IMG/VR virus record: IMGVR_UViG_2806310659_000001
Span: 13,142-77,141 of that record
Reading direction: 5' to 3' (one strand)
Source of the DNA: a virus
Taxonomy: Duplodnaviria > Caudoviricetes
Length of the DNA: 64,000 nt
The notes under the pieces were generated by a model. It worked only from the letters and a program-made list of their open reading frames with translations, ran no database searches and was not told the origin of the DNA. This document shows, one piece after another, positions 1 through 64,000 of this stretch. A program made the translations under genes and the position numbers. Position 1 is the stretch's first letter. The number at the start of each line of letters is the position of its first letter.

Positions 1-416
1 GCACCCGAAGGCGCCACATTGATGTAGGCCGTATTGGTGACGACTGGTACGCCCCCGATCAGCGCGAGCGTGCTGCCGAACGGCTGAATGAACCGGCCCG
101 CGATGATGGTCGGGGCCTTCATTCCCGCCGAGGAGCCCGGAACAGTGGCCGGCTCTTTGGTGATCAGCCTCGGCGTTGGAATGGCCAGGTTTGCCGCAAG
201 TTGCTGTGCATTAAGCAGGGTGCGGGTCGTCACGGTCGGTGCCGGCATAGCGGCCGATGCTCCGGTCACCAAAGGTTGAACCGCATCATTGTTCAATACC
301 GGCCCGAGCAGGGTTGCACTTGCCGATAACTGCGGAACAATCGCACCAACCGCGTTAGGGCGAACCCATTCCCACTCCCCCGAAGGGAAGTATCGGGGGG
401 AAATCCATCGGCCCAC
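1..416 (-). CDS. minor tail protein (5' part; runs off the window)
   Basis: GTG at 416 just after the stop of the upstream tail gene; reads MGRWISPRYFPSGEW... and is Ala/Thr/Pro-rich; lies in the tail operon. Confidence 0.6.
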   Translation of the reverse strand, partial: MGRWISPRYFPSGEWEWVRPNAVGAIVPQLSASATLLGPVLNNDAVQPLVTGASAAMPAPTVTTRTLLNAQQLAANLAIPTPRLITKEPATVPGSSAGMKAPTIIAGRFIQPFGSTLALIGGVPVVTNTAYINVAPSG

Positions 417-421
417 TACTT

Positions 422-1996
422 CTAACCAACTTTCGTAAATGTCATCCAGGCCACTTGGCCGAGCGGATCGCCGGTCAGGTTCACGTTGTTGCTGCTCGCA
501 ATCGCGATACTTGGCTGCACCACGTCGCCGGCCTTGAGGGCGAGGGCGAAGTCACCGACGACGTTGGCCACATTTGTCGGGGAGCCGAACGCGGGAGAGC
601 CCTCGATCACATACAGTCCGCCTAGTAGTTCCGTCCCGTTGTCGACGTAGACCGAGGAATACAGGGCAGTGTTAGACGGCGGCGGTGTGCCGAGGAACAG
701 GCTGAACTTCAACATATACATGCCGTCTTTGCTGACGGTGATCTTCGACGTGTGGGTATCCCAGGTCAGGTCATCCGTGCAATAGACAACCGTGTCGAAG
801 TAGTCGCCAGGCACCGGATGGTTACCCACCAGTGCCGTTACGGTTCCGGCGCCGAGGCGCTTAACCTCCATGCCACTACCCACAACACCCGGGGGCGCAA
901 GGTCACGCATAGCCCAGCGGTCGATGAAGGCTGGCGTTGCCTCGCTACTGAATGGACCGGCGTCGGAGAACATGTCCATACCGCCCTTGCGGTAGCCGGC
1001 CCCCTTCTTGGCCTGTGCGGCAGTATCCGTGTAGCCGGCGATCGGCACGCGGTTAAGGAACACCTCAATCGCGTTGGCGTCTGTCTCGGTGCCGCATTGC
1101 AGCTCTAGCAGTGATCCGACCGGCGGATTACCCGGCAGGGGGAAAGTGTCCCAGACATGCTTGGTGCCATTGACGACACAACCGATCTCGACCTGGTAGG
1201 TATAGAGGCGCGCGTAGATGTAAGAGCTGCCGTTGTCACCCACCCGGCCGCGCAACTGGTTGCCAGCGACAGTGGCGGGAGTGAAACTGGTGTACTCGAT
1301 CGTCGTATTCAGAATCATCGAGACGATCTGAAGATCAGACTTCGTCTCGTCAGCCCTATATCCGCCGTAAGTGCGGGCCACACTTCCCGAGTCCTGCCAA
1401 ACGACCAGGCCGTTACTTATGTATGAGGTACCGTCGCCGGCCGTCGTCCAACCAGCCCCCCATCCAGCGGCAGTGTTTGTGAGGAACTCGTCGGCGTGGT
1501 TAGCCCCCCCGGGGGGGAGTTGCTCGAATCGCATCGACTCGATCGAGGATTGCAGGTCGACAACCGTGTTCTTCAGGTCGGTGACCTGGCGGGCCGTGTC
1601 GGACCAGTTCACCCCAACGGCGCTCTGACCGGAGATGGAGTTGTAGAGGCCGTCTTGGATCTGGCCGAAGCCGTGGAAGATGCCAGCGATGAAGTCGGCA
1701 ATCGCACCAATTACCTCGACGATGCCGTTCGCGATAGCGCCAATCACGCCGGTAAATCCGGCGAAGAGGGCGTTGATGAGGTCGGCCAGGCCCTGGGTGA
1801 CCGCGTTGACAAGGCTGACGAGACCGCCGAAAAGGCCGGCGGCACTGGTCACACCGGGGTCGTTAGATACCTGCGTGCCATAGCTGCTGGTGACATTTTC
1901 CTGCGTCTTGTCGGGCAGGTTTGAGATGCCGGTATTTGTGCTGCCGTCCTTGGCGAAGTTGGGATCGAGCCCCGCTTCCCCGCTTGGCATAGTCAT
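422..1996 (-). CDS. minor tail protein
   Basis: 524 aa; amphipathic helical N-terminus, beta-rich middle and C-terminus; downstream of baseplate genes. Confidence 0.75.
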   Translation of the reverse strand: MTMPSGEAGLDPNFAKDGSTNTGISNLPDKTQENVTSSYGTQVSNDPGVTSAAGLFGGLVSLVNAVTQGLADLINALFAGFTGVIGAIANGIVEVIGAIADFIAGIFHGFGQIQDGLYNSISGQSAVGVNWSDTARQVTDLKNTVVDLQSSIESMRFEQLPPGGANHADEFLTNTAAGWGAGWTTAGDGTSYISNGLVVWQDSGSVARTYGGYRADETKSDLQIVSMILNTTIEYTSFTPATVAGNQLRGRVGDNGSSYIYARLYTYQVEIGCVVNGTKHVWDTFPLPGNPPVGSLLELQCGTETDANAIEVFLNRVPIAGYTDTAAQAKKGAGYRKGGMDMFSDAGPFSSEATPAFIDRWAMRDLAPPGVVGSGMEVKRLGAGTVTALVGNHPVPGDYFDTVVYCTDDLTWDTHTSKITVSKDGMYMLKFSLFLGTPPPSNTALYSSVYVDNGTELLGGLYVIEGSPAFGSPTNVANVVGDFALALKAGDVVQPSIAIASSNNVNLTGDPLGQVAWMTFTKVG

Positions 1997-2520
1997 TCGG
2001 TCGGAAACACCTCCATGTGGCGGCTGTGGTTCTTGGCCTGCTCTTGCGCCTCCTGGAGGCGGGCAAATGCCTCTTGCAGGGCCTCGGTTTGTTCCTTCAC
2101 CGCCTGGCGGTGGTTTTCCGGAGTGACCTGGGTGAGCTTCTTGGCGATCTCGGGGAACTCCTCAACGAGGATTTGCTCCATGACCGGTTTGGCGTCGACC
2201 AAGTCCCAGGTCTGGAAGTTGCTATAGGGACCGGTCCCCGGTTTAACCCACTTGGTCTGCAATTCCTCGTGATGCCGGAATCCCAGATCCCAAAGCATCT
2301 GCGAGAACGCGGCGAAACAATTCGGGTTGATCATCGGCTGGTTCGGGAACTTCCCCGGGAGGGTCTTGCCCCTCGGGTCAGGAACCCCCGCGGCGAAAGC
2401 CCATGCCGCGAACTGCTCCGGATTCTCCATGTCGCATTGGTCTTGAGTAAGAATGATTTCCCCTTGTGAAAAGAAAACCGACCCTTGATGGCCGAAGCCA
2501 ACAGCGGGGCCGGTGTTCAT
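1993..2520 (-). CDS. minor tail protein (DUF2744-like)
   Basis: TQDQCDMENPEQFAAWAF...SQMLWDLGFRHHEELQTK resembles the mycobacteriophage DUF2744 tail family; syntenic position. Confidence 0.7.
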   Translation of the reverse strand: MNTGPAVGFGHQGSVFFSQGEIILTQDQCDMENPEQFAAWAFAAGVPDPRGKTLPGKFPNQPMINPNCFAAFSQMLWDLGFRHHEELQTKWVKPGTGPYSNFQTWDLVDAKPVMEQILVEEFPEIAKKLTQVTPENHRQAVKEQTEALQEAFARLQEAQEQAKNHSRHMEVFPTE

Positions 2521-2522
2521 GA

Positions 2523-4244
2523 CTAACCTGCGATGAGGCTCACGCCAAGGTTGCTCATCGCCTCTTTGAACTTCTTCGCCAGGCGTGCCAGTCGCTCGCC
2601 CATTGAAAGGTTGCGGTGTGACTTGCCGGCGCGGATCTCCCAGCTATACGGGACGATGTCGCCCGAGTTGTCCCAAGCCGCGGTCATTTCCTCGACCTGG
2701 TTGACAAAGATGATCTGCTCAATGCCTGGTGAGTCGACCGTAGATCCAATACGGTTGCCGACATCGAAGTGCACGCCGGGGATCGCCCAAAAGTCGTGCA
2801 AGGCCATGAGGTGATCGGTCTCTGATTTGCCGACCAGGAACCCACCGCGCAATGCGGCGAGTGCGGAGAAGGACCAGGCGTTGTTTTCGGCGCCCTGCTG
2901 GTACAGCTCCAGGTAGTGAATCCACCCGAGCTGTTGCGCGCGGCCAGTGTTCTTCCATTCCAGCCAGGCCAAGATGGTTCCGACCAGGAATGGCATGATG
3001 GCATCGGCCGCGATCTCACCGGCCGAGGAGAATCCCAGCAGGAAGATGTAACCGAGCAGGTTGCCGATCACTTCTATGGTCAATCGGGCAATCGCATCCA
3101 CGAAGGGGTTATCACCGCCCACGATGACCGAGACGTTCTTGCTTGGCCCCCACGACATGTCGGCGGACTCGATCGGAGTCCACTCGTTATCTCGTATGAC
3201 GAGCCAGGGGTGCGCGGGGACGGTGCCCAGCCAGCCGTTCGAGTAGTACTCGTCAGGCTGGAATGCCTCGCTATCGAGCGTGGTGTTGAGCGTGTCCTCG
3301 ACGAAGCCCTGAAGGTAGATGACGATGCTTCGGAAGAAGCCCTCGAAGACGTTGCCGGCCTGTGCTGTGCCCTCTTCGCCGTAGGCGTTGGACATGTCGA
3401 CTACCTCGAAGACGAGGCAACCGTTCTGCACATTGGGGACGCCGGGCACTTCACCGATTTCGCCGTCACACGTGAGGATGCGGCGGTAGGTGATGGACAA
3501 CTGCGCGTCGTCCAGAGCGTCGGCCATAACCGAGTCGACCGGGTTCATGCGCGATGCCATGAACGTCCACAGCGAACCGTCCTCGAAGAAGGACGGCGAT
3601 CGGATCAGACACTGCCAATTCGACCAGTCGAAAATCTGGAACCATTGACTCAAGTCGAATGGGTCATCTGGTACCTGCCAAAGGTTCCCCTCTTTCCTGA
3701 TTAGGTTGAGGAGAATAAGAGTGGAGATACACCATTTCGCCGGGCCGGCCAGGAGAAATACCCTGGGGAACTGGAAGATTGGAATGGGCAGCAATGGGTT
3801 CGGCGGGCAGAGCAGGTATTGCAGGAAGGTGAGATCGTCGTGGAACGTCATCTCGAAGTAGCGGACCCCATCGCGATTGCGGATGTTCCACTTGTCGAGA
3901 AGTCCCGACCAACGTTTCTTGCCGCCGTAGAAGTCGACCGTGATAAGGACGTTCTTCTTCCAGGCGTCGTCATTGGGTAGCGCCTTCAAGAACATCGCAA
4001 TGTAGTGGTCATCGCGAATCTGCAATACGCCCTCGGTGGGGGTGTTGTTCTTGAAGGGGAATGAGCCCTTGATGGTGTCGGTGTAGTCAATCCGGCCAAT
4101 GCAGACCGCGCCGGCGGGGATGTTGTGGTCGTCCCCGCGGCCGTCGTTGATCCACATTCGGATCAGTGGGAAGGATTTGCGCAGCGATTCGTATCGAGCG
4201 CGGGTCTCGCCGCAGATGCGCTCGATGTCGTCGAGCTTCATCAT
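2523..4244 (-). CDS. minor tail / baseplate hub protein
   Basis: ~573 aa with RWSGLLD and LCPPNPLLPIPIFQFPRVFLLAGPAKW motifs typical of the second gene after the tape measure; ATGA overlap with upstream stop. Confidence 0.8.
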   Translation of the reverse strand: MMKLDDIERICGETRARYESLRKSFPLIRMWINDGRGDDHNIPAGAVCIGRIDYTDTIKGSFPFKNNTPTEGVLQIRDDHYIAMFLKALPNDDAWKKNVLITVDFYGGKKRWSGLLDKWNIRNRDGVRYFEMTFHDDLTFLQYLLCPPNPLLPIPIFQFPRVFLLAGPAKWCISTLILLNLIRKEGNLWQVPDDPFDLSQWFQIFDWSNWQCLIRSPSFFEDGSLWTFMASRMNPVDSVMADALDDAQLSITYRRILTCDGEIGEVPGVPNVQNGCLVFEVVDMSNAYGEEGTAQAGNVFEGFFRSIVIYLQGFVEDTLNTTLDSEAFQPDEYYSNGWLGTVPAHPWLVIRDNEWTPIESADMSWGPSKNVSVIVGGDNPFVDAIARLTIEVIGNLLGYIFLLGFSSAGEIAADAIMPFLVGTILAWLEWKNTGRAQQLGWIHYLELYQQGAENNAWSFSALAALRGGFLVGKSETDHLMALHDFWAIPGVHFDVGNRIGSTVDSPGIEQIIFVNQVEEMTAAWDNSGDIVPYSWEIRAGKSHRNLSMGERLARLAKKFKEAMSNLGVSLIAG

Positions 4245-5131
4245 GACGGCACTCGCACCACGTGCGGACGCGACCAAGGCCGGCTAAACCACTTCGGAAC
4301 GGTAAGGCGTGCCGCGGCGCCGAATGGCGCATTGGAGACGGTCACCGGAATGTTGCCCGACTTGCCGGGCATCAGCGGGTAAAGAAGGTCTTGACCCTTC
4401 CACCGGTGCTGGACCGGGTTGTCATTGGCCGCGACGATCGTCTGGACTCGCGGGTCGGAGTCGACGACGACGTTCTCGCCCTCCACCAATTCGGGGAGGT
4501 AAACGGTACGGCCCAGGTCGGTCTGCCCGCGGGAGTACATGTCGTTGCCCCACGAGAAGTCGGGCAGCTTCCACAAGGCCTGGTCGGTGAGCGTCCACCT
4601 CAGCCAAACGGGAATGTCACCGTTGTTCTGGACGAAAGGCTTCCAGGTGAAATCAGTGTTGACCGTGGTGAGGTCGAACTGGTCTGGCTTCTCGACCCAG
4701 TACGGGAACTCCGCGGCGGTAGTCATCACCACCGGGTTGTCCGCGGTGATGTGCGGGTCCTTGTCGTAGTAAGGCTTGGGTGCCTCTAGGAGGCGAAGGC
4801 CGATCGATCGTGTGCCATCGGAGGTGGTGACAGAGAGGGTTGCTTCCTCGTCGTAGTCCCATGCCCATCGCCACTGGGAGTCGATCGTCGCCCACGTGTC
4901 CGGGTCGTCGTCGTAGATCTGGACGGCGAAAACCATCTCGCGGCGCTGTACGCGCTTGCCGGCGTACTGCTGGCCGAAAGGTCCGGGAACCCAGAGGGTC
5001 TTAACCGGGGCGTCGATGAAGTTTTGGATGTTGGGCGAAATGGTGATGCCCTGTTGGCCTGCGCCCGGGCCGGCCAGGCACCAATAGGACCCGTCACGGC
5101 CGGTAAGCTCGATTTTGACGTAATCCGTCAA
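4241..5131 (-). CDS. distal tail (Dit-like) minor tail protein
   Basis: IELTGRDGSYWCLAG, PYW and NNGDIPVWLRW motifs; first gene after the tape measure. Confidence 0.8.
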   Translation of the reverse strand: MTDYVKIELTGRDGSYWCLAGPGAGQQGITISPNIQNFIDAPVKTLWVPGPFGQQYAGKRVQRREMVFAVQIYDDDPDTWATIDSQWRWAWDYDEEATLSVTTSDGTRSIGLRLLEAPKPYYDKDPHITADNPVVMTTAAEFPYWVEKPDQFDLTTVNTDFTWKPFVQNNGDIPVWLRWTLTDQALWKLPDFSWGNDMYSRGQTDLGRTVYLPELVEGENVVVDSDPRVQTIVAANDNPVQHRWKGQDLLYPLMPGKSGNIPVTVSNAPFGAAARLTVPKWFSRPWSRPHVVRVPS

Positions 5132-5233
5132 TGTTCAGTTGTCCTGTATTGAGTTATGCCTGAAATGCCGCGCACAGCCCCCGAAACGGTGCGGAATTGC
5201 ACCGAATCGAGGTCTGTGCCTGAGATTTCCTAC

Positions 5234-10981
<5,748 letters not shown>

Positions 10982-11017
10982 CTATTCAATTATGTTGTGT
11001 GCCAATCTATTTCGGCA

Positions 11018-11787
11018 CTAAAGTCCTCGACGTTCAGCATTCCTACGCCGTGATGCTTCGATCGCGTCATCCCGTTTCGATTCGGATTGCTGCTTGCGCA
11101 TCACAACGGCGGGAATCTTCGGCCGCGGGTAGAACCGGACCTTCTTGGCATCGTGGGCACGGCTGGCGATCAACTGGTCGCCCAAGTCGGTGAGCCTGTC
11201 AATGAGGTCGCTCCAACCGAACAGGGGCGGTGGTCCGGGCTTGGCCCACTCAGATTCGGGGATCTTGAGCATCAGCTTGATCGCTTCGGGGTCCTCCATG
11301 TAGGAGGCCCAGATGTAAGATCCCTTGACCTTGAGGAAGGTCTGATAGAACCGGATGAGTTGATCCCAGTTGCGGCCGGGAATGTCGAGGAAGTAGTCGA
11401 GTGCGTTGATCCCCTTGTCGGCGAGGTCCCACTCGATTGCGTCCCAGAACCTGTTAACCAGGCTCCGGACGTAGGCTATTTTCCCGAGTCGGGGTCGCCA
11501 AAGAAGTGTGCGTTGTAGCGCTCCATGAACTTGTTCCAGACGAACAGCGATGTGTTGTCGAACAGTTCCATCGCGGCGTCGTAGTGCTCGCCGAAGATCA
11601 CGCGCTGGGCTTCCTCTTCGGTGATGCCGGTCCGCTGGAGTTCGCTAACCTGCTTCTTGGTGGGGCAGTCCAAGACGATATCCGCGGTCACACGCAGCGG
11701 CTCGGGCACCCTCACGGTTGCAATGAGTTCTGAGAACAAGTCCTCGAACTCGGCCTTATCTGCCGATTGTGATTTCCGGGTGGTAAT
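11018..11787 (-). CDS. tail assembly chaperone, long -1 frameshift product (gpGT-like)
   Basis: Slippery GGGAAAA at 11485-11479 before the TAG; the -1 frame is open (IAYVRSLVNRFWDAIEWDL...) and joins ORF 11018-11299. Confidence 0.85.
11476..11787 (-). CDS. tail assembly chaperone, short form (gpG-like)
   Basis: Between major tail and tape measure; GGGAG RBS points to ATT at 11787 (the ORF-track ATG at 11838 abuts a hairpin and lacks a spaced RBS). Confidence 0.85.
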   Translation of the reverse strand: MTTRKSQSADKAEFEDLFSELIATVRVPEPLRVTADIVLDCPTKKQVSELQRTGITEEEAQRVIFGEHYDAAMELFDNTSLFVWNKFMERYNAHFFGDPDSGK

Positions 11788-11809
11788 CGTTTTCTCCCAA
11801 TAGGTAGGT

Positions 11810-11836
11810 GGAGAGGGGGCCGAAGCCCCCTCCTCC
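11810..11836 (-). terminator. GC-rich UUCG hairpin after major tail gene (attenuator/terminator)
   Basis: Minus strand GGAGGAGGGGGC-TTCG-GCCCCCTCTCC; no U tract. Confidence 0.5.
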
Positions 11837-11851
11837 ATTCCTCAGTTGTTG

Positions 11852-12772
11852 TTAGCTGACCGTGGCTGTAACGGTGTCGGTCAGCTCGGTGCCACCAAGC
11901 GGCGTGTAGTGCGCCGTGATGACAGCCGAACCGGCAGCAACACCGGTGATCAGGCCGCCGGCCGAAACCGTCGCCTTCGTCGGGTCCGCGGACGTGAAGG
12001 TGCAGTCCGGGGTGTAGTTGACCCCGTTGTCGCCCTCGACCAGCAGTTGCTGGGTGTGGCTCGCACCGGTGGCAGCGGTCAGGGTCGCGGTCGACGGAGT
12101 CGCCGAGATGGCCGTAACCGGAGCAACGAAGCCGGTCTTGTGGACCAGGTCGCGCCAGCCGGGGCCGGCGAAGCCCTGTGCAACCGAGTAGCCCGTGGTG
12201 CCGTCCTTGAACGCCTTCAGCGTCGGGTGGTACTCGATCACGCCGTCGTCGTTGAGCTGCTGGTTGTCGATGTCGCTCAGCTTCACCTTGGGCAGCAACC
12301 AGTACGGCCAGATCTCCCGGTCGTTACGGTCGTCGAGGCCCAGGATGATCGCCCGGTAGTAGACGTTCTTCGGCACCGGAGGCGCTTCCAGAACCACACC
12401 ACCGAAGTCGGACGGAACGACGCCAGAGAAGTCCGCGGCCCAGAACAGTTCCAGCACGTTGCGCTGGTTCTGGTACATCGCGAAGTCGAACGAAGTCGTA
12501 CGCTTCGAGATGATGGTGCGGATGGGCTCGGGCTCGCCGTACGCCTCGATGTCGGTCGAGTCGATCTTGTTGGTGAGCGTGACGCCGGCCTTCTTCTCGA
12601 AGTGGCCAACCGACACGTATTCGGCCGGAACGTCCAGCCCACCGTCAGTTGCCGACTCCAGGGTCAGAACCGGGTCAACAGAGTACGGCGCCAGAAGCAC
12701 CGCGCAGTTGATTGCAGCGATCGTCAGGTCCGCAAAAACGTCCTTGATCGTTACGAAATCACGAGAAGTCAT
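11852..12772 (-). CDS. major tail protein with C-terminal Ig-like domain
   Basis: VSVGHFEKKAGVTL..DIEAYGEPEPIRT motif; C-terminal Big-2-like FTSADPTKATVSAGGLITGVAAGS. Confidence 0.9.
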   Translation of the reverse strand: MTSRDFVTIKDVFADLTIAAINCAVLLAPYSVDPVLTLESATDGGLDVPAEYVSVGHFEKKAGVTLTNKIDSTDIEAYGEPEPIRTIISKRTTSFDFAMYQNQRNVLELFWAADFSGVVPSDFGGVVLEAPPVPKNVYYRAIILGLDDRNDREIWPYWLLPKVKLSDIDNQQLNDDGVIEYHPTLKAFKDGTTGYSVAQGFAGPGWRDLVHKTGFVAPVTAISATPSTATLTAATGASHTQQLLVEGDNGVNYTPDCTFTSADPTKATVSAGGLITGVAAGSAVITAHYTPLGGTELTDTVTATVS

Positions 12773-12814
12773 GTCTTGTGAAGTTGTCCTTATTGAATTG
12801 TGGTAGCGCGGACC

Positions 12815-13288
12815 TTATAGACCGCTGATGATTTGGTCGTATCGCGTCCTGTTGCGAAGACCGACACGGATTCGGAATGTGGCTGGCACGACCCGCGTAT
12901 CTATCTGCTGCTCATGGGTGAGCAATTCGGGTCCGGATACCTCTTCCGCGCAATGTATCTGGGCGGTGTATCCGTCGTTCATCTTGAACTTGAGGCCCTC
13001 AATGGGAAGAAGTACCGCACGAATCACCGACATCGCCTTGTTGGACAATGTGCGGTCCGTCGTGATGACGGTGGCCTGGATAAGGCACTCGTCATAGTTC
13101 TTCTCGTAGTCGACGTGGCCGCCGGGTAGGCGGATGAACGTCAACAGCGGTTCCGGGTCTGACTGGTCTAGCCAGTCGTCGTCTTCCCAAATGCCCATCT
13201 TGGTTCCCGGAAAGACTTTGCCGAAGAGATCGATCATGAGTTGTTCGATATCGACGAAGTTGTCCTTGAACCAGTCGGGAATGATCAT
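12815..13288 (-). CDS. tail terminator
   Basis: 157 aa, IPDWFKDNFVDIEQL..RLPGG; directly upstream of major tail. Confidence 0.7.
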   Translation of the reverse strand: MIIPDWFKDNFVDIEQLMIDLFGKVFPGTKMGIWEDDDWLDQSDPEPLLTFIRLPGGHVDYEKNYDECLIQATVITTDRTLSNKAMSVIRAVLLPIEGLKFKMNDGYTAQIHCAEEVSGPELLTHEQQIDTRVVPATFRIRVGLRNRTRYDQIISGL

Positions 13289-13821
13289 GCAGACATCTCC
13301 CTAACTACGGTTTGCAGATCCCTTGCCCCGGGGTGTACGCGCGTGCGGCTGCCCCGTTGTCGCGAGAGCAATGCGTTGGCGTGTTTGCGCGCTAGCGCCC
13401 TCTCCGATGGGGATGCCGCCCGGTCCTGTGAAAGCCGGATGAGGCTGTCCAGGCGCCGCGATTGTGCCGGTGACAGCTCCTGGGCCGGCGTGACACTGTG
13501 CGTGCCAAACTCGTGGAAGACCCCGTAGTAGAACTCCTTGCCGGGGTTCGGGTTACGGGGGCTATTCCAGGTGCTGACAGGCAGGAGCCCACCCACCAGG
13601 ATCACGCCGACAAGGCGTGGCTGGCCCTTGATCACTCTGCGGAGTTCGACGAAGGACTGTGCCGACGCGGCGAGCCGTCCGGTCTTCTTTCGCACCTTGG
13701 CCTTGTAGAGGTTTGCACCCCTTGCGGCATGAGCGTTCAGAAGGTTCCGGAGGTTTCCGGTCTTTCCGGTGAGAATGGCATCGAGCGCCGGATTGGGCCG
13801 CGGCGCATCGATGTTAACCAT
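13285..13821 (-). CDS. HK97 gp10-like neck protein with helical insertion
   Basis: KKTGRLAAS and YYGVFHEFGT motifs; ATG at 13821. Confidence 0.7.
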   Translation of the reverse strand: MVNIDAPRPNPALDAILTGKTGNLRNLLNAHAARGANLYKAKVRKKTGRLAASAQSFVELRRVIKGQPRLVGVILVGGLLPVSTWNSPRNPNPGKEFYYGVFHEFGTHSVTPAQELSPAQSRRLDSLIRLSQDRAASPSERALARKHANALLSRQRGSRTRVHPGARDLQTVVREMSA

Positions 13822-14158
13822 TCGTGGAAACCACCTGGAAAAGCGTGTAGCCGAAGTCGCGTCCGGTAATCGGACTGTCCTGGTCCCACATGGAGTGGCC
13901 CACGACGGCGTATTCCTGACCGTTGGACCGCAGAATGCGGTCACGCGGCTTCACGTCGCTGCCCCGTTTAACCCAGAGCTGCGCAGTGACTGTGGCCGAT
14001 TCCTTGTGGTCCAAATCGAACCGGTATCGACCAGTGCCCCGTGCGCCATATCCCCAACCGAAGAACCCCTCAACTGTGTGAGTGGTGTTCACCCGGTTGG
14101 ACATGGTGTCGGTCTTGCCACGCTGGACGGTGAGAGTTTCGGTCTTCTTAGCCCTCAA
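13814..14158 (-). CDS. head-to-tail stopper
   Basis: DVKPRDRILRSNGQEYAVVG beta-rich pattern; synteny. Confidence 0.7.
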   Translation of the reverse strand: MRAKKTETLTVQRGKTDTMSNRVNTTHTVEGFFGWGYGARGTGRYRFDLDHKESATVTAQLWVKRGSDVKPRDRILRSNGQEYAVVGHSMWDQDSPITGRDFGYTLFQVVSTNG

Positions 14159-14162
14159 CTCG

Positions 14163-14648
14163 TCACCACCCGTAGTAGAACTGTCCGCGTTCGGGCAGCG
14201 GCGGAATCGGGTGGAACTGGTCCACCCACTCGGGCAGGTACGGATTGTCCGTGTACCACCAGTCGTCGTAGAAGGATTGCTCCCCCCGCGTCGAGCCGAT
14301 GGTGAACAGGCCGCTCTTGGTCCTGAACCGCCGCAGGATCTGCTGCTCACCCTTGGTGAACAGGTCATCCGGATTGTCGACATAGGTGACCCCGAAGGGA
14401 CCCATGTTCTCGCTTTGGACGTTTTCTTCCTGATCCAGACGTTCCAGAAGCCGCTTGGTGGCCAACATGACCACGGCTTGGACATCCTGGGGAACGTCGG
14501 CGGGGGCGGCCGGCCATACCCGGCCGGCCACCGCCCTTGCCAACGCAGAGACATTCACCAGAGCGGATTGCGCCTGGGTAAGGTCATCACCAGCGAAGGT
14601 CCGTTTCATGAACGCCTGGAGATCCGTAATGGTCGCCAGGGTTGTCAT
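14163..14648 (-). CDS. head-to-tail adaptor
   Basis: LATITDL..A..AL..S..AR..AG..W..VP.DV..V and ENMGPFGVTY motifs; directly after the capsid. Confidence 0.75.
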   Translation of the reverse strand: MTTLATITDLQAFMKRTFAGDDLTQAQSALVNVSALARAVAGRVWPAAPADVPQDVQAVVMLATKRLLERLDQEENVQSENMGPFGVTYVDNPDDLFTKGEQQILRRFRTKSGLFTIGSTRGEQSFYDDWWYTDNPYLPEWVDQFHPIPPLPERGQFYYGW

Positions 14649-14650
14649 GA

Positions 14651-15826
14651 CTAGCTGACCGTGATCGCTACCGTGTCGGTGAGGTTGGCACCCGTCTGCG
14701 GGTCCACGTAGGTCGCCGTGATGGTCGTCGAACCAGAGGCGACGCCCGTGACCAGGCCGGTGCTCGCACCAACGGTCGCCTTGGTGGCGTCCGAGCTGGA
14801 GTAGGTGCAAGACGAGGTGCGGTTCACACCGTTACTGTCCTTGACCGTGATCTGCTTGGTGTGGTTGACACCGGCAGAAGCGGTCACCGTAGCGGCGGAC
14901 GGCAGGGCGGTGATGCCCGTGACGCCCAGCTTCAGCTTGGTCGCACGGATGAAGCGGTCACCCATGGCCGGTTCGGTGACGATCTTGTGACCCACGTAGG
15001 TGTCGATCAGGGACCGGTCGGTCAGGTTGACGTAGTCGTAGTCCGAGATCCAGCGCAGGGCGAAGCCCAGGCTCGACATGCTCGCGCCAGCGACCACCGA
15101 AGCGGGCTTGACGGGGGCAACGTTGGACAGAACGAACGCGGTCTTGTGGAACAGAACCGCCTCGTCGGTGGCCAGCGCGTTGGAGCGGATGACCTGCAAG
15201 CCGGCGATGTCCATGACGGTCGCGCGACGCAGGGCCTCGTTGCTGGCGTCACCGCTGTACTCGAAGTGACGGAGCTGCTTGTCCTTCAGCAGAACGCTCT
15301 CGAACGTCGAGCCGACAACCAGGGTGCGGTTGGCGTCCGGAATGTTCTCGTCGTTCAGGTACTGCCGGGCGTCCACGATCGACGGGAAGGTGTCATCCGC
15401 GTCGGTGTAGAAGGTTTCCTCGTAGGGGGCCGCGTTGAACAGGTTCTGGACGGTGTAGTCCTCCAGACCGTAAGCAACGGCGTCAGCCTGCGGAACGAGC
15501 ACCTGCTGGGTGAAGGACGCGATGTCCAACGTCAACTGCTCGTCGGTCAGGTTGACCGCGGAGTAAACGACGTTGTCCAGCGTCACCGGCAGGACGTACT
15601 CGATCAGGTCGTCCGCGGTGACGTTTCGGGCGGCGCCGGTACCACGGAAGGTACGCTCGCGCGACGCCAGAATGGCCGGGATGCGAACGTTGATGGTGTC
15701 GTTTGACGACCCACCGAAGTTAGCGATCGGGTTGGTCCAGATCAACTGCGGCAGGACGATCTTGCGCCGAAGCTGCGTCAGGCCGATTTCGGCCAGAAGC
15801 GACGGCTTCTGAAACACGTGTGCCAT
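14651..15826 (-). CDS. major capsid protein with C-terminal Ig-like extension
   Basis: 391 aa; DTINVRIP and YSAVNLTDEQLTLD P22/HK97-fold coat pattern; ~90 aa C-terminal Ig-like domain. Confidence 0.9.
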   Translation of the reverse strand: MAHVFQKPSLLAEIGLTQLRRKIVLPQLIWTNPIANFGGSSNDTINVRIPAILASRERTFRGTGAARNVTADDLIEYVLPVTLDNVVYSAVNLTDEQLTLDIASFTQQVLVPQADAVAYGLEDYTVQNLFNAAPYEETFYTDADDTFPSIVDARQYLNDENIPDANRTLVVGSTFESVLLKDKQLRHFEYSGDASNEALRRATVMDIAGLQVIRSNALATDEAVLFHKTAFVLSNVAPVKPASVVAGASMSSLGFALRWISDYDYVNLTDRSLIDTYVGHKIVTEPAMGDRFIRATKLKLGVTGITALPSAATVTASAGVNHTKQITVKDSNGVNRTSSCTYSSSDATKATVGASTGLVTGVASGSTTITATYVDPQTGANLTDTVAITVS

Positions 15827-15866
15827 GTTTAGTTGTGTTTGTCCTATTTAGTTGTGCGTGATGGAT

Positions 15867-16439
15867 TTAACTGGTGAAAGAGGGATCAAACGACCGAATT
15901 ACATCTGCGGCGGACATTTCCGTACCGCCATCATCGCCACTCGGGGTGACCTTGATCGTCCCATCCCGGGGTGGCTTCTTCTCGTTCTTCGGAAGCGCTT
16001 CCAAGAGAACGTCGATATCGGCGAGGATCTCTTCCTCTGATTCACCGCGGACACGATCCCAGAACTTGCGAGGGAGTTCCTTCTCGTCCGCCAGAGAGGC
16101 GACGAGCTTCTCGCGCTCGAATCCCTTGATCATGTTCTCCCGCTCCGCTAATGCGGCGGTCAGTTCTTGCAACTTTCTGTCGCGCTTTTCGTCCTCGGAC
16201 AGCTTCTCGCTCTCAAACTGGTGGACAATGCCCTCCAGTTCGGCGATGCGTGCCGTGGCCTTCTTTTCCGCGGCCTTCTCGGCGCGTGAAATCCGCCCTT
16301 TGATAGCGGCGTCGAACTCAGCCTGCGATGTGATCGGTTTGAACGACTCACTTGCATCGGACTCCACGTGGTTGCCCGATTCCTCTGTGGCGGTTTCGGC
16401 CGCCGGCGCAGACTCAGTAGTGCCAGTTTCTTCTGACAA
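15867..16439 (-). CDS. scaffolding protein
   Basis: Acidic coiled coil, FKPITSQAEFDAAIKGRI and RVRGESEEEILAD; upstream of the capsid. Confidence 0.85.
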   Translation of the reverse strand: MSEETGTTESAPAAETATEESGNHVESDASESFKPITSQAEFDAAIKGRISRAEKAAEKKATARIAELEGIVHQFESEKLSEDEKRDRKLQELTAALAERENMIKGFEREKLVASLADEKELPRKFWDRVRGESEEEILADIDVLLEALPKNEKKPPRDGTIKVTPSGDDGGTEMSAADVIRSFDPSFTS

Positions 16440-16499
16440 GGTGTATTTCCTTTGACCTGCCGTTATGCGTGGCAGTTAACGCTTCCTGGCTTGTGCCAG

Positions 16500-16757
16500 T
16501 TACTTGTGGTTCTTGCCCTCGGCGTCCCGCACCTGCTTTGCATGGGTGGCGGGCCAGATACCCAGGGCGTCGTGGTGGCGTTCGGCGCAGTACCCTTCCG
16601 GGTCTTTCACCTTGCCTTCGAGATGGGTGACGCAGCGGGCAAAGTCGCCGGGGGTTCCCCAGCCGATCTGGGCTGCGCCCTCGCCATGACTCCAGTACCA
16701 ACGAAGCCTGTCGGTCGCCTTGCGATCCGCGGGCGTTACGTTCTTCCCTGCGGTCAA
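16500..16757 (-). CDS. small head-region protein
   Basis: RLRWYW..GEGAAQIGWGTPGDFARC..GYCAERH motif seen in actinophage head clusters. Confidence 0.6.
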   Translation of the reverse strand: MTAGKNVTPADRKATDRLRWYWSHGEGAAQIGWGTPGDFARCVTHLEGKVKDPEGYCAERHHDALGIWPATHAKQVRDAEGKNHK

Positions 16758-16766
16758 GGCGTCCTC

Positions 16767-17756
16767 CTAGCTAGCATTTAGCTTCGCGATCGTGTCGTCA
16801 TAGAACTGAACTTGTGGGGAGTCCTCCCCGAACCCGAGATTGATAAGGCGCTCTCGGTTGGCGCGCACGTTGCCCAAGTCGACGACTGGGGCGTCTTCGT
16901 AGGGCGGGGGCGGGACGTAGCCACGGCGGAAAGCCTTGACGGCGTCCTTCCCGCTCGAATTGGCAGTGAGTTTGTCCCACTGAGCCTTGAAGTATTTGGC
17001 TCGCTCGTCCATCGAGTCCTCCGTGCGGAAGACTGGACGTAGCGAGCACTTGCAGTGGTCGTGCACCGCGGCGATGTTGTTGCCAAAGTGCTTACTGACC
17101 TCGATGAACGAGTCCTGCTTGTAGACGGCGCCCCGTGAGGCGAGCATTGCGCAGAAATAGCACGGATTGGAGTCCGTGAACCGCGCGTATCCGATCACCC
17201 TGCGTTCACGCCGGCTGGACAGTTCCGATTCCGGAACCACCTCGGCGAGCTGTGTGGACTGCCGAACGGCCTCGCGACCGCCCTCAGTAGCCTCTTTCAC
17301 GCCGGCGCCGGTGGATGTCGTCTTGGCGTTGGCCATCGTCTGCCGCTCGATGCCGGCGGTCATCTCTTCGTTGTTGAGCGCCAGTACCCGGGTCGCGTGT
17401 TTGATCGCGGCCGGCCCCGTTACGGTCATCGACGCCCGGACTGAATCTGCCGGGAACGGGATGTATGGCGTGGGGATTTGACCCGCGGTGGGGTCAATTG
17501 CCCACAGCGAGTGCTGGACGAACCGAGTTCCGAGAGTGACTGACTTGGTGAACTGCTTTTCGAGTTCCAGCATCGCTGCGTGCAACCACGGTGGCGTGCT
17601 GCCGTTGAGGTCAGCGAACTTCAGGATCGGAAACAGGATGCCGAGGCCGGCCGCGGTTTGGGCGGCCAGTGCCTCTTGGTCCATTTGGTGTTGGAAGGCC
17701 AGCCAGAGCGCCAAGTCCTGCAATGGTTGCGGCTGGCTCTGCTGGGGCTGGGTCAT
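16767..17756 (-). CDS. MuF-like minor capsid / capsid maturation protein
   Basis: GYARFTDSNPCYFCAMLASRGAVY and HDHCKC motifs; follows the portal. Confidence 0.8.
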   Translation of the reverse strand: MTQPQQSQPQPLQDLALWLAFQHQMDQEALAAQTAAGLGILFPILKFADLNGSTPPWLHAAMLELEKQFTKSVTLGTRFVQHSLWAIDPTAGQIPTPYIPFPADSVRASMTVTGPAAIKHATRVLALNNEEMTAGIERQTMANAKTTSTGAGVKEATEGGREAVRQSTQLAEVVPESELSSRRERRVIGYARFTDSNPCYFCAMLASRGAVYKQDSFIEVSKHFGNNIAAVHDHCKCSLRPVFRTEDSMDERAKYFKAQWDKLTANSSGKDAVKAFRRGYVPPPPYEDAPVVDLGNVRANRERLINLGFGEDSPQVQFYDDTIAKLNAS

Positions 17757-19177
17757 GCCGTCTGTACCGCCCGGTTACCGGGCTGCCGGTTCGGCTGGGG
17801 CGCGTTGGCACCCTCGCCGGCGGGGACAGGCTGGTTAACGCCCCAGTACTTGAGTTCCTTGTCCGTTGGATCGTCGGACTCGAAGTACTCATCCCACTCG
17901 GCGGCTTCCTCCTGCGTGGTGATCTTGCGCCACAGCGCGCGGGCGGGAGCACCCAGCAGGGCGTGGGCCTTACCCCAGGCATCGACGAGCTGGCCGAGGG
18001 AGCGCACGTCGGCGTCGATCCACGTCACGGAGGCGTGGTAGTCGTTGGCCGCGGCCTCATCACCCTCGATCCTGGCGCCGAGGCGCAGGAGCGTGTTGTG
18101 GCCGTCGCCGAATGTGACCTGGCGGGCTGCGATCTTGTTGCGGGTGTTGGCTCGCATCTGCTCCAGGGCGTCCGGACCGACGTTGGAGGCGCCGCCGCTC
18201 CAGTTCGGGGGGAGCTGGGCGGAGTCCTCAAGGTCGCTGAGGTCGCGCTCGTAGGCCTGGATGATGTCGCCCATGGGGGTCGCGTCCAGGGTTCCGAAGC
18301 GGCTTTCGACGCTCGTGCTGACCAGGGTTTCGGACTGGGAGAGCTGCTGGAGGAATTTATCCTGGCTCACGTCGGAGTCGGTGTTGTCCAGGCCGGTGGC
18401 CCAGCGCACGCGCCAACTGTTGAAGTGCTGAATCAGCAGGCGGTCAAATTTGGTCTTGTCCAGGCAGGAGGCGACGGAGATGAGGTCTTCGACCTCGCCC
18501 TTGATAATCCCGTCGAGGTCGATCGTGTTGACGTAGCGCACGATCGGCGTCACGCCGATGTTGTGCTCGGTCGTCGTAATGGGCGCGTTCTCGGGGAACA
18601 TGCCGAGCTTCGACATGGGGATGTCGTAGTACTCGTGGTCGTTATAGAAGCGGACCGTCGATCCGTTGGGCAAGATCTCCAGCGCGTACACCGGGTAGTC
18701 GTCGGCGACCTGGTCCTCGTAGAGGCCGAAGCAGCGCATCGGAGACAGGCCTCGAAGAACCGCCTTGGCGCCCTCCTCTTCGCCGGGCAGTGCGCGGCCG
18801 AAGGCGAAGCCGTACCGCAGTGCGGCGCGGTGGATGGACATTTGGCGTGCGTGCATCCGGTTGGCGTTCCAGGTCTCCCACGGGCCGGCGACGTTTCCTG
18901 TCGAGCCCTGGGTGCGGTAACCGTCGACCAATAGCGTCTGGGTGAAGGCCTCGACCACCAGGGCGAGCCAGGGGGTCTTGGCGAGGTTCATCAGCGCCCG
19001 CTTCTCCTTGCTCGCGTGAGCGGGGACAAGGAACTCGGGCTTGTTGATGTTGCGCGACCAGGCGTGGATGTATTCCAGCCGCTGTCGCTGCTTCTCGAAG
19101 TGCTCCCACACGACATCGTTCAGGTACTGCCTGACGTTGGAGGCGTTGATGTCGGCCGGGATCTCAATGCTGGCCAT
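17753..19177 (-). CDS. portal protein (SPP1 gp6-like)
   Basis: 474 aa, WETWNANRM..Q..IHRAALRYG and HNIGVTPIVRY motifs; follows TerL. Confidence 0.9.
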   Translation of the reverse strand: MASIEIPADINASNVRQYLNDVVWEHFEKQRQRLEYIHAWSRNINKPEFLVPAHASKEKRALMNLAKTPWLALVVEAFTQTLLVDGYRTQGSTGNVAGPWETWNANRMHARQMSIHRAALRYGFAFGRALPGEEEGAKAVLRGLSPMRCFGLYEDQVADDYPVYALEILPNGSTVRFYNDHEYYDIPMSKLGMFPENAPITTTEHNIGVTPIVRYVNTIDLDGIIKGEVEDLISVASCLDKTKFDRLLIQHFNSWRVRWATGLDNTDSDVSQDKFLQQLSQSETLVSTSVESRFGTLDATPMGDIIQAYERDLSDLEDSAQLPPNWSGGASNVGPDALEQMRANTRNKIAARQVTFGDGHNTLLRLGARIEGDEAAANDYHASVTWIDADVRSLGQLVDAWGKAHALLGAPARALWRKITTQEEAAEWDEYFESDDPTDKELKYWGVNQPVPAGEGANAPQPNRQPGNRAVQTA

Positions 19178-20676
19178 CAGGAGACCCCACCGATCAGTAG
19201 GCGCCCCGGCTTTTTGGTGTTCAGGGTTTCTTCAACTCCTTCAAGAGTCAGAGCGCGGTTCGCATAGGAACACGCCACAATCCCGGTGATGTCGATGGAG
19301 GTGGACTTGCGTAGCCAGCCCCAGCCCCCGACAAAGTCGGGATTGCCGATGTTGTATTTGGAGGCACCCGCGAGGCCGGCCAGAAGTGCCGGATCGTCGA
19401 TGTGGGTGACCTGCGCCCCGTAGATGTCGTCCTCGAACTGCATCGTCGCGTGCGCAACGTCGGTGGTGCCGAAGTACTTGACCTTGTAACCGATCTGCTC
19501 CAGCTCGGGTCCAAAGACGCCGGCCTGTCCGCCAAGTTGCACGACGGCGACCTTGGGCGGGTTGGAGGAGGTGATCAGTTTCTGGGCGGTCGGGATAATC
19601 CAGTTGGTCCCCGAGTCCGCGGCGACAACCTCGACGTGCCGGCGGCCATCGGGCCACCATTCGGCAATCGCAATCGAGCCCCGCTGGCGGTCCGGTGACA
19701 CGTCCACGCAGATTGCGCGGTTGAGTCCGTCATCCGGCGCCATGTCGACCGTGCAGTTCTTCCACGCATTCAAGTCGATGATCGCGCTCATGGCCGGGTC
19801 GTCCCACATGCCAAGGTGCTCGCGGGCGAACTCCTTGATGCCGAGCTTGTGCTCGTACTCTTCCCGCAGGAAGTCGACCGGGCAGATGCCACGGACACCC
19901 AGTGACGGGTTGGCCCGCTTCCAGTTCTCGAAGTCGTGCGGGTCTGACCCCTCTTCGCAGGACCATTCGGCGAACATGAGGCTCGCTTCCGGGTCCGGAT
20001 TGGCGTGCAGCAGCTTCCCGCGCTCGCGGATACGGATCAGGACTTCGGAGCCCTCGGTGCCGGCCGACGTGGTGTACCACGTTTGCGGATTGATCGAGGC
20101 CTGCTGAAGCGATGACAGGGAGCCCATCATCACGTCCTCAAGGGCGAAAGCCTCGTCGAGGACCATCAGATCAATCTTCGTTCGACCACGCTTAGCGTTC
20201 TTCCCGCGGGCCACGTAGTGGATGAATCCGGCCTTCTTGTTGCCCTTGGTCGGGTCGTGGCGAATCGACATCTCTGCGGCGCCCGTTTTGTGGGGCGTAA
20301 TGCACTCGTCTTCAAGCTCCTCGCAGTTGCCAATGAAGGTGGTCAACTCGCGAAAAGCGTCGCGTGCAGTGTCGAACTCGTGGGCGGAGTGCATGATGCG
20401 CTCGCCGAGCAGGAATAGGCCGGCCAATTGGCGGGCATAGACGCAAACGTTCTTGCCGTTCTGCCGCGGCGCGATCAGAAGAACCGATTTGGCGCACCAG
20501 CGGGTGTCGACGTTCTGCCCCATCGACTTGCGAACGATCATTTCCTCCCACGGGAGGAGTTCGAGACCGCAAATGCCAGCTAGGTCGATCGCGTCGTCGC
20601 CGAGAGTGGTGAAGTATGCAGGGTAGTGTTCGAGGCGCGGGGTCTGATATCCAATCAGACCGTCCATGGCACCCAT
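19177..20676 (-). CDS. terminase large subunit
   Basis: Walker A APRQNGK, Walker B MVLDEA, TTSAG, W..ANPSLG, nuclease CVDVSPD. Confidence 0.95.
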   Translation of the reverse strand: MGAMDGLIGYQTPRLEHYPAYFTTLGDDAIDLAGICGLELLPWEEMIVRKSMGQNVDTRWCAKSVLLIAPRQNGKNVCVYARQLAGLFLLGERIMHSAHEFDTARDAFRELTTFIGNCEELEDECITPHKTGAAEMSIRHDPTKGNKKAGFIHYVARGKNAKRGRTKIDLMVLDEAFALEDVMMGSLSSLQQASINPQTWYTTSAGTEGSEVLIRIRERGKLLHANPDPEASLMFAEWSCEEGSDPHDFENWKRANPSLGVRGICPVDFLREEYEHKLGIKEFAREHLGMWDDPAMSAIIDLNAWKNCTVDMAPDDGLNRAICVDVSPDRQRGSIAIAEWWPDGRRHVEVVAADSGTNWIIPTAQKLITSSNPPKVAVVQLGGQAGVFGPELEQIGYKVKYFGTTDVAHATMQFEDDIYGAQVTHIDDPALLAGLAGASKYNIGNPDFVGGWGWLRKSTSIDITGIVACSYANRALTLEGVEETLNTKKPGRLLIGGVS

Positions 20677-20730
20677 GGCGCGTCAGGCTCGATGGTAAGG
20701 AAGCCGACCTCTGTGTATTCGTCGGGCCAT

Positions 20731-21081
20731 TCACTGTCCTGCGGCACGCTTCTCCCTCTTTTCCCGCTGCTCGGCCAGGCGATCGGCCACTGAGACCTTC
20801 TCGCCGGCAGTTGGCAGCTCCTTGAAGCCCATCCGGGTCAAGATGGCGGACAACGCGGCCAACTGCTGACGCTGCTCAGGGATCAGGGGATTGATGATCT
20901 CTGTTCCCTGCTTGTTCACGTCAGTGAGGCCGCGACGCGGGATCTCTTTGTCTATTTCGTCCAAGCGGTCGGCAATCCGGCAGGCATTCAGGAGGAGAGT
21001 CTTGTGCGGGACCGAAAGTTCCCGGTCTTTACTGACCTCATCCCATAATGCTTGGCCGGCTTCCCCGAGGCCGTCCGTCAA
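20731..21081 (-). CDS. terminase small subunit (P27-like)
   Basis: LGEAGQALW..LLNACRIADRLDE..INPLIPEQRQQ; directly upstream of TerL. Confidence 0.85.
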   Translation of the reverse strand: MTDGLGEAGQALWDEVSKDRELSVPHKTLLLNACRIADRLDEIDKEIPRRGLTDVNKQGTEIINPLIPEQRQQLAALSAILTRMGFKELPTAGEKVSVADRLAEQREKREKRAAGQ

Positions 21082-21103
21082 TGGAACCTCCTGGTTTGTC
21101 GGG

Positions 21104-22762
21104 CTACTTCGTCAGTTGAACGACGAAATAGCTGGAATGATCGAAGGTGTAGACCCGCAGCACGTCAACCTCATTCGGCAAGGTGGTCAACGACAGCGGA
21201 ACAGGAACGGCATAGGCATTTTCGGGCAGCGTTACCGTCCCGGGCGCTCCAGAGCCGGGCTGAATGAGCAGAAGGTCGTAGACCGCGTGACCAGTAAGGC
21301 CAGTGTTCTCAAAGGTGAGCGTGTTGTTGCCGTTGGCGAGCTGAGTGATAAAGGCATTGCCGCTCTCCAGGTGGACCGTGCCGTTATCAACGAAACCGGC
21401 GCCACCGGACATCGCGCCGCCATAGGAGAGGGTCTGCGGTGAGACCATCCGCCCGAATGTGGCGTCGATATTCCTGAACCCGGCGAAGCTGAACCAGCCA
21501 TGCTGTGTGCCGGCGGTCCAGTCGCTAAAGCCGGTGACACGGAAGAAGTTGATGATGCCGCTGGCCCAGATGAAGGCGCCTGCGCCGAGGTTCAGCGTGA
21601 CGTGCCCCGGAGTAGCACTTTCCGCCATGCCACCGTTCTCGATTCCAATGAACAATTGGCAGGTTTCAATCCGCGCCGTGTCCGAATCGGTGGCGCCAAC
21701 GGTGAGGGCCACGCCCGTATTGGTATCGGAGGCCGTCAAGGTCTCATTGCGGGTGCCGAAGCCGCCACTGGCGTGGCAGTTGTAGCAGTTTCCGCGGATG
21801 GTCAAAGACGAATGGGTCATGATGCCGTTGCGGATGACAACGCCGTTCTGGTTGGCGTATGCCTTGATCGTGAACGACCAGTCACTATAGGAGAAACTGG
21901 GGTCTCCAGTCACGCTGTGCTCGAAGACCACCGCGGTGTCGCAGTTGTCGATCGTGGCGGCGCATTGGGCGCGCTCGCTGAGCTGCTTGGTGTTCTCCAG
22001 TCGGATTCCCACGCAGCCCGCCGCGGCAAAGTCGCAAATCCACACATCGCGGATACGCATGTTGTAAAGGTCGCCGGCATGGATACCGGTGCTGTTGGCG
22101 CCGGCGGAGAAGCCCATGATCTTCAGGCCCGAGATGAGGCCGGTCTTTGAGGGCGGGAAGATCGTATCCGGATCGTAGAGTCGAATGCAGTCGCCCGTCC
22201 CTACCCAGTCAAGTGTCGTCTGCTCGATGCCCTGCCCCTTGAGGGCCTGGTTTCCGGCGAGGGTAATCGTTTGGGAGAGGGTGTACTTACCGATGCCGAA
22301 TTGCAGAATGCCCGGGCTCGACCCCATCGCGTCCAGCGCCGCCGCTACCGCGGCGTCCGAATGCACGGTCCCCGTGGCGTCGGCGCCAAAGCTGTCCACG
22401 TGGTATATCCGGGCCTCCTCGCCCTCACCGACCTCCACGGCGCCGTCGTGCGACCAGTAGAGAGCGCGGGCGACCTTGCGGACCTCGAAAATGACCTGCT
22501 GTCCGCGGCTCGACAATGTCACCGGAGCAGCGCTGCCGTCCAGGAAGGCGTCACCCGGCGCCGGCGAAATAGACACGGCATTGGCGGAGCCGTCCACCTT
22601 GCGAACCACTACGGTGTCGCCCGGGCGGACGCTCGACAAGTTCGGCAGTGCCGGCGAAAGGGGGCCGGCCGATGCGTCGTACGGATTGACCAAGCCAGCG
22701 AATGGCGGGGTGGATGTCGAGCGGACTGAAGTAGTACCTAAACGGTCAACCTGAGCTGTCAA
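21104..22762 (-). CDS. pectate-lyase-like beta-helix protein (tail spike / depolymerase-like)
   Basis: YHVDSFGADATG..SDAAVAAAL..GKYTLSQTITL..LKGQG Pectate_lyase_3-type N-motif followed by beta-helix-like repeats. Confidence 0.7.
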   Translation of the reverse strand: MTAQVDRLGTTSVRSTSTPPFAGLVNPYDASAGPLSPALPNLSSVRPGDTVVVRKVDGSANAVSISPAPGDAFLDGSAAPVTLSSRGQQVIFEVRKVARALYWSHDGAVEVGEGEEARIYHVDSFGADATGTVHSDAAVAAALDAMGSSPGILQFGIGKYTLSQTITLAGNQALKGQGIEQTTLDWVGTGDCIRLYDPDTIFPPSKTGLISGLKIMGFSAGANSTGIHAGDLYNMRIRDVWICDFAAAGCVGIRLENTKQLSERAQCAATIDNCDTAVVFEHSVTGDPSFSYSDWSFTIKAYANQNGVVIRNGIMTHSSLTIRGNCYNCHASGGFGTRNETLTASDTNTGVALTVGATDSDTARIETCQLFIGIENGGMAESATPGHVTLNLGAGAFIWASGIINFFRVTGFSDWTAGTQHGWFSFAGFRNIDATFGRMVSPQTLSYGGAMSGGAGFVDNGTVHLESGNAFITQLANGNNTLTFENTGLTGHAVYDLLLIQPGSGAPGTVTLPENAYAVPVPLSLTTLPNEVDVLRVYTFDHSSYFVVQLTK

Positions 22763-22844
22763 GGGGGGACCTCTTTCGGGTCATTGGGGGCTGAATTGAC
22801 AGCCGATTTCCCGGGAAAATCTGGTGGAGAGAGAGCGGGCGCTG

Positions 22845-22854
22845 TGCGGATCGA
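22845..22854 (-). other. candidate cos (3' single-strand overhang) site
   Basis: Minus strand TCGATCCGCA in the only intergenic gap between the left and right arms; flanked by GGGTACCC and TCTCTCTCC; P27-type TerS plus HNH suggest cos packaging. Confidence 0.35.
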
Positions 22855-23074
22855 GGCGGGCGCGCTGGGCGCGGAGGGGTACCCGCCAGGGGTGGTGACC
22901 ATCTACCTGCACGGATGGTCGCAATGGCCTCTCATTTGCCCGCTGGCGCACGTTCAGGCGTTGCCCTTGTCATCGGTCATGCCCATCCCTATTCGTCGCT
23001 GTGTGTGCATGGGCAGAGCGTTGTGCGGTAGGTACTGATTGCATGATGTGTTGAAAGAATTTCTTGCGTATGAG

Positions 23075-23104
23075 TTGACACATACCCATGCATGGGCGTA
23101 GTGT
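23075..23104 (+). promoter_or_regulatory. SigA-type promoter with palindromic spacer
   Basis: TTGACA-18 nt-TAGTGT; spacer contains CCCATGCATGGG; ATG 7 nt downstream suggests a leaderless mRNA. Confidence 0.75.
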
Positions 23105-23111
23105 CCTATGC

Positions 23112-23321
23112 ATGAGCACCAAGAGCGCGCGAGACCTACGAGCTGGCGACGTGGTACAGGTCAATGCACAGACCGCATGGCGTATCACCGAGATCACCCG
23201 TCTCACCGACAAGGCGATCAGCTACAACGCAACGTATGTGCAATGCGACTGGTCGCCAGCACGGATCGGCACTACGGTCACGTACAGGCATCGACTCGGT
23301 ACACAGGTGGTCGTGCGATGA
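23112..23321 (+). CDS. hypothetical protein (SH3-like, probably leaderless)
   Basis: KSARDLRAGDVV motif; begins at the predicted transcription start. Confidence 0.65.
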   Translation: MSTKSARDLRAGDVVQVNAQTAWRITEITRLTDKAISYNATYVQCDWSPARIGTTVTYRHRLGTQVVVR

Positions 23322-23449
23322 CCGCCACTATCCGCGAGATCAAGCCCCAAGAGTTTGTGATCCGCTATGACGGGCACACACTGAGGCAGCACTACTTCAC
23401 ACGCCCGGCCGCTGAGTATGCGGCAGCACAGTTAGGGGTTATGCGATGA
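23318..23449 (+). CDS. small hypothetical protein
   Basis: ATGA overlaps at both ends. Confidence 0.5.
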   Translation: MTATIREIKPQEFVIRYDGHTLRQHYFTRPAAEYAAAQLGVMR

Positions 23450-23694
23450 ACGTTTCACACACCATCACGATTACAGATGACCGCGACGGTTGCACCTACA
23501 CCCGCGACTACATCAACTCGGCCGACTGGTCGCACGACGTACACGACATGCTGGGCATTGTTCTGCCGGGCGTTGTCCCCCACTTCGCAGACCTCCGTAA
23601 TTCCTACGGTGGCGGCGAGGCTAGCGGGCCGCTATTCGACGCTGATGGCGTTATCGTGGGCCGCTACGAATCCAAAGACTTGGGCACCAAGTAA
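23446..23694 (+). CDS. hypothetical protein
   Basis: ATGA overlap; 82 aa. Confidence 0.6.
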   Translation: MNVSHTITITDDRDGCTYTRDYINSADWSHDVHDMLGIVLPGVVPHFADLRNSYGGGEASGPLFDADGVIVGRYESKDLGTK

Positions 23695-23718
23695 CCACAA
23701 CCACGGAGGGGTAACACC

Positions 23719-23835
23719 ATGTCACAGCAAGCCACCCGGTTACGTCGCAAGTACACGCGGGCACAGATACGGACGGATCTTAATGCGCGGGAGTATGCGC
23801 GGGAGGTTTACTACTACCAGAGGAAGGCGGTTTAG
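23719..23835 (+). CDS. small basic protein (38 aa, below ORF-track cutoff)
   Basis: CCACGGAGGGG RBS; MSQQATRLRRKYTRAQIRTDLNAREYAREVYYYQRKAV. Confidence 0.55.
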   Translation: MSQQATRLRRKYTRAQIRTDLNAREYAREVYYYQRKAV

Positions 23836-23838
23836 CCC

Positions 23839-24069
23839 ATGGACCCGAATGCAACGCTCGAAATGATCCGCGAACAACTCAAGGCCTTCTATGCGGAGCG
23901 CGATGCGGAGTTCGACGCTATCGCACTGGCCGACATGGTGGCAGCGCTAGATGACTGGTTGTCGCGCGGCGGTTTCCTGCCGGACGCATGGAAGGGTCAA
24001 ACCTACTCGCGGCCAGATATCGTTAACGGTACCGGCTGGACACGCGGTGCGCGCTTTAGGCAGGTCTGA
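23839..24069 (+). CDS. hypothetical protein
   Basis: MDPNATL..LDDWLSRGGFLPDAW pattern common in actinophage small genes. Confidence 0.7.
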   Translation: MDPNATLEMIREQLKAFYAERDAEFDAIALADMVAALDDWLSRGGFLPDAWKGQTYSRPDIVNGTGWTRGARFRQV

Positions 24070-24070
24070 C

Positions 24071-24202
24071 ATGTCCTACCTCGCCCGCTACTCAGTAGCC
24101 ATCTTCGCCATTGCGTCGGCATTGTTCGGCCTCGGCATGGGTGCGAGCGGCATAGACCAGCTCGCGCAGTATCAACACCAGCATCCCGAAATATCAATCT
24201 GA
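24071..24202 (+). CDS. small membrane peptide
   Basis: One hydrophobic helix; tight gene packing. Confidence 0.45.
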   Translation: MSYLARYSVAIFAIASALFGLGMGASGIDQLAQYQHQHPEISI

Positions 24203-24234
24203 GCACTACCCCCACGGAATAGGGAGTTAGAACC

Positions 24235-24552
24235 ATGGCACGGCAGCACACTACCGGCAGTATTTGCGTTGACTGCCTCATGTTGACGGCTAACGGTGAA
24301 ATGCCGCCCGACCTTACCGAGTCGCAGTGTCACAATTACGTACGAGCAATCGAGTCGCATCCCAACTACGGGGCAGAGATGACGCTAGGTCACCTGCACG
24401 ATAGCCCTGACGCTCAGTGCTGGCACGCTGGCGAAGAATGCGGGGATGACTGCGAGTGTGAGCGGACTACGTTTAGCTCACGCGAGTGCGACGTGTGCGG
24501 CTCAGACTTGGCCGGCGAACGCCACGACGTGACATTTTGGTGGGACGAATGA
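24235..24552 (+). CDS. Cys-rich hypothetical protein
   Basis: CVDC and FSSRECDVCGSDLAGERH; strong RBS. Confidence 0.7.
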   Translation: MARQHTTGSICVDCLMLTANGEMPPDLTESQCHNYVRAIESHPNYGAEMTLGHLHDSPDAQCWHAGEECGDDCECERTTFSSRECDVCGSDLAGERHDVTFWWDE

Positions 24553-24767
24553 CCGCCATGTCCGAGCTAGCCACAGAGCTAGACCTTAACTGGATCGAGA
24601 CCCATGATGGTTACGAACACATCAGCGGTGAATACGTCATGCTGTGGTGGAACAGTAACCGGGAGAATGTGAGCCTTTACCGCATGGTGAGGGGTGAGCT
24701 GCGATTGCTTGACAGCGGCAGCGTGTCGGACGCGCTCGCGGTGGTGCGATGGGAGTCGGGACGGTGA
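24549..24767 (+). CDS. hypothetical protein
   Basis: ATGA overlap. Confidence 0.55.
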   Translation: MTAMSELATELDLNWIETHDGYEHISGEYVMLWWNSNRENVSLYRMVRGELRLLDSGSVSDALAVVRWESGR

Positions 24768-25025
24768 TTGAACGCGGTAGGACGGTTCATGTTCGTAACA
24801 CGCGGCCGAGCGGGTGGGTCGGCACTGTCCGGTCACTGACCGGGACGACGTACACGATTGTCGCGCCGAATGGCGCGCGGAAGTTTGTCGACTACACGAG
24901 GCAGGAGGTTACAGCGCTGTGACGAAGTTTCTGGTGTCGCTGATGATTGGGTGCGTCATTGCCATCGCGGCATTGCCAAGTGATCAAGAGCTGGCCAGTG
25001 TGCCGGCCTATTCGGAGGAGCAACC

Positions 25026-25439
25026 ATGACCGATCAGACGCTTAACGACCAGATGGAATTCGGCCGTGTTATCCAAGTCCACGCGGACGGTACCGTTACC
25101 CACCCGAAGGGCGTTTACGGCCCCGAAGTTGTCTATGTAGAGCTGGACAGTGACGGGCAGATGATCGGCAGTGACAGCCGCGACGGAACCGATGTGCTCG
25201 TGGACAGGTGGGACGGCTGGGAGTACATGCAGGGCTATACCGGACAGTATCTGAGTACTAGCCGAAGTTTCATCATGCATGCGTCCGAATATATCGGCGG
25301 ACGAATGGAGCGCGACATACTGGCGCGGCCGGGCTATTACGTCGCGGTGGTCGTTGACGGCCTGCCGCCTACGGAGGAGTTCAACCCTAACGAGGATTAC
25401 AACGTAGGCTGGGCTGTCGCATATCAGCGTATGCCTTGA
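25026..25439 (+). CDS. hypothetical protein
   Basis: GGAGGAG RBS; 137 aa. Confidence 0.75.
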   Translation: MTDQTLNDQMEFGRVIQVHADGTVTHPKGVYGPEVVYVELDSDGQMIGSDSRDGTDVLVDRWDGWEYMQGYTGQYLSTSRSFIMHASEYIGGRMERDILARPGYYVAVVVDGLPPTEEFNPNEDYNVGWAVAYQRMP

Positions 25440-25464
25440 CACATACGCACCTATCTACTACCAT
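25436..25464 (+). promoter_or_regulatory. SigA-type promoter
   Basis: TTGACA-17 nt-TACCAT; shares TTGACACATAC with the promoter at 23075. Confidence 0.7.
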
Positions 25465-25498
25465 CAGAGATACCAACACCACGGAAGGGTGACAGACA

Positions 25499-25870
25499 AT
25501 GAGTGAACGAGACCGCGAAATACTCGCAAAGCACGTTGAGGGCACGGCCAACACCATTCGCCAGTATGTAGACATACTGGAAGGCGAATCATCGCCAGCC
25601 GGCCGAGAGGCTATTTACGCGCTGGCGCACGATGAGGGCGTAGACCCCGACGACTTCGACTACACGGAGTCATTGCAGGAATGGCCGCTCGAAATCGTTG
25701 ACGAGCGCGGCCGAGAGTTCGCCGTGGTCCTGTCAACAGGCGGTCCGCATGTCGAGGTAGTGGCGGACGGTCTGTCTAGCCCGCGCCTTGAGGGCTATTG
25801 GGGCGGTGAGCGGGTTACCCGTTACGGCGACTACCTGAGCACGTTTCTCGACTACTTTATTGAGCGCTAG
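25499..25870 (+). CDS. acidic hypothetical protein
   Basis: PLEI..VVLSTGGP..EGYWGG pattern of phage early proteins; RBS present. Confidence 0.75.
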   Translation: MSERDREILAKHVEGTANTIRQYVDILEGESSPAGREAIYALAHDEGVDPDDFDYTESLQEWPLEIVDERGREFAVVLSTGGPHVEVVADGLSSPRLEGYWGGERVTRYGDYLSTFLDYFIER

Positions 25871-25883
25871 GGAGGTTTTAACG

Positions 25884-26315
25884 ATGAATATCAGAGAGTA
25901 CGTCGAAGCTAAGGGCTGGCACGTCGAGGTATTAGAAGATCACGGCTTACAGGATCGCGACCCGTTCAACTACGTTGACGCTCCGCCGGCGAAATGGCAG
26001 CACTACAGCTACCGGGTGCGTGTCCACAACGGCAACGGTCAGCATTTCGACAGCCCATGGGCGCAAGGCACCGCGATTACGGCCAGCCCTACCGAGCAGG
26101 TCGCCGAGATTGTCGATAGCCTACTTAGCGACGTATGGTCGTACCAGCAGGCGCGCGACTTTGAAGATTGGGCGCTGGACTTCGGATACGACACAGACTC
26201 GCGCAAGGCCGAGAAGCTGTACCGGCAGATAGCGGCAATGGAACCGGGCGTCGTGGCACTGTTTGGCGATCAAGACGAGTTTGAACGTGTCGCTACCGAA
26301 GTAGAGAGGCTGTGA
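25884..26315 (+). CDS. hypothetical protein
   Basis: GGGAGG RBS; FEDWALDFGYDTDSRKAEKLY motif. Confidence 0.75.
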   Translation: MNIREYVEAKGWHVEVLEDHGLQDRDPFNYVDAPPAKWQHYSYRVRVHNGNGQHFDSPWAQGTAITASPTEQVAEIVDSLLSDVWSYQQARDFEDWALDFGYDTDSRKAEKLYRQIAAMEPGVVALFGDQDEFERVATEVERL

Positions 26316-26962
26316 CCATGCACGAACTTGACTCGCAAACGATCGACACACCGGCCGGCGAATACCGCGTGACGTGGTATCACGACGAGGACGCCAACCA
26401 GCCAGAGGACGAAGGGTTTAACCTCTTGGTCCACGGCTGGGAACGTTACGGCGCGGATAGCCGGATTGACATTGAATACGGCGGAGGGCATCTAGCCGGC
26501 GAGGTTATGTCGGTACTCCTCACCAGCGGAACGAATCGCGAGGACTCGTGGCCGTGGGAGCTGCGTAGTGGCGCGGCATTAGTCCGCTATCTACGGCTGA
26601 AGGACCGCAAGGGTGTCACGCTGGTTGACCTCGACTATCGTCCCGTAGAGCCGTCTAGCGACCGCTGGCAGCGTGTCTACGGCGTCGCGTGGTCGCCGGA
26701 TGACGCGACCGATCCTGACGAGTACGTGAAAAACCGTCTAGCCGAATGGCGTGCATGGGCCGAGGGCGATTGCTTCGGGTGGGTAGTGACCGACCCGACC
26801 GGTAGGGAGATTGAGTATGGGTCCGTTTGGGGTTATTACGGCTTTTGGGACGGCGGTCGCGAATGGTCGCTGGAAGATGCCAAGGGCGAAGCCATAGCGG
26901 ACGCCGAAAGCAGGATCGAGCAGGCTAACCGTGTTGGTGCCGGGATAGTGGGGTTAGTGTGA
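26312..26962 (+). CDS. hypothetical protein
   Basis: 216 aa; WAEGDCFGWVV..SVWGYYG motif. Confidence 0.75.
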   Translation: MTMHELDSQTIDTPAGEYRVTWYHDEDANQPEDEGFNLLVHGWERYGADSRIDIEYGGGHLAGEVMSVLLTSGTNREDSWPWELRSGAALVRYLRLKDRKGVTLVDLDYRPVEPSSDRWQRVYGVAWSPDDATDPDEYVKNRLAEWRAWAEGDCFGWVVTDPTGREIEYGSVWGYYGFWDGGREWSLEDAKGEAIADAESRIEQANRVGAGIVGLV

Positions 26963-27276
26963 TGGCCCACGAGTTTAAGCCCTACGCCGATAACCCTGAC
27001 TACTGCGTAGCGGAACTGCCAGATAGTGGTGACACGTGCAATCGGCCGCGCGAAGATCACACCGTGCACTGGACCGTAACAGATTTCAAGGGCAATAGCG
27101 TCCAGTTTGACGGTGGGCGCGACTTACACATCGCCCTGGACATAGCCTATGGTCAATACCGAGTGTCGCTTTACGGCAACGCTGAGCATTGGGAAATTGT
27201 TAATAGTGCCGGTGACCGATACCCGCGCGAGTCTGAATATGACTGGCAGGTTAATGAGTACGGGTATGAGCGATGA
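26959..27276 (+). CDS. hypothetical protein
   Basis: Overlap-coupled ORF, 105 aa. Confidence 0.6.
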   Translation: MMAHEFKPYADNPDYCVAELPDSGDTCNRPREDHTVHWTVTDFKGNSVQFDGGRDLHIALDIAYGQYRVSLYGNAEHWEIVNSAGDRYPRESEYDWQVNEYGYER

Positions 27277-27461
27277 CTGAGCTATGGGAGATTCTGTTTC
27301 CGGGGCACAGTTGTCACGTCGGGGCTGTCTATTTGCCATGCGGCGCGCCAGATGGCGATGTAATCCGCGCGGCCAAAGATCGATACGGCCGAAGGGCTCT
27401 TGCCTACCGCCGTAGCGGTGACGAGACATGGACGACGATTGAGCACGAGAGGATTTACTAG
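27273..27461 (+). CDS. hypothetical protein
   Basis: ATGA overlap. Confidence 0.5.
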   Translation: MTELWEILFPGHSCHVGAVYLPCGAPDGDVIRAAKDRYGRRALAYRRSGDETWTTIEHERIY

Positions 27462-27462
27462 C

Positions 27463-27726
27463 ATGGTCAAGATCTACAAGACTCTAACCCCGCGCCAGTA
27501 TGTGCGCGAGTATGGCGCACGAGTGCCCATCGGAATCCAGACAGTGAAGGTGCCCGTTTTCAATGTACGTCTAGCCAAGCATGGCAGAACGCACAAGCAG
27601 GACGGCGACCGCGATGGCGATTACACCGTATGCGGGCTGCCGATTACTCCTGACGCGGTAGCGGGCAGGGAAGTTACGTGCCAGGGATGCATCCGCGGGC
27701 TGCGCGCTTGGATCGATCAGCCATGA
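27463..27726 (+). CDS. hypothetical protein with C-terminal His/Cys motif
   Basis: GAGGA RBS; TH..TVCG..VTCQGC. Confidence 0.6.
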   Translation: MVKIYKTLTPRQYVREYGARVPIGIQTVKVPVFNVRLAKHGRTHKQDGDRDGDYTVCGLPITPDAVAGREVTCQGCIRGLRAWIDQP

Positions 27727-27950
27727 CCGTAGACCTTAAAGCCATCCGCACTACCGCCGGCCTCACCCCGACAGAGATGGCCGCGCAATTGGGGCTCAGC
27801 CCTCGCAGCGGGCGCATAACCGTCTCGTTGATGGAGGGCCGGGACGATTGGCTACTGTCGTCGCTGTCCGCCTACTTCAAGGCGTGCGGGGCGGTAGCGG
27901 AGTTGGTTGTGACGGTAGAAGGTGACGAGTTTAGGTTTACCGTCGCGTAG
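27723..27950 (+). CDS. XRE-family helix-turn-helix protein
   Basis: LKAIRTTAGLTPTEMAAQLG..VSLME..D..LSSLSAY..ACG. Confidence 0.75.
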   Translation: MTVDLKAIRTTAGLTPTEMAAQLGLSPRSGRITVSLMEGRDDWLLSSLSAYFKACGAVAELVVTVEGDEFRFTVA

Positions 27951-27986
27951 GGACGGTTTGATTACCCACGGAAGGGAGTAAGTAAC

Positions 27987-28220
27987 ATGGGAAACCCGGC
28001 AATGTACAGCGGTATGCTGGCCGAACTGCTAGACAACGTGCTAGGCGAATTTGAGGAGACAACGGCCAACCTGGGAGAAGAAGCGTCAATCGAGGATTAC
28101 GCGGCCGATGTTGTCAGCATGCTAAACCGTTACTACCTAGAACCGGACCCGCTCGCGGACCGGAATGAGAGCTACAAACCACCAACGTTCATTGTGGACG
28201 TGATGGGTGACGACGCATGA
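27987..28220 (+). CDS. acidic hypothetical protein
   Basis: CCACGGAAGGGAG RBS; 77 aa, Asp/Glu-rich. Confidence 0.65.
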   Translation: MGNPAMYSGMLAELLDNVLGEFEETTANLGEEASIEDYAADVVSMLNRYYLEPDPLADRNESYKPPTFIVDVMGDDA

Positions 28221-28456
28221 CCACCGGAATCGTCCTCCTGGCGACGTTCTCGCCAATCTGGATACAACTATTGGTCAATGGCGCAAAGTGGCCCAGCGGG
28301 CGAATCACGGTCGTTAAGCGGCGCGGGGAGATTTGGATAGGGCGCGTGGGATTCTTCTATCACAAGCTGTACGGCGTCGAGACTCCGCGATTCTCGCTAT
28401 ACGGTCCATCGCCGAAGTTCAAACGGGAGCTTGAACGGATTAGGATGGGGCGATGA
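28217..28456 (+). CDS. hypothetical protein
   Basis: ATGA overlap. Confidence 0.5.
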   Translation: MTTGIVLLATFSPIWIQLLVNGAKWPSGRITVVKRRGEIWIGRVGFFYHKLYGVETPRFSLYGPSPKFKRELERIRMGR

Positions 28457-28698
28457 GTATGCGTTCCGTAGGCCGTAAGGCTATGTTCTGCGTACTCGCG
28501 GCGCTAGTGTTCCTGTCGGCGCCCGACGCTAAGGCTGACCCGAGCTGTCACCCTGGCGCGTGGAACAACACGTGCGGGACATGGCCCGGGCAATTACAGC
28601 CAACATGGGAAGTACCGCCCTACGGCGGATGGGGCTACGGGCCGCGGTCACCGATCGCGTGCAATCCGATTGACCTCACCTGCCAGCCGTACACATGA
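28453..28698 (+). CDS. putative secreted Cys-containing protein
   Basis: Signal peptide ending APDAKA-DP; four Cys in the mature part. Confidence 0.6.
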   Translation: MSMRSVGRKAMFCVLAALVFLSAPDAKADPSCHPGAWNNTCGTWPGQLQPTWEVPPYGGWGYGPRSPIACNPIDLTCQPYT

Positions 28699-29157
28699 TC
28701 TGGCTTATCGTCGGCCTCGTCGGGGTCGGGCTGATCATCCTTGGCCATGTTGCCGAAGGGTGGCAGGTTGAACCTGTGGACGACGACCAGCCGGAACCGG
28801 ACGAGACGCCAACCGAAGTGCTCGACTGGAATGGCGACCCGATAGTGGACTTGGATCTGTAAGGAGGGTATGAAAGTGAGTCACGTTACCTGGACGGAGG
28901 ACACCCCGAGGGGGGTTGTGCAGGTTACATGGAACGGTGTCACATACATGGTGGACGGGGTAGTTGTGCCGCCAGAACGCTACACTGTGGCCATTGCGAC
29001 GGGGAATTGGTGATGAGGATGCGCAGCGGCCGGCGCAGAAGGGGCAGCGCGGGCCAGGGGGCGAAGGGCGTGCTGGCCGGCATAGCGGTTGTGCTAGCCC
29101 TGTCAGCGGGTACACATGCCTGTGACGAGCAGAGAGCGATACACCAGGAGGTCCGTA

Positions 29158-29379
29158 GTGTCGAACGATAGTGTCTACGTAGCGCACATCGTAGCTATTA
29201 ACGGCATTGGCTACATGAGTGCCCACCGCTCATTCCAAACGGCAGAGCAGGCACTCGTAGACAAGGCGATTGATTGGGGGTTCAATAGCCACGGCGAACG
29301 ACTTGAGGTTGTAGACGACCTGGACGACAACCCCTACGTCCGCAGTTACGGCGTCAGCCATCTTCCGATCGAAGCGTAG
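29158..29379 (+). CDS. hypothetical protein
   Basis: AGGAGG RBS before GTG. Confidence 0.6.
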   Translation: MSNDSVYVAHIVAINGIGYMSAHRSFQTAEQALVDKAIDWGFNSHGERLEVVDDLDDNPYVRSYGVSHLPIEA

Positions 29380-30554
29380 GGCTACATCATGCAGGTTGAC
29401 TATTGGCCGTACGCGGTGGCGTCGCTATTCGTCATACTGCTGATCGGAATGAAGAAGTTCGGATAGGAGGCACTATGTTGCACTACCTGCTGGTGATGGT
29501 CCGCCGGGGACTGTTTCAACAGCCCCGCAAGCATGGCTAAACGTCGCGCTGTACGGAGATGACACCGCGCGAGGAGCCACTATCGGCACCCCACAAGCAG
29601 ACGGGGCTGTCCGCCGGCCAGTCGGGCACGGCGTCAACCAGGCTGCGCAGATCGGCCAGCGTCCAGTTCTCGCGGACAACCTCGTGAATGTCGCGGGTGG
29701 TGTCAGCCATTTGATCCCTTCAACTTCTTGATCGGTAGCCAGTCGCTCACACAACACGACACCGCGATAGCGCCGGGGTAGGCGGCTGCGGTCTCGTGGG
29801 CGAGCACTTCGGAAGCGACGCGCACGACGCGGTTCAGGTCGGGGTATTGCACGCCGTACCAGGTTCGGACGGTCGGGAGAATCTGCACGTCAAAGTCCTT
29901 CACAATCGCCAGACCTGCCCGCACGAGCAGTGAACCAGATAGAGCCACATCGTCTTGTCGAGGTGTTGGCGGTGTCGACACACGCTGCGGTGCCACCACA
30001 TGAGGAGTTCGATCATTCGTCATCCTCGAAGTAATGGGTGCCACGACCGCAACCGCAATCACCATTGTCAGCGATTGGGAAGTTGCACTCGGTGCAGTAG
30101 AAGGGGCTCATTCGGCCCACGCTGCGTCGTGAACGTTGTCAACGATCAGACAGAACCATTCCGGATCTGTTGCACGGCCTGCGACGACAATCCACACCGA
30201 GTCGTCCCGGCAGTAGTCGTCGACCGTAACCGGCAGGCCGAGCAGTGAGCGATAGACACTATCGCGCGGACCCATCGTCAAGGGGCCTCGGATTAGGTCA
30301 GATGATGCACTCGCCGGCGTGTTCACATCGCCACCATTCGCATTTGTCGTCGTTGCAAATGTTGATCGGCTTGGTGTCGATCAATTCGAGAAGGTCAGCG
30401 TCGTCAACGTCCACGCGGATCACCTTCCAGATAGAAACCGTGCTCTGCCATGTGCTCAACCAGGCGGCCCTCTGCCGCGGCGCGGTTGATATCCTCCTGG
30501 CCCCACCGGGGTCCAAGGAACACATCCCTACCGGGGATTAGGGCGGGGCCGAGG

Positions 30555-30659
30555 TCATTCACCGCAGAACCAATCCCATGCCGACTCGGCTAAATCGCCC
30601 AACGATGATTCGCAAAACCAATTCCATGATGATTCGGCCAGCCCCACGCGGTCACTCAC
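30555..30659 (-). CDS. 34-aa peptide with internal duplication
   Basis: GTGA overlap; LAESSWNWFCE / LAESAWDWFCG. Confidence 0.45.
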   Translation of the reverse strand: MSDRVGLAESSWNWFCESSLGDLAESAWDWFCGE

Positions 30660-30980
30660 GATCCCACCAACACTCGCCGGGCGATACGCTCCACATTGAA
30701 GTTGGACACGTTGCCGGCCAGGGTCGAGGTGGGAACGTCCACGTCGCTTTCGGTCCACTGGCCGTTCTTGGCGCGCTTACCGCGACGCTCAGTGCGAACG
30801 GTCTGCTTGTTGGCCAGGAGCGACCCGAGAATCTGTTGGTCGATGAGGTTGGCTTTCGCAACCGGCTTGGGGGTCATCGGCGGCGCTTCCGGTAGGGGCA
30901 TTCGGGGAGTTTCGTCTTGTTGCCGAACACATCTTCGGCCGGCATGTAGCCGATCGTCTTGTTGCAATGCGGACACTTGT

Positions 30981-31244
30981 TCATGCGAAATCGTCCTCCT
31001 CGTCTTCGCCCTCTTCTTCGGACATGAACTGGTGGAACATTTCCAGATAGGTTGGCGACAAGGTGAAAGCGCGAGCCCACTCGATCAGCTCAAGCGCCTT
31101 GCCCATCTCGATATCTTCGCCGTCGCCCCCGTAGCTGAAGTCGTCCTTATGGATCACCCCATCGGCGTCCATGTATTCGACAACCCTGATGACGTTGAGG
31201 ATCACCGCCGACTTTGGGACAAGTTTCGTAAGGTCATCTCTCAT
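30981..31244 (-). CDS. hypothetical protein with acidic tail
   Basis: ATGA overlap with HNH stop. Confidence 0.55.
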   Translation of the reverse strand: MRDDLTKLVPKSAVILNVIRVVEYMDADGVIHKDDFSYGGDGEDIEMGKALELIEWARAFTLSPTYLEMFHQFMSEEEGEDEEDDFA

Positions 31245-31660
31245 TGGAACCAGTCCTTGCTCGTGCGGGGTTGCTGCTTGTCGTTGCCGGCGCCGCGGCT
31301 GATGTTGCACCGCAGGTGAGTGGCTTCCAGGTTGCGCGGATCGGTTAGAAGAGGCGACCCGGGCGGGAGCTTGTCGACGGGAATCTTGTGGTCGGCGGAG
31401 GCGGACCAGGGGTTCGGCTTGCGGCCGTGCGACTTGTCGCAGTCAGGTCCGCAAATGGTCGGAATCTCGTGGGCGGTGTCGACGGTGTATGCGGAGGTGT
31501 CCACGCGCCGGCAGATCGGGCGGAGCTTCTTGTCGATGGCCTGACCACAGCGGGCGCAAATCGAAGAACCGTTGATGACTATTCGGCGCGAGCGGAGGTA
31601 ATCCTTCTCGCTGACGCCGCTATACTTTCCGCCGGCCTTGCGTCTGAGGTTTCCGGGCAA
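31241..31660 (-). CDS. HNH endonuclease (terminase-associated type)
   Basis: CARCG..SADHKIP..NLEATHLRCNISRG; GAAAGAGG RBS before TTG; near the right genome end. Confidence 0.85.
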   Translation of the reverse strand: MPGNLRRKAGGKYSGVSEKDYLRSRRIVINGSSICARCGQAIDKKLRPICRRVDTSAYTVDTAHEIPTICGPDCDKSHGRKPNPWSASADHKIPVDKLPPGSPLLTDPRNLEATHLRCNISRGAGNDKQQPRTSKDWFQ

Positions 31661-31935
31661 GCGACCTCTTTCAAGTTCAACGGCTCCGCAAGCATCAACT
31701 GCACAAAGTGCTGGCGCAGAACTTTGGCCACCAGCGAGAGCGCGCCATCGTCGTAGGCGTGGGTCAGCTCTCCCGAATAGACGGTGGGCCTGCGCTTCGT
31801 GGTACCGCACTGAAATTCACCGATGGTCCAGTCGTACGTGTACTCCCCGGCGTCGGTCATGGGCTCGTCGCGACGGACGATAGCCACCTCGCCGATTTGG
31901 GTGGAGTTCACCATCAGCGGGAACCAGAGGGCCAT

Positions 31936-32184
31936 TTACCTACCGAACGGAAACGGAATCAGGCTCTTGATGCCACTCACCACAGAAGACACGATGGAGG
32001 TAACCGATCCGGTGACCGTCTGTCCGAGCGTGGTGATCACGTCATCGGCGCTCGCACTGATGTCCTTGCTCAGCGTGTCAATGGTGTGACTGGCGGCCTC
32101 GTCGATACGGCCGGAAACCTCATCCGCCACCACATGGGCGAACTTTGCGAGGCGGGCGTCGAACCACGCATTGAACTTGTCCAC
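31936..32184 (-). CDS. amphipathic helical hypothetical protein
   Basis: AAGGGGGAG RBS; TAGTG overlap. Confidence 0.55.
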   Translation of the reverse strand: MDKFNAWFDARLAKFAHVVADEVSGRIDEAASHTIDTLSKDISASADDVITTLGQTVTGSVTSIVSSVVSGIKSLIPFPFGR

Positions 32185-32906
32185 TACTCCCCCTTGAGGA
32201 ATGCCAACACCGGCAGAGGCTTGCGGTCGAACTTCCCGCGTGCCATGCGGGTCGGCGAGAATCCACCCGTCCGCGGCCGGCGGAATGTGCGACGCCGGCG
32301 GCTGCGCAAATGCTGGCCCCACTGGCTGATGAAGCGACGACGGGCGGCACGATTCGGGATCGGCGTCCAAACGTCGTCGTCGGAGGGCTCGTATTCGATA
32401 AGGGCGTTCAGGCGGTCGCTATCGCTCTTGACTTCGGCGACAGTCACAGGGACTGCCCACCGCTCGGTATCCCCGGCTCGACAACCACAATCATCGGAGG
32501 GGGCTCGATTGTCACGTCTTGGCCGTATTGTTCGCGGAGTGGCCTGTCCTGGCGGTCCTTGTATTCCTTCACCTGTTCCCCGGTTTCCTAAGTCCCATGT
32601 CCCTCGCCCACGAGCGTTTGGGCTTCCCGGGCTTAGGTTGTCCATACAGATTTGCCATCGTGGGCGCTTCCGTCATAGTGATGCGCAATTCCCACCGCGG
32701 GAAGCGATTCTCCCAGCGGAGGTGGTCGTACTTGCCATTGAGGGGGCGGTACTCCTGCTCAAGCTCGACGTTGTTGATGACGAATGACGTACCGCGAGCC
32801 TTGATAATCGAGGCATAGCCGTGGTGCTCCAGGTTGATGTAATCCCGAAGATCGCCGCAGGGCATGGCGTCGAGCATTTCCTGACAGGCGCGAGTTACGA
32901 CGGGCA

Positions 32907-33701
32907 TCAGACCGGCCGCAGCTCGGTTGTGTAGAGCATGCGCCTACCCTTGTTCCACTTGCCGCATGGGCAGAGATAACGCGGGTACTTGTACGAGGTT
33001 GTGTACTGGTAACCCCTGCGCTGCATCTCCGACTCGGGACGGCTGCACTGCGTGCAACGGATCTCGCCATCGCCGGCGGTGTCCTCGTACAGGGCGAAGT
33101 TCTCACCAATCCACGGCAGATCGTTCTCGAACAAATCCTCGGTGATCTTCACGTCGTGGATGTTGTACTGCTTCATGGTCCGCTGTGCGGCGCGGCGGGT
33201 GGCCCGATTGCCGTAACGGATGTCGTCCCAGAGATCCGTGCCGCCGTGCTTGACCTTCTCGTCATGCAAGACGTGCCGGGCCGACCAGTTCAGGGACTGG
33301 CTCATCAGGCCGCGGGAGAAGTTCTTCTTGGAGATCTTCTTCAGGTCGATGCTGCGGTAGGGTGCCGGCCGGCGCCCCCAGAGGCGGCGGAACTCGGCCT
33401 GGAACCATTGCAGATCGAACACGTCGCCATTGAACGTAACGACGAAGTCAGCCTCGTCGAGCAGATCGAACGCCACTTGGAGCATGGCCTCGTACTGTTC
33501 GGGGATGACGTGGTAGTTTTCGTCTTCGTCCCAGGCGGCCTTGAAGATCGTCTTATCCTCGCCGCGCCACTTTGCGGCGAAGCAGAGAATGCGCGTCGGG
33601 ACCAGGATTCGGTCCTCGTGAATGTAGTTGGAGAAGCGGTCGAAGACGCCGGCGATACCTCGCTGAGTCTCGATATCGACGGTGAGTATTTTCGCGGTCA
33701 A
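32907..33701 (-). CDS. DnaQ/RNase H-like 3'-5' exonuclease
   Basis: ExoI TVDIET, ExoII TFNGDVFD, ExoIII YNIHDV; C-terminal Zn ribbon. Confidence 0.85.
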   Translation of the reverse strand: MTAKILTVDIETQRGIAGVFDRFSNYIHEDRILVPTRILCFAAKWRGEDKTIFKAAWDEDENYHVIPEQYEAMLQVAFDLLDEADFVVTFNGDVFDLQWFQAEFRRLWGRRPAPYRSIDLKKISKKNFSRGLMSQSLNWSARHVLHDEKVKHGGTDLWDDIRYGNRATRRAAQRTMKQYNIHDVKITEDLFENDLPWIGENFALYEDTAGDGEIRCTQCSRPESEMQRRGYQYTTSYKYPRYLCPCGKWNKGRRMLYTTELRPV

Positions 33702-33713
33702 ACCGCTGTCCCC

Positions 33714-34232
33714 CTATTCCGGGATGATCTCGGTGAACGGCCCCGACTCGTCGTACTCGGTAAGGCACTCCCCGGCAAGGGTGCTGCCCCACCGCCAGTG
33801 GCCGTCAACATACGTCCAGGTATCACCGTCCGCGTCGATTACCTTGACATCGGTCGGAACCTCAAGCATCGACCCCCAAACGCGCGGCTTGCGTTCGCCG
33901 GCGTCGTAGAGAAGGGCGAACTTGATATTTCCGGTGTCAAAATTCACACTAGTGAAGTCGAACTTCTTCGGCTCTGTCGCGATCTCCCCGCCAAGGGCGA
34001 GGTAGCCGGCGCCGTCGACCCAACTGTCCACATGGTCCGGAGAGGTGAGTAGTCGGGCGACCTTGACCTGGTTCATGCAGAGGGCAACCTGCTCGGGTGT
34101 GACCGTGGTGCCCAAGATCGGCTCCCACAGCTTTCCGATGCGGGTGAAATTGTCCCGCATGTTGCCGTACGCCTCTTCACGGTCACCGCAAATGAGCGAT
34201 GCCGCGGTGGTCAGAATCTCGTCCTTCTTCAT
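33714..34232 (-). CDS. DUF6378-like protein
   Basis: GDREEAYG..NFTRIGKLW..VALCM..KVAR..DSWVDGAGY. Confidence 0.75.
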   Translation of the reverse strand: MKKDEILTTAASLICGDREEAYGNMRDNFTRIGKLWEPILGTTVTPEQVALCMNQVKVARLLTSPDHVDSWVDGAGYLALGGEIATEPKKFDFTSVNFDTGNIKFALLYDAGERKPRVWGSMLEVPTDVKVIDADGDTWTYVDGHWRWGSTLAGECLTEYDESGPFTEIIPE

Positions 34233-34711
34233 GCGTATTCCCCGCAGCCGTTGTGATGGGTGAAGTAGCGCCAGTGGACCCAGCCCTTCGGGCACCAGAA
34301 GCCCCACTCGCGGAGCTTGGGTCCGGTAATGATCAGGGTCCAGACCGGCTTTTCGCGGCCGGCGACATCGGGCAGGAGTTGTATCCGGTGAGTCCAATCG
34401 GCGGACCGATAGGCAATAGACCAGCGACTGCGCCACCGCAGACCGGTCACGCCAGAAGGGGCGGCCGGGTCGTCTACTGGAACGTGCTCCAGATACTCGC
34501 CCTTCAGGATCCAACTGAAGAACCACCAAGGGTGGTCATGCAACGCCCGGTCCTCGTCGGAGCGGAGGAACTTGTGAAGGTAAATTTTCAGGAGGCGGTT
34601 ATGCGGGAGCACGAACCAGCGCAGCAGGTAAGGATCGTCTGCCTCGCCAATTACATCATGCGGCTCGAACCGCAACCACTTCCGAAACCAATGATGGTTT
34701 TCGTTTGCCAC
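34229..34711 (-). CDS. cupin-like protein
   Basis: YLHKFLRSDEDRALHDHPW..GEYLE..HRI..WTL. Confidence 0.7.
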   Translation of the reverse strand: MANENHHWFRKWLRFEPHDVIGEADDPYLLRWFVLPHNRLLKIYLHKFLRSDEDRALHDHPWWFFSWILKGEYLEHVPVDDPAAPSGVTGLRWRSRWSIAYRSADWTHRIQLLPDVAGREKPVWTLIITGPKLREWGFWCPKGWVHWRYFTHHNGCGEYA

Positions 34712-34732
34712 AAGTTCCCCTTTGTGGACGGA

Positions 34733-34960
34733 TTAAGAGAAGATCGCTTTCCAGAGGCGCTTACCGATCGGATCGGCCCACCACGGGAGCGAGTTGAGGA
34801 GGTGCAATGCAACCCCTGCAATGACCACCCGGGTCAGGATTGGGTGGGTCAATAGCCATTCGTCGACAACGACGGAAAGTAGTTGGTCCTCTTCGCACGA
34901 GAACTCGTAGGCGATGATGCCCGCGGCCATGATTGCCCAGGCCTGCTTGCCGGTGATCAC
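34733..34960 (-). CDS. small membrane protein (start approximate)
   Basis: AW..AAGIIAYE..LLS..HP..ALHLLN pattern; two hydrophobic segments. Confidence 0.55.
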   Translation of the reverse strand: MITGKQAWAIMAAGIIAYEFSCEEDQLLSVVVDEWLLTHPILTRVVIAGVALHLLNSLPWWADPIGKRLWKAIFS

Positions 34961-35154
34961 GAGACCAGCCAAGGGCGCGGGGCTCCGAAGATCAGCTCCC
35001 AAAACTCAGGTTCCGGGAGGGCCGTGTCGTCCTTGCGGGAAGCCATGCATACGCGACGGTCCCTGGTCTTGTCGGGCCACTGCCGGCGCCAGTGCGAGCC
35101 CCCCATCCACGATGGGCGTCCAGCTCCGCAGTCGGGGCAGGTTTCGGCGAACAT
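34957..35154 (-). CDS. hypothetical protein
   Basis: AGGGAG RBS before ATG; CPDCG. Confidence 0.5.
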   Translation of the reverse strand: MFAETCPDCGAGRPSWMGGSHWRRQWPDKTRDRRVCMASRKDDTALPEPEFWELIFGAPRPWLVS

Positions 35155-35431
35155 CGGTACTCCCTGGATCGGGGGTTGCAAGTTGAGGCCGGCCCGTGGC
35201 GCGCGAACAGGGGCCGGCCGGGGCGCTTCGACCCGCGGGGAGCGCCCAGCCTGGAAGTTGGAAGGAGCCTTTTGGTAACCCGGTGACTCACGCAGGGTGG
35301 CGGCCACTCGACAGCCTCTCTGGGGCTGTTCGCCTGCACTCATCCGGGACCGCGGAGTTAAAGGGATAACCCACCACTAGCCGCGGGGTTCGGCGTTTTG
35401 TCAGGCGGAGCCGTTCCAAATCAACCGCCCG

Positions 35432-35513
35432 TGGAGATGTTCGGTGCTGCCCCGAAGTCTTGCCTGGTGCCGCGTGCGGCTTTCGTCAGACAATCGAACC
35501 TGGTCGCATCCCC
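35432..35513 (-). ncRNA. minimal tmRNA: tRNA-like domain only, no mRNA-like domain
   Basis: GGGGATG/CATCTCC acceptor stem with G3.U70 and A73; stemless D-loop CGACCAGGTTCGA; helix TTGTCTG/CAGGCAA; GAC connector; T arm TTCGG-GGCAGCA-CCGAA. Confidence 0.85.
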
Positions 35514-35518
35514 TAGTT

Positions 35519-36296
35519 TGGAACCGGGCTGAGAATACACCCGTCCACAGTGACCTTTACCGGATTATTGGTTCCCGGCTTTTCCACGTCATTCCTGAAC
35601 GTAGTCACCACGCCCGGTCGGTTACGCCGACCACTCGTTACACCGAAAGCTACTCCGCGACGTTTGTTTCACACTGGATTCGCGGGTCCAGCGCTGCACT
35701 ACTTGTCTACGAACCACCGTCGCCTTGCGGGCTCGTGATGGCCCTGGTTCCGTAACGGCCAGGGATTAGAGGCGCTTTTGCTCCTCGGCGGGGGAAGAAC
35801 TTTGGCTTGTTTCTGTTCTCAAAACAGGAAATGGTGAAATATAAGCAATTTCGTTCTAACTAGAGACGTGCTTCCCCATGAAGGTCCGCACCCTTTTGAG
35901 GTACAGAATGCTTCACGCCTCTCGTGCTTCAGGCTGGCGACCTGTTTCGCACTCTACTCAGCCGTTCCCGAGCCGTCGCCCGTTACTAAGCGTTTTCATG
36001 GAACCCGCCCTTGCCCGCCAAGGCTTGGACTGAGACCCCCTCCGCACCACAAGGAGCTTGACCGATAGCCGTTTCTTCCCGCACGTACGGGTTGGTGGTC
36101 CCACTGGTTCACAGCCCTGGACCCTGGCGTATCTCGCCCCCTGGCAGCCCCCGAAGGAACTGCTCAAGGATTGGATTGCATGGGGTACCCTCTCGGGCGG
36201 CAAGGTTGTCAGCCTCGCCTTTCAGCATCTTGCGATGCCTTATCCGCCATGCCGGAAATGTGCCCGTTCAGTCGGTGGGCTAACCGATGCAATCCT
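35519..36296 (-). ncRNA. large structured non-coding RNA, GOLLD-like
   Basis: ~780 nt with no credible ORF; many stems closed by GNRA/UUCG loops on the minus strand; long-range helix GGATTGCAT/ATGCAATCC; upstream -10; adjacent to a tRNA-like gene. Confidence 0.7.
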
Positions 36297-36297
36297 C

Positions 36298-36330
36298 ACT
36301 ATATGAACCGAAATCCTCGAATAGTGAACA
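36298..36330 (-). promoter_or_regulatory. putative promoter of the ncRNA block
   Basis: -10 TATAGT at 36303-36298; weak -35 TTCACT with 19-nt spacer. Confidence 0.45.
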
Positions 36331-36492
36331 TTGCATACGTTTACAGCTCGTTTGAGGCCTGTCCCTGCCTCACCCCGTGAGCCACGCGGGGGCCGTCCGT
36401 TCTGGACACCCTTCAGGACAATCAGGTGCTCTCTCGGTCACGGCAACCGCCACGTTTTCTCTGCGCAACGGCGAAACGTGGAAACCGGGTCT

Positions 36493-36861
36493 TTAGGTCT
36501 GCATCAGTTCGGTGAGCGATTCCCGCTCGCGCCTGACGCGCTCATACTCTTGCTCAACATCCCTCGGCAGTGTTGGCCCCTGCGCGATGACGGGACGGCC
36601 CGACCAGACGAGGTTGTCTTTGTGGGGGTCCTTGCCGGCGCGGAACTTGACACGGTATCCGCGGCACATGGGATGGCCGTAGTAGGCGCGGGCCACAAGG
36701 TCGTGGACCATGCAGGTGGATTTACCGATGTCGACCTGGAGTGAGCCATTGGCAGCACGGCGCAGTTTCTTGAACCGGCGCCGGCGCTCGTCCCATATCC
36801 GGCCGTCTGGCGTTGCCCGGTAGCCGGCATAGCCGGGGATGGCGGCTAACTGCTCATCCAT
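36493..36861 (-). CDS. NUMOD4/HNH-like protein (degenerate)
   Basis: IPGYAGYRATPDGRI..VHDLVARAYYG..DNLVW. Confidence 0.65.
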   Translation of the reverse strand: MDEQLAAIPGYAGYRATPDGRIWDERRRRFKKLRRAANGSLQVDIGKSTCMVHDLVARAYYGHPMCRGYRVKFRAGKDPHKDNLVWSGRPVIAQGPTLPRDVEQEYERVRRERESLTELMQT

Positions 36862-36923
36862 ATTCGATTTTGGGTAGCAAGTCTCTACCTTCTAGTTAAG
36901 CATGCTTGAGCATTCTCACGGTT

Positions 36924-37124
36924 TCACTCGGAGTCGCCTATCGGCACCACCGCCGGGTAGCTCGTGTCCTCGTCCACATACCACTCGCCGGCGTCATAGT
37001 CGGCGTGGGCAAAGTCGTTCTGCGGCGCCTCCTCCAATGCCTGGAATATGGCGTCGTCCTCGGAATCGGCCTCAACCTCGACGACAGTTGAACCGACGAA
37101 CTGGATACATACGCGGTACTTCAT
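36924..37124 (-). CDS. small acidic protein
   Basis: VEVEADSEDDA motif; RBS present. Confidence 0.6.
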   Translation of the reverse strand: MKYRVCIQFVGSTVVEVEADSEDDAIFQALEEAPQNDFAHADYDAGEWYVDEDTSYPAVVPIGDSE

Positions 37125-37530
37125 TCGCGACCCTTTTCAGTAACGGGACCATGGAACCTCAAACGGTTCCGTGTCCACCCCTTTGGACGCCCACACGAAC
37201 ACCTGCGTCCGATATAGCCAGCCGGTGTGAACCTCAATGCGCCCCCAGTCGGTTAGCACCGCGGCAACGCGCGTTGGCTCGCGTAACCCTTGCCAGGCCT
37301 TGCGGGTGACCGTGAACCGCTCCTCGTGCCAGCCGTCCTTGTCGGACCATCTGATTACAAAAACGTAATCGGTGGGCCAGTCGGCGGGCATACCAGGGAC
37401 TTTGACCTCGACCTGCCTCACCTCAACTTGGCGAATCGGTGGCCTTTTCACCACGATTTCCGATAGGTCGGCGTCATCCGGCAGGAAACAGGGCTCCATC
37501 TGCTCATACAAATTACAGCGCCACACAGTC

Positions 37531-37863
37531 CTACCTCCCCGCCCGATAGGCCAGGACATCGCCCAGCCGGAATAGCGTCCTGCCGTCTTGCTTGTGCTTT
37601 GGGATCAAATCCGGATGCCGGCGTGCCCAGTCGTGAACATTCCAGGGCTGGAGTCCGAACTCTTCGGCGATCTCTTTCGCCGACATCAGTCGGTTTACGT
37701 CAACCGGCGTTTCCGAACAGACCCAGCCCTGGCCCCAGTCCCGCATGTTGTCGTCGACAATCCCGCAGACCGAGGCATCGCACAGCATCAGGTTCTCGCG
37801 GTAGAAGTCAATGATTCGACGTAGGCGGTCCTGGGCGCTGTCCTGCGGCCAGGGCCAAGTCAA
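37531..37863 (-). CDS. HTH DNA-binding protein
   Basis: LMSAKEIAEEFGLQPWNVHDWARR..LFRLGDV (MerR/HTH_17-like). Confidence 0.7.
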   Translation of the reverse strand: MTWPWPQDSAQDRLRRIIDFYRENLMLCDASVCGIVDDNMRDWGQGWVCSETPVDVNRLMSAKEIAEEFGLQPWNVHDWARRHPDLIPKHKQDGRTLFRLGDVLAYRAGR

Positions 37864-38118
37864 GCCGCCAACACCCGCTGAAACAGCTCGATTACCTCAT
37901 CCTCGGTGCGGTTGGGCTCACGCTCCCATTCCAGGACGGGCTCACCCAGCTCGTCGGACAGGACGTTGAGGGCCTCGATATAGCCGTCGAACGCCTCCAG
38001 ATTGGTCCATGCCAGCGTGGTCTCAGTGAGGGAGTCGTGGATGCACCACCCCACAGCGTAGGGGTCGACGATCCACGGCGGGCTCCAGCCGTCCTCCAGA
38101 AGGAGCTGGAGCGCCAAC

Positions 38119-38814
38119 CTAACCGATCTCATCGACGAATCCGATCTCCAGCGCCTCCGTGGCGCTCAGCCACCAATCCTTACGGGTCCAGCGCGTCCGG
38201 AACTCGTCGGCGGTGATCCTGCCGCCCGAGCGGGCCACGAAGATGTCGGCCACGCCGGCGCGGACCATCTGAATCCACTCCAGAGTGTCCTCGATCTCCC
38301 CTACCTTGCCGCGGGCGCCAGAGGCCGGCTCGTGCACGAGAAGATGGGCATGGCGGCCGATCACGCGCCAATCGGCGGCCTGGAGCAGGATCGCGGCCAT
38401 GCTGGCGGCGTAACCCCGAACCGTCATGGTAACGAAGTGGCTACCACCGCCGCGGGTCGAGTAGTTGTGGATCTCGTCGAACAAGTGCATCCCCTCCACC
38501 GTCGAACCGCCCGGGGAGTTGATGGTGATGTTCATCGGGCAGAACGGGTGCAGGCGGTCCCAAGCCTGGAGAGTGGTCAGGGCCTGGTAGACGTTGTCGA
38601 TCCTCACCTCCCCGTAGAAGAGGTGATGGAATTGCAGGTAGTCCTGCGTCGTGGCCAGATCCTCGGCGCGGCGACGCTCCGCCAAATAGATCTCCCGGAT
38701 ATCGGCGTCAGCCCTCTTCTCGCGGAGCTGCTCCCGGTAGAGGTCGGCCTCGGCCTCCAGATTGGCGATCAGCGCGGCCTCGTGGGCGGGGCTGACGGCG
38801 AGCTTGTCGTTCAC
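38119..38814 (-). CDS. ClpP-like protease
   Basis: ITINSPGG, GYAASMAAILLQA, LLVHEP, DWWLSATEALEIGFVDEI. Confidence 0.9.
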   Translation of the reverse strand: MNDKLAVSPAHEAALIANLEAEADLYREQLREKRADADIREIYLAERRRAEDLATTQDYLQFHHLFYGEVRIDNVYQALTTLQAWDRLHPFCPMNITINSPGGSTVEGMHLFDEIHNYSTRGGGSHFVTMTVRGYAASMAAILLQAADWRVIGRHAHLLVHEPASGARGKVGEIEDTLEWIQMVRAGVADIFVARSGGRITADEFRTRWTRKDWWLSATEALEIGFVDEIG

Positions 38815-39040
38815 TGGTCTCCTAGCAGTTCGAGAATCTTGTTCGCGAGTTCACGGGCGTCCTCGTCGAGAAGCGTGAACAACGCCTCGTCACCGGCGGG
38901 GCCGGCCTGGCGGATACGGGTCACGACAACGTCCGAGTTGAGCAATTCGACATATGGACTACCGCCGGGGAAAAACGCCCTTGCATCGACGTGCTCGACC
39001 GTGCAGCGGCCGAAGTCGTAGCGAGTGCTCGTGGTGGCGC

Positions 39041-39754
39041 TCATGCTGCACTCTCCTGAAGGGCGGTTACATCTGCGAGGGTCAGACCGGTTTCGTATTT
39101 CCATTGGCGGTACTCGCGCAACTCCGCCGCCATCTTTCGTCGGTCCATCGTTACATGACACTTCCTACACATCGGCATGTAGAACTCGGGATAGAGCGAA
39201 TACCGCATTAGTGAGCCAGAGCCCGACCCCTTACCAGGCCCCAATATCTCGGCCGGATCAGTCCCGTCATAAGCCCAGTCCTTAGCGTTTTCCCCGCACT
39301 CAATGCACCGGTAGCGGCTTGCAGGTCCCCATAATGTCCGAACCCTGACGTGCGCGGCGGTGAAGTCGCAAGGACTGGCCAGCGTATTGCGAATGGGCGC
39401 GTCAACGGAAAGCGACGTATCTCCGCGTGCGCGAGACCAATGCAATCGGCAATATCCGTGCGCCTTATGCTTTCGATCGCACCCCTCGATCCGGCATCCG
39501 CGATCAGGATCAAAGATCCTAAGCGGGCCGTCGATATCACACCCCTGGCGGAAGCGTTCGTAGTGGCCACGGCAGTAGCCCCTGACCGTGGACAGGCGGT
39601 CACACCCCTTGGCTGTGCACAGCTCGGGATAGTCGGGAACGCGATGTCGCTGGTTCATATCAGCTCCGCGGCGCGCCCGCTGGTAATGAGCACTGCAATA
39701 GCCGAGCGATCGGACCTTGCGGTCGCACCAGTCCACTTTACAGATACTTGTCAC
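39041..39754 (-). CDS. HNH-type endonuclease with three Cys/His repeats
   Basis: Three CxxxxCDRxxxxxGYCxxH repeats; AHVRV..WGPAS..CIECG..WAYD..PMCRKCH. Confidence 0.75.
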   Translation of the reverse strand: MTSICKVDWCDRKVRSLGYCSAHYQRARRGADMNQRHRVPDYPELCTAKGCDRLSTVRGYCRGHYERFRQGCDIDGPLRIFDPDRGCRIEGCDRKHKAHGYCRLHWSRARGDTSLSVDAPIRNTLASPCDFTAAHVRVRTLWGPASRYRCIECGENAKDWAYDGTDPAEILGPGKGSGSGSLMRYSLYPEFYMPMCRKCHVTMDRRKMAAELREYRQWKYETGLTLADVTALQESAA

Positions 39755-41073
39755 GCGACCGATTCCATGTCCAGCTCGCCCCTGTCGAGCAGCTTCGTTT
39801 CGTGTTCGAGGAATACTTGTGACTTGGCCTTTAGCAAGACCGGAACCAGGCCCTCCTGACGAATTACCACTCCCTCGTCGACCGTCTTGGGGTCGGATAG
39901 GGGAAGCACATCAGGATTGACCTCACCGTACAACTCGGCATAACTCCGGTCCATGAACGAGTCGACAATGTCGTCCGTGGTGTCACCGGTGGTGTCGTAT
40001 TCCGGATCGAAGTCATGGATGAAACGGAACAATTCCGGTGTCCACTTCAGCCCGCGCTCCTGGCAAAACTGCTTAACGCCATCCCACGAGAGGTCGCTTA
40101 GGTGACCCTGTCGGTTGATGTGAGCGACGCGATAAACGTATAGTTCCGCTTCGTTCCGAGCCAAGTGATACGTGTAACCCCTTTGAAGAGGAGCACCGTC
40201 AGGCGTCCAGCCGATAAGCTCGCCATAGACAATGAATCCTTCCGGGATTAGGTTGGCAACCCTCTTGCCGTATTCGGTCCAGAGGTCGAATTTGTAGAAA
40301 TGCTCCTGGTTCGGGTTGTTCGGGTCCTTGATAACCTTTCGTGAGCCGAAAACCACGTCGTACTCCCACTCGGGGATGTTCACGCCGAGGCGCTTGAGCA
40401 GCTTCTCATACCACTTCAACTGGCGAAGGACCGGAACCCTCCCGCCACGCCAGGATGTCCCGTGGAGCTTCTGCGTGATGACCACTTCCCGGCCGGCGCG
40501 CAAGACGTGCCTGGAACGGAAGTAACTGTCAGTTTCGAGGTGCTCGGGAAAGACTTTCTTGTCCACGCGCTTAAACGCCCGCTCCACCTTCGACCTGGCG
40601 GGCTGGCCGGCCTTGCGGGGCAGCTCGTACTTCTTGCAGATCTCGTGGTCGCCGATCTTGTCGAACAGCACCACCGGGTGGCTTACGTCGGCCAGCTCGG
40701 CACGCAGCTTGTCGATGTCCAGGCCGGTGTAGGCCAGGGACTCCAGCGGCATGAGGAGTGCGTTGGAGCGGTGCCCGCGGAGTTTCAGCGCCTTGATGCG
40801 GCGGTTGTCCTCCAGGTAACCCGTCTCGCCCTCGTCCTTGTTCAGGTCGGCATGGCGGAACAGGTTGTTCTGGTGGGCGTAGTCGTCGCTCAGTTGCGTT
40901 TCCGCGGTGAACAGCACGCGGAGTTCCCCGGCCTCAATCCCCCGCTGTGTGAGGGCCTGGTGACCGAGAATGGGGATGCCGACAAGGTTGTCCAGCCCGG
41001 GCAGGTCCACCGGGGCGGGAACACGGACGATGGTGGCCGCGTAGTTGACGTTGGCCGGCTGGTCGAATTTCAT
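39751..41073 (-). CDS. RNA ligase (DRB0094/Rnl2-like)
   Basis: Motif I TQKLHGT, VYGELIG, EGVVIR, LKAKS. Confidence 0.85.
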   Translation of the reverse strand: MKFDQPANVNYAATIVRVPAPVDLPGLDNLVGIPILGHQALTQRGIEAGELRVLFTAETQLSDDYAHQNNLFRHADLNKDEGETGYLEDNRRIKALKLRGHRSNALLMPLESLAYTGLDIDKLRAELADVSHPVVLFDKIGDHEICKKYELPRKAGQPARSKVERAFKRVDKKVFPEHLETDSYFRSRHVLRAGREVVITQKLHGTSWRGGRVPVLRQLKWYEKLLKRLGVNIPEWEYDVVFGSRKVIKDPNNPNQEHFYKFDLWTEYGKRVANLIPEGFIVYGELIGWTPDGAPLQRGYTYHLARNEAELYVYRVAHINRQGHLSDLSWDGVKQFCQERGLKWTPELFRFIHDFDPEYDTTGDTTDDIVDSFMDRSYAELYGEVNPDVLPLSDPKTVDEGVVIRQEGLVPVLLKAKSQVFLEHETKLLDRGELDMESVA

Positions 41074-41555
41074 CAGTGCTCCCGTGCGCGTATTTCCTGT
41101 TCCGTACCAACGAGCACATCCACCAAGAGGCGGTGACTCAGCACGGAAGCGTCATAGTCGATCAACCAGCGCAGTTTCACGCCGTTTACATCCAAGTAGC
41201 CACCGCCAAGGACCGGACTACCCTTGAGGACCCGGCCGGCGCGAGCCACGATCAGTTCTGCGTCGCCAACACTCTCGCGAAACCCATCGGCCACAGATCG
41301 GACGGCCGGGACGAGCCAGGTCCGCGCGAACGTCAGCGGGCGCATCTCCAGGGACTCATCGTCGAGGTGCATAACGGAATAGAGCTGGTACTCCAACCTG
41401 ACTAATCCCGCGCCGACATAGACCAGGTCGCCCGGGCAGGAGCCCCTATCCGAGCGCGAATCGAGAATTCTGTCGCCGATGGGAAATAGCCACTCCGCAG
41501 TCCCTGCGAGGCATTCGTTTGCGGTATCGCTCACCAGGCCGAAAATGTCAAACAT
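41073..41555 (-). CDS. hypothetical protein
   Basis: 160 aa, overlap-coupled. Confidence 0.5.
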   Translation of the reverse strand: MFDIFGLVSDTANECLAGTAEWLFPIGDRILDSRSDRGSCPGDLVYVGAGLVRLEYQLYSVMHLDDESLEMRPLTFARTWLVPAVRSVADGFRESVGDAELIVARAGRVLKGSPVLGGGYLDVNGVKLRWLIDYDASVLSHRLLVDVLVGTEQEIRAREH

Positions 41556-41833
41556 TACTCGTCGATCAATCCTTCAATTTGACGCTTCAGGTAGCGCAAG
41601 TCGAGTTCGGACATCGCGTACAACCGCCCGCGGCCATCAGTGATGAGCATGAGCGCGTACTCCGCGATCCCCTCCTCGCCGTCCTCCACCTTGTACTGCG
41701 CTCCAGAGACGACGCCGACATAGTCGGGGTTGTGGATGGGGCTCATTCGATGGTGGCCTGGATCGCCGCGGCCAGACCGGCGGTGTCGTCGTACTCGTAG
41801 TCGTCATCGAACAGGTCGTAAGTCATAAGTTCT

Positions 41834-42199
41834 CTAGTCCCAGATTGTGTTGAGGTTTTCCCGCAGCAAGTCCCACGCAATGTCGGGAATCTGCAAGTCG
41901 TCGTACTCGTCGCGCGTGGAGAATCCGTCGTGGATCTCCAGCAGAATGTCCAGCCACTCCTCGCGGGTCATCCTCACGGGCCAGCCGTGGTTGTGGACGA
42001 AATGCCAGTAGGCGGTGCCGGCGATCACATCGGCGAGATAGTCCCCGCCATTCCACATGTCGAATTGCGAATAGCCACGCGCGGCCCGTTCGATCCAGTG
42101 GCGTAGTGCCCGTACCGGGATGCGGAACCACTCCTGCCACCACTTGCGGGTGAATGGTCGGTAGTGGTTGGAGTAGATCCACCCATCGGCGCCGGTCAT
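41834..42199 (-). CDS. hypothetical protein
   Basis: RAARGYSQFDMWN..AWDLL..IWD phage pattern. Confidence 0.65.
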   Translation of the reverse strand: MTGADGWIYSNHYRPFTRKWWQEWFRIPVRALRHWIERAARGYSQFDMWNGGDYLADVIAGTAYWHFVHNHGWPVRMTREEWLDILLEIHDGFSTRDEYDDLQIPDIAWDLLRENLNTIWD

Positions 42200-42349
42200 T
42201 CTTCTTCGGGGTCGCGGACCTCCAGTGCCCCGTTCACGATGGACACCTCGGCATCCCAGTTGAGGCCACCAAGCTCGCCGTATAGATCGTCAACCGTGTC
42301 GCCCGGCTCCAACTCGATGCGGGCGAACCTCTTACTAGCAACCTTCATG

Positions 42350-42583
42350 TCAGACCCCCAGCAGCGACTTGATGTTGCCGGCGACGGTGGTGGCCAGTTC
42401 GTGCTCGGCCTTGTGCTCGTCGCTCTGAGCCGAGTAGGCAGTGGCGAGAACCAGCTTGCGGTCGGCCTGCTGCAACTGCTCCTCTGCGTGGCGCTCCAGC
42501 TCGGCGACGGTGTCGTGCAGCTTGGCGGTGATCGTCTCAACGCTCTTGGGTGCGGGCGCGGGAACGCGCTTGGACTTGCGCAT
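42350..42583 (-). CDS. small coiled-coil protein
   Basis: AGGAG RBS; helical. Confidence 0.6.
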   Translation of the reverse strand: MRKSKRVPAPAPKSVETITAKLHDTVAELERHAEEQLQQADRKLVLATAYSAQSDEHKAEHELATTVAGNIKSLLGV

Positions 42584-42595
42584 GTGTATCTCCTG

Positions 42596-42964
42596 TTACT
42601 TCGCTTGATCGGACCCGACAAGCACGAGTGATCCCCGCCTGTCGAGTTGGGTACGGAGGTAATCCATTGCCTCCGGTAAGACGACCGGGTAAACGTCATT
42701 CCGGCCCTGTTTGAGTGCGAGCGTGGCCGCCAAACTCTCCGTCTTCTTGTTGAGGGCGGATTTGGTCACCACGTAGTCGGCGTCGTCTGGCAAGTTGAGC
42801 CGGCCGACCGCTCCGGACTGGCGGGATTCGTTGATGTCGACCCGCGGCGGCTTACTGCAATCGGTGATCTCGATGACGTGGTACTGGTAGCCCTCGAATG
42901 CCTTGCGGATGGCGGAGCGGATTGTGTCGTCGGTCGAATAGAGGGTGACCTTCTGTTTGATCAC
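42596..42964 (-). CDS. hypothetical protein
   Basis: GTGA overlap; 122 aa. Confidence 0.55.
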   Translation of the reverse strand: MIKQKVTLYSTDDTIRSAIRKAFEGYQYHVIEITDCSKPPRVDINESRQSGAVGRLNLPDDADYVVTKSALNKKTESLAATLALKQGRNDVYPVVLPEAMDYLRTQLDRRGSLVLVGSDQAK

Positions 42965-43617
42965 GACTGGCGGGGAACCCGCTTATAGGGGCCGCACCAA
43001 CCCGAGACAACCTTGTTGCGCCCGGAGCTGTAGTTGCCATCCTCCAGAAGGAGCGCATAGCCGGCGCCGCGGTCGTCTTCGAGCCAGTGCCACCGGTCAC
43101 CGTCCTCGTCGTCCCAGTCGTAGTCACGGTCAGCAGCCGTGAGCTGGTCGCGGGTTGGGGGCGGAATCTCACGGTAGGGGCCATAGCCTTCCCAGCAGCC
43201 GGTGTCTTCCCATACGTCGCCATCCGGTTCGGTCCTGACCCACCACCGGTTGGCAGCGTCCCAGTGGTACTCGTCGCCCAGGGTGTCGACCCAGTGGGCG
43301 TCGCGCTCGTTCAGGCCGAGTTCTTGGACCTCCCGCGGGCCGTCCTCCTCGTGCACGTAGTCGTGGACCTCGTCGATGACATCGGACAGGTCGTCGAATG
43401 GGACCAACTCGGCGGCGGCGCACACGAGGGACTGCGCAAAGTCGTCGTCGTCAACCGTCTCTAGCCAGACATGGTCCTCGTCGTAGATGTAAGTGACGGG
43501 GGTGGAGTAGTCGTGGCCCAACGCCATCAGGGCGTTGACCATCTTGACCAGATCGCCGATCGTCACGGCATCGCGCCATTTGGGCTTGGCGGATTCGACG
43601 GCTACTTTGTGGCTCAT
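42961..43617 (-). CDS. acidic protein with repeated W-x-D-x-x-G-D-x-W units
   Basis: WVDTLGDEYHW..GYGPY and WDDEDGDRWHW..CGPY. Confidence 0.65.
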   Translation of the reverse strand: MSHKVAVESAKPKWRDAVTIGDLVKMVNALMALGHDYSTPVTYIYDEDHVWLETVDDDDFAQSLVCAAAELVPFDDLSDVIDEVHDYVHEEDGPREVQELGLNERDAHWVDTLGDEYHWDAANRWWVRTEPDGDVWEDTGCWEGYGPYREIPPPTRDQLTAADRDYDWDDEDGDRWHWLEDDRGAGYALLLEDGNYSSGRNKVVSGWCGPYKRVPRQS

Positions 43618-44042
43618 GCGGCGGACAACCTTTCAATTTCTTTCAGGACTACATGGCCGGGGCAGTCGAATAGTTCACCTCGGCCAGGAAGGCGGTATTG
43701 GGCAAGTGCGGCATGAAGGACCGCCTCGGCTACGAAGCCCCCGGGGAGGGTGGCCGTAAAGGTGGGCTCCCCGTACTCGGTCTTGAGATCCTTCAATCGC
43801 GATTTCAGGTACTTATTGGAGTTGGAGTAGCCGACCTTTACGAGCCCATTCGGCAATCCGATTGCATAGCAGATGCCGGGGAATGAATCGAGAGGATTGA
43901 ACCGCGCGGCTCTCCGCGCCTCGACAGACATCTTGGCGACGAGTGCGAGCTTGTGCTCGTCACACAACATGAAGTTGTGGAAGAAGCTCGCTTCCCTGCC
44001 GCACGGCGGCACCTCGCGCCCCCGATAGACACAGGACTCGAT
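43614..44042 (-). CDS. GIY-YIG / T5orf172-like protein
   Basis: CYAI..VKVGYS..RL..L..EAVLH..GELF; probable ATC start at 44042 (GTG at 44012 is the alternative). Confidence 0.7.
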   Translation of the reverse strand: MESCVYRGREVPPCGREASFFHNFMLCDEHKLALVAKMSVEARRAARFNPLDSFPGICYAIGLPNGLVKVGYSNSNKYLKSRLKDLKTEYGEPTFTATLPGGFVAEAVLHAALAQYRLPGRGELFDCPGHVVLKEIERLSAA

Positions 44043-44072
44043 TTCGCGTCCCCTTCTTCACTTTAAGGCAGT

Positions 44073-44105
44073 GAAACCACCCCTCCTTCGGAGGGGGTGG
44101 TTTTC
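44073..44105. terminator. strong hairpin, possibly a bidirectional intrinsic terminator
   Basis: GAAACCACCCCTCC-TTC-GGAGGGGGTGGTTTT. Confidence 0.65.
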
Positions 44106-44233
44106 GTCTTTGCCTTTAATGGTTAGCTTCTATCCCCTGGAACGCCTGGTGAGCTGCGGAAACGTGTTCCGAACTCGTTACCTTCGCTAAGGAAAGGTTT
44201 TCCCGGGCAAATCCTGGGGGAAAAAATTGCAGA

Positions 44234-45667
44234 TCAGAGCAGGTTTTCGTTTATCTTTGGCTCCGATATTTGGGCCAGGAACCACGCCGTAGGAACGCTT
44301 CCGCCCTGTCCGCCACGGTGCCCGTCGACTTTCGTCAAGACCCCTCGCTTGACGAGCTTGTCGAGCTGCCGCTGCGCCTTCTTGCACTGCGCATCAGTGG
44401 GGCGGGGGGTGTCGTACAACTGCTTGGCAGCCTCCTTGGCGGTCAGCCCGTCCGGGCCGGCGCCGTTGACCGCTTTCGTGAAGTCGAACTTCACCACCTC
44501 CATCCGCCCCTCCTCGGGGAAGTAGTGGAGATGCCAGGGACCCACCTCGTTGGCGGGCTGCTTGACGTGGTGGAACCTCACCACCAGATCACCCGGGTCG
44601 CCGGTCAACTGAATGACCGAGCCGGCCCCAGAGGTCAGCCACGTCGAGCCGAACACGTCGTTGATCCCGACCGGTCCGTTCTGCGGGTTGGCCTTCCTGT
44701 TGTGGTGCAGCTCGCAGATCTGCACGCCGCGTGCCAGCAGTGCTTGTCTGGCCCGGTTGTAGGCCGCGGCCGTGGCGTCCTCGGACAGCCCCACCACCGC
44801 GTCCTTGAGCGAGTCCACGTACACCGTGCCGGCGCCAGCCTCCAGCGCCATCCTTGCCAGCAGGGATGGGTCCACTGCCAGGTCGGAGATGGGCGGACCG
44901 GGGCGGAACAGTAGCCGGCCCGTAACTCCTGCCATCTCCTCGGCATCGAACTGCCGTCTCATCGAGCGGCGGATCTGTCGTGGGCGGTCCATCGCCAGGT
45001 ACAGGATGGGTCTCTCGGAGCAGGCGATAGGCAGACCGAGGACCGTGCTGTCGAGCCCGAGCTGTCCGCGGACGAGCATCCCGGCGAGGGTGGTCTTACC
45101 CAGCCCCATACCGCCGGCGATCATCAGTGCCTCGCCCTCGGCCCAGAGGATGTCATCGCCGTCGCCCCACACGATCACGCTGCGATCGTCGGCACCGAAC
45201 ATCCACTCCGCGCCGTCAACGGGAGGGAAGTTTCCCCAGACATCGATTGCTGGAGCGGAATCGCCTTCCACTGGCCGCTGGGGACCTCCCCCGATAGATG
45301 ACACCGGCGAGGGCGTAGCGGCGCGCTCAGGGACCATGCGGGCGCCGACCTTCGCATCGGCCCCGGCGAAGCCCGAACGAATGGTGGCCTCGATCTCATG
45401 GTCGTCCAGGCCGGCATTGCGGGCGGCTAGTGTGAGAGTGTCCTCGACGGTATGTTTGTCGATGGCCCCGGCGTTAATCAGGCCCCCCATATTGAACGCT
45501 GCTACGTTCAGGGTGTGATTGCGCACCCCTTCCGGGGCCACCTCCACATTGCGCGCCTCTAACTGGAGGGCTGCCGCGGCGTAGGCGTTGTTCGGGGCGA
45601 CCGGGTTGGCGATCTTCCTGGGCTCGGGCTTGGGCTGTTCAACGCGCTGAAGGAAGCCGGTAGTCAA
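44234..45667 (-). CDS. primase C-terminal domain plus RepA-like (AAA_25) helicase
   Basis: EGVRNHTLN..A..AGL..EIEATIRSG PriCT-like domain; Walker A GGMGLGKT; VYVDS; LHHNRK; FGS. Confidence 0.85.
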   Translation of the reverse strand: MTTGFLQRVEQPKPEPRKIANPVAPNNAYAAAALQLEARNVEVAPEGVRNHTLNVAAFNMGGLINAGAIDKHTVEDTLTLAARNAGLDDHEIEATIRSGFAGADAKVGARMVPERAATPSPVSSIGGGPQRPVEGDSAPAIDVWGNFPPVDGAEWMFGADDRSVIVWGDGDDILWAEGEALMIAGGMGLGKTTLAGMLVRGQLGLDSTVLGLPIACSERPILYLAMDRPRQIRRSMRRQFDAEEMAGVTGRLLFRPGPPISDLAVDPSLLARMALEAGAGTVYVDSLKDAVVGLSEDATAAAYNRARQALLARGVQICELHHNRKANPQNGPVGINDVFGSTWLTSGAGSVIQLTGDPGDLVVRFHHVKQPANEVGPWHLHYFPEEGRMEVVKFDFTKAVNGAGPDGLTAKEAAKQLYDTPRPTDAQCKKAQRQLDKLVKRGVLTKVDGHRGGQGGSVPTAWFLAQISEPKINENLL

Positions 45668-47156
45668 GTCCCTCCTCCAGTACGCGCTGCACGTCCTCGA
45701 ATGTCTGCCAGCTCAGGAACTGGCCGTCCTGCCAGACGGGCTGGAGCAGGCTTCGTCGTTCCGCAGACTCGCCGGCCTCCTGAACCAGGACGAGGCCCCC
45801 GCCAAAGGCATTCGCCCGGCGTCCTACCGCGAGCCGGCCGGTAGCACTCGTCTTGGTGCCGTCATCGGTGATCGGGTCCTTCTTGAGGTTCACGCCCTCG
45901 CCGTCGACCTCCGCCCAGGTGGCTTTCATCGCCGAACCGAACGTGTCGCGGGTCTGGTACTGGTAGCTGAACGAGCCCACGCCGAACACCACGTTGGTCG
46001 AGGCGTAGCACAGTTGCCGCATCCTCTCGGTGATCGAGCGGGCGCGGTCGAGCGTGATCGAGTCGCCGTAGATGGCGCCGACGTGCGAGTCCAGTTCGAT
46101 GAAGCCTCGGGCGTTCTTGTGCCCGCCGAAGGTGTTGTAGAGCAGGTTCAGCACGCCCCACCACTCGTGGGACATGTATGGCGCCTGCGGGTTACCACAG
46201 AGGATCTTCTCCGGGTCGCCCGAGTCGGGGCGGATCACCAGCTTGCCCTCACGTGTGAGGATCTTGTTCTTCAGCGCCGGCAGGTAGGTGGCCAGCACAC
46301 GCCACAGGTCGAACGTGTCGGACACGATCGAGACCGTCCCCTTGGGGTACAGGTCCAGCAGACGGTTGATCGTCTCCAGCTCCCCCACGGTGGCGATTCC
46401 GGTGCACATGACCGAGTGCTCGGTGGCCGGGACCGACTGGGCGGAGTAGAACCCGCCGTAGTAGCGGTCGATCCAGTCCAGGGAGACCAGGGAGTCGGTG
46501 CCGAAGAATGACAGCAGGTGGCCGGCGCCCGACGCCGCGGCGGACTCGTGCGAAGACATCCCCCGGTAGGAGAAGTCGTGGCACTGGTAGTTCACGGCCG
46601 AAGGGGCGGCGCCGGTCAGCTTGGCCGCCTCCTCCAGGATCTTGCGATACTCACGGGCGATCGTCGCCGAGGTGGACGCCTGCCAGATGCCGGCCGACAG
46701 CCCGGTCTCGACGAAGTTTGTCAGCCAGAAGAACCGCGGGTCGGTGTTCTCCACCGTGAAGGACGGGATGCCGATCGGAACCGGCGTGCCCTCGGGGATC
46801 GAGCAGAACCGCAGGGGCAGGTACCCCAGCTTCCATAGCTCCCGAACGTGCTCCGAACCGATCGACTCGGCGGCCGGGATACCGAGCACCTGCGCGATGC
46901 GCCCCTCGTAGAGGTCGCACACCTCGTCCACATCCGACTCGAAGAACGGCTCCCACTCCTCCATCAGGTACTTGCGGAGGTAGGCCTGCAATCCGAAGTG
47001 GACCACGTGGTTGACGCCGGGTATGCGCGACTTGCGGTTGGTGTAGTTGGAGTAGACGCGGGTGACGTTGCCGCTCAGTTGGTATTGCCGAAGATGGTCC
47101 AGCTTGTAGGCGTCAGTGCGAAACAGGGGGGCAACTGGCTCGTAGAGCGTGTTCAC
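45639..47156 (-). CDS. NAMPT-like protein (probable NARP1 Namat)
   Basis: TDAYKLDH, HDFSYRG, SVPATEHSV, VSIVSDTFD, VIRPDSGDP, IYGDSI, VFGVGS. Confidence 0.9.
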   Translation of the reverse strand: MNTLYEPVAPLFRTDAYKLDHLRQYQLSGNVTRVYSNYTNRKSRIPGVNHVVHFGLQAYLRKYLMEEWEPFFESDVDEVCDLYEGRIAQVLGIPAAESIGSEHVRELWKLGYLPLRFCSIPEGTPVPIGIPSFTVENTDPRFFWLTNFVETGLSAGIWQASTSATIAREYRKILEEAAKLTGAAPSAVNYQCHDFSYRGMSSHESAAASGAGHLLSFFGTDSLVSLDWIDRYYGGFYSAQSVPATEHSVMCTGIATVGELETINRLLDLYPKGTVSIVSDTFDLWRVLATYLPALKNKILTREGKLVIRPDSGDPEKILCGNPQAPYMSHEWWGVLNLLYNTFGGHKNARGFIELDSHVGAIYGDSITLDRARSITERMRQLCYASTNVVFGVGSFSYQYQTRDTFGSAMKATWAEVDGEGVNLKKDPITDDGTKTSATGRLAVGRRANAFGGGLVLVQEAGESAERRSLLQPVWQDGQFLSWQTFEDVQRVLEEGLDYRLPSAR

Positions 47157-48000
47157 TGAAGTCCTTCACGTGTTGAAGCATGTACGTTTCGGTCGGCACG
47201 ATCACCGTGGCCACGCCCACCCTGTTGTGCCCGGGGTGGGAGTCGGTGGTGTAGATGTGCCGGTAGTGCTCGCGCAGGTCATAGGCGCGACCGGAAAAGA
47301 TCCCGTGCGTCACCCATAGGCCGAGCTGGTCGCGATGCAGGCCGGTCTCTTTTGCCAGGCCCATGAACGTCCCGCCGCCGTCGCAGATGTCGTCGACCAC
47401 CAGGTAGCGACCGTGCCGCGGGAGGTGGTCTTTCATCTCGATGCCGAGGATCTTCCCGGTATCGAACTCGCGGACCTTCTCCGCGCGGTAGAAATCGAGC
47501 CCCAGCTCGTGGGCCGCCGTGTAGGCGCGCTGAGCGGCACCCTTGTCAGGTGAGATCACACCGTCGTACCGCTCCCGGTGATCGGCGTCCTGTAGCGCTC
47601 GTAGCAGCAGGGGGAACGGATCTAGCTGCGTCAGGTTTCGCAGGTAGCGACCAATCATCGGCGAGTGTGCATCGATGCCGATAACCTGCTGCGGGTTCAT
47701 GGAGTTGATCAGCTCCGCATACACTCTGGCGCCTTCCGGCTCGCCGCGGTCAGCCCGGGCGGCCGGCAAGTAGGGCAGCATCAGAACGAACGGCATCTGC
47801 CGCTGGTGGGCGACGTTGGCCCACAGTGCCGCCTTGACGAGATCATCGGCACTTGCCCCGCGGACATCGGCCACCCACACTGCCGCGGCTCCCACGCTCG
47901 GCAGGTCGCGCAGATGGTGCTCGCCGCCAGGGAAGGTGAACGAATCGCCCACACCTTTGAGGTAGCCGTTGGGGGTGTGTAAGCGGAGGTGGACGGTCAT
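47113..48000 (-). CDS. ribose-phosphate pyrophosphokinase-like protein (probable NARP1 Adps)
   Basis: FPGGE, PYLPAARADR, DAHS, SPDKGA, VVDDICDGGGTF, THGIFS. Confidence 0.9.
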   Translation of the reverse strand: MTVHLRLHTPNGYLKGVGDSFTFPGGEHHLRDLPSVGAAAVWVADVRGASADDLVKAALWANVAHQRQMPFVLMLPYLPAARADRGEPEGARVYAELINSMNPQQVIGIDAHSPMIGRYLRNLTQLDPFPLLLRALQDADHRERYDGVISPDKGAAQRAYTAAHELGLDFYRAEKVREFDTGKILGIEMKDHLPRHGRYLVVDDICDGGGTFMGLAKETGLHRDQLGLWVTHGIFSGRAYDLREHYRHIYTTDSHPGHNRVGVATVIVPTETYMLQHVKDFSEHALRASCPPVSH

Positions 48001-48686
48001 GCGGACTTCCTGATCTCGGGTGAGGGTTGGATGAGCCACGAGTAACGCCGATCGCCGATCGCCGATGGCGGGGCGCACACGTAACCGCCGGCGCCGCGGT
48101 AGTCGATGCCCGGCTTAACACCCGCGCGGTTGCCGTCGCCCGTGGGCGAGACGTAGTAATGAGTCCCTCTTGGGGTGTCCACCTTGCCGTGGACATCTGG
48201 CAATGCATCGGGTCCAAGTTGGGCCAGTGATGCCACCCCGGTCGGTCCGTCGATGTCGATCACGTCGAACATCACTCCCGTGGCCAGACCGATGTTGGAG
48301 TCGGGCATATCGGTCCACCATCTACGGACCTGGTCTGGGTCCAATGTTGCGTCCTTGAAACCGCGGGTGTGCGGGTAGGGCTTCTTGCCATCACCGAGGA
48401 AGTCGGGCCGCCTCGGATCGGTGTAGCCAACGGGTGCGAGCGGGAAGACCGGCCAGCCCTGTTTGGCGTACCAGAGGGCGGACGGACCCAGCTTGGCGGG
48501 ACGGTCGTGCTTGTCGATCTCCGCCTGGAGTCGATTAGCCTCGGTTACGTCGTCACGCTGAGCGGCGTCACACCACTGCTGAGTTAGGGTGAACACCTCC
48601 GTGGGCTTGCACGTCGGGTGAGACGTTTGGCCCACGAAGGTGACCTCCATGACGCCGGCGCAGTCCGAACAGGTCGAGTAGAACAT
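47997..48686 (-). CDS. bifunctional DNA primase/polymerase (Prim-Pol) catalytic domain
   Basis: ALWYAKQGWPVFPL, DATLDP..RWW..NIGLATG, VIDID, TPRGTHYY, DYRGAGGYVCAPPS. Confidence 0.9.
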   Translation of the reverse strand: MFYSTCSDCAGVMEVTFVGQTSHPTCKPTEVFTLTQQWCDAAQRDDVTEANRLQAEIDKHDRPAKLGPSALWYAKQGWPVFPLAPVGYTDPRRPDFLGDGKKPYPHTRGFKDATLDPDQVRRWWTDMPDSNIGLATGVMFDVIDIDGPTGVASLAQLGPDALPDVHGKVDTPRGTHYYVSPTGDGNRAGVKPGIDYRGAGGYVCAPPSAIGDRRYSWLIQPSPEIRKSA

Positions 48687-48881
48687 CGGACTGCCCTTCC
48701 GTTTAGTGGAACTGCCAGATGGATTCGATGTCGTCGAGGTTCAGATAGAGCGGGTCGGGGTTCATGCCCTCCCATTCGGCGGAGGTCAGACCCGAGCCGT
48801 TGTACTTGAACTTGAAGGACTCGCACGAAACGACCATTGACTTGCCCGACCGGTAGTTGATCTGGACGGTGTGCTTCGCCA

Positions 48882-49349
48882 CTAGAAGGGGCGTTCCTCG
48901 GAGAACCCTCCGCCGCTGAAGCCCTGCTGCTGGGCGGGCGATTGGTTGAACTGCTGCTGAGGCTCGGCCGGCGCACCTACGCCACGGGCAACCTTGACCT
49001 CGAAGTTCTTCACCGTGTTGCCATTGCGAGTGTTGGAGACACCAGTCAACGTGACCTTGACCAGGTCGCCGCGCTTCAGGTTGGCCTCGATGATGTCGCG
49101 CTCCAGTTGGTACTGGGCGGCCGTCAAGGTGACAACCGTTCCGGCGTCGTAGTTGGTGCGCTGCCCCTTCGTGAAGGACGCGGCCGGCTCTGTCAGCTCA
49201 ATCGCCAACTCCGGGCAAGGGCCGGCGTTGTTCATCTTCTGACCGGTGCCAACATGGATCACCTTGCCAGTGACGTGTTGACCCTCCTGAGTTCCCCAGC
49301 CAATGAAGGCGACTGAACTCGGGGCCGACACAGTTTCCCATTCGGGCAT
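48882..49349 (-). CDS. putative ssDNA-binding protein
   Basis: OB-like beta core; Gln/Gly tail ending EERPF. Confidence 0.6.
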   Translation of the reverse strand: MPEWETVSAPSSVAFIGWGTQEGQHVTGKVIHVGTGQKMNNAGPCPELAIELTEPAASFTKGQRTNYDAGTVVTLTAAQYQLERDIIEANLKRGDLVKVTLTGVSNTRNGNTVKNFEVKVARGVGAPAEPQQQFNQSPAQQQGFSGGGFSEERPF

Positions 49350-49976
49350 CTACTTCTTACCTTTCCTGTGCTCATCGAGGACGAGCTTGTCGTAATCGTT
49401 GCGCGGAAACGAGATGGCGCAGTCCGCGTTACTGCAATGAATCGCGTCCTCGCCCGACCACTGGCCAAGCGTGGGTAGTGAACATTTCGGGCAGGGAATG
49501 TGGCGTCGCTGCCACGTGCGGGACAGGCCGATGATCTGATCGGCCTTGCGCCAGCACGCACGGATGTAGAGAGCCCGCTCCACTCCGTCGAGGTAGGTCT
49601 CGCGCATTCTGCCGCGGCGCCACAGGGTGAACTTCTCCGCCGGCCGATTGATCAAGTCCGCCACTGCAACGTTGCCAGCCCGGCGGACTACCTCGTCGAT
49701 CTCGTCCATCAAGTCAAGCGCCCGCAGGTTGATGGGTACGGACGGCTCCGGGGTGGAGTTGACTTTCGAGCCCTGACTTGTCGTCGGGGAAACGCCGAGG
49801 AACGACCGCAGTGCGTCACGGATGACGGGGAGCTGTTCCAGATAGTCCTGGAGTTGCTTCACACAGCCGTTGCAGATCGTGGCCGGCTTCGACGTGATGG
49901 CGGAACCGTCTGGCGTTATCCCGACGCAGCGGTCCAGGCTGCGGCAGCGGTGGTGCGGGTCATCCAACTGCGGCAC
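49350..49976 (-). CDS. Zn-ribbon hypothetical protein
   Basis: CNGC, CPKC, CSNADC. Confidence 0.65.
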   Translation of the reverse strand: MPQLDDPHHRCRSLDRCVGITPDGSAITSKPATICNGCVKQLQDYLEQLPVIRDALRSFLGVSPTTSQGSKVNSTPEPSVPINLRALDLMDEIDEVVRRAGNVAVADLINRPAEKFTLWRRGRMRETYLDGVERALYIRACWRKADQIIGLSRTWQRRHIPCPKCSLPTLGQWSGEDAIHCSNADCAISFPRNDYDKLVLDEHRKGKK

Positions 49977-50267
49977 CCACGTGCACGGTCATTTTCAAGC
50001 CGAGGACGGTTACGCCGTCGAGCTTGTTGAGCCACCACTTATGGCCCGCCTGTTCGACCGGCTGTAGGCTAAGCAGCCTTCCGCCCCGATGCCAGCCGAT
50101 GAACAGCTCGTGGTTGCGGAACTTCTCCTGGATGGAGAAGCCTGGGTCTGCGACCGGCCGCAGCACATTGTCATCGTCGAAGTGAAATTCCACAAACGTG
50201 AGCCCGCTCGCGCGCTTGTAGTGGCCGTCTTCGGTCCTCTTGTAGATGGCCATGTCGTAGCCACCGC

Positions 50268-50771
50268 TCATGCCGCTGCCCCCTCAAACAGTCTCGACAA
50301 TGTGGCAGCGGGGTCCGAGGATCGCCACTGCTCAAGATTGTGTTCGTACCTGGCCTGCTGACCGTCCCCGGTGTCCACGCAATTCAGTACCCATTCGAGG
50401 TTGTCCGCAGCGCAGTTGGTCACATCGCCATCCTTGAATCGCAGCTTCCACCTGTGCACGTCGGCGATGTCGAATCGATCAAACGGCAGTCCGTGGAAGG
50501 TTGCGGCCACCAGGTAGGCAACTCGCATCTGATACTTGTTCTCCTTGGCGCGCGACCCGCCGAAGGAAATGCCCACAATCATCTGCTTGGGTGCCCGGGG
50601 ATGTGTGGCAGCGAACCTCTGCTTGAGGATGCGCCCGGGGACGGTACGCCGACGCAGTTGGTCGCGCCACTGATGCTCGATCTCGTACGTGCGGGTGCGG
50701 ATCTCGCCGTCGCGAGTCGCCTCAAACCTCTCAGGCAGTATCGGTATGCGGTGCCACTGCTCGTCGCTCAT
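50268..50771 (-). CDS. NUMOD4-HNH endonuclease-like protein
   Basis: WHRIP..FEATRDGEIR..VAYLVAATFHG..FKDGDVTNCAADNLEW. Confidence 0.75.
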   Translation of the reverse strand: MSDEQWHRIPILPERFEATRDGEIRTRTYEIEHQWRDQLRRRTVPGRILKQRFAATHPRAPKQMIVGISFGGSRAKENKYQMRVAYLVAATFHGLPFDRFDIADVHRWKLRFKDGDVTNCAADNLEWVLNCVDTGDGQQARYEHNLEQWRSSDPAATLSRLFEGAAA

Positions 50772-51028
50772 GCGCTCTCCGCCATGGTCGCACCGCCGTA
50801 CAGCCGGGTCCGCTCTCGCGCGGTCGTGTTCCCCCAGATGCCGTAGCGATGGGCCGGGTCCTCAAGCTCCAGGCACTCCGCCAGGCAGGCCGTCTGCACC
50901 GGGCAGCCCCCGCAGATCTTCTTGGCCCGCTTGTAGGCGTTGCCCTTGGCGAAGAATGCGCGCTTGTCGATTTCGGGCAGGTCTTTACACGCTGCACCGC
51001 GGAGGTCGTTGGTCGGCTGGAAGAACAC
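50768..51028 (-). CDS. whiB: WhiB-family transcription factor
   Basis: Four Cys (AAC..ICGGCPVQTAC) and YGIWG turn. Confidence 0.9.
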   Translation of the reverse strand: MFFQPTNDLRGAACKDLPEIDKRAFFAKGNAYKRAKKICGGCPVQTACLAECLELEDPAHRYGIWGNTTARERTRLYGGATMAESA

Positions 51029-51030
51029 GG

Positions 51031-51381
51031 CTACCCCTTTGCGGCGTGAATGATGTCCAGGAAGTCTCGAAGGGTTAGGGTCACGTATTGGTCGCCAGGT
51101 TGACCCTTCCCCTTTCGCTTATGGATGACGACGCCGGCGAGGGCGCCGTAGTTTGCGGCCTCTCGCTGGGCCTCGAAGGTCCAGGTGCCGAGATCTAATC
51201 GGTTATGGTTCTTGCACTCGATCGCTAACAGGTGCTCGCCAATACGGAAGTTGGCGATGTCTCCACGGTCCTGCGTTCCGGAGAGGGGCAGCCGGTCGAT
51301 ATCGGGTGACCATTCCTGCTTGAGGTAGTCCCGGATCAGCGACTCATAAGCGGTGCCCTTCTGCTTAGAGCGATTGGCCAT
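51031..51381 (-). CDS. Holliday junction resolvase
   Basis: SKQKGTAYE..DRGDI..IECKN. Confidence 0.8.
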   Translation of the reverse strand: MANRSKQKGTAYESLIRDYLKQEWSPDIDRLPLSGTQDRGDIANFRIGEHLLAIECKNHNRLDLGTWTFEAQREAANYGALAGVVIHKRKGKGQPGDQYVTLTLRDFLDIIHAAKG

Positions 51382-51824
51382 AGGGAATCCGGACGTACGG
51401 ATATTCCTCGACATCAGCGACCACGCTGAGCTTGATCAGCCGAGGGGAAGCGGAGAGCCTGTCCAGCTCCCCGAACACTGCCGCGTCATCGGGAAGCTCA
51501 CGGGCATCCTGAACCAGCTTGCGCAGGTCGCCCAGTTCCAGCGAACGCACCCCCACCAGCGGAATTGCTTCGATCTCGACGCGGGTGCTCGTCTTCGAGT
51601 AGACGGTCATATGTACTTCCCTGCCGTTGGCATGAACACCGTTCCCGGCTCACGCATGTCGTAGTGGGCTTCGTTCTCGACCGCCTTCACCGCGATCCGC
51701 CCGCCGGGGGCCACCAGGGTCTTCTGGCTGAGCGGGTCATCCAGCTTCGCGAGGAGAACTTCAAGGTTTCGTCTGGTCAATTCGAGGACGTGGACATGGC
51801 CGATGCCCTCGGCTTCGATGAGTT

Positions 51825-52151
51825 TCATTTCTCCCTGGCACAATCAGGCCACAAGGCCCCCATCGGGCAGTGGTCGTAGTCGTCTTGACTGACCTCGACC
51901 GTGCCCTTCCAATTGCCGTTCTTCAGGTCGGTGACTTCTACGCGCCACTCGTCAGGCCAGTAGATCGGGTAGCCGGGCGTGGTGGTGCAGATCGGCGGAT
52001 TGCCGCTACAGGTCATGGTCCCCGGCATCCACATCATGCCGGCCGGGGTGAACTCCCGGTCGGTAATGTGGCCATGGGCGGGCACGGGGTGGTCACCGCA
52101 AGCGGAGAGCGCGGCAATTAGAGCGGCGCTTAGGAGGGCTTTTCTGATCAT
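51825..52151 (-). CDS. putative lipoprotein
   Basis: Signal peptide with lipobox LSAC. Confidence 0.65.
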   Translation of the reverse strand: MIRKALLSAALIAALSACGDHPVPAHGHITDREFTPAGMMWMPGTMTCSGNPPICTTTPGYPIYWPDEWRVEVTDLKNGNWKGTVEVSQDDYDHCPMGALWPDCAREK

Positions 52152-52299
52152 CCGAGTACTCGCTCGATCTCTTCGTCGGCATCGCGGACGGCGGCCAGGT
52201 AGACCTCCCCGGACCCCTTGCCAACAAAGGTGTCGAATATAAACGCGACAACTTGATCGCGGTAGAGAATCTCCGCCTTGAGCGCGACAATCGATGGCA

Positions 52300-53211
52300 T
52301 CAGAAATCCCCCGGTTCGACTTGTAGCGTCTTCAGGCCAAGCGCTCGCCACATCTCGACGACTTGCGTACGGTCATCGAGCACGAAGCGGACGTTGTACT
52401 TGCCGCGGATGTGCTGGTTGAACAGGTCGTACTTGACCTGGTAGTCGGGCAGCTTGTTACCGCGGTCATCCACCGCCTTGGTCGGGCGCATGTGGAGTTC
52501 GTCGTAACCACCGATCAGATTGGCCTCTAGCCAGTCCGCGGTGACATCTCGGCAATCGTCGTCGCGTCCCGAGACAATCAGTATCGACACGTATTCGCCG
52601 ACGACCCTGACAAGCTCTGCGATCGCCAGATCGGGAGCGTCCTCACCCACCCGCGAGTAGTCGTACGGACTACGCCCGGTCATGTGCGCGAGCGTGCCGT
52701 CAATGTCGACGATGATCGCCTCGGGCAAGCCAGGAATCCATTCGACTGGCTCGATGACGAACGGCTCGGCGGTGACCAGCGGCCACTTCTCGACTGGCCA
52801 CTTCTTGGCCTGCTGATCGATCACCTTGTCGCCGACGTAGCGATCACCCTTCAGCATCCGCGAGTAGTCGTGGCGCTTGCACTCGTCGAGAGGGGTGACT
52901 ACATCTACTACGCCAAAGTCAACGCCCAGTCGCGTTGCCAGTCGCGCCCACTTCCGCAGATACGGAGCGTGAAGGTGTGTCGCGTCCACGACGACGCTCG
53001 TTCCGTTCCGCAGGAAAGCCTCCACCTGTGCTTCCTCGGCAACGGTAACTCGATCCTCATCCTCCCTCTTCCCCGTCCAGTAGGAGCCGAGCAACATGAA
53101 TCGAAGCGAGTCACGATTAACGACGACGGCTCCAATGCCCTTGGCGATCTCCGCGGCGCGGGTCGACTTGCCGCTACCGGAGTAGCCACGCATACAGGTC
53201 AGAGTTGTCAC
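52300..53211 (-). CDS. polynucleotide 5'-kinase / 3'-phosphatase
   Basis: P-loop GYSGSGKST, NRDSLR; HAD motif DIDGT, SGR, DDR. Confidence 0.92.
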   Translation of the reverse strand: MTTLTCMRGYSGSGKSTRAAEIAKGIGAVVVNRDSLRFMLLGSYWTGKREDEDRVTVAEEAQVEAFLRNGTSVVVDATHLHAPYLRKWARLATRLGVDFGVVDVVTPLDECKRHDYSRMLKGDRYVGDKVIDQQAKKWPVEKWPLVTAEPFVIEPVEWIPGLPEAIIVDIDGTLAHMTGRSPYDYSRVGEDAPDLAIAELVRVVGEYVSILIVSGRDDDCRDVTADWLEANLIGGYDELHMRPTKAVDDRGNKLPDYQVKYDLFNQHIRGKYNVRFVLDDRTQVVEMWRALGLKTLQVEPGDF

Positions 53212-53334
53212 GGGTGTCCTCGATTGAATGCGGCCAGTGCTTCTGCGCCGGTGTTAAACCGGGCGCCCAGTAGCGGACTGCCGGTGCGAATAGCATGGCC
53301 GGCAGTGTCGAAGGCTGGCGGAATGATGTGCCAC

Positions 53335-54285
53335 TTACCATCCCTGCTGCGGGATGGGGAGACAATGAGCCAGCGGTCCAGGCTGTGCCCGAACGGTAGC
53401 TTCAGCTTCATCGATTCCTCCGTCGACAGTGAGCAGCTTCCAAGCGCCGTGCCACAACACCGGGGAAGCCTCGGGAGAATCAGTTCGCAGTAGGCACCAG
53501 CCACCGCGCTCCCGCGCCTCAACGGTATTGTCTGTTACCCAGGAGTGGTCGCGGCGGCATAGAGCGATTAGGTTGGCCATGCCAAACGAAATCTCGGGTC
53601 GCGCACTCCCGCCAGCCCCCCGATTGATCCGGTGGTGTACGTCGAGGGCATCAGCCACGCTGCACATCACACAGGATTTGTCGCGCTCGATTACGGCGGC
53701 CTTGGTTTCTTTCCAAGCGCGTCGGCCAAGGTAATTCGCGTTGCAGCCGATCTCGCGAGCGCCTTGCGCAATCGTTATTTCGGCTGCGCGAATCCGGTCG
53801 ATAACTTCTCGTACCAGGTTCTGGTCGTACCGTACGCGGATGTCCTCCCCCGGAGGGCTTTTCCGCTGCCGGTTCCACCTATCCCGCTGGCGAATATCGA
53901 CGCATGCGCGGCAATCGCCCTGGGCATTCCGGCCGACTACCGCGTATTCGTGGTTGCGTTTGCAGTGCGTCGCACGCGGCCTAGCTGCCACACCGCGCCT
54001 CGTGTTTTCGGGGCCGTCGACAAGCTCAAGGTGATCGACATTGACACAACACCGCACACGGCAGAGATGGTCGACCGTCAGGCCGTTTGGTATCGGGCCG
54101 TGTTCGCGTTCCCAGGCGTACCGGTGGGCATATCCGTTTTTGCCGTTAAAGCTAAATTGGCCATAGCCGTTCCCATTGTCGGCGCCCAAGTAGATTAGGC
54201 ACGGTCCGAGTTCTGGACGATATGTTGGGGGCTTGCCCCACCGCGTTGCTTTTGCGAATCGATACTCCGGGTCAAGCTTGTTCAG
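53335..54285 (-). CDS. HNH endonuclease with two HNH domains
   Basis: LGPCLIY..GYGQF..AHR..DHLC..CVNVDHLE..EN, then CVMC..VHHR..NLIALCRRDH; frame open to CTG at 54285. Confidence 0.85.
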   Translation of the reverse strand: MNKLDPEYRFAKATRWGKPPTYRPELGPCLIYLGADNGNGYGQFSFNGKNGYAHRYAWEREHGPIPNGLTVDHLCRVRCCVNVDHLELVDGPENTRRGVAARPRATHCKRNHEYAVVGRNAQGDCRACVDIRQRDRWNRQRKSPPGEDIRVRYDQNLVREVIDRIRAAEITIAQGAREIGCNANYLGRRAWKETKAAVIERDKSCVMCSVADALDVHHRINRGAGGSARPEISFGMANLIALCRRDHSWVTDNTVEARERGGWCLLRTDSPEASPVLWHGAWKLLTVDGGIDEAEATVRAQPGPLAHCLPIPQQGW

Positions 54286-54827
54286 TTCCTTAAACCTTCG
54301 CTACGTCCTTGATCACATTACTGAGCCGAATCAATGGCGTGTTGCACGTCAGACAAGACGCGCTACGAATGCCGGCCCAGCCCCAGTTGACGGTCCGCTG
54401 CGCACTCTCGACCAGGGCGGTGAAACAGCTCACGCAGACGACCGCTTTCGTCGTACCGTTCTCCGCCTTGTCGCAGTTGTCGACTAGGTGTGTCTCGATA
54501 TACCAGCGGCCGGGATTGTCGCACGCGGCGGTGGCATCGTGGTATGGCGATTGGCAGGCTATGCAATTGCAGCCGGCATCCCAATCCTCTGGCTCATCCG
54601 TTGACATATTCGAGAGCTGCCTCATGGAGCTGACGCAGTTCGGCAACAGTGCTGCGAATACCGGCGGGTGAATGCTCTGCTCGATACTCCAACTGGCCCC
54701 GCAAAGCGTGGAGACGGGTCCTGATGATGAACTCCGCCTCTCCATCTGCGATGGAAGGCAGCAGCTTAGAAATATCGCCGTCCAGGCGATACCCCGCCTT
54801 AATGAGTTCCACGGTCTGCTTATCCAC

Positions 54828-55214
54828 TTAAAACCTCCCGGCATTTTGGTACGCCTGCTGCACGCTCTTGCCGACCGTCTGCCAGGCGGAGATCACGTTG
54901 TGGATGCTGCGCAGTCGCTGCTCGGCGTACTTGAACAACACGTCAGCGTCGTCCTTGGCTTCACGCTCCGCGGCGGTGCGCAGTTCGGCGTCGTACTTCT
55001 TGTCGTTGGTGGCTTCCTGGGAGGCGAGCTTGGCCCGGGCGAACGCCTGGTCGTATTCACGCTCGGTGTCGCGGTAGGCCTTGTAGCGCGTCTTCCAGTC
55101 GACTAGCGCCTCGCGGAGGGTGTCCGTCAGCTCCAGGAGCCGCTTCTCGACTTCGATCGGGGTAAGCCCCTCGGGGTCGACACTGGACACGCTCTCCCAT
55201 TCGGGTTCCGCCAT
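54828..55214 (-). CDS. coiled-coil protein (possible recombination mediator)
   Basis: Helical, 128 aa; near the exonuclease. Confidence 0.55.
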   Translation of the reverse strand: MAEPEWESVSSVDPEGLTPIEVEKRLLELTDTLREALVDWKTRYKAYRDTEREYDQAFARAKLASQEATNDKKYDAELRTAAEREAKDDADVLFKYAEQRLRSIHNVISAWQTVGKSVQQAYQNAGRF

Positions 55215-55427
55215 CTAGTCCTCTAGCAGATGGACGATGCCGATGATGACAGCGCACACGACAATGATGGCTGCGGAAAGGGCAAGGCCGCCCCAGAAGG
55301 GCAGGAGCACCCACAGCCAGGGCCAATTGACAACGTGGCCCAATTTCAGTCCGACGAACAGAACACCCAGGAGTGGCAGTACGCCGACCCCGCTGACCGT
55401 AGTGGAGGTGCTGTTGGCTTGACTCAT
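55215..55427 (-). CDS. small membrane protein
   Basis: LFVGLKLGHVVNWPWLWVLLPFW motif. Confidence 0.75.
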   Translation of the reverse strand: MSQANSTSTTVSGVGVLPLLGVLFVGLKLGHVVNWPWLWVLLPFWGGLALSAAIIVVCAVIIGIVHLLED

Positions 55428-56383
55428 GATGCCCTCAATTCAAATTCGATTGGCTTGCCTTCTTTGGAGGCGAAGTACTTTTGCATGGCGTCGATCCGGT
55501 TGTTCAGGATTGCGGCCTCGCGGCCTATGGCCAGGTTGATCCAGTAGAGGCCGACCTCTGGCTTGTCTTCCGACAGCGGGAAGTGGATGAGCACGCCCCA
55601 GTCGGTGTTGAGGTCGGGGTGGATCGGCAGGCGTTCATTTTTGTCCTGGTCGTAGCGGCACCCCAGTGCATAGGAGGCAAGCTGCGCATACACGCCGGCG
55701 GGATACTTCACGTCCCACTTGCCGGTCTTGCCGTCCCCCACCACCAGCCAAGGTTCGTCTAGTGGTTTACCGTCCGGGCCGATGGCGCCCTTCGGGATTT
55801 CCATGAAGTGGTCGAACGATCCGGCCTTCTTCAGCTCGTCGTTGATGATCAGGACTTCACTGTCGAGGAAGCGGATCGGCTCGGTCGCGGCGCAGTACGT
55901 CTCCAGCGGTCCCGCGAGATGGTCCTGCACAATGAGCGGCTTCTCGCCGCGGTTGCGCATCTCCCAGTACTTGTGGAACTCGGTGCCCATCTCGGAGGCG
56001 TTGTTGGCGCCGGCGATCTCGCAGGCGTCCTCGACCGCGGCCATCAGCCGGTCCTTGCCGGGTTCCGATCCGCCGTCGCGACCCTTGTAGTACGGGTCGC
56101 CGTCGTACTCGTTGATCAGGGTGACGATGCGGGAGCGGACCGACTTGGACATCACCGTGCCCATGGCAGCGAAGGCCGCCTTGAAGTCCGCTAGCCCGCT
56201 GCCGCCCTTCAGGTGTTCGCCGGCCTTACTAGCCCGGCCATATTGCTGAACATCCTTGCGGGGGGTGTAGAAGTAGTTCTTGCCGTTCTTGGCCCGCTTC
56301 CACTCACCGGTGATGGGCTCGGCGCCGGGAGGAGCGACAAGGATCTTGCCCTGGTAACTCCTGCGGACCTGATAGTCGGTCAG
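55424..56383 (-). CDS. PD-(D/E)XK / Cas4-like exonuclease
   Basis: GTEFH, AGSFD, VGDGKTG, QLASYA; frame open to CTG at 56383 with GGAGG RBS. Confidence 0.8.
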   Translation of the reverse strand: MTDYQVRRSYQGKILVAPPGAEPITGEWKRAKNGKNYFYTPRKDVQQYGRASKAGEHLKGGSGLADFKAAFAAMGTVMSKSVRSRIVTLINEYDGDPYYKGRDGGSEPGKDRLMAAVEDACEIAGANNASEMGTEFHKYWEMRNRGEKPLIVQDHLAGPLETYCAATEPIRFLDSEVLIINDELKKAGSFDHFMEIPKGAIGPDGKPLDEPWLVVGDGKTGKWDVKYPAGVYAQLASYALGCRYDQDKNERLPIHPDLNTDWGVLIHFPLSEDKPEVGLYWINLAIGREAAILNNRIDAMQKYFASKEGKPIEFELRAS

Positions 56384-56612
56384 TTTGTTGCCTCCGTTAG
56401 GAATGCGCCGTCATCGATGACCAACGTCAACGCGGCGTCGAGCACGTCACGCAGATCGCGCAGCCGATACGGGTCCAGGTCGATCTCTGGCATGCCGCCG
56501 ATCGTCAACAGCGTGTGATTGTCATCGAAGATGGCCGCACTGCTGCGGTCGCCGGCGACGTGGCGCTCCCGCTCGTCGTACTCCGGGTAGTACTGGTTGG
56601 TGACGCGAACGG

Positions 56613-56996
56613 TCATTCGCCGCGCAGCCGTGCGATGGTGGTGTCGAAGAGGCCGAGTACGTCGGCCTGAGTGGTCACGTCGGCGTCGTTGTAGTCGTAG
56701 ATCAGGCCGCGGGCCGCAGACGCCTCCACATCCCGGTCCTCCGTGACCCGGGTCCAGCCAAGGGTGGTGGCAAGGGCAATTGCGGCCCGCTCACCGCGAT
56801 TGGTGTGAATGAAGGCATATGGACCGCCACCGATCGCATCACCGATAGCGCCGCCCGAGCAGCGGGCGTTGATATACGAGCGGAATGTCTTCTTGGCCAG
56901 CCCGTGCCGGGCTATCAAGTCGCGCGCCGCGGTGAGGTCTTCGATCGTCTGCTTGGTGACCGGGTCCAGTTCGGTTTCCGGAAGGGTGACAGTCAT
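56613..56996 (-). CDS. DUF6197-like protein
   Basis: L.AARDLI..HG..C..GAI..YND..T.ADVL.LFD; AGGAG RBS. Confidence 0.65.
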   Translation of the reverse strand: MTVTLPETELDPVTKQTIEDLTAARDLIARHGLAKKTFRSYINARCSGGAIGDAIGGGPYAFIHTNRGERAAIALATTLGWTRVTEDRDVEASAARGLIYDYNDADVTTQADVLGLFDTTIARLRGE

Positions 56997-57285
56997 GTCA
57001 ACTCCTGACAAAGTTAAGCCCCGCCTGCGCGATGTCGCTGACTTTGTGGTTAAAGGGTCATCGCGCTTTTAGAGGGTGCTTCAAGTCCTCTTGGCGGGGA
57101 AGTTGGGGGCACACGACCGGGCCGCGCGGTCGAGCGTCGTCCTAAAGGTTCACCGGAGAAGTAGCGTTCTCCACGGCCGGCTAAGACAGGGGTACATACG
57201 GGCTATTACCTGTCTACCGAGTTCGCCCCACTACGGGCGTCCCGCTCCCCACACATGGTTCAACGCCAAATATGCAGGGCAGAGA

Positions 57286-57588
57286 TCAGTCCTTGCGGTA
57301 ACCGATGTCGAGGATCTCCGCGGCGATCTTTCGGTATACATCCATCGTGATCGGATTGTCTTCCGGGTGCGCGATCGGGAACATGCGGCTGAAGATTGTT
57401 CGCGCTATCTCTTCGATAGCCGCTTCCCGCTCGGCGGCTTCCCTCTCCTCCTCGGCGACCCGGGGGGCCTCATGGCGCAGGTCGTCTGCACTCCAGTGGA
57501 CATGGAGCGGGAAGGGGTACCCGTAGTGCGCGCTCGCCTCTTCAAGCGTTTTAGCGGCGTCCACCATCCGCTCGGCAAGATCACTCAT
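57286..57588 (-). CDS. hypothetical protein
   Basis: ATGA overlap; 100 aa. Confidence 0.55.
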   Translation of the reverse strand: MSDLAERMVDAAKTLEEASAHYGYPFPLHVHWSADDLRHEAPRVAEEEREAAEREAAIEEIARTIFSRMFPIAHPEDNPITMDVYRKIAAEILDIGYRKD

Positions 57589-58114
57589 GAGTCGAGCACC
57601 TCAGTGAAGGGGCCGTACACGTCGTATACGGTGGTTTCGTCTCGAACCCACTCGCACGGGCACGATTCATCGCTGTCCGCCACCAACACGCCCTCTGGCA
57701 CCTCGGTCAGCGACTTCCACACCCGAGGCACCGGCTCGGGCTCCGAGTCCTCGGTCGCGTAGACAAACAGCCAGGCATCTCTGGCGAACTCGGCAACTCC
57801 GATGCCGCTCTTGCTCAGCCAGAGGTTGCCTTCGTCGCCGAGTTCTCCGCCGAGGGTTTCCCACTCGTCAGCGTCGAACTCGTGCGACCCATGTTCGGGG
57901 GTCACAACTATGATCATTCGTCTTCCTTCGGTAGTCGGTAGATTCCTACGGCCATCCAGGCGATGGCGATGACAATTGCGATCGCGAACTCGACGATGAA
58001 CGGCAGCGTGAATGGCACGGCGCAACCGACAAAGATAACGAGCGCGAGGATGAGTGCTGACGCCATGGCGACGCCGGCGAAGAGGAACCGGTTCACAACG
58101 GTGCGCCCCTCTGG

Positions 58115-58393
58115 TCAATCGCCGCGGTAAGTTCGTCCGCCGTAGGCATGGCCTTCTCCTAGATCGTCACGCCACCCCTCTTTGGAGGACCAAACGACGG
58201 TGACCACTCGATGCTGAACCACCCCGCAGGTGATCCTGCCGGCGCGGTGATTGAACCCCTTGTGCTTGCGGGACTTGGTGACCGAGTCCGGATTGAGGAG
58301 GCACTGACGTATCTCCTCGCCGGCGACACCCATGTCCAGTGCGCGGTCGATCGCGTGCGGGGTAATGACGTACCCCTCCAGACACATGGTCAT
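58115..58393 (-). CDS. DUF4258-like protein
   Basis: ITPHAIDRALDMGVAGEEIRQCLLNP..VVTV. Confidence 0.6.
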   Translation of the reverse strand: MTMCLEGYVITPHAIDRALDMGVAGEEIRQCLLNPDSVTKSRKHKGFNHRAGRITCGVVQHRVVTVVWSSKEGWRDDLGEGHAYGGRTYRGD

Positions 58394-58620
58394 GTCAGGC
58401 TGGCCACGTCAATAGGTTGAGGCCAGGGCTCGAAGCCCACGGTCTTGAGTTCTTCGCAGATCTCCGCGCGGCTTTCGAGCAGGCTACGCATGTCGGCACT
58501 GAGGCGCCGAGTGGGCTCCTGGTCGATCATGTCGATAAGGGTTTCGTCGACCGCGGTCAACTGCTCGACCAGGTCGATGCGCTTCTCCAGCGTCTCTGCG
58601 GCTTTCATCATGTCGCTCAC
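58390..58620 (-). CDS. hypothetical protein
   Basis: Overlap-coupled, helical. Confidence 0.55.
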   Translation of the reverse strand: MSDMMKAAETLEKRIDLVEQLTAVDETLIDMIDQEPTRRLSADMRSLLESRAEICEELKTVGFEPWPQPIDVASLT

Positions 58621-58874
58621 GTCGCCAGCTCGTAGTAGCGCTTGGGCTTACTTGCACGGGCCTTACGGCGCCGGCCGTGGACAAGTCCAGTGGTGGCGCG
58701 GTGGTGACGGAATCGTGCCCGGGGATACTTGCCGGTGGAGGCCGACAATTCAGCCAGTGCCTCCTGGGCTTCTAGTGGGAGTTCTTCGGTGGGGCTTGGC
58801 GGGGAGGCATCCGCCAAGATGAACCATGCTGCGAGATATAGCCTCTGCTCATCATTGAGATCCGACAACCGCAT
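58617..58874 (-). CDS. hypothetical protein
   Basis: GGGAG RBS. Confidence 0.55.
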   Translation of the reverse strand: MRLSDLNDEQRLYLAAWFILADASPPSPTEELPLEAQEALAELSASTGKYPRARFRHHRATTGLVHGRRRKARASKPKRYYELAT

Positions 58875-58977
58875 TTACTACTCCCATCTAGTTCCGTGAG
58901 GAGAAGTCAGTCGCAAGGGGGAGCCGGAACCGAACACCATGCCCCTCCACGGCGCCGGCTCAACCCCGAGCGACTAG

Positions 58978-59023
58978 CGCGCACCCGCGGAATTGAACCG
59001 CGGCAAGGGCCATCCCGTGCGCA
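58978..59023 (-). ncRNA. 46-nt tRNA top-half-like element
   Basis: TGCGCAC/GTGCGCG stem; small GGG-ATGG-CCC hairpin; T arm CCGCGG-TTCAATT-CCGCGG. Confidence 0.5.
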
Positions 59024-59597
59024 ACCTAAAGATTGAGTAGTTCTTCCTCTTGTGCACAGCACAAGGTCAAGGCATTCCCTTGCGGGCGCCCATACCATCT
59101 ACTCGTCACATATTTTGCTGGGCTTCTCGCCTCCCAGCTCGGCTATCAATGTCGATCCACTCCCATGCGCCCGGACACTGCGGCAGCACGCAACTGCTTT
59201 GGATCAACTGCAAGTATTCAAGTTTTAGAGACAGGAGATCTCGACGATTCCTGCTAAGCCGAAAAGAACTTCCGGATAGAGCCTTCCATCCGGAGCTAAA
59301 TGCCAACTGGTGGTGGCGGTGATGCTGGGCGGTAGATCGCCCCTAGAGGGGAAACCGAAGAAGAGGTTTCCGTCCTTGACTTCGATGATGACTTTACCAT
59401 CCCGATGCGCTATTTCGTACGCACACGGAGAACCATTTGTGGGAAATTTTCTCTGATCATTGCCGGTGTCGAACACGACCATGTCGGGGCGTAACGAGAC
59501 GCTGACGAGCGGCACAATCACAGTCCTTTCCCGGCCGGATGACGCTGCTTGGCTTGACGGACCTGCCGCCGGTGAACGAGGCGGAGTACGCACTGGA

Positions 59598-60431
59598 TCA
59601 TGCCGCCGCCCTCCTGCCGGCCCGACGCCATGTCTCGTTGAGGAACTCAGCGATCGCCCGGTTGGCTTTCACCGTCTGTCCCGGGTGCAGCAGATCGAAG
59701 GCGTGCACACCGCCGTCGATCTCCAGATACCGGGTGGGGTTGTCCGACACCTCGGTCAGCCGGCGGAAGAACCGCCGCGCCTCATCGACATAGATCAAGA
59801 CATCGCGGGTACCGTGGACCATCATCATCGGTGCGGCGCCCGGATTGACCATCGCCATGGGTGAGGCCGAGGCGAACAGCCACGGGGCCTGGGTGTAGCG
59901 CTTGCCGACGACCACGCGCTCCAGGTACCCCATGAACAGAGTCCGCCACAGCGAGTCGCGGCTCTCCCAGTCGTAGGAGCCGTAGATGCTCACGCAGGCG
60001 TCGACCAGCGTTCCGTCAAGCCCGGCCAGGGTGGCGAGGTGCCCACCCGCCGAGGCGCCGGCGATGGCGACGAAGTTGGGGTCACCGCCGAAGCGGTGTG
60101 CGTTGGTGCGTGCCCATTCGATCGCGTCGCACACGTCCTCGATCTGGCTCGGCCACCGGTGCAGCGGTGCGGTGCGGTAGTCGATGGACAGGCATACCCA
60201 GCCCTGCTCGACCATCCGGGCCAGCAGCGCGTGCCCCTGGAAGGTCATCCGGGAGCCGCTGGCCCATGCTCCGCCAGGGGCGAAGATGAGGATGGGGGCA
60301 TTGGGGTATTGATTCTCGCCCTGCCAGATATCGAGTCGCTGGCCCGCGCTGCCGTAACGCACGGTGCGGGTGACGTGGCGCCGGCGGTGGCCGAAGAACG
60401 CCAGCGACGGGGGGAGCAGTTTAGTGATCAC
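59598..60431 (-). CDS. alpha/beta hydrolase (HSL-family esterase/lipase)
   Basis: PGGAW oxyanion motif, DYRTAP, GASAGG nucleophile, HGTRD, HAFD. Confidence 0.9.
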   Translation of the reverse strand: MITKLLPPSLAFFGHRRRHVTRTVRYGSAGQRLDIWQGENQYPNAPILIFAPGGAWASGSRMTFQGHALLARMVEQGWVCLSIDYRTAPLHRWPSQIEDVCDAIEWARTNAHRFGGDPNFVAIAGASAGGHLATLAGLDGTLVDACVSIYGSYDWESRDSLWRTLFMGYLERVVVGKRYTQAPWLFASASPMAMVNPGAAPMMMVHGTRDVLIYVDEARRFFRRLTEVSDNPTRYLEIDGGVHAFDLLHPGQTVKANRAIAEFLNETWRRAGRRAAA

Positions 60432-60646
60432 GGGATCACCCGGAACAGCTCGAAGAACATTGCCTGGCCGAACGCCTGGACGGAGCCGGCGAGGACACGC
60501 CGCCCGGGTTCCTGCCGGCCGCGCAGGACCCGGGATACCGTGGCGGGGTCGACTCCCCACTGCTTTGCGAGACAAGAATTTGATTTGAACAGACCCAGTT
60601 TCTTGGCCTTGTCGAACCCTGACGGGTTAGCCATGAATGTTGGCAC
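60428..60646 (-). CDS. Cro-like HTH protein
   Basis: LAKQWGVDPATVSRVLRGRQEPG; divergent from the repressor; first gene of the lytic operon. Confidence 0.8.
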   Translation of the reverse strand: MPTFMANPSGFDKAKKLGLFKSNSCLAKQWGVDPATVSRVLRGRQEPGRRVLAGSVQAFGQAMFFELFRVIP

Positions 60647-60697
60647 TTCGCGATCCCATACCTTTCGGATGTTTGAACCTGTCCCCCAGTGGGTATG

Positions 60698-60726
60698 AAG
60701 GTAATGCAATGCATTGCATTGGGCAA
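60698..60726 (-). promoter_or_regulatory. early lytic promoter with palindromic operator
   Basis: TTGCCC-17 nt-TACCTT; perfect 18-bp palindrome AATGCAATGCATTGCATT at 60703-60720. Confidence 0.7.
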
Positions 60727-60914
60727 GGCATTGCCTCGAAATCGGCGTGTCGCGATCTTCGGAGGATTGCGCCAACGCCGCTGGAACATGCCCAGATCAA
60801 ACCGTTAGTGGACCTACACGTCTACTCTGACCTGCATAGGCGACGATGAACATTCACAGTCGGTTAACAGACAAACCGTTGCGTCGGCGCAATGCAATGG
60901 GTTAGGCTCCAGCC

Positions 60915-61328
60915 ATGCAGGACGAGCAACCGAATCGCCGCTGGGCGGAATATGTGGCTCACGCAGTGCACGGGCTGACCAACAAGGCAGCCGCACTGCG
61001 GGCCGACGTGTCCCCCGGGACTATGGGGAATTGGCTCGATCCGAGCTGGGAGGGCCGGCCCAGTGCTGAAGCCGTGAGCAAGTTCGCGACGGCCTTTGGT
61101 CTCGACCACACTGAGGCCGCGGCTCGGGCTGGAGTTCTTCCCAGTACTGAGGGTGGCGACGTGGTCAGGGCGCCCTTGAGTCTCAAAGATGTCCCCACTG
61201 AGGCCCTGTTGGCTGAGCTTGGGCAACGCGCGGCCGGTGGTCCGCGGGAAAACCCTCCGGTGGCCACGATGGAGAGGAGGAGACGCCGACGCCGCCTGAG
61301 ATTTGATCCCGACGCGCCCGCGCTTTAG
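60915..61328 (+). CDS. immunity repressor (XRE HTH)
   Basis: AAALRADVSPGTMGNW..PSAEAV..FATAFG..EA..AG..TEALLAELGQR; divergent from cro, near int. Confidence 0.85.
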   Translation: MQDEQPNRRWAEYVAHAVHGLTNKAAALRADVSPGTMGNWLDPSWEGRPSAEAVSKFATAFGLDHTEAAARAGVLPSTEGGDVVRAPLSLKDVPTEALLAELGQRAAGGPRENPPVATMERRRRRRRLRFDPDAPAL

Positions 61329-61378
61329 TTAGTCCAGTTTCGTAAAACGCGCCAAAAGTTGCACGGGCGTGCCTTAAA

Positions 61379-62185
61379 GTGCTGACCAGCCGCGCTTTGG
61401 CCGGGAGTCGCGGTGGGCCTACTCCTACAACCCTTGGTCGGGTGAACGTGAACGCATTGCTTGGTCTAACGCTGGTCATGAGCGGTCGGTGCCTGTGGGT
61501 CAGGAAAGCAACCTGGCGCAGCAAGTGGGACGGTTCGGCAACCAATTCCATTGTCCTGCTTACGATCAACATCCTTATGATGACACCGCCGATAAGCCTG
61601 CGGATCAGTCCCGTGCTTTACAAACTGACCGGAGTGTGGAACGTCGAACAGCTCCTGGGGCACATCTGCTACATCGGGGCCATCATGGGCTTCATCGCCA
61701 TGGGCACGCTCCGACTGCGTATGACAGATCGGGGACGACAGCGGTTCCTACGGCGCAACATCCAGACCGTGGGTGCGTTCTTCGTGCCGATGGGGGTGGC
61801 GCTGTTCATCTGGGGCGGGGGCGAGGGCGAGAATCTTGGCGACCTCGTGTTCGATCGGCCGAGCCCAACCATGTACCCCTACTGGCTCCTGCTCATCGCC
61901 ACCTCGACCTACCTCACCGTGGTCCTGATTGCGATCCTGCACGAGCTGAATCGCAACCCGGTCAATCGGGTCACTGCCAAGATCTACCTGCTCGGCTCCT
62001 ATCTCGCGCTCCTCAACGGGTTCATGGCAGTACTGTTCCTGTTCTCGCCGGCCAACTGCACGTGCTGGTGGTGTGGCATCCGGGCCGAGTTGGTGATCTT
62101 CGCCCTGGCCGCCGCAGCGTCGTGGACGAAGCCGGCGAAGCTCAGGCACGACAGCGGCGATGCCCCGTTGGTGCCGGCGACGTAG
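61379..62185 (+). CDS. polytopic membrane protein (start may be GTG at 61448)
   Basis: About 7 hydrophobic segments; co-oriented downstream of the repressor. Confidence 0.75.
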   Translation: MLTSRALAGSRGGPTPTTLGRVNVNALLGLTLVMSGRCLWVRKATWRSKWDGSATNSIVLLTINILMMTPPISLRISPVLYKLTGVWNVEQLLGHICYIGAIMGFIAMGTLRLRMTDRGRQRFLRRNIQTVGAFFVPMGVALFIWGGGEGENLGDLVFDRPSPTMYPYWLLLIATSTYLTVVLIAILHELNRNPVNRVTAKIYLLGSYLALLNGFMAVLFLFSPANCTCWWCGIRAELVIFALAAAASWTKPAKLRHDSGDAPLVPAT

Positions 62186-62472
62186 AACCCCGGGGCGTCC
62201 CAGGGGGGGTCCTGGGTGTGATCTAGGTAACAATTTTGTCGTATGCATGGGCGTGTCTCTGCAAACGCCCTGTACGTTCTCGCGATAGAAGATGGGTGCG
62301 AAGCGCCCCTGCTTGTGACCGAGCGTTAGCGAGGCCCTAGCCCGCTCCGCGGCGAGACGCGCGGCACGCGGGGTGAGGCGTGGCGGAGTCCTGTCGGGTG
62401 GCGGATGTCGCGTGGCATTGGGCGAAGCCTGATGCCGTAGGACATTGCCGTTAGACGTTAACGGCGCGATTA

Positions 62473-62670
62473 GTGAACGAAGATGAATGGGTCGCAGAGG
62501 CCCTGTCAACCCTGCCCCCACTGTCCGAGTCGAAGAAGTCGCGCCTGCGGCTAATCTTCCGCGACGAGCCAGCGGTAGGCGAGGTGCTCCGGTTTGAACG
62601 TCATACCCTTCCTGCCCGGCAGGAGGGTGAGTTCGACGATCTCCCGGATCGCCAGCCGGCGGCGGTCTAA
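62473..62670 (+). CDS. putative recombination directionality factor (phiRv1 type)
   Basis: WVAEALSTLPPLSESKKSRLRLIFR resembles the APPLTDEQRTRLAELLR core of the phiRv1 RDF; adjacent to int. Confidence 0.6.
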   Translation: MNEDEWVAEALSTLPPLSESKKSRLRLIFRDEPAVGEVLRFERHTLPARQEGEFDDLPDRQPAAV

Positions 62671-63897
62671 TGACCAACGCGCCCAGATTGGACCGGGATT
62701 CTCGCAGACGAGTTCCTCGATCGCCCTCGCGCGCGCACTCCGACGCAGTTGTGCCCGGATCTGCCCCAACTCTTCCGTCAGCGTATCGGTGGCGACCTTC
62801 ACCTGTACGGGCGTCATCAAGTCCCGCGCCCACTCCAGGCCGAGTTGCCTGATCTTCTCTTCGAGTACCTTCTCGCGCTCGACAAGCTCGACCACGTCCT
62901 CCCTGGACCGGTCAATGAGCAACTCCTTGGCCTCATCGGTGGCCATGAACCCGAGGATGAGCTTGATCGCCAGATTGTCTATTGGCGCCATCTGTCGGGA
63001 CACCCCACCGCAGTGCTTGCACTTGTAGACATAGTGAAGATTGAAAGCCGCACCGACCGCCTTGGAACATTTCCCACAAAGCAGAATGCCGCTGAGGAGA
63101 TGCTTCCTTGCCGGCGGGGCGAGTTGCCGTCCCGGCGCTGTCAGGATTGCGTGCGCCGACTGCCACAGTTCTTCGTCGACTATCGGCTCCCATTGCGCCG
63201 GTCCGACAACGTCACCGCCGTACGTCCGAAGGCCGGCATACCGGGGCTTGACCAACATCTGTCTTACCGTGTGGCCCGCCCAGGTGTTGCCATCGGTGGT
63301 CTTGACCCCGTCCTCGTTCCACCGTTTGGCGATCGAGTAGAGGCTTTCGCCGGCGAGCACCGATCGGTATGCCTCGCGGACAAGTTTCGCTTCTTCGGGG
63401 TGCGGCGCTAGTGCTCCGTCGAGGTATCCGAATGGCCTCTTGCCACCGATCCATCTTCCCTGTTTCGCCGCCTGCTTTGCGGCCGACTTCTGGCGCGCAC
63501 TCTTGCGTCGCATTTCCCCCTCGGCGACGGAGGCGAGGATGCCGGCCGCCGTCCTTCCGCCATCGGTGGAAGTGTCGATCCCGTCCGCGGTGGTGATGAT
63601 CGCAACGCCGGTCTGGTCGCACACCTCCAGGAGGGAAACGAACTCGGAGAGCTTCCTCAGTAGTCGGTCCATGTGGCGGGCCACAATGACATCGAACTCG
63701 TCGAGCCGGGACAGCATTTTGTTGAACTGGGGCCGTGGCTTGTTCTTGGTCGCCGACACGTCGTTGTCCGGGAACTCGTCGATGACCGTCCAGCCGCGGG
63801 CCTCGATATAGCGGAGAACGTCCTCACGCTGGCGCTCGATACCCCACTGTTGACCTTGGGTATCTTCACTCTGGCGGAGATAGACGGCAGCGCGCAT
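62551..63897 (-). CDS. int: large serine integrase
   Basis: RAAVYLRQS catalytic motif, DRLLR, RPFGY, LLSGILLCGKC..YKC Zn ribbon, coiled coil. Confidence 0.95.
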   Translation of the reverse strand: MRAAVYLRQSEDTQGQQWGIERQREDVLRYIEARGWTVIDEFPDNDVSATKNKPRPQFNKMLSRLDEFDVIVARHMDRLLRKLSEFVSLLEVCDQTGVAIITTADGIDTSTDGGRTAAGILASVAEGEMRRKSARQKSAAKQAAKQGRWIGGKRPFGYLDGALAPHPEEAKLVREAYRSVLAGESLYSIAKRWNEDGVKTTDGNTWAGHTVRQMLVKPRYAGLRTYGGDVVGPAQWEPIVDEELWQSAHAILTAPGRQLAPPARKHLLSGILLCGKCSKAVGAAFNLHYVYKCKHCGGVSRQMAPIDNLAIKLILGFMATDEAKELLIDRSREDVVELVEREKVLEEKIRQLGLEWARDLMTPVQVKVATDTLTEELGQIRAQLRRSARARAIEELVCENPGPIWARWSLDRRRLAIREIVELTLLPGRKGMTFKPEHLAYRWLVAED

Positions 63898-63900
63898 GTG

Positions 63901-63950
63901 GTGTACCCTACACCAAACAGCGGGTTCCGGAAAATGCGGTTAGGGCATAC
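63901..63950. other. candidate att site for the serine integrase
   Basis: Imperfect 50-bp dyad centred on TT at 63925-63926 (CCCTA...GG TT CC...TAGGG), directly upstream of the int start. Confidence 0.55.
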
Positions 63951-64000
63951 CTAACAAATGCGCTGTTTTGCCTAGATAGAGGATTGCATTGCTGCGACAA

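Follow-up and report, generated by a model that had tools for sequence, protein, structure and literature searches.

The question raised by this locus was whether a giant RNA and a small tmRNA-like RNA lying directly behind it form a system not described before. The initial annotation had proposed an RNA-only operon consisting of these two RNAs and a further structured RNA, placed behind one candidate promoter and possibly acting with RNA ligase, PNKP and ClpP genes as a module of translation rescue or control. The window, that is, the whole 64-kb stretch of DNA that was analyzed, belongs to a contig of 77,141 bp.

Both RNAs and the features flanking them make up a non-coding block that lies on the minus strand throughout, as do most of the GC3-supported ORFs of the window; the initial annotation gave no strand, and every feature of the window given with coordinates below is on this one. 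Since phage replication and RNA-repair genes, with minus-strand coding, were found upstream of the RNAs, the locus was assigned to a prophage, and the source of the block is a mycobacterial prophage. The host carries one smpB gene and one tmRNA (ssrA) gene, neither of which is present in the prophage. For the whole 5.0-Mb genome, the count was 50 tRNA genes and a single tmRNA, whose tag is ADSHQRDYALAA. The window had been described as free of canonical tRNAs, and this was confirmed with ARAGORN, which returned no canonical tRNA or tmRNA there or in the complete 77,141-bp contig. A megablast search with the 15 kb that surround the locus matched no phage record.

Immediately upstream of the RNA block lies an HNH endonuclease gene (36493..36861; phrog_959, E 1.8e-12). 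The first downstream gene (34957..35154) has a GGGAG ribosome-binding site 8 nt before its ATG and encodes a product of 65 aa with a CPDC motif, for which no Pfam or PHROG family was found. A longer frame of 128 aa, starting at 35343, looked non-coding in its first half.

The giant RNA noticed in this stretch proved to be GOLLD. The Rfam model RF02032 matched with 215.6 bits (E 1.3e-59, model positions 1-416 of 416; gathering score 150), and GOLLD was the sole Rfam family reaching its gathering score in the 64-kb window. The model covers the conserved 3' domain only, which was located at 35526..35923 and scored 200.9 bits with our own nhmmer HMM used as a control. The variable 5' domain, which falls outside the Rfam model, was located at 35924..36262 by blastn and alignment, with the conserved core beginning at about 36262 in the GOLLD alignment.

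When blastn was applied, 32 GenBank phage records, all of Mycobacterium phages, matched positions 36261-35527 at 67.7-71.9% identity. Because the phage matches span 36261 to 35527, the length of the RNA was taken as about 735 nt, which lies within the total of about 700-800 nt given for GOLLD with its variable 5' domain. Among the matched phages were Bongo, PegLeg, Rey, Nanosmite and prophi86-1, with the taxonomy Vilmaviridae/Mclasvirinae in the records; mycobacteriophages of the Bongo/PegLeg/Rey type are presumably those of Cluster M. The window RNA resembles the GOLLD of these phages in its length of ~735 nt at the identity given above, in its prophage setting and in its HNH endonuclease neighbour.

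GOLLD is said, in work by Morgado from 2020, to occur in mycobacterial tRNA clusters. Two further papers connect it, in mycobacteria, with arrays of tRNAs and with HNH genes (Behra 2019 PMC6582537; PMC9569102). The setting in the window is likewise a prophage; it differs from that of the GOLLD phages with tRNA arrays in that the contig holds no tRNA genes and a tRNA-like mini-tmRNA alone follows GOLLD. Moreover, the GOLLD linker of prophi86-1 holds a tRNA, whereas ARAGORN detected none inside the linker of the window RNA. In Kretsch et al. (bioRxiv 10.1101/2024.12.08.627333), GOLLD is described as a 14-mer cage with tRNAs held covalently in the linker, and binding of ribosomes in pull-downs is cited there.

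A spacer of 12 nt (GGUUCCAAACUA, 35514..35525) was read from the sequence, separating G1 of the tRNA-like domain (TLD) from the final helix of GOLLD; this agrees with the few nucleotides stated earlier, and no terminator-like feature was found within the spacer. The element that begins after these 12 nt is 82 nt long (35432..35513), and its ends read GGGGAUG...CAUCUCC-A. Its initial reading as a TLD-only mini-tmRNA was upheld by the acceptor with G3.U70 and A73, by P2, by the T arm and by a score of 46.7 bits with covariance model R1, which is described below.

According to the fold, the acceptor consists of 7 bp including G3.U70 (35513-35507 with 35439-35433) and is followed by a D-loop analogue, AG (35501-35500). 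In place of the anticodon arm there is P2, again of 7 bp (35493-35487 with 35466-35460), with an inner hairpin at 35480-35469. The T arm (35456-35440) has a 5-bp stem and a 7-nt loop, the latter being the variant GGCAGCA (35451-35445), and the discriminator A stands at 35432, with no CCA encoded. All pairs in the acceptor, P2 and T stems (19/19) are standard, and the outermost modelled position of P2 is the one left unpaired. The fold energy of the element was not significant in comparison with shuffles (z = -1.14).

For model R1, 21 elements from IMG/VR were used, neither DS6A nor the window copy being among them, and P2 played no part in the choice of its members. The score of the window TLD corresponds to E ~2e-8 when 155 kb are searched and to 1.2e-7 when 877 kb are, and the ceiling for tRNAs and for the 3' ends of full tmRNAs was 31.2 bits. 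When R1 was run over the 5-Mb genome of the same organism at E <= 1e-6, the window TLD was the sole match. A loose descriptor was also used, comprising G1, G3.U70, six Watson-Crick pairs, A73 and an adjacent T arm of 5 bp and 7 nt within 60-130 nt. On both strands of the 5.0-Mb genome it gave 16 matches, namely three tRNA-Ala genes, the window TLD and 12 chance matches; from this genome-wide number, ~2e-5 chance matches would be expected in the 16-nt slot behind GOLLD.

The standard tools passed over the element. Neither the Rfam tRNA and tmRNA models nor ARAGORN called the window TLD, the best Rfam match for a 111-nt stretch searched alone was tmRNA_permuted (10.3 bits, E 1.6), and in the whole genome seven tRNA-sized matches to the Rfam tmRNA model ranked above it.

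A full tmRNA was considered and rejected, as there is no tag frame and no second acceptor closure downstream, and the acceptor closes after 82 nt. In the TLD region, no mRNA-like part, resume codon, tag frame or pseudoknots and no RF00023 match were found. With standard tmRNAs (RF00023; the host ssrA and that of Bongo) the element shares the 5' motif GGGGNUG...GGUUCGA, the start of P2, the GAC before the T stem, the CUCCA 3' end, G3.U70 and the discriminator A. It differs from them in size (82 nt versus 355-403 nt), in the lack of pseudoknots, resume codon and tag frame, and in its T-loop, where standard tmRNAs have U54 U55 C56 R57 A58 and the window copy has GGCAGCA instead.

Reduction to a tRNA-like domain is also a property of tag-less organellar tmRNAs, which, according to PMC11915505, comprise jakobid and oomycete mitochondrial forms (RF02544) and two plastid genes of ~65 bp and are mostly permuted. 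No match between the window TLD and RF02544 was found.

To place the element among viral sequences, IMG/VR was scanned with the pattern GGGGNTG-N3-7-GGNTTCGA-N30-60-CANCTCCA, which gave at least 120 matches. A full acceptor and T stem were present in 109 of the 120 matches listed, corresponding to at least 81 distinct elements of 61-82 nt. A scan of IMG/VR with the TLD 5' pattern gave two matches, both inside coding sequence and both attributed to chance.

Among the 21 members of R1, 87.5% of the P2 cells were paired, and 8/8 P2 pairs changed on both sides. After alignment of 89 members to R1, 93.8% of the cells were paired versus 66.7% in shuffles, in an alignment fitted to the model, and all eight P2 pairs again changed on both sides. 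G3.U70 and A73 were present in 89/89 aligned members. The mini-tmRNA family is a real structured RNA. A short hairpin, which reads GAAANCCGCACGCGG within the actinophage-like group, directly closes its P2, and a hairpin of this kind was also found in the window copy.

The closest known counterpart is an element of Mycobacterium phage DS6A (L261:28478-28557, unannotated there; tmRNA Website Phage__Mycobacterium.9), which scored 60.6 bits with R1. Both are about 80 nt long, lack an mRNA-like region and originate from mycobacteriophages; G3.U70, A73, an acceptor stem of 7 bp and a T stem of 5 bp are likewise common to the two. P2 is closed by a near-identical hairpin, GAAARCCGCACGCGG, with 18/20 positions of the inner hairpin (ACGAAAGCCGCACGCGGCAC in the window copy) identical. 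As judged from sequence and fold, the window element is a homologue of the DS6A TLD-only tmRNA. The two differ in the T-loop (UUCGAUU in DS6A, GGCAGCA in the window) and in the D-loop analogue (GG and AG, respectively). They differ in context as well, as the DS6A TLD lies between gp33 and the DNA pol III gene, and no GOLLD was found in DS6A.

It had been suggested that the TLD-only tmRNA was undescribed. This does not hold, since the list in Hudson et al. 2014 (Hudson, Lau and Williams; PMC4131195) already contains 'Mycobacterium phage DS6A (TLD only)'; a TLD-only phage tmRNA has therefore been described, and the window copy is of that kind. Two later articles relate that a molecule like that of DS6A is a strong inhibitor of tmRNA and may act by titration of SmpB (Mao et al. 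2009 via PMC4131195, PMC11915505). In the papers searched, no description of a phage TLD-only tmRNA was found beyond DS6A.

Within its family, the window copy is unusual. It had the lowest R1 score of the 89 members, and 5/7 bases of its T-loop are off the consensus. In these 89 members U54 is conserved in 85, U55 in 80, C56 in 86 and A58 in 85, and the window T-loop lacks U54, U55 and A58. Instead of the expected D-loop analogue GGNUUCGA and T-loop UUCRANY, it has AGGUUCGA and GGCAGCA. Because these three T-loop bases are absent, RNase P, SmpB or EF-Tu may recognize the element differently.

Scans with the inner-hairpin motif yielded 35 viral and at least 118 metagenome loci, at least 153 together. 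A closed TLD was present in 37 of the 153 loci listed, representing at least 25 distinct elements. Three of them, L285, L339 and L397, have the T-loops GGCGGCA, GGCAGCA and GGCAGUA, respectively, and L419 was added by a further scan in which it was chosen by its T-loop. From the aligned sequences, the window copy is placed with these four in a subtype of five members, characterized by the T-loop GGCRGYA together with AG.

AG in the D-loop analogue was found in 5/5 variants and in 0/20 canonical elements (Fisher p = 1.9e-5, uncorrected for kinship). The variants are 63-86% identical among themselves, the other four being 63-80% identical to the window copy, and compensatory changes in the T stem were observed among the five. 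The alignment indicates that T-loop and D-loop analogue have changed together in this subtype. Numbered as in tRNA, the subtype shows G18->A, U54->G, U55->G and A58->G, with G19-C56 kept; by textbook tRNA structure, the changed positions are partners in the tertiary pairs of the elbow. The subtype is rarer than the canonical TLD-only kind. The Rfam tmRNA model scored 13 canonical mini-tmRNAs at 49.6-75 bits and detected none of L285, L339, L397, DS6A or the window copy.

The position of the TLD was compared with what follows GOLLD elsewhere. Among 120 listed loci with the GOLLD motif in IMG/VR, 75 were GOLLD-like, of which 60 are distinct and continue downstream for 100 nt or more. In 11/60 of these listed loci, a tRNA on the same strand starts 6-18 nt past the GOLLD-like 3' end (cut-off 25 nt); a tRNA at 26-400 nt was found in another 11/60 and none in 38/60. 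In two M. abscessus prophage records, prophi86-1 and prophiT49-2, tRNA-Phe lies at +10 behind GOLLD, and in Nanosmite, the nearest GOLLD relative, an 81-nt 'tRNA-Undet' lies at about +14. The latter was tried as a mini-tmRNA and rejected, with only 9.6 bits for R1. Bongo has a tRNA on the other side, where the 3' end of a tRNA-Asn lies directly against the 5' start of GOLLD.

The window thus shares with GOLLD phages a tRNA-type gene about 10-14 nt past the GOLLD 3' end, and its TLD occupies the slot where related phages have the first tRNA behind GOLLD. As tRNAs lie 6-18 nt behind GOLLD in related phages, co-transcription with cleavage by RNase P is plausible. To this extent the earlier proposal that the TLD serves as a processing signal gains support, and the evidence for it is positional.

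The reading that we favour, and hold to be somewhat probable as a whole, is that a precursor is cut by RNase P at the TLD and that host trans-translation is then damped in an SmpB-directed manner. One precursor with GOLLD and the TLD would be made from a promoter upstream of GOLLD; co-transcription of the two RNAs appears likely. Host RNase P would cut at G1 of the TLD, which would both free the TLD and set the 3' end of GOLLD, and such processing is probable. In mammals, RNase P forms the 3' end of the long non-coding MALAT1 by cutting at a tRNA-like structure, mascRNA. If our reading holds, the likeness would lie in the release of a small tRNA-like RNA, and it is an analogy only, as the organisms and sequences are unrelated.

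The freed TLD, bearing the alanine identity marks G3.U70 and A73, would bind host SmpB, and the SmpB-bound TLD would damp or divert host trans-translation during phage growth. By analogy with the DS6A-like molecule, the chances of this SmpB-directed action are rated as even. The remaining 245 nt would form a trailer ending in a GC-rich hairpin.

The features on either side of the two RNAs were less distinct. A -10-like TATAGT (36298..36303), some 35 nt ahead of the point where conservation of GOLLD begins, was read as a candidate promoter element, and ATATAGT also precedes GOLLD in prophi86-1 and prophiT49-2. The scan for a sigma-70-like consensus found no site upstream of GOLLD and did not call TATAGT; its one match was inside GOLLD, on the conserved AAUAAU loop, with 0.5 expected by chance. 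Hence, of the promoter claimed ahead of GOLLD, the -10-like hexamer stands as a reading of the sequence, and the consensus scan calls nothing there. A hairpin at 36394-36356 was discarded, being no better than shuffles.

The trailer (35187..35431, 245 nt) adjoins the 3' end of the TLD. Its claimed role as a further structured RNA was not borne out: for the region 35431-35180 the fold did not exceed shuffles (z = -0.02; 97/200 shuffles folded as well), the trailer had no Rfam match, and no conservation was seen. When it was compared by blastn with the regions downstream of L285, L339 and L397, nothing was obtained below E 0.66. Downstream of GOLLD, no relative was found in 60 related genomes except a 25-nt GC hairpin, and none in phage records. 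Contigs X2-X4, from three runs of one metagenome study, contain an 85-nt island of the trailer (35349-35265) with 4-6 differences; the 23-nt core of this island is absent from IMG/VR. Just ahead of the ribosome-binding site of the next gene lies a GC-rich hairpin of 9 bp (35219-35187), which was no better than shuffles (z = -0.88) and which may be a terminator.

The protein genes named in the initial annotation do exist, all on the minus strand: a ClpP-like protein (38119-38814), which also matches head-maturation-protease PHROGs, an RNA ligase (39751-41073) and a polynucleotide kinase (PNK, 52300-53211). Their distances upstream are 2.6, 4.2 and 16.7 kb, and further genes intervene.

It was further asked whether the pairing of GOLLD with a TLD recurs. 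In 100 listed GOLLD-motif loci (813 kb), no mini-tmRNA was found with R1, the top score being 31 bits. Conversely, the GOLLD HMM detected no GOLLD in the 120 and 153 listed mini-tmRNA loci, and the window and three phage controls were found. A survey of 150 further genomes of the genus, run under strict filters and with 31 mini-tmRNA candidates scored per genome, brought up no GOLLD and no mini-tmRNA at threshold.

A GOLLD end followed by GGGGNTG was sought in 185,579 species genomes, the window's own being left out; the four matches were read as chance because no GOLLD sequence lies upstream of them. Metagenome contigs X2, X3, X4 and X6 match pieces of GOLLD and diverge below 35514/35512, and since they are unlike the window from there on, they provide no relative of the TLD. 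Among the listed sequencing runs that contain the locus, none was an RNA run. The survey of the listed loci thus revealed no second pairing, and GOLLD with TLD as a conserved system was abandoned. As the pairing occurs nowhere else in these searches and the RNAs are absent from the 150 genomes, their adjacency may carry no function of its own.

Several other explanations were weighed against the favoured one. The TLD might be a decaying remnant of a Bongo-type ancestor with a tmRNA and about 20-30 tRNAs around GOLLD; next to GOLLD, related phages do possess a complete tmRNA and extensive tRNA arrays, of which the contig has none, and the lowest score in the family, the non-canonical T-loop and the lack of an Rfam match would fit such decay. 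Nevertheless, all 19 of the 19 stem pairs are intact while five of the seven T-loop bases deviate, and the architecture, inner hairpin included, is that of the free-standing mini family and not of a deleted Bongo-type tmRNA. Since the combination of T-loop and AG recurs in four other, unrelated contigs with compensatory changes in the T stem, the window TLD was not regarded as a product of decay, and this explanation is improbable. Somewhat less so, and still unlikely, is a working tag-less rescue factor that would be charged with alanine, act with SmpB, donate alanine and aid translation. The presence of G3.U70 and A73 in every one of the 89 aligned members speaks for it, as does the argument, made in PMC11915505, that organellar tmRNAs without a CDS help with incomplete mRNAs. 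On the other hand, a ribosome cannot terminate on a TLD that has no resume or stop codon, and the only experiment cited (Mao 2009 via PMC4131195) showed inhibition.

The remaining explanations give a role to GOLLD itself or to the protein genes. A TLD that remains attached at the 3' end of GOLLD, exposed on a 14-mer nanocage and recruiting or trapping SmpB, AlaRS or ribosomes, is suggested by the cage, the linker tRNAs and the ribosome binding described in bioRxiv 10.1101/2024.12.08.627333; the variant elbow might also escape RNase P, and the spacer is only 12 nt long. However, the acceptor/T-stem stack needed by RNase P is intact and the pairing of GOLLD with the TLD is not conserved, so that we consider this quite doubtful. 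In a stricter form, GOLLD and the TLD would be one device, the TLD being tethered to or loaded in the 14-mer cage as many SmpB/AlaRS decoys. The elbow with A18/G54-G55-G58, not G18/U54-U55-A58, would keep the TLD from normal tRNA processing, and the cage decoys would shut down host ribosome rescue in lytic growth; this form is rated as very unlikely. Even lower was our estimate for the RNA-only operon in which GOLLD, the TLD and a third RNA would work with RNA ligase, PNK and ClpP. The three protein genes are upstream on the same strand, an RtcB ligase lies beside the tRNA array in related phages, and DS6A has an RtcB-like ligase. Against this, support for the third RNA is lacking, genes including HNH and HTH intervene, the ClpP-like protein matches head-maturation proteases too, and no co-occurrence of GOLLD and TLD was seen in the relatives searched. 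Ligase and kinase form the ordinary tRNA-repair pair of phages. With the genes this distant and a tag-less TLD offering ClpP no substrate, the rescue or control module was dropped, and the explanation does without any functional link to RNA ligase, PNK or the ClpP-like protein.

The initial observation was largely borne out, and its interpretation in part. Both RNAs belong to kinds that are already known. What is new is the adjacency of GOLLD and a TLD without a tRNA array, the subtype with a co-varied elbow, and the metagenomic abundance of phage mini-tmRNAs. The cage structure of GOLLD has been solved, and the main clue to its function is its ties to tRNA genes. At this locus the one partner of tRNA type is a mimic of tmRNA, a finding that suggests ribosome rescue over codon supply. 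Were the two RNAs one device after all, this would be the first concrete cargo and function for GOLLD. Separately, TLD-only tmRNAs are common in viral metagenomes, with at least 81 distinct elements from the first scan and at least 25 from the hairpin scans, and they are missed by ARAGORN. If mini-tmRNAs titrate SmpB, the strategy of blocking trans-translation in the host would be widespread among phages.

TLD-only mini-tmRNAs, consisting of the tRNA-like domain without an mRNA-like part, were common in viral and environmental contigs, measuring 61–85 nt among the matches listed. The loci were sampled by pattern scans of IMG/VR (L141–L260 and L263–L297) and of metagenomes (L298–L415), and the scope is again the matches listed. 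Within these listed matches, element lengths fell into two classes of approximately 63 and 79 nt, no second tRNA was present in 96 of the 120 mini-tmRNA loci, and in the remaining loci a tRNA was often located only 1–13 nt away. ARAGORN calls overlapped the mini-tmRNA in only three of the 120 loci among the same listed matches. An 84-nt mini-tmRNA (L346:1105–1188; 51.4 bits) displayed an enlarged and atypical D-loop analogue (GUGUUGGCACGA) together with a canonical T-loop, and it may represent a further structural variant of the family.

tRNA-type elements were also observed around GOLLD in related phages. In phage Bongo, an unannotated 73-nt element (L004:8206–8278), flanked by tRNA-Thr and tRNA-Asp, carries the acceptor GGGGGUG...CAUCUCCA (G3·U70) and a canonical T arm, and scored 25.8 bits with R1, the covariance model built from mini-tmRNAs. 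Because the equivalent position in prophage prophiT49-2 is occupied by tRNA-Ala, the element is probably an overlooked tRNA-Ala-like gene. Within the GOLLD linker, the window copy lacks a tRNA, whereas both M. abscessus prophage records carry an annotated one, designated tRNA-Gln or undetermined (L002:4415–4488 and L003:4417–4490).

An 85-nt island within the trailer (window 35265–35349) recurs in metagenome contigs. Copies of approximately 93–95% identity were found in three metagenome runs of one study, with flanking sequence different from that of the window. The Rfam search with the island yielded zero matches, and an exact match to its 23-nt core was absent from IMG/VR.

Among the protein genes on the minus strand, a ClpP-family protease (38119–38814; Pfam CLP_protease, 83 bits) also matched head-maturation-protease PHROGs; it lies in early-gene surroundings, distant from the structural module (0.4–22.7 kb). 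Two adjoining minus-strand genes occupy 45639–48078: one matched phrog_448 (E = 2e-176) and encodes a nicotinamide phosphoribosyltransferase, and the other, a match to phrog_619, encodes a ribose-phosphate pyrophosphokinase. Together they make up an NAD+ salvage pair, and such pairs have been reported to help phages counter NAD-depleting defence systems.

Follow-up and report, generated by a model that had tools for sequence, protein, structure and literature searches.

A prophage in a mycobacterial genome carries a gene of 82 nt that belongs to a conserved, covarying RNA family, displays the layout of the tRNA-like domain (TLD) of tmRNA together with the identity marks of AlaRS, and contains no tag template. 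Bacteria rescue ribosomes and tag proteins mainly through trans-translation by tmRNA and SmpB, and an RNA that reproduces no more than the entry half of tmRNA would give a phage a compact means to hijack or blunt this pathway. Our literature search found one named phage example of this kind, which has been known since 2009, namely that of phage DS6A; it is now one of a family whose stems covary and whose inner core is conserved. New here are a subgroup with a GGCRGYA T-loop that is missed by standard tools, a direct linkage to the GOLLD RNA and a large viral class of predicted TLD-only genes.

The window, the whole stretch of 64,000 nt that was analysed, is identified by its PHROGs matches (Table 1) as a prophage; it lies in contig C44 of a 5.0-Mb mycobacterial host genome of 94 contigs. 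The host encodes an ssrA of 366 nt with the tag ADSHQRDYALAA and a single smpB beside it. No SmpB or ArfB-like/RF-1-domain gene was found in the prophage, and the search matches on other contigs were the host smpB and two RF-1-domain genes, which we take to be prfA and prfB. The host tmRNA reads GGTTTCGAC at the D-loop position, GAC before the T arm and TTCGATT in the T-loop. The prophage also encodes an Rnl-type RNA ligase, and both DS6A and prophiGD54-2 encode RtcB-like ligases; as context, this fits phages that meet RNA-cutting defences, in line with a proposal of the first-pass annotation.

Read directly on the minus strand from 35513 to 35432, the element agrees base for base with the sequence of the first-pass annotation, and its minimum-free-energy fold reproduces the proposed layout with the same helices. 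The 7-bp acceptor stem with G3.U70 and A73 described there is present and is kept in all 15 members of the family introduced below, and the stemless D-loop ending GGTTCGA, the helix-2a equivalent and the GAC connector were likewise read directly and checked against host ssrA and five phage tmRNAs. The bases after A73 are CGG, so that, in line with the claim of an incomplete CCA, only C74 is encoded. Inside helix 2 stand only the 20 nt of a core, without a stop codon, in the place of the pseudoknots and the tag template of a full tmRNA, which agrees with the claimed lack of a tag reading frame. Since the inner hairpin loop has only 4 nt, the element has no anticodon arm. Its folding energy is ordinary (z = -1.14; 27 of 200 shuffles are at least as stable) and insufficient by itself; it is the comparative evidence that sets the element beyond chance.

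Table 1. Features of the prophage window, with positions counted from its first base
Feature	Position	Strand	Remarks
Mini-tmRNA gene, tRNA-like domain only	35432..35513	-	82 nt to A73; single-copy in genome; matched by models R1 and R2
Acceptor stem, 5' strand GGGGATG, with G3 of G3.U70	35507..35513	-	pairs with 35433-35439
Stemless D-loop analogue, 13 nt, ends GGTTCGA	35494..35506	-	TCGA invariant in 15/15 homologues
Helix 2, 5' strand (TTGTCTG), equivalent of tmRNA helix 2a	35487..35493	-	7/7 pairs change on both sides among 15 homologues
20-nt core: ACGAAA, 4-bp hairpin with loop CACG, AC	35467..35486	-	18/20 identical to DS6A
Helix 2, 3' strand (CAGGCAA)	35460..35466	-	pair counts on 15-homologue alignment
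GAC connector preceding T arm	35457..35459	-	A56 and C57 invariant; G55 in 14/15
T arm: 5-bp stem, 7-nt loop GGCAGCA (loop 35445-35451)	35440..35456	-	4/5 stem pairs covary
Acceptor stem, 3' strand CATCTCC, with U70	35433..35439	-	pair counts on 15-homologue alignment
Discriminator A73	35432..35432	-	kept in 15/15
C74	35431	-	directly after A73; kept in 15/15
Spacer of 12 nt between GOLLD and mini-tmRNA, GGTTCCAAACTA	35514..35525	-	from sequence; GOLLD end from Rfam match
GOLLD RNA, conserved 3' domain	35526..35923	-	Rfam RF02032, 215.6 bits against gathering score 150, model 1-416 of 416
Further 5' part of GOLLD locus	35924..36097	-	blastn to prophi86-1 and two sister prophages, from query base 4 = 36097
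HNH endonuclease gene, upstream of GOLLD	36493..36861	-	phrog_959, E = 1.8e-12
Tape measure	5234-10972		PHROGs
Major head protein	14651-15826		PHROGs
Portal	17753-19177		PHROGs
Large terminase	19177-20676		PHROGs
Rnl-type RNA ligase	39751-41073		PF09414
Serine integrase	62551-63897		PHROGs; about 27 kb from the mini-tmRNA gene

Standard tools do not call the element. ARAGORN reported 0 tRNA or tmRNA genes on the whole window, and in 35380-35560 the only Rfam match at E <= 10 was the tail of GOLLD, with no tmRNA or tRNA family. The element stays below the gathering score of Rfam RF00023 (47 bits); it carries GGCAGCA where the canonical tmRNA T-loop follows TTCRANY, has none of the resume codon, tag frame with stop and pseudoknots that make up the mRNA-like domain of RF00023, and lacks the D stem and the anticodon arm with a 7-nt loop by which RF00005 and ARAGORN recognise a tRNA. 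We attribute the miss by Rfam tmRNA and ARAGORN to the odd T-loop. Similarity searches against phages were equally silent: blastn with the element and its flanks gave chance matches only (E about 5), megablast with 33000-38000 gave no match, and tblastn with the downstream 128-aa ORF and a 552-aa ORF gave none either, in a collection that may lack records near the window's genome. A structure pattern that required GGTTCGA and GGCAGNA together had 0 matches in viral contigs. A DNA search of 300 genomes of the genus, including the host's own, found no other copy of the element and two weak GOLLD matches.

The first-pass annotation had named, as points to be verified, a similarly reduced gene in phage DS6A and an inhibition of trans-translation by TLD-only RNAs, and both points hold. 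In the relevant passages, PMC4131195 lists 'Mycobacterium phage DS6A (TLD only)' and, citing Mao et al. 2009, attributes to a similar molecule a strong inhibition of tmRNA 'whether or not chargeable', perhaps via SmpB titration; PMC11915505, in which the gene appears as Phage__Mycobacterium.9, again cites that study for strong inhibition of tmRNA by a DS6A-like TLD molecule, and in both papers the inhibition refers to E. coli. The DS6A record (JN698994) leaves the gene unannotated; a match to Rfam tmRNA places it at 28478-28560 (43.2 bits, E = 5.3e-14), and in this alignment 312 model positions are spanned by only 20 nt. It reads GGGGCCG, a loop ending GGTCGA, CCGCCG, the core ACGAAAACCGCACGCGGTAC, CGGCGG, CAC, the T arm GCGAG TTCGATT CTCGC, CGGCTCC and A. 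The cores of the window element (ACGAAAGCCGCACGCGGCAC) and of DS6A are identical at 18 of 20 positions, the two differences being a compensatory change of an A-T to a G-C pair, and the acceptor, helix-2 and T stems differ between the two through paired changes. By this comparison of their sequences, the window element and the DS6A gene are homologous. The longest word that they have in common has 10 bases, which is why blastn misses DS6A.

Further members were sought with a scan for the 20-nt core with its two variable bases (ACGAAA-NCCG-CACG-CGGN-AC). Viral contigs gave 5 matches and 4 members, DS6A included; metagenome contigs gave 75 matches and 11 members, one of them an exact duplicate; and the 44 matches in 185,579 species genomes comprised 0 members, being chance matches, many of them in one conserved Nocardia gene. 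The family totals 15 distinct sequences, namely the window element, DS6A and 13 further relatives from viral and metagenome contigs. Agreement in the core is shared independently by the window element and DS6A, whereas that of the 13 additional members, which were found through it, is not independent; the part of their core invariance that comes from this search route is counted against the explanation that we prefer below.

When the eight 82-nt members are placed in an ungapped, unfitted alignment, standard pairs fill 184 of 184 cells, and both partners vary in 14 of 23 pairs. Not one of 500 shuffles equals this alignment on any of five measures, and sliding the register leaves pairing at no more than 49.5%. 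A model-guided alignment of the 15 sequences has standard pairs in 98.2% of 342 cells, with changes on both sides in 16 of 23 pairs; a MAFFT alignment of the 15 pushed length differences to the 5' end and was excluded from the pair counts. Four helices (7, 7, 4 and 5 bp) are supported by compensatory change. G1-C72, G2-C71, G3.U70 and A73 are kept in every sequence and acceptor pairs 4-7 covary; neither G3.U70 nor A73 had been a criterion of the search. C74 follows A73 in 15 of 15, and the full CCA is encoded in one of them. Homologues that lose the stems or G3.U70, which had been named beforehand as speaking against the identification, were not seen: none of the 15 has broken stems or indels.

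Compensatory changes across 15 diverged sequences point to selection on the fold, which bears on the possibility that the element is a decaying remnant, that is, a pseudogene of a full phage tmRNA, a captured fragment of host ssrA or an attachment-site relic. Related phages do carry full tmRNAs in the same arrays, and ssrA is a frequent phage integration site. Besides the selection on the fold and the intact stems of the relatives, the presence of both acceptor-stem halves, a sequence unlike the ends of host ssrA and the distance of about 27 kb to the integrase make a remnant most improbable.

Two covariance models were used to score the element. Model R1 was built from the eight 82-nt members, the window element included, and scores the window element at 100.6 bits and 16 member copies, among them seven distinct sequences outside its training set, at 60.7-103.8 bits; 109 chance loci with the same 20-mer score at most 30.2 bits. 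Model R2 leaves out the window element and its T-loop subgroup and was trained on the 10 canonical-T-loop members, in an alignment that was guided by R1 and hence by the window element. Its only match in the window is the element, over model positions 1-82 of 82 and with 75.3 bits (E about 6.5e-15). The 3' ends of full-length phage tmRNAs score at most 28.5 bits with R2. If GC-rich intergenic DNA merely happened to fold like a tRNA, a z of only -1.14 and the lack of an Rfam or ARAGORN call would fit, but the score of a model built without the element and the covariation leave this reading a negligible probability. We regard the chance-fold reading as refuted by the covariation in the 8- and 15-sequence alignments and the R2 score. 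The identity put forward in the first-pass annotation, a phage-encoded, tag-less RNA of DS6A type that comprises only the tRNA-like domain of tmRNA, is supported by homology, covariation and the 75.3 bits of R2.

The members fall into two groups by T-loop. Ten have TTCGAYT or TTCAATT, and all ten are recognised by Rfam tmRNA; five have GGCRGYA (the window element, L021, L083, L108 and L115), and all five are missed. The tmRNA model search that had been proposed as a check found nothing for the window copy (no match at E <= 10), but TLD-only matches were obtained for its canonical-T-loop relatives: all 10 match end to end as TLD-only, at 29.2-68 bits. Seven lie above the gathering score, 47 bits (L023, 68; L118, 67.3; L098, 64.5; L095, 60; L019, 58; L073, 53.6; L130, 53.2), and three lie below it (DS6A, 43.2; L091, 41.4; L092, 29.2). 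The claim that a GGCAGNA-type T-loop occurs in alphaproteobacterial tmRNAs proved correct, the GGCRGYA type being the Rfam alpha_tmRNA consensus, which reads GAC CCGGG GGCgGUA CCCGG before the acceptor strand; of four alphaproteobacterial tmRNAs compared, three have GGCGGUA and one has GGCAGUG. Working tmRNAs thus use this type of loop.

As the core had led to the family beyond the window element and DS6A, viral contigs were also scanned in two core-independent ways, which gave at least 119 and at least 120 loci. Among the matches listed (238 loci), at least 135 elements, with at least 100 distinct sequences, have a perfect 7-bp acceptor stem with G3.U70, A73, a TCGA loop, GAC and a T arm; they are mostly 75-82 nt long, and the conservation of these marks in the wider set is not independent, since the search patterns partly forced them. 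The inner segments vary, most of them being A-rich, then RCC, a small hairpin and GG(R)A(A/C). ARAGORN called 3 of the 135 elements listed tmRNA and the others neither tRNA nor tmRNA, and another tRNA or tmRNA lies within 1 kb of 16 of the 135. According to these scans, viral contigs harbour a large class of predicted TLD-only tmRNAs. In our literature search for other phage TLD-only or tag-less tmRNAs, only DS6A was mentioned; the 2025 tmRNA database paper (PMC11915505), for which RefSeq viruses were screened, mentions no phage example but DS6A in its text, and its supplements may list more. The class flags a systematic gap in phage annotation and puts many natural variants at hand for studying tag-less tmRNA action.

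The element directly follows GOLLD on the same strand, and this position links ribosome rescue to the GOLLD RNA. The GOLLD context, the spacing of 12 nt, the tRNA slot and the abundance of the class in viral contigs had escaped the first-pass annotation. With the window GOLLD as query, blastn returned 32 records of 60-80% identity, from Cluster-M-type mycobacteriophages and three M. abscessus prophages, and its alignments stop where GOLLD ends on the 3' side. An annotated tRNA begins about 10-16 nt after GOLLD, as estimated from BLAST coordinates, in all 7 mycobacteriophage loci that were read: tRNA-Phe in prophi86-1 and prophiGD54-2, tRNA-Arg in Bongo, a tRNA annotated as Ala(cgc) in Aziz, Rey and Estes, and an 81-nt 'Undet' that looks Tyr-like in Nanosmite. 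The related phages have a similar short spacer (...CAACAAT) between GOLLD and the tRNA, and two low-GC viral contigs, pattern-selected for a G-rich start, hold tRNA-Met in the slot. Given the tRNA right after GOLLD in related loci, the element occupies a conserved tRNA slot. According to a passage of PMC6582537, mycobacterial tRNA clusters containing GOLLD also carry an HNH gene, as is found here upstream of GOLLD. Eight sequencing runs were retrieved, each with 0.04 of the sampled words in common; the alignments of four of them (X1, X3, X4 and X5) are confined to 35859-35978, a conserved GOLLD hairpin (roughly 60 nt) with unrelated flanks, and do not touch the mini-tmRNA.

The slot behind GOLLD could mean that the element is tRNA-like punctuation only, a handle for RNase P and RNase Z at the GOLLD 3' end or an appendage of GOLLD, with no rescue role of its own. 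Its placement where 7 of 7 related loci have a tRNA and the lack of any other tRNA in the window according to ARAGORN are in keeping with this. Any tRNA would suffice for such a purpose, however, and the tmRNA-specific layout would be superfluous; moreover, 13 of the 15 members keep the structure, the core and the AlaRS marks with no GOLLD in the DNA examined around them. We consider such a restricted role improbable. Another reading joins the two RNAs into one unit, in which the mini-tmRNA would be linked to, or delivered by, a 14-mer GOLLD cage displaying many tRNA-like domains that bind SmpB or AlaRS. It is pointed to by the spacing of 12 nt, by a family member (L091) that precedes a same-strand GOLLD by about 750 nt, and by the full tmRNAs that 5 of the 7 mycobacteriophage loci read have upstream of GOLLD, at a distance of at most about 1.5 kb; according to passages of a cryo-EM preprint (bioRxiv 10.1101/2024.12.08.627333), the cage could expose linked tRNAs, and GOLLD pulled down ribosomes. 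We hold this linkage to be speculative and give it little probability; if true, it would tie the function of GOLLD to capturing, while the phage grows, stalled ribosomes or the machinery that rescues them.

The explanation that we prefer, with moderate confidence, is that a DS6A-type mini-tmRNA is transcribed, processed, charged and bound by SmpB, and that it competes with the host tmRNA and blunts tagging without adding a tag. Judging from its position, the mini-tmRNA may be co-transcribed with GOLLD just upstream, and a cut by RNase P at its first G would create both its own 5' end and the 3' end of GOLLD. By analogy with the host tRNA genes that lack CCA, its 3' end would be trimmed and CCA added; the host tRNA-Ala genes also lack a fully encoded CCA. 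The identity marks suggest that the RNA would then be charged with alanine and bound by the single SmpB of the host, and it could compete with the host tmRNA for SmpB and stalled ribosomes. Having no reading frame, it would add no degradation tag, and the net effect would be that host tagging is blunted during phage growth while ribosomes are perhaps still freed. The tRNA slot behind GOLLD and the two family members that sit in tRNA arrays (L073 and L091) were counted as processing context for this explanation.

The main rival is a pure SmpB sponge, an RNA that titrates SmpB (perhaps AlaRS or EF-Tu) with neither charging nor ribosome entry, so that trans-translation is shut down. It is kept as such because the inhibition by a DS6A-type molecule is quoted in PMC4131195 as occurring 'whether or not chargeable', perhaps through SmpB titration, and the single SmpB of the host is compatible with it. 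Both mechanisms raised in the first-pass annotation, an SmpB decoy and an RNA that would accept stalled peptides without tagging them, agree with what the two papers state about DS6A. An irrelevance of charging is hard to square with the retention of G3.U70 and A73 in 15 of 15 members while neighbouring acceptor pairs covary, and the retention of C74 in all 15 also speaks against a mere sponge, which we regard as rather unlikely. That the G3.U70 wobble is strictly kept next to covarying pairs suggests that charging matters and points to an action on the ribosome over simple titration; the complete retention of the AlaRS marks favours a molecule that would be charged. Counted against the charged, SmpB-bound competitor that we prefer are the blindness of Rfam tmRNA and ARAGORN to the element, its ordinary fold stability, a T-loop unlike the TTCGATT of the host, which bears on acceptance by mycobacterial SmpB and modification enzymes, and the quoted DS6A-type inhibition itself, which favours a simple decoy that needs no ribosome step.

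Among known systems, the bacterial one-piece tmRNA (RF00023, for example host ssrA) has the G3.U70/A73 acceptor, the GGTTCGA D-loop analogue, helix 2a, GAC and the T-arm geometry in common with the window element, but it has about 280 nt with pseudoknots, a resume codon and a tag frame where the latter has 20 nt, and the T-loop of host ssrA is canonical (TTCGATT) whereas that of the window element is not. In the acceptor piece of the alphaproteobacterial two-piece tmRNA (RF01849), as in the window element, a T-loop of the GGCRGYA type comes after GAC and a 5-bp stem rich in G+C. The gene for the alphaproteobacterial RNA has a tag template and is circularly permuted, whereas the window gene is unpermuted and tag-less and resides in an actinobacterial prophage, the host of which uses the canonical T-loop.

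Like the window element, the tag-less tmRNAs of jakobid mitochondria (RF02544) and Mallomonadaceae plastids comprise little beyond the tRNA-like domain and, according to the text of PMC11915505, are thought still to act with SmpB. They are organellar whereas the window element is phage-borne, and no sequence relation between the two was detected at E <= 10 in the Rfam scan, RF02544 being presumed part of the release. The tRNAs nested in or flanking GOLLD in phage tRNA islands, as described in passages of bioRxiv 10.1101/2024.12.08.627333 and PMC6582537, take the same slot directly 3' of GOLLD, and the element is probably processed as they are; those tRNAs decode, whereas the element, with no ARAGORN call, is not a decoding tRNA.

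The DS6A gene has the same layout as the window element, with 80 against 82 nt to A73. Common to both, which are each of a mycobacteriophage, are G3.U70, A73, a stemless loop ending TCGA, a short helix 2, AC in the connector, a 5-bp T stem and the lack of a fully encoded CCA. Helix 2 has 6 pairs and the connector is CAC in DS6A, against 7 pairs and GAC in the window element. The T-loop of DS6A is the canonical TTCGATT, and Rfam tmRNA finds the gene, whereas that of the window element is GGCAGCA and is not found. No GOLLD was detected in DS6A bases 1-50000 at E <= 1, and the DS6A gene lies 11 nt after a protein gene, whereas the window element lies 12 nt after GOLLD.

Among contigs from three RNA libraries (soil, compost and rhizosphere), the 59-nt hairpin that opens the 3' domain of GOLLD shows no difference from the window. 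The flanks are unrelated, and one of them resembles a tRNA D-arm. This hairpin is a very conserved GOLLD module. A 103-aa ORF opposite the GOLLD gene overlaps both this gene and the mini-tmRNA gene, and in many Cluster M phage GenBank records with blastn matches to GOLLD, a 'hypothetical protein' is annotated beneath the match. Both the ORF and these annotations probably reflect RNA genes miscalled as protein genes.

Locations of the features discussed, in the window unless a locus is named
Feature	Location	Strand	Remarks
First hairpin, GOLLD 3' domain	35863-35921	-	59 nt
103-aa ORF	35444-35755	+	
ClpP-family protease gene	38119-38814	-	PF00574, 83.3 bits; PHROG 'head maturation protease'
Rnl-type ATP-dependent RNA ligase	39751-41073	-	PF09414; phrog_968
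Nicotinamide phosphoribosyltransferase	45639-47156	-	phrog_448
78-nt TLD-only element	L152, L171, L197, L200, L209, L219, L226, L227, L231, L234, L235, L239, L248, L250, L251, L257, L258		
Shared motif	L083 ~1082-1099; L098 ~1920-1937; L130 ~1003-1025		GTTGAACACC; L083 version TTTGAACACC
Annotated tRNA-Ala(cgc)	L016 1731-1803 (Aziz); L017 1741-1813 (Rey); L018 1648-1720 (Estes)		directly after GOLLD
tRNA-Met-like sequence	L009 ~4170-4260	-	past GOLLD 3' end
Mini-tmRNA to GOLLD array	L091 634-1794		metagenome contig

Clp proteases degrade tmRNA-tagged proteins, which makes the ClpP-family gene of the prophage of note here. It lies within the early/replication region, approximately 15 kb away from the head genes, and its product may or may not be the prohead protease. 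The prophage also encodes an RNA ligase and a nicotinamide phosphoribosyltransferase, both of a kind typically carried by phages to mend cleaved RNA or replenish NAD following host defence.

In the wider class of tRNA-like-domain-only (TLD-only) elements, one 78-nt element with a T-loop of the alphaproteobacterial type (GGCAGTA) is present in nearly identical copies in at least 17 viral contigs, and its carriers look like an abundant phage lineage. Three loci with members of the core-sharing mini-tmRNA family have a motif in common that may represent a promoter or operator-like repeat of these phages. In L083 and L098 it closely precedes the mini-tmRNA, whereas in L130 it lies a short way downstream.

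The slot directly after GOLLD is occupied in phages Aziz, Rey and Estes by a gene annotated as tRNA-Ala(cgc). Its real identity is doubtful, since it carries C1-G72 and G3-C70 and lacks the G3.U70 mark that AlaRS requires. The tRNA-Met-like sequence of L009 has a good T arm and no ARAGORN call, and could represent a further degenerate tRNA-like element of this slot.

Mini-tmRNA and GOLLD also occur together in L091, where the mini-tmRNA, two tRNAs and a GOLLD with a nested tRNA follow each other on one strand. This GOLLD scores 105.3 bits and is truncated where the contig ends. The mini-tmRNA of this contig stands in the same place as the full tmRNA of Cluster M phage arrays.

Follow-up and report, generated by a model that had tools for sequence, protein, structure and literature searches.

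The 64,000-nt stretch of viral DNA analysed here (the window) very probably carries a complete, structurally intact GOLLD RNA gene on its minus strand, at 35525-36261, within a ~77-kb Mycobacterium prophage. The conserved core is ~737 nt long, as delimited by an Rfam match and by conservation with 12 relatives. The gene is a new, atypical member of an already known family, reportedly described by Weinberg et al. in 2009. It shares with that family a full 3' domain scoring above the gathering threshold, a length in the range of 700-800 nt and a location in a prophage, and it differs from it in having no tRNA gene nearby or in its linker.

The gene lies in the longest gap in the window (35003-36492, 1,490 nt) between open reading frames (ORFs) with a coding-type GC3 pattern. 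ORFs inside the gap lack a codon-position GC signal, in agreement with the initial annotation, which had found no credible ORF there. The minus-strand RNA from 36303 to 35520 has a folding energy of -315.2 kcal/mol (z = -2.89), and none of 20 shuffled sequences was as stable. A scan against Rfam 15 matched the GOLLD model (RF02032) at 35526-35923 (-) with 215.6 bits (E = 1.3e-59), compared to a gathering score of 150, over model positions 1-416 of 416 and without truncation. This was the sole Rfam match in the whole window at gathering thresholds; between 34700 and 36900 at E-values up to 1, the scan returned besides GOLLD just a weak match to PtaRNA1. One GOLLD copy was found by an Rfam scan of the 5.0-Mb host genome. 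ROOL is another large phage-encoded RNA that is often found near tRNAs and forms cages. Its model (which we take to be RF03087) had no match at the gathering score in the window, nor at E-values up to 1 in 34700-36900.

RF02032 models the conserved 3' half of the RNA only; the 5' half (35924-36261) was assessed separately and is homologous to other GOLLDs. Because of this homology, and because the whole-model score exceeds the gathering score, we consider the gene almost certainly a member of the GOLLD family, which settles in favor of GOLLD the choice that had been left between GOLLD and a new class of similar size.

To place the gene among its relatives, we compared it with 50,697 phage records by blastn. 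Matches were obtained in 32, all of them from phages of Mycobacterium or prophages of M. abscessus, 79-84 kb in size; identity was 68-72%, and the longest-reaching of the best matches spanned window positions 36261-35527. An nhmmer search retrieved the same set again together with Streptococcus-type GOLLDs, which are collinear with the window from ~36209 to 35527. Further loci were gathered by motif scans and sorted with nhmmer, giving 12 distinct mycobacterial-type relatives. Scans with 16-nt motifs yielded more than 250 loci that were nearly all chance matches (we estimate the chance expectation for a 16-mer in such collections at some hundreds), and the only new homologs among them were L118 and L299. 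A GOLLD sequence pattern had no match in the genome or metagenome contigs scanned. Relatives L031, L002, L067, L066, L003, L064, L072, L056, L055 and L058 are full or nearly full; L063 is partial, L299 has lost its 5' end at a contig end, and L118 (Mycobacterium alsense) aligns over the 3' part only. Four loci (L069, L061, L070 and L073) were left out as near-identical to L002. Several of the deposited phage records have 'hypothetical protein' or tRNA features annotated over their GOLLD.

The window GOLLD is at most 75% identical to any relative in the 5' domain and 82% in the 3' domain. It forms its own branch of ~0.18 substitutions per site, and its nearest relative is L031. No GOLLD was found in 60 other genomes of the same genus (0/60) or in 40 genomes from other genera (0/40).

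Secondary structure and an upstream helix

The 5' domain (35924-36261, minus strand) lies outside the Rfam model. It is collinear with Streptococcus-type GOLLD and belongs to the type common to Streptococcus and mycobacteriophage GOLLDs. All hairpins listed in the initial annotation are present on the minus strand where it had placed them, and the three GNRA- and UUCG-capped hairpins and the multibranch 5' junction proved to be real and covarying. Three hairpins sit in this junction. The hairpin at 36224-36239 (-), which reads GCATC-GCAA-GATGC at 36238-36225, is capped by a GCAA loop of the GNRA type and has compensatory changes in 5/6 pairs across relatives. A second hairpin at 36199-36219 (-) has a conserved GUGACAA-type loop and is paired in 100% of cells. 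In the third (GCCC-GAGA-GGGT; 36187-36198, minus strand), the GAGA tetraloop is replaced by GCAA or GUGA in relatives. The junction is closed by a family-conserved helix with its 5' strand, GCAUGG, at 36247-36252 (-) and its 3' strand, CCAUGC, at 36178-36183 (-). This helix is paired in 12/12 sequences with letters there, and L063 reads GCAUGA/UCAUGC, with both sides changed. Beyond the junction, UCC (36175-36173) pairs with GGA (36043-36041), which the window keeps perfectly, and a UUCG-capped hairpin, GCAGTTCC-TTCG-GGGGCTGC (36144-36163, minus strand), has compensatory change in 4 pairs.

The first hairpin of the Rfam model (positions 1-61) lies at 35862-35923 (-). It carries an invariant CAAAA loop at 35894-35898 and a bulge, GGGGAAG, at 35871-35877; the segment from 35907 to 35885 (-) reads TCTGTACC(T)-CAAAA-GGGTGCGGA. 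The conserved 3' domain (35525-35790, minus strand), defined by the Rfam match and by alignment A3 below, includes the hairpin GGUCGG-CGUAA-CCGACC at 35616-35632 (-), which corresponds to model positions 307-323 and is a helix in A3. It ends with the terminal hairpin CGGG-UGUAUUCUCAG-CCCG at 35525-35543 (-; model positions 401-415), in which UGUAUUCUCAG is a conserved loop. Conservation with the 12 relatives begins at ~36261, and the final base pair is C35543-G35525. The tail GUUCC follows at 35524-35520 (-). A pseudoknot between this tail and GGAACC had been proposed; it has no counterpart in relatives and is unsupported because the tail is not conserved.

The initial annotation had the multibranch 5' domain closed by a 9-bp helix between 36287-36295 and 36173-36181. 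The multibranch domain stands. The proposed closing helix is not conserved: GCAUGG/CCAUGC closes the junction across the family, and the 9-bp helix is confined to the window. Its upstream strand, GGAUUGCAU (36287-36295, minus strand), precedes the conserved start, where relatives carry a tRNA gene or unrelated sequence. In 11/11 relatives the helix is absent, and upstream complementarity extends over 4-6 nt at best, equalled by 206-500 of 500 shuffles. It also overlaps the conserved helix strands at 36178-36183 and 36173-36175 and thus competes with both. In a transcript that includes 36287-36295, the 9-bp helix would therefore disrupt two family helices.

It may be that in this lineage the 9-bp helix is the true closing helix, or a leader switch, and has replaced the family helix. 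Positions 36295-36287 and 36181-36173 are perfect complements, a length of 9 bp was attained by just 6/500 shuffles of the upstream 80 nt of the window, and the helix is part of the single-sequence minimum-energy fold, so it is thermodynamically preferred in this sequence. The hexamer TATAGT at 36303-36298 is a possible -10 element. Relatives have a tRNA gene directly upstream whose processing would set the 5' end, and on this argument the window copy needs another definition of its 5' end. However, none of the relatives (0/11) conserves the helix, which is incompatible with both GCAUGG/CCAUGC and UCC/GGA, and both of these are perfectly retained in the window. By a rough estimate, the chance of such a match is ~0.1 when any 9-mer of the 780-nt RNA may pair with 40 upstream positions. 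We consider replacement of the family helix unlikely, and favor the family-conserved closing helix.

A prophage locus without tRNA genes

The GOLLD gene is carried by a prophage. Its contig (77,141 nt) is ~61% GC throughout, compared to 67.2% for the Mycobacterium host genome, and encodes tape measure, portal, terminase, capsid and minor tail proteins and a large serine recombinase. A 16S pattern of the host is shared by M. intermedium and a Mycobacterium sp. MAG. The capsid protein (52% identity), a DnaQ-like exonuclease (55%) and an HNH endonuclease (36%) of the prophage have their best matches in M. smegmatis phages 71-76 kb long, among them 244, Kostya and CicholasNage. Gene order around GOLLD follows phage 244 (Kostyavirus): a ClpP-like protease, a homolog of gp105, the HNH endonuclease, a variable slot, a homolog of gp111 and the DnaQ-like exonuclease. 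The variable slot holds gp107, tRNA-Gln and tRNA-Gly in phage 244 and GOLLD in the window; an Rfam scan of phage 244 found no GOLLD.

The HNH endonuclease gene at 36493-36861 (-; phrog_959, E = 1.8e-12) lies directly upstream of GOLLD. Its product shares 35.6% identity with gp106 of phage 244, whose gene lies before the two tRNA genes of that phage, and is not similar to the HNH proteins encoded near GOLLD in prophi86-1 or Nanosmite. The same arm has at least three HNH genes, this one included, and also genes for an RNA ligase (phrog_968, PF09414) and a polynucleotide kinase (phrog_505). Downstream of GOLLD, the flank at 35003-35524 (-) has no coding signal, no excess structure (fold z = +0.42), no repeat in the genome and no match among phages. 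In a scan of 34900-36900, neither a consensus promoter nor an intrinsic terminator turned up near the gene on the minus strand, and the sole promoter-like site falls inside the RNA. A search of sequencing runs listed no RNA run containing this sequence. A search of viral contigs with the DnaQ-like protein found no related locus. Elsewhere in the window, a 552-aa ORF (21104-22762) had no tblastn or PHROG match.

The initial annotation had described GOLLD and ROOL as RNAs found near tRNA genes. This does not hold here: ARAGORN called no tRNA gene in the window or on the whole 77,141-nt contig. The gene does occupy the tRNA slot of a related phage. The host genome has 51 tRNA/tmRNA genes, at most five per contig and none on the contig with GOLLD. 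Elsewhere, tRNA genes were present at 12 of the 13 mycobacterial-type GOLLD loci fetched (1-21 each), the exception being a 2.4-kb fragment; the ten longer loci have 6-21, and the 1,485-nt L299 has one. Among non-mycobacterial GOLLD loci, 7/8 have a tRNA, and L009 is without any within its 8 kb. A tRNA-less setting is therefore unusual for the mycobacterial clade and not for the GOLLD family.

In the mycobacterial relatives, tRNAs are also found within the RNA. ARAGORN called a tRNA in the linker of 7/12 relatives, and four more have a tRNA-like remnant by eye. The window linker (35809-35861, minus strand), a segment whose length and content differ from one relative to another, has no ARAGORN call. 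It holds a hairpin, CUGU-UUUGAGA-ACAG (35813-35827, minus strand), that aligns to the anticodon arm of the relatives' embedded tRNAs. The counterpart in L058, CUGU-AUUGAGA-ACAG, sits inside an ARAGORN-called tRNA-Ser(UGA), and the window hairpin is probably a tRNA relic, judging by this alignment. Local alignment of the phage 244 tRNA-Gln and tRNA-Gly with both flanks and the linker gave scores that 20 to 187 of 200 shuffles matched, and Rfam returned no tRNA-like match in 34700-36900 at E-values up to 1.

The window GOLLD belongs to the same clade as those of the mycobacterial tRNA arrays (M. aubagnense, M. abscessus M24, and phages or prophages of 79-84 kb including Bongo, Rey and prophi86-1). 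It is 64-75% identical to them overall and has the same helices, and an HNH endonuclease gene is near them too. In contrast, these GOLLDs lie amid 6-21 tRNA genes per fetched locus while the window copy has none in 77 kb. The phage backbone of the window has the gene order of phage 244 rather than being of the 79-84 kb type of the other mycobacterial GOLLDs, its HNH is unrelated to theirs, and its GOLLD is on a long branch of its own.

Earlier reports describe GOLLD in mycobacterial tRNA clusters, its detection by Northern blot in M. aubagnense and its association with HNH genes (Behra 2019, PMC6582537; PMC9569102). Full-text literature searches brought up no description of a tRNA-free mycobacterial GOLLD, though one may have been published before. 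The combination of HNH plus GOLLD has been suggested as a marker of mycobacterial tRNA arrays (PMC9569102); the window locus shows, contrary to that suggestion, that the combination is unreliable for this purpose in mycobacteria.

Conservation of base pairing

As the initial annotation had proposed, we examined the RNA for covariation, using two alignments of 13 sequences each. Alignment A2 (window 36262-35860) covers the 5' domain and the first 3' hairpin, with a consensus structure from RNAalifold, and alignment A3 covers window 35803-35520. Compensatory (both-side) changes were found in 43 of the 89 consensus pairs of A2 and in 41/72 of A3, in support of both domains; this covariation speaks against an Rfam score produced by composition alone. 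Standard pairs filled 94.7% of cells in A2, compared to 37-45% when partners were slid by 1-3 columns, and 97.6% in A3, compared to 32-42%; these percentages are inflated relative to the slid controls, because pairs were counted on the very alignments from which the consensus structures had been predicted. None of 500 shuffles equalled the observed value in A2 or in A3, controls that somewhat overstate significance as the sequences are related.

The window itself retains 88/89 consensus pairs in A2 and 67/72 in A3, and three of the five misses in A3 are in the terminal hairpin or at an alignment gap. Compared to its nearest relative, L031, 42 pairs differ; 38 of these are still standard pairs, and 19 have been altered on both sides. 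From this retention and these both-side changes, we conclude that the gene is under selection for base-paired structure.

One loop of the 3' domain is conserved as a palindrome. The hairpin at 35674-35691 (-) presents the self-complementary loop CGCG at 35681-35684 (A3 columns 130-133), and these columns are self-complementary in 13/13 sequences: GGCC in 10, CGCG in the window, AGCU in L118 and UGCA in L299. At its outer positions the palindrome thus has GC in 10 sequences and CG, AU and UA in one each, and the inner pair is GC in all 13; with 13 related sequences, the four variants amount to just three independent changes. Two positions of one loop that are three apart cannot pair within a chain, and the pattern therefore suggests that separate copies of the RNA pair with each other here.

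We considered whether the gene could be a decaying remnant, a GOLLD that came with a tRNA array, lost its tRNAs and is now a functionless RNA drifting to loss. The 77-kb contig without any tRNA gene, the linker reduced to an anticodon-arm-like hairpin and the featureless 520-nt non-coding stretch 3' of the gene are what such a history could leave. However, pair retention in the window is equal to or greater than that of the phage copies, and on a branch as long as ~0.18 substitutions per site drift would have broken helices, yet 38/42 of the pairs that differ from L031 can still form, 19 by virtue of a change in both partners. The loop palindrome has survived a double change from GGCC to CGCG. 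The RF02032 score of the window (215.6 bits) also exceeds those of the GOLLDs of prophi86-1 (194.2) and Nanosmite (192.4), both from complete phage or prophage genome records. Decay is therefore very improbable, and an intact gene under selection remains our reading. An unrelated new class of large RNA, or a protein-coding region, can effectively be dismissed: the Rfam model is limited to the 3' half of the RNA and the region is overlapped by several ORFs (40-130 codons), but RF02032 was matched over its full model, the 5' half aligns with covariation to mycobacteriophage and Streptococcus GOLLDs, and the overlapping ORFs lack a codon-position GC pattern.

Predicted assembly and possible role

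Two GOLLD RNAs have been visualized as cages by cryo-EM, a 14-mer for env-38 (PDB 9MEE) and a 12-mer for Streptococcus agalactiae (9L0R) (Kretsch 2025, PMC12286853; PMC12990946). Both cages are held by kissing loops and A-minor contacts, the palindromes of the symmetric kissing loops covary, and the symmetric kissing loops are B8 and L21a in env-38 and L21-L21'' in S. agalactiae (PMC12286853, PMC12990946). The two RNAs share with the window GOLLD a two-domain architecture with a variable linker, an invariant A-rich loop (CAAAA) and a self-complementary loop tetranucleotide. Where the Rfam consensus has two hairpins the window has one, as does the S. agalactiae RNA, which is described as lacking P21b.

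The palindromic loop fits the symmetric kissing contact of the published cages, and we tentatively equate the CGCG loop with L21/L21a. In addition, CUUCCCC at 35791-35797 (-) is complementary to GGGGAAG in the bulge of the first Rfam-model hairpin, which gives a 7-nt long-range pairing. Mycobacterial relatives have C-to-U changes only, with G-U pairs retained, and Streptococcus-type GOLLDs read GGCGAUG/CAUCGCC, two compensatory changes relative to the window pair. This pairing may tentatively be identified with a published bridge.

By analogy with the two cryo-EM structures, it is likely that the window RNA forms a homo-oligomeric cage. The prophage gene would be transcribed and the RNA would fold into separate 5' and 3' domains with a floppy linker between them. 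Copies could then assemble, free of protein, into a closed homo-oligomeric cage, for which 12 to 14 copies can be extrapolated from the other two GOLLDs, with the CGCG loop among the kissing loops that would join two half-shells.

Current ideas on the function of GOLLD, whose structure has been solved, hold that the cage stores or exposes covalently linked tRNAs, either flanking the RNA or in its linker. The window copy has neither, so the role of GOLLD cannot require a cis-linked tRNA, which argues for a core function without need for a tRNA in cis. A function connected with tRNA or translation in the infected cell is possible, and we raise it tentatively because GOLLDs of relatives lie within tRNA arrays and the window copy occupies the tRNA slot in a phage with genes for RNA ligase and polynucleotide kinase. 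From this gene context, the cage would serve the phage in lytic growth, in connection with the supply of tRNA or with translation.

A more specific reading would join these observations, and we regard it as quite unlikely. A tRNA-free GOLLD would have moved into the tRNA slot in a phage with the 244 gene order and would itself supply what phage tRNAs supply, namely protection of translation against tRNA-targeting host defenses, perhaps by trapping anticodon nucleases or tRNA as a multivalent decoy or cage. It would act with the phage RNA ligase and polynucleotide kinase in place of spare tRNAs, and the 9-bp leader helix would have evolved to define or gate the 5' end in place of tRNA processing.

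The window copy offers a natural control for the proposed tRNA functions of GOLLD: the tRNAs are gone, and the helices, loops and inter-copy contacts have been kept by compensatory change. It also provides a compact construct of ~737 nt, free of an embedded tRNA, that can be used for assembly and knockout tests.

RNA repair and NAD+-related genes in the minus-strand arm

The early minus-strand arm that carries the large phage RNA GOLLD also encodes both an RNA ligase (39751-41073, minus strand; phrog_968, PF09414) and a polynucleotide kinase (52300-53211, minus strand; phrog_505). Together, these two genes are a T4-like tRNA repair pair, carried here by a phage without tRNA genes.

The same strand encodes a ribose-phosphate pyrophosphokinase-like protein (phrog_619) and, in the adjoining gene, a nicotinamide phosphoribosyltransferase (phrog_448, PF04095), the two genes together spanning 45639-48078. 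The closest DNA matches to this pair come from Gordonia phages. Two-gene NAD+ reconstitution pathways encoded by phages counteract NAD-depleting defences, and the phrog_619/phrog_448 pair is presumably similar to these pathways. At least three HNH endonuclease genes were also found in the early arm (36493-36861, 39041-39754 and 50268-50771, all on the minus strand), two of which share phrog_959.

Annotation of GOLLD loci in other phages

In the deposited phage records that blastn matches to this GOLLD (such as Aziz, Estes, LilhomieP, Rey and prophi86-1), the GOLLD region is labelled as 'hypothetical protein', labelled as tRNA or left unannotated. Because the GOLLD RNA itself carries no annotation in these records, some of the 'hypothetical protein' CDS calls in these regions probably overlie non-coding RNA. 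Three mycobacterial-type relatives (L002, L066 and L056) have phage-encoded tmRNA genes located ~1.1-1.5 kb upstream of their GOLLD, and the array of prophi86-1 contains genes for an RF-1-like protein and an RtcB-like ligase.

The non-coding flank downstream of GOLLD

GOLLD is directly followed by a non-coding flank of 520 nt (35003-35524) with a GC content of 64-69%, which is nearer the host value than the phage value. This flank had no coding signal and no excess structure; it is not repeated within the genome, and no match to it was found among phages. A weak match to PtaRNA1 on the plus strand at 35144-35228, which scores 24 bits where the gathering score is 47 (E = 0.067), is probably due to chance.

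The contig and its remaining genes

The contig consists of the window and the 13 kb preceding it, and the window ends where the contig ends. It is 77,141 nt long and has a GC content of ~61% throughout, compared to 67.2% for the genome. The contig may represent an entire phage genome and not an integrated segment flanked by host DNA.

Immediately upstream of the terminase gene, an ORF of 552 aa with coding-type composition (21104-22762, minus strand) was assigned to no PHROG family, and a tblastn search of 50,697 phage records did not retrieve a match. A gene encoding a large serine recombinase is located at 62551-63897. Between the two minus-strand arms lies a block of small ORFs on the plus strand (23000-31500), which is interrupted by several gaps of 400-860 nt.
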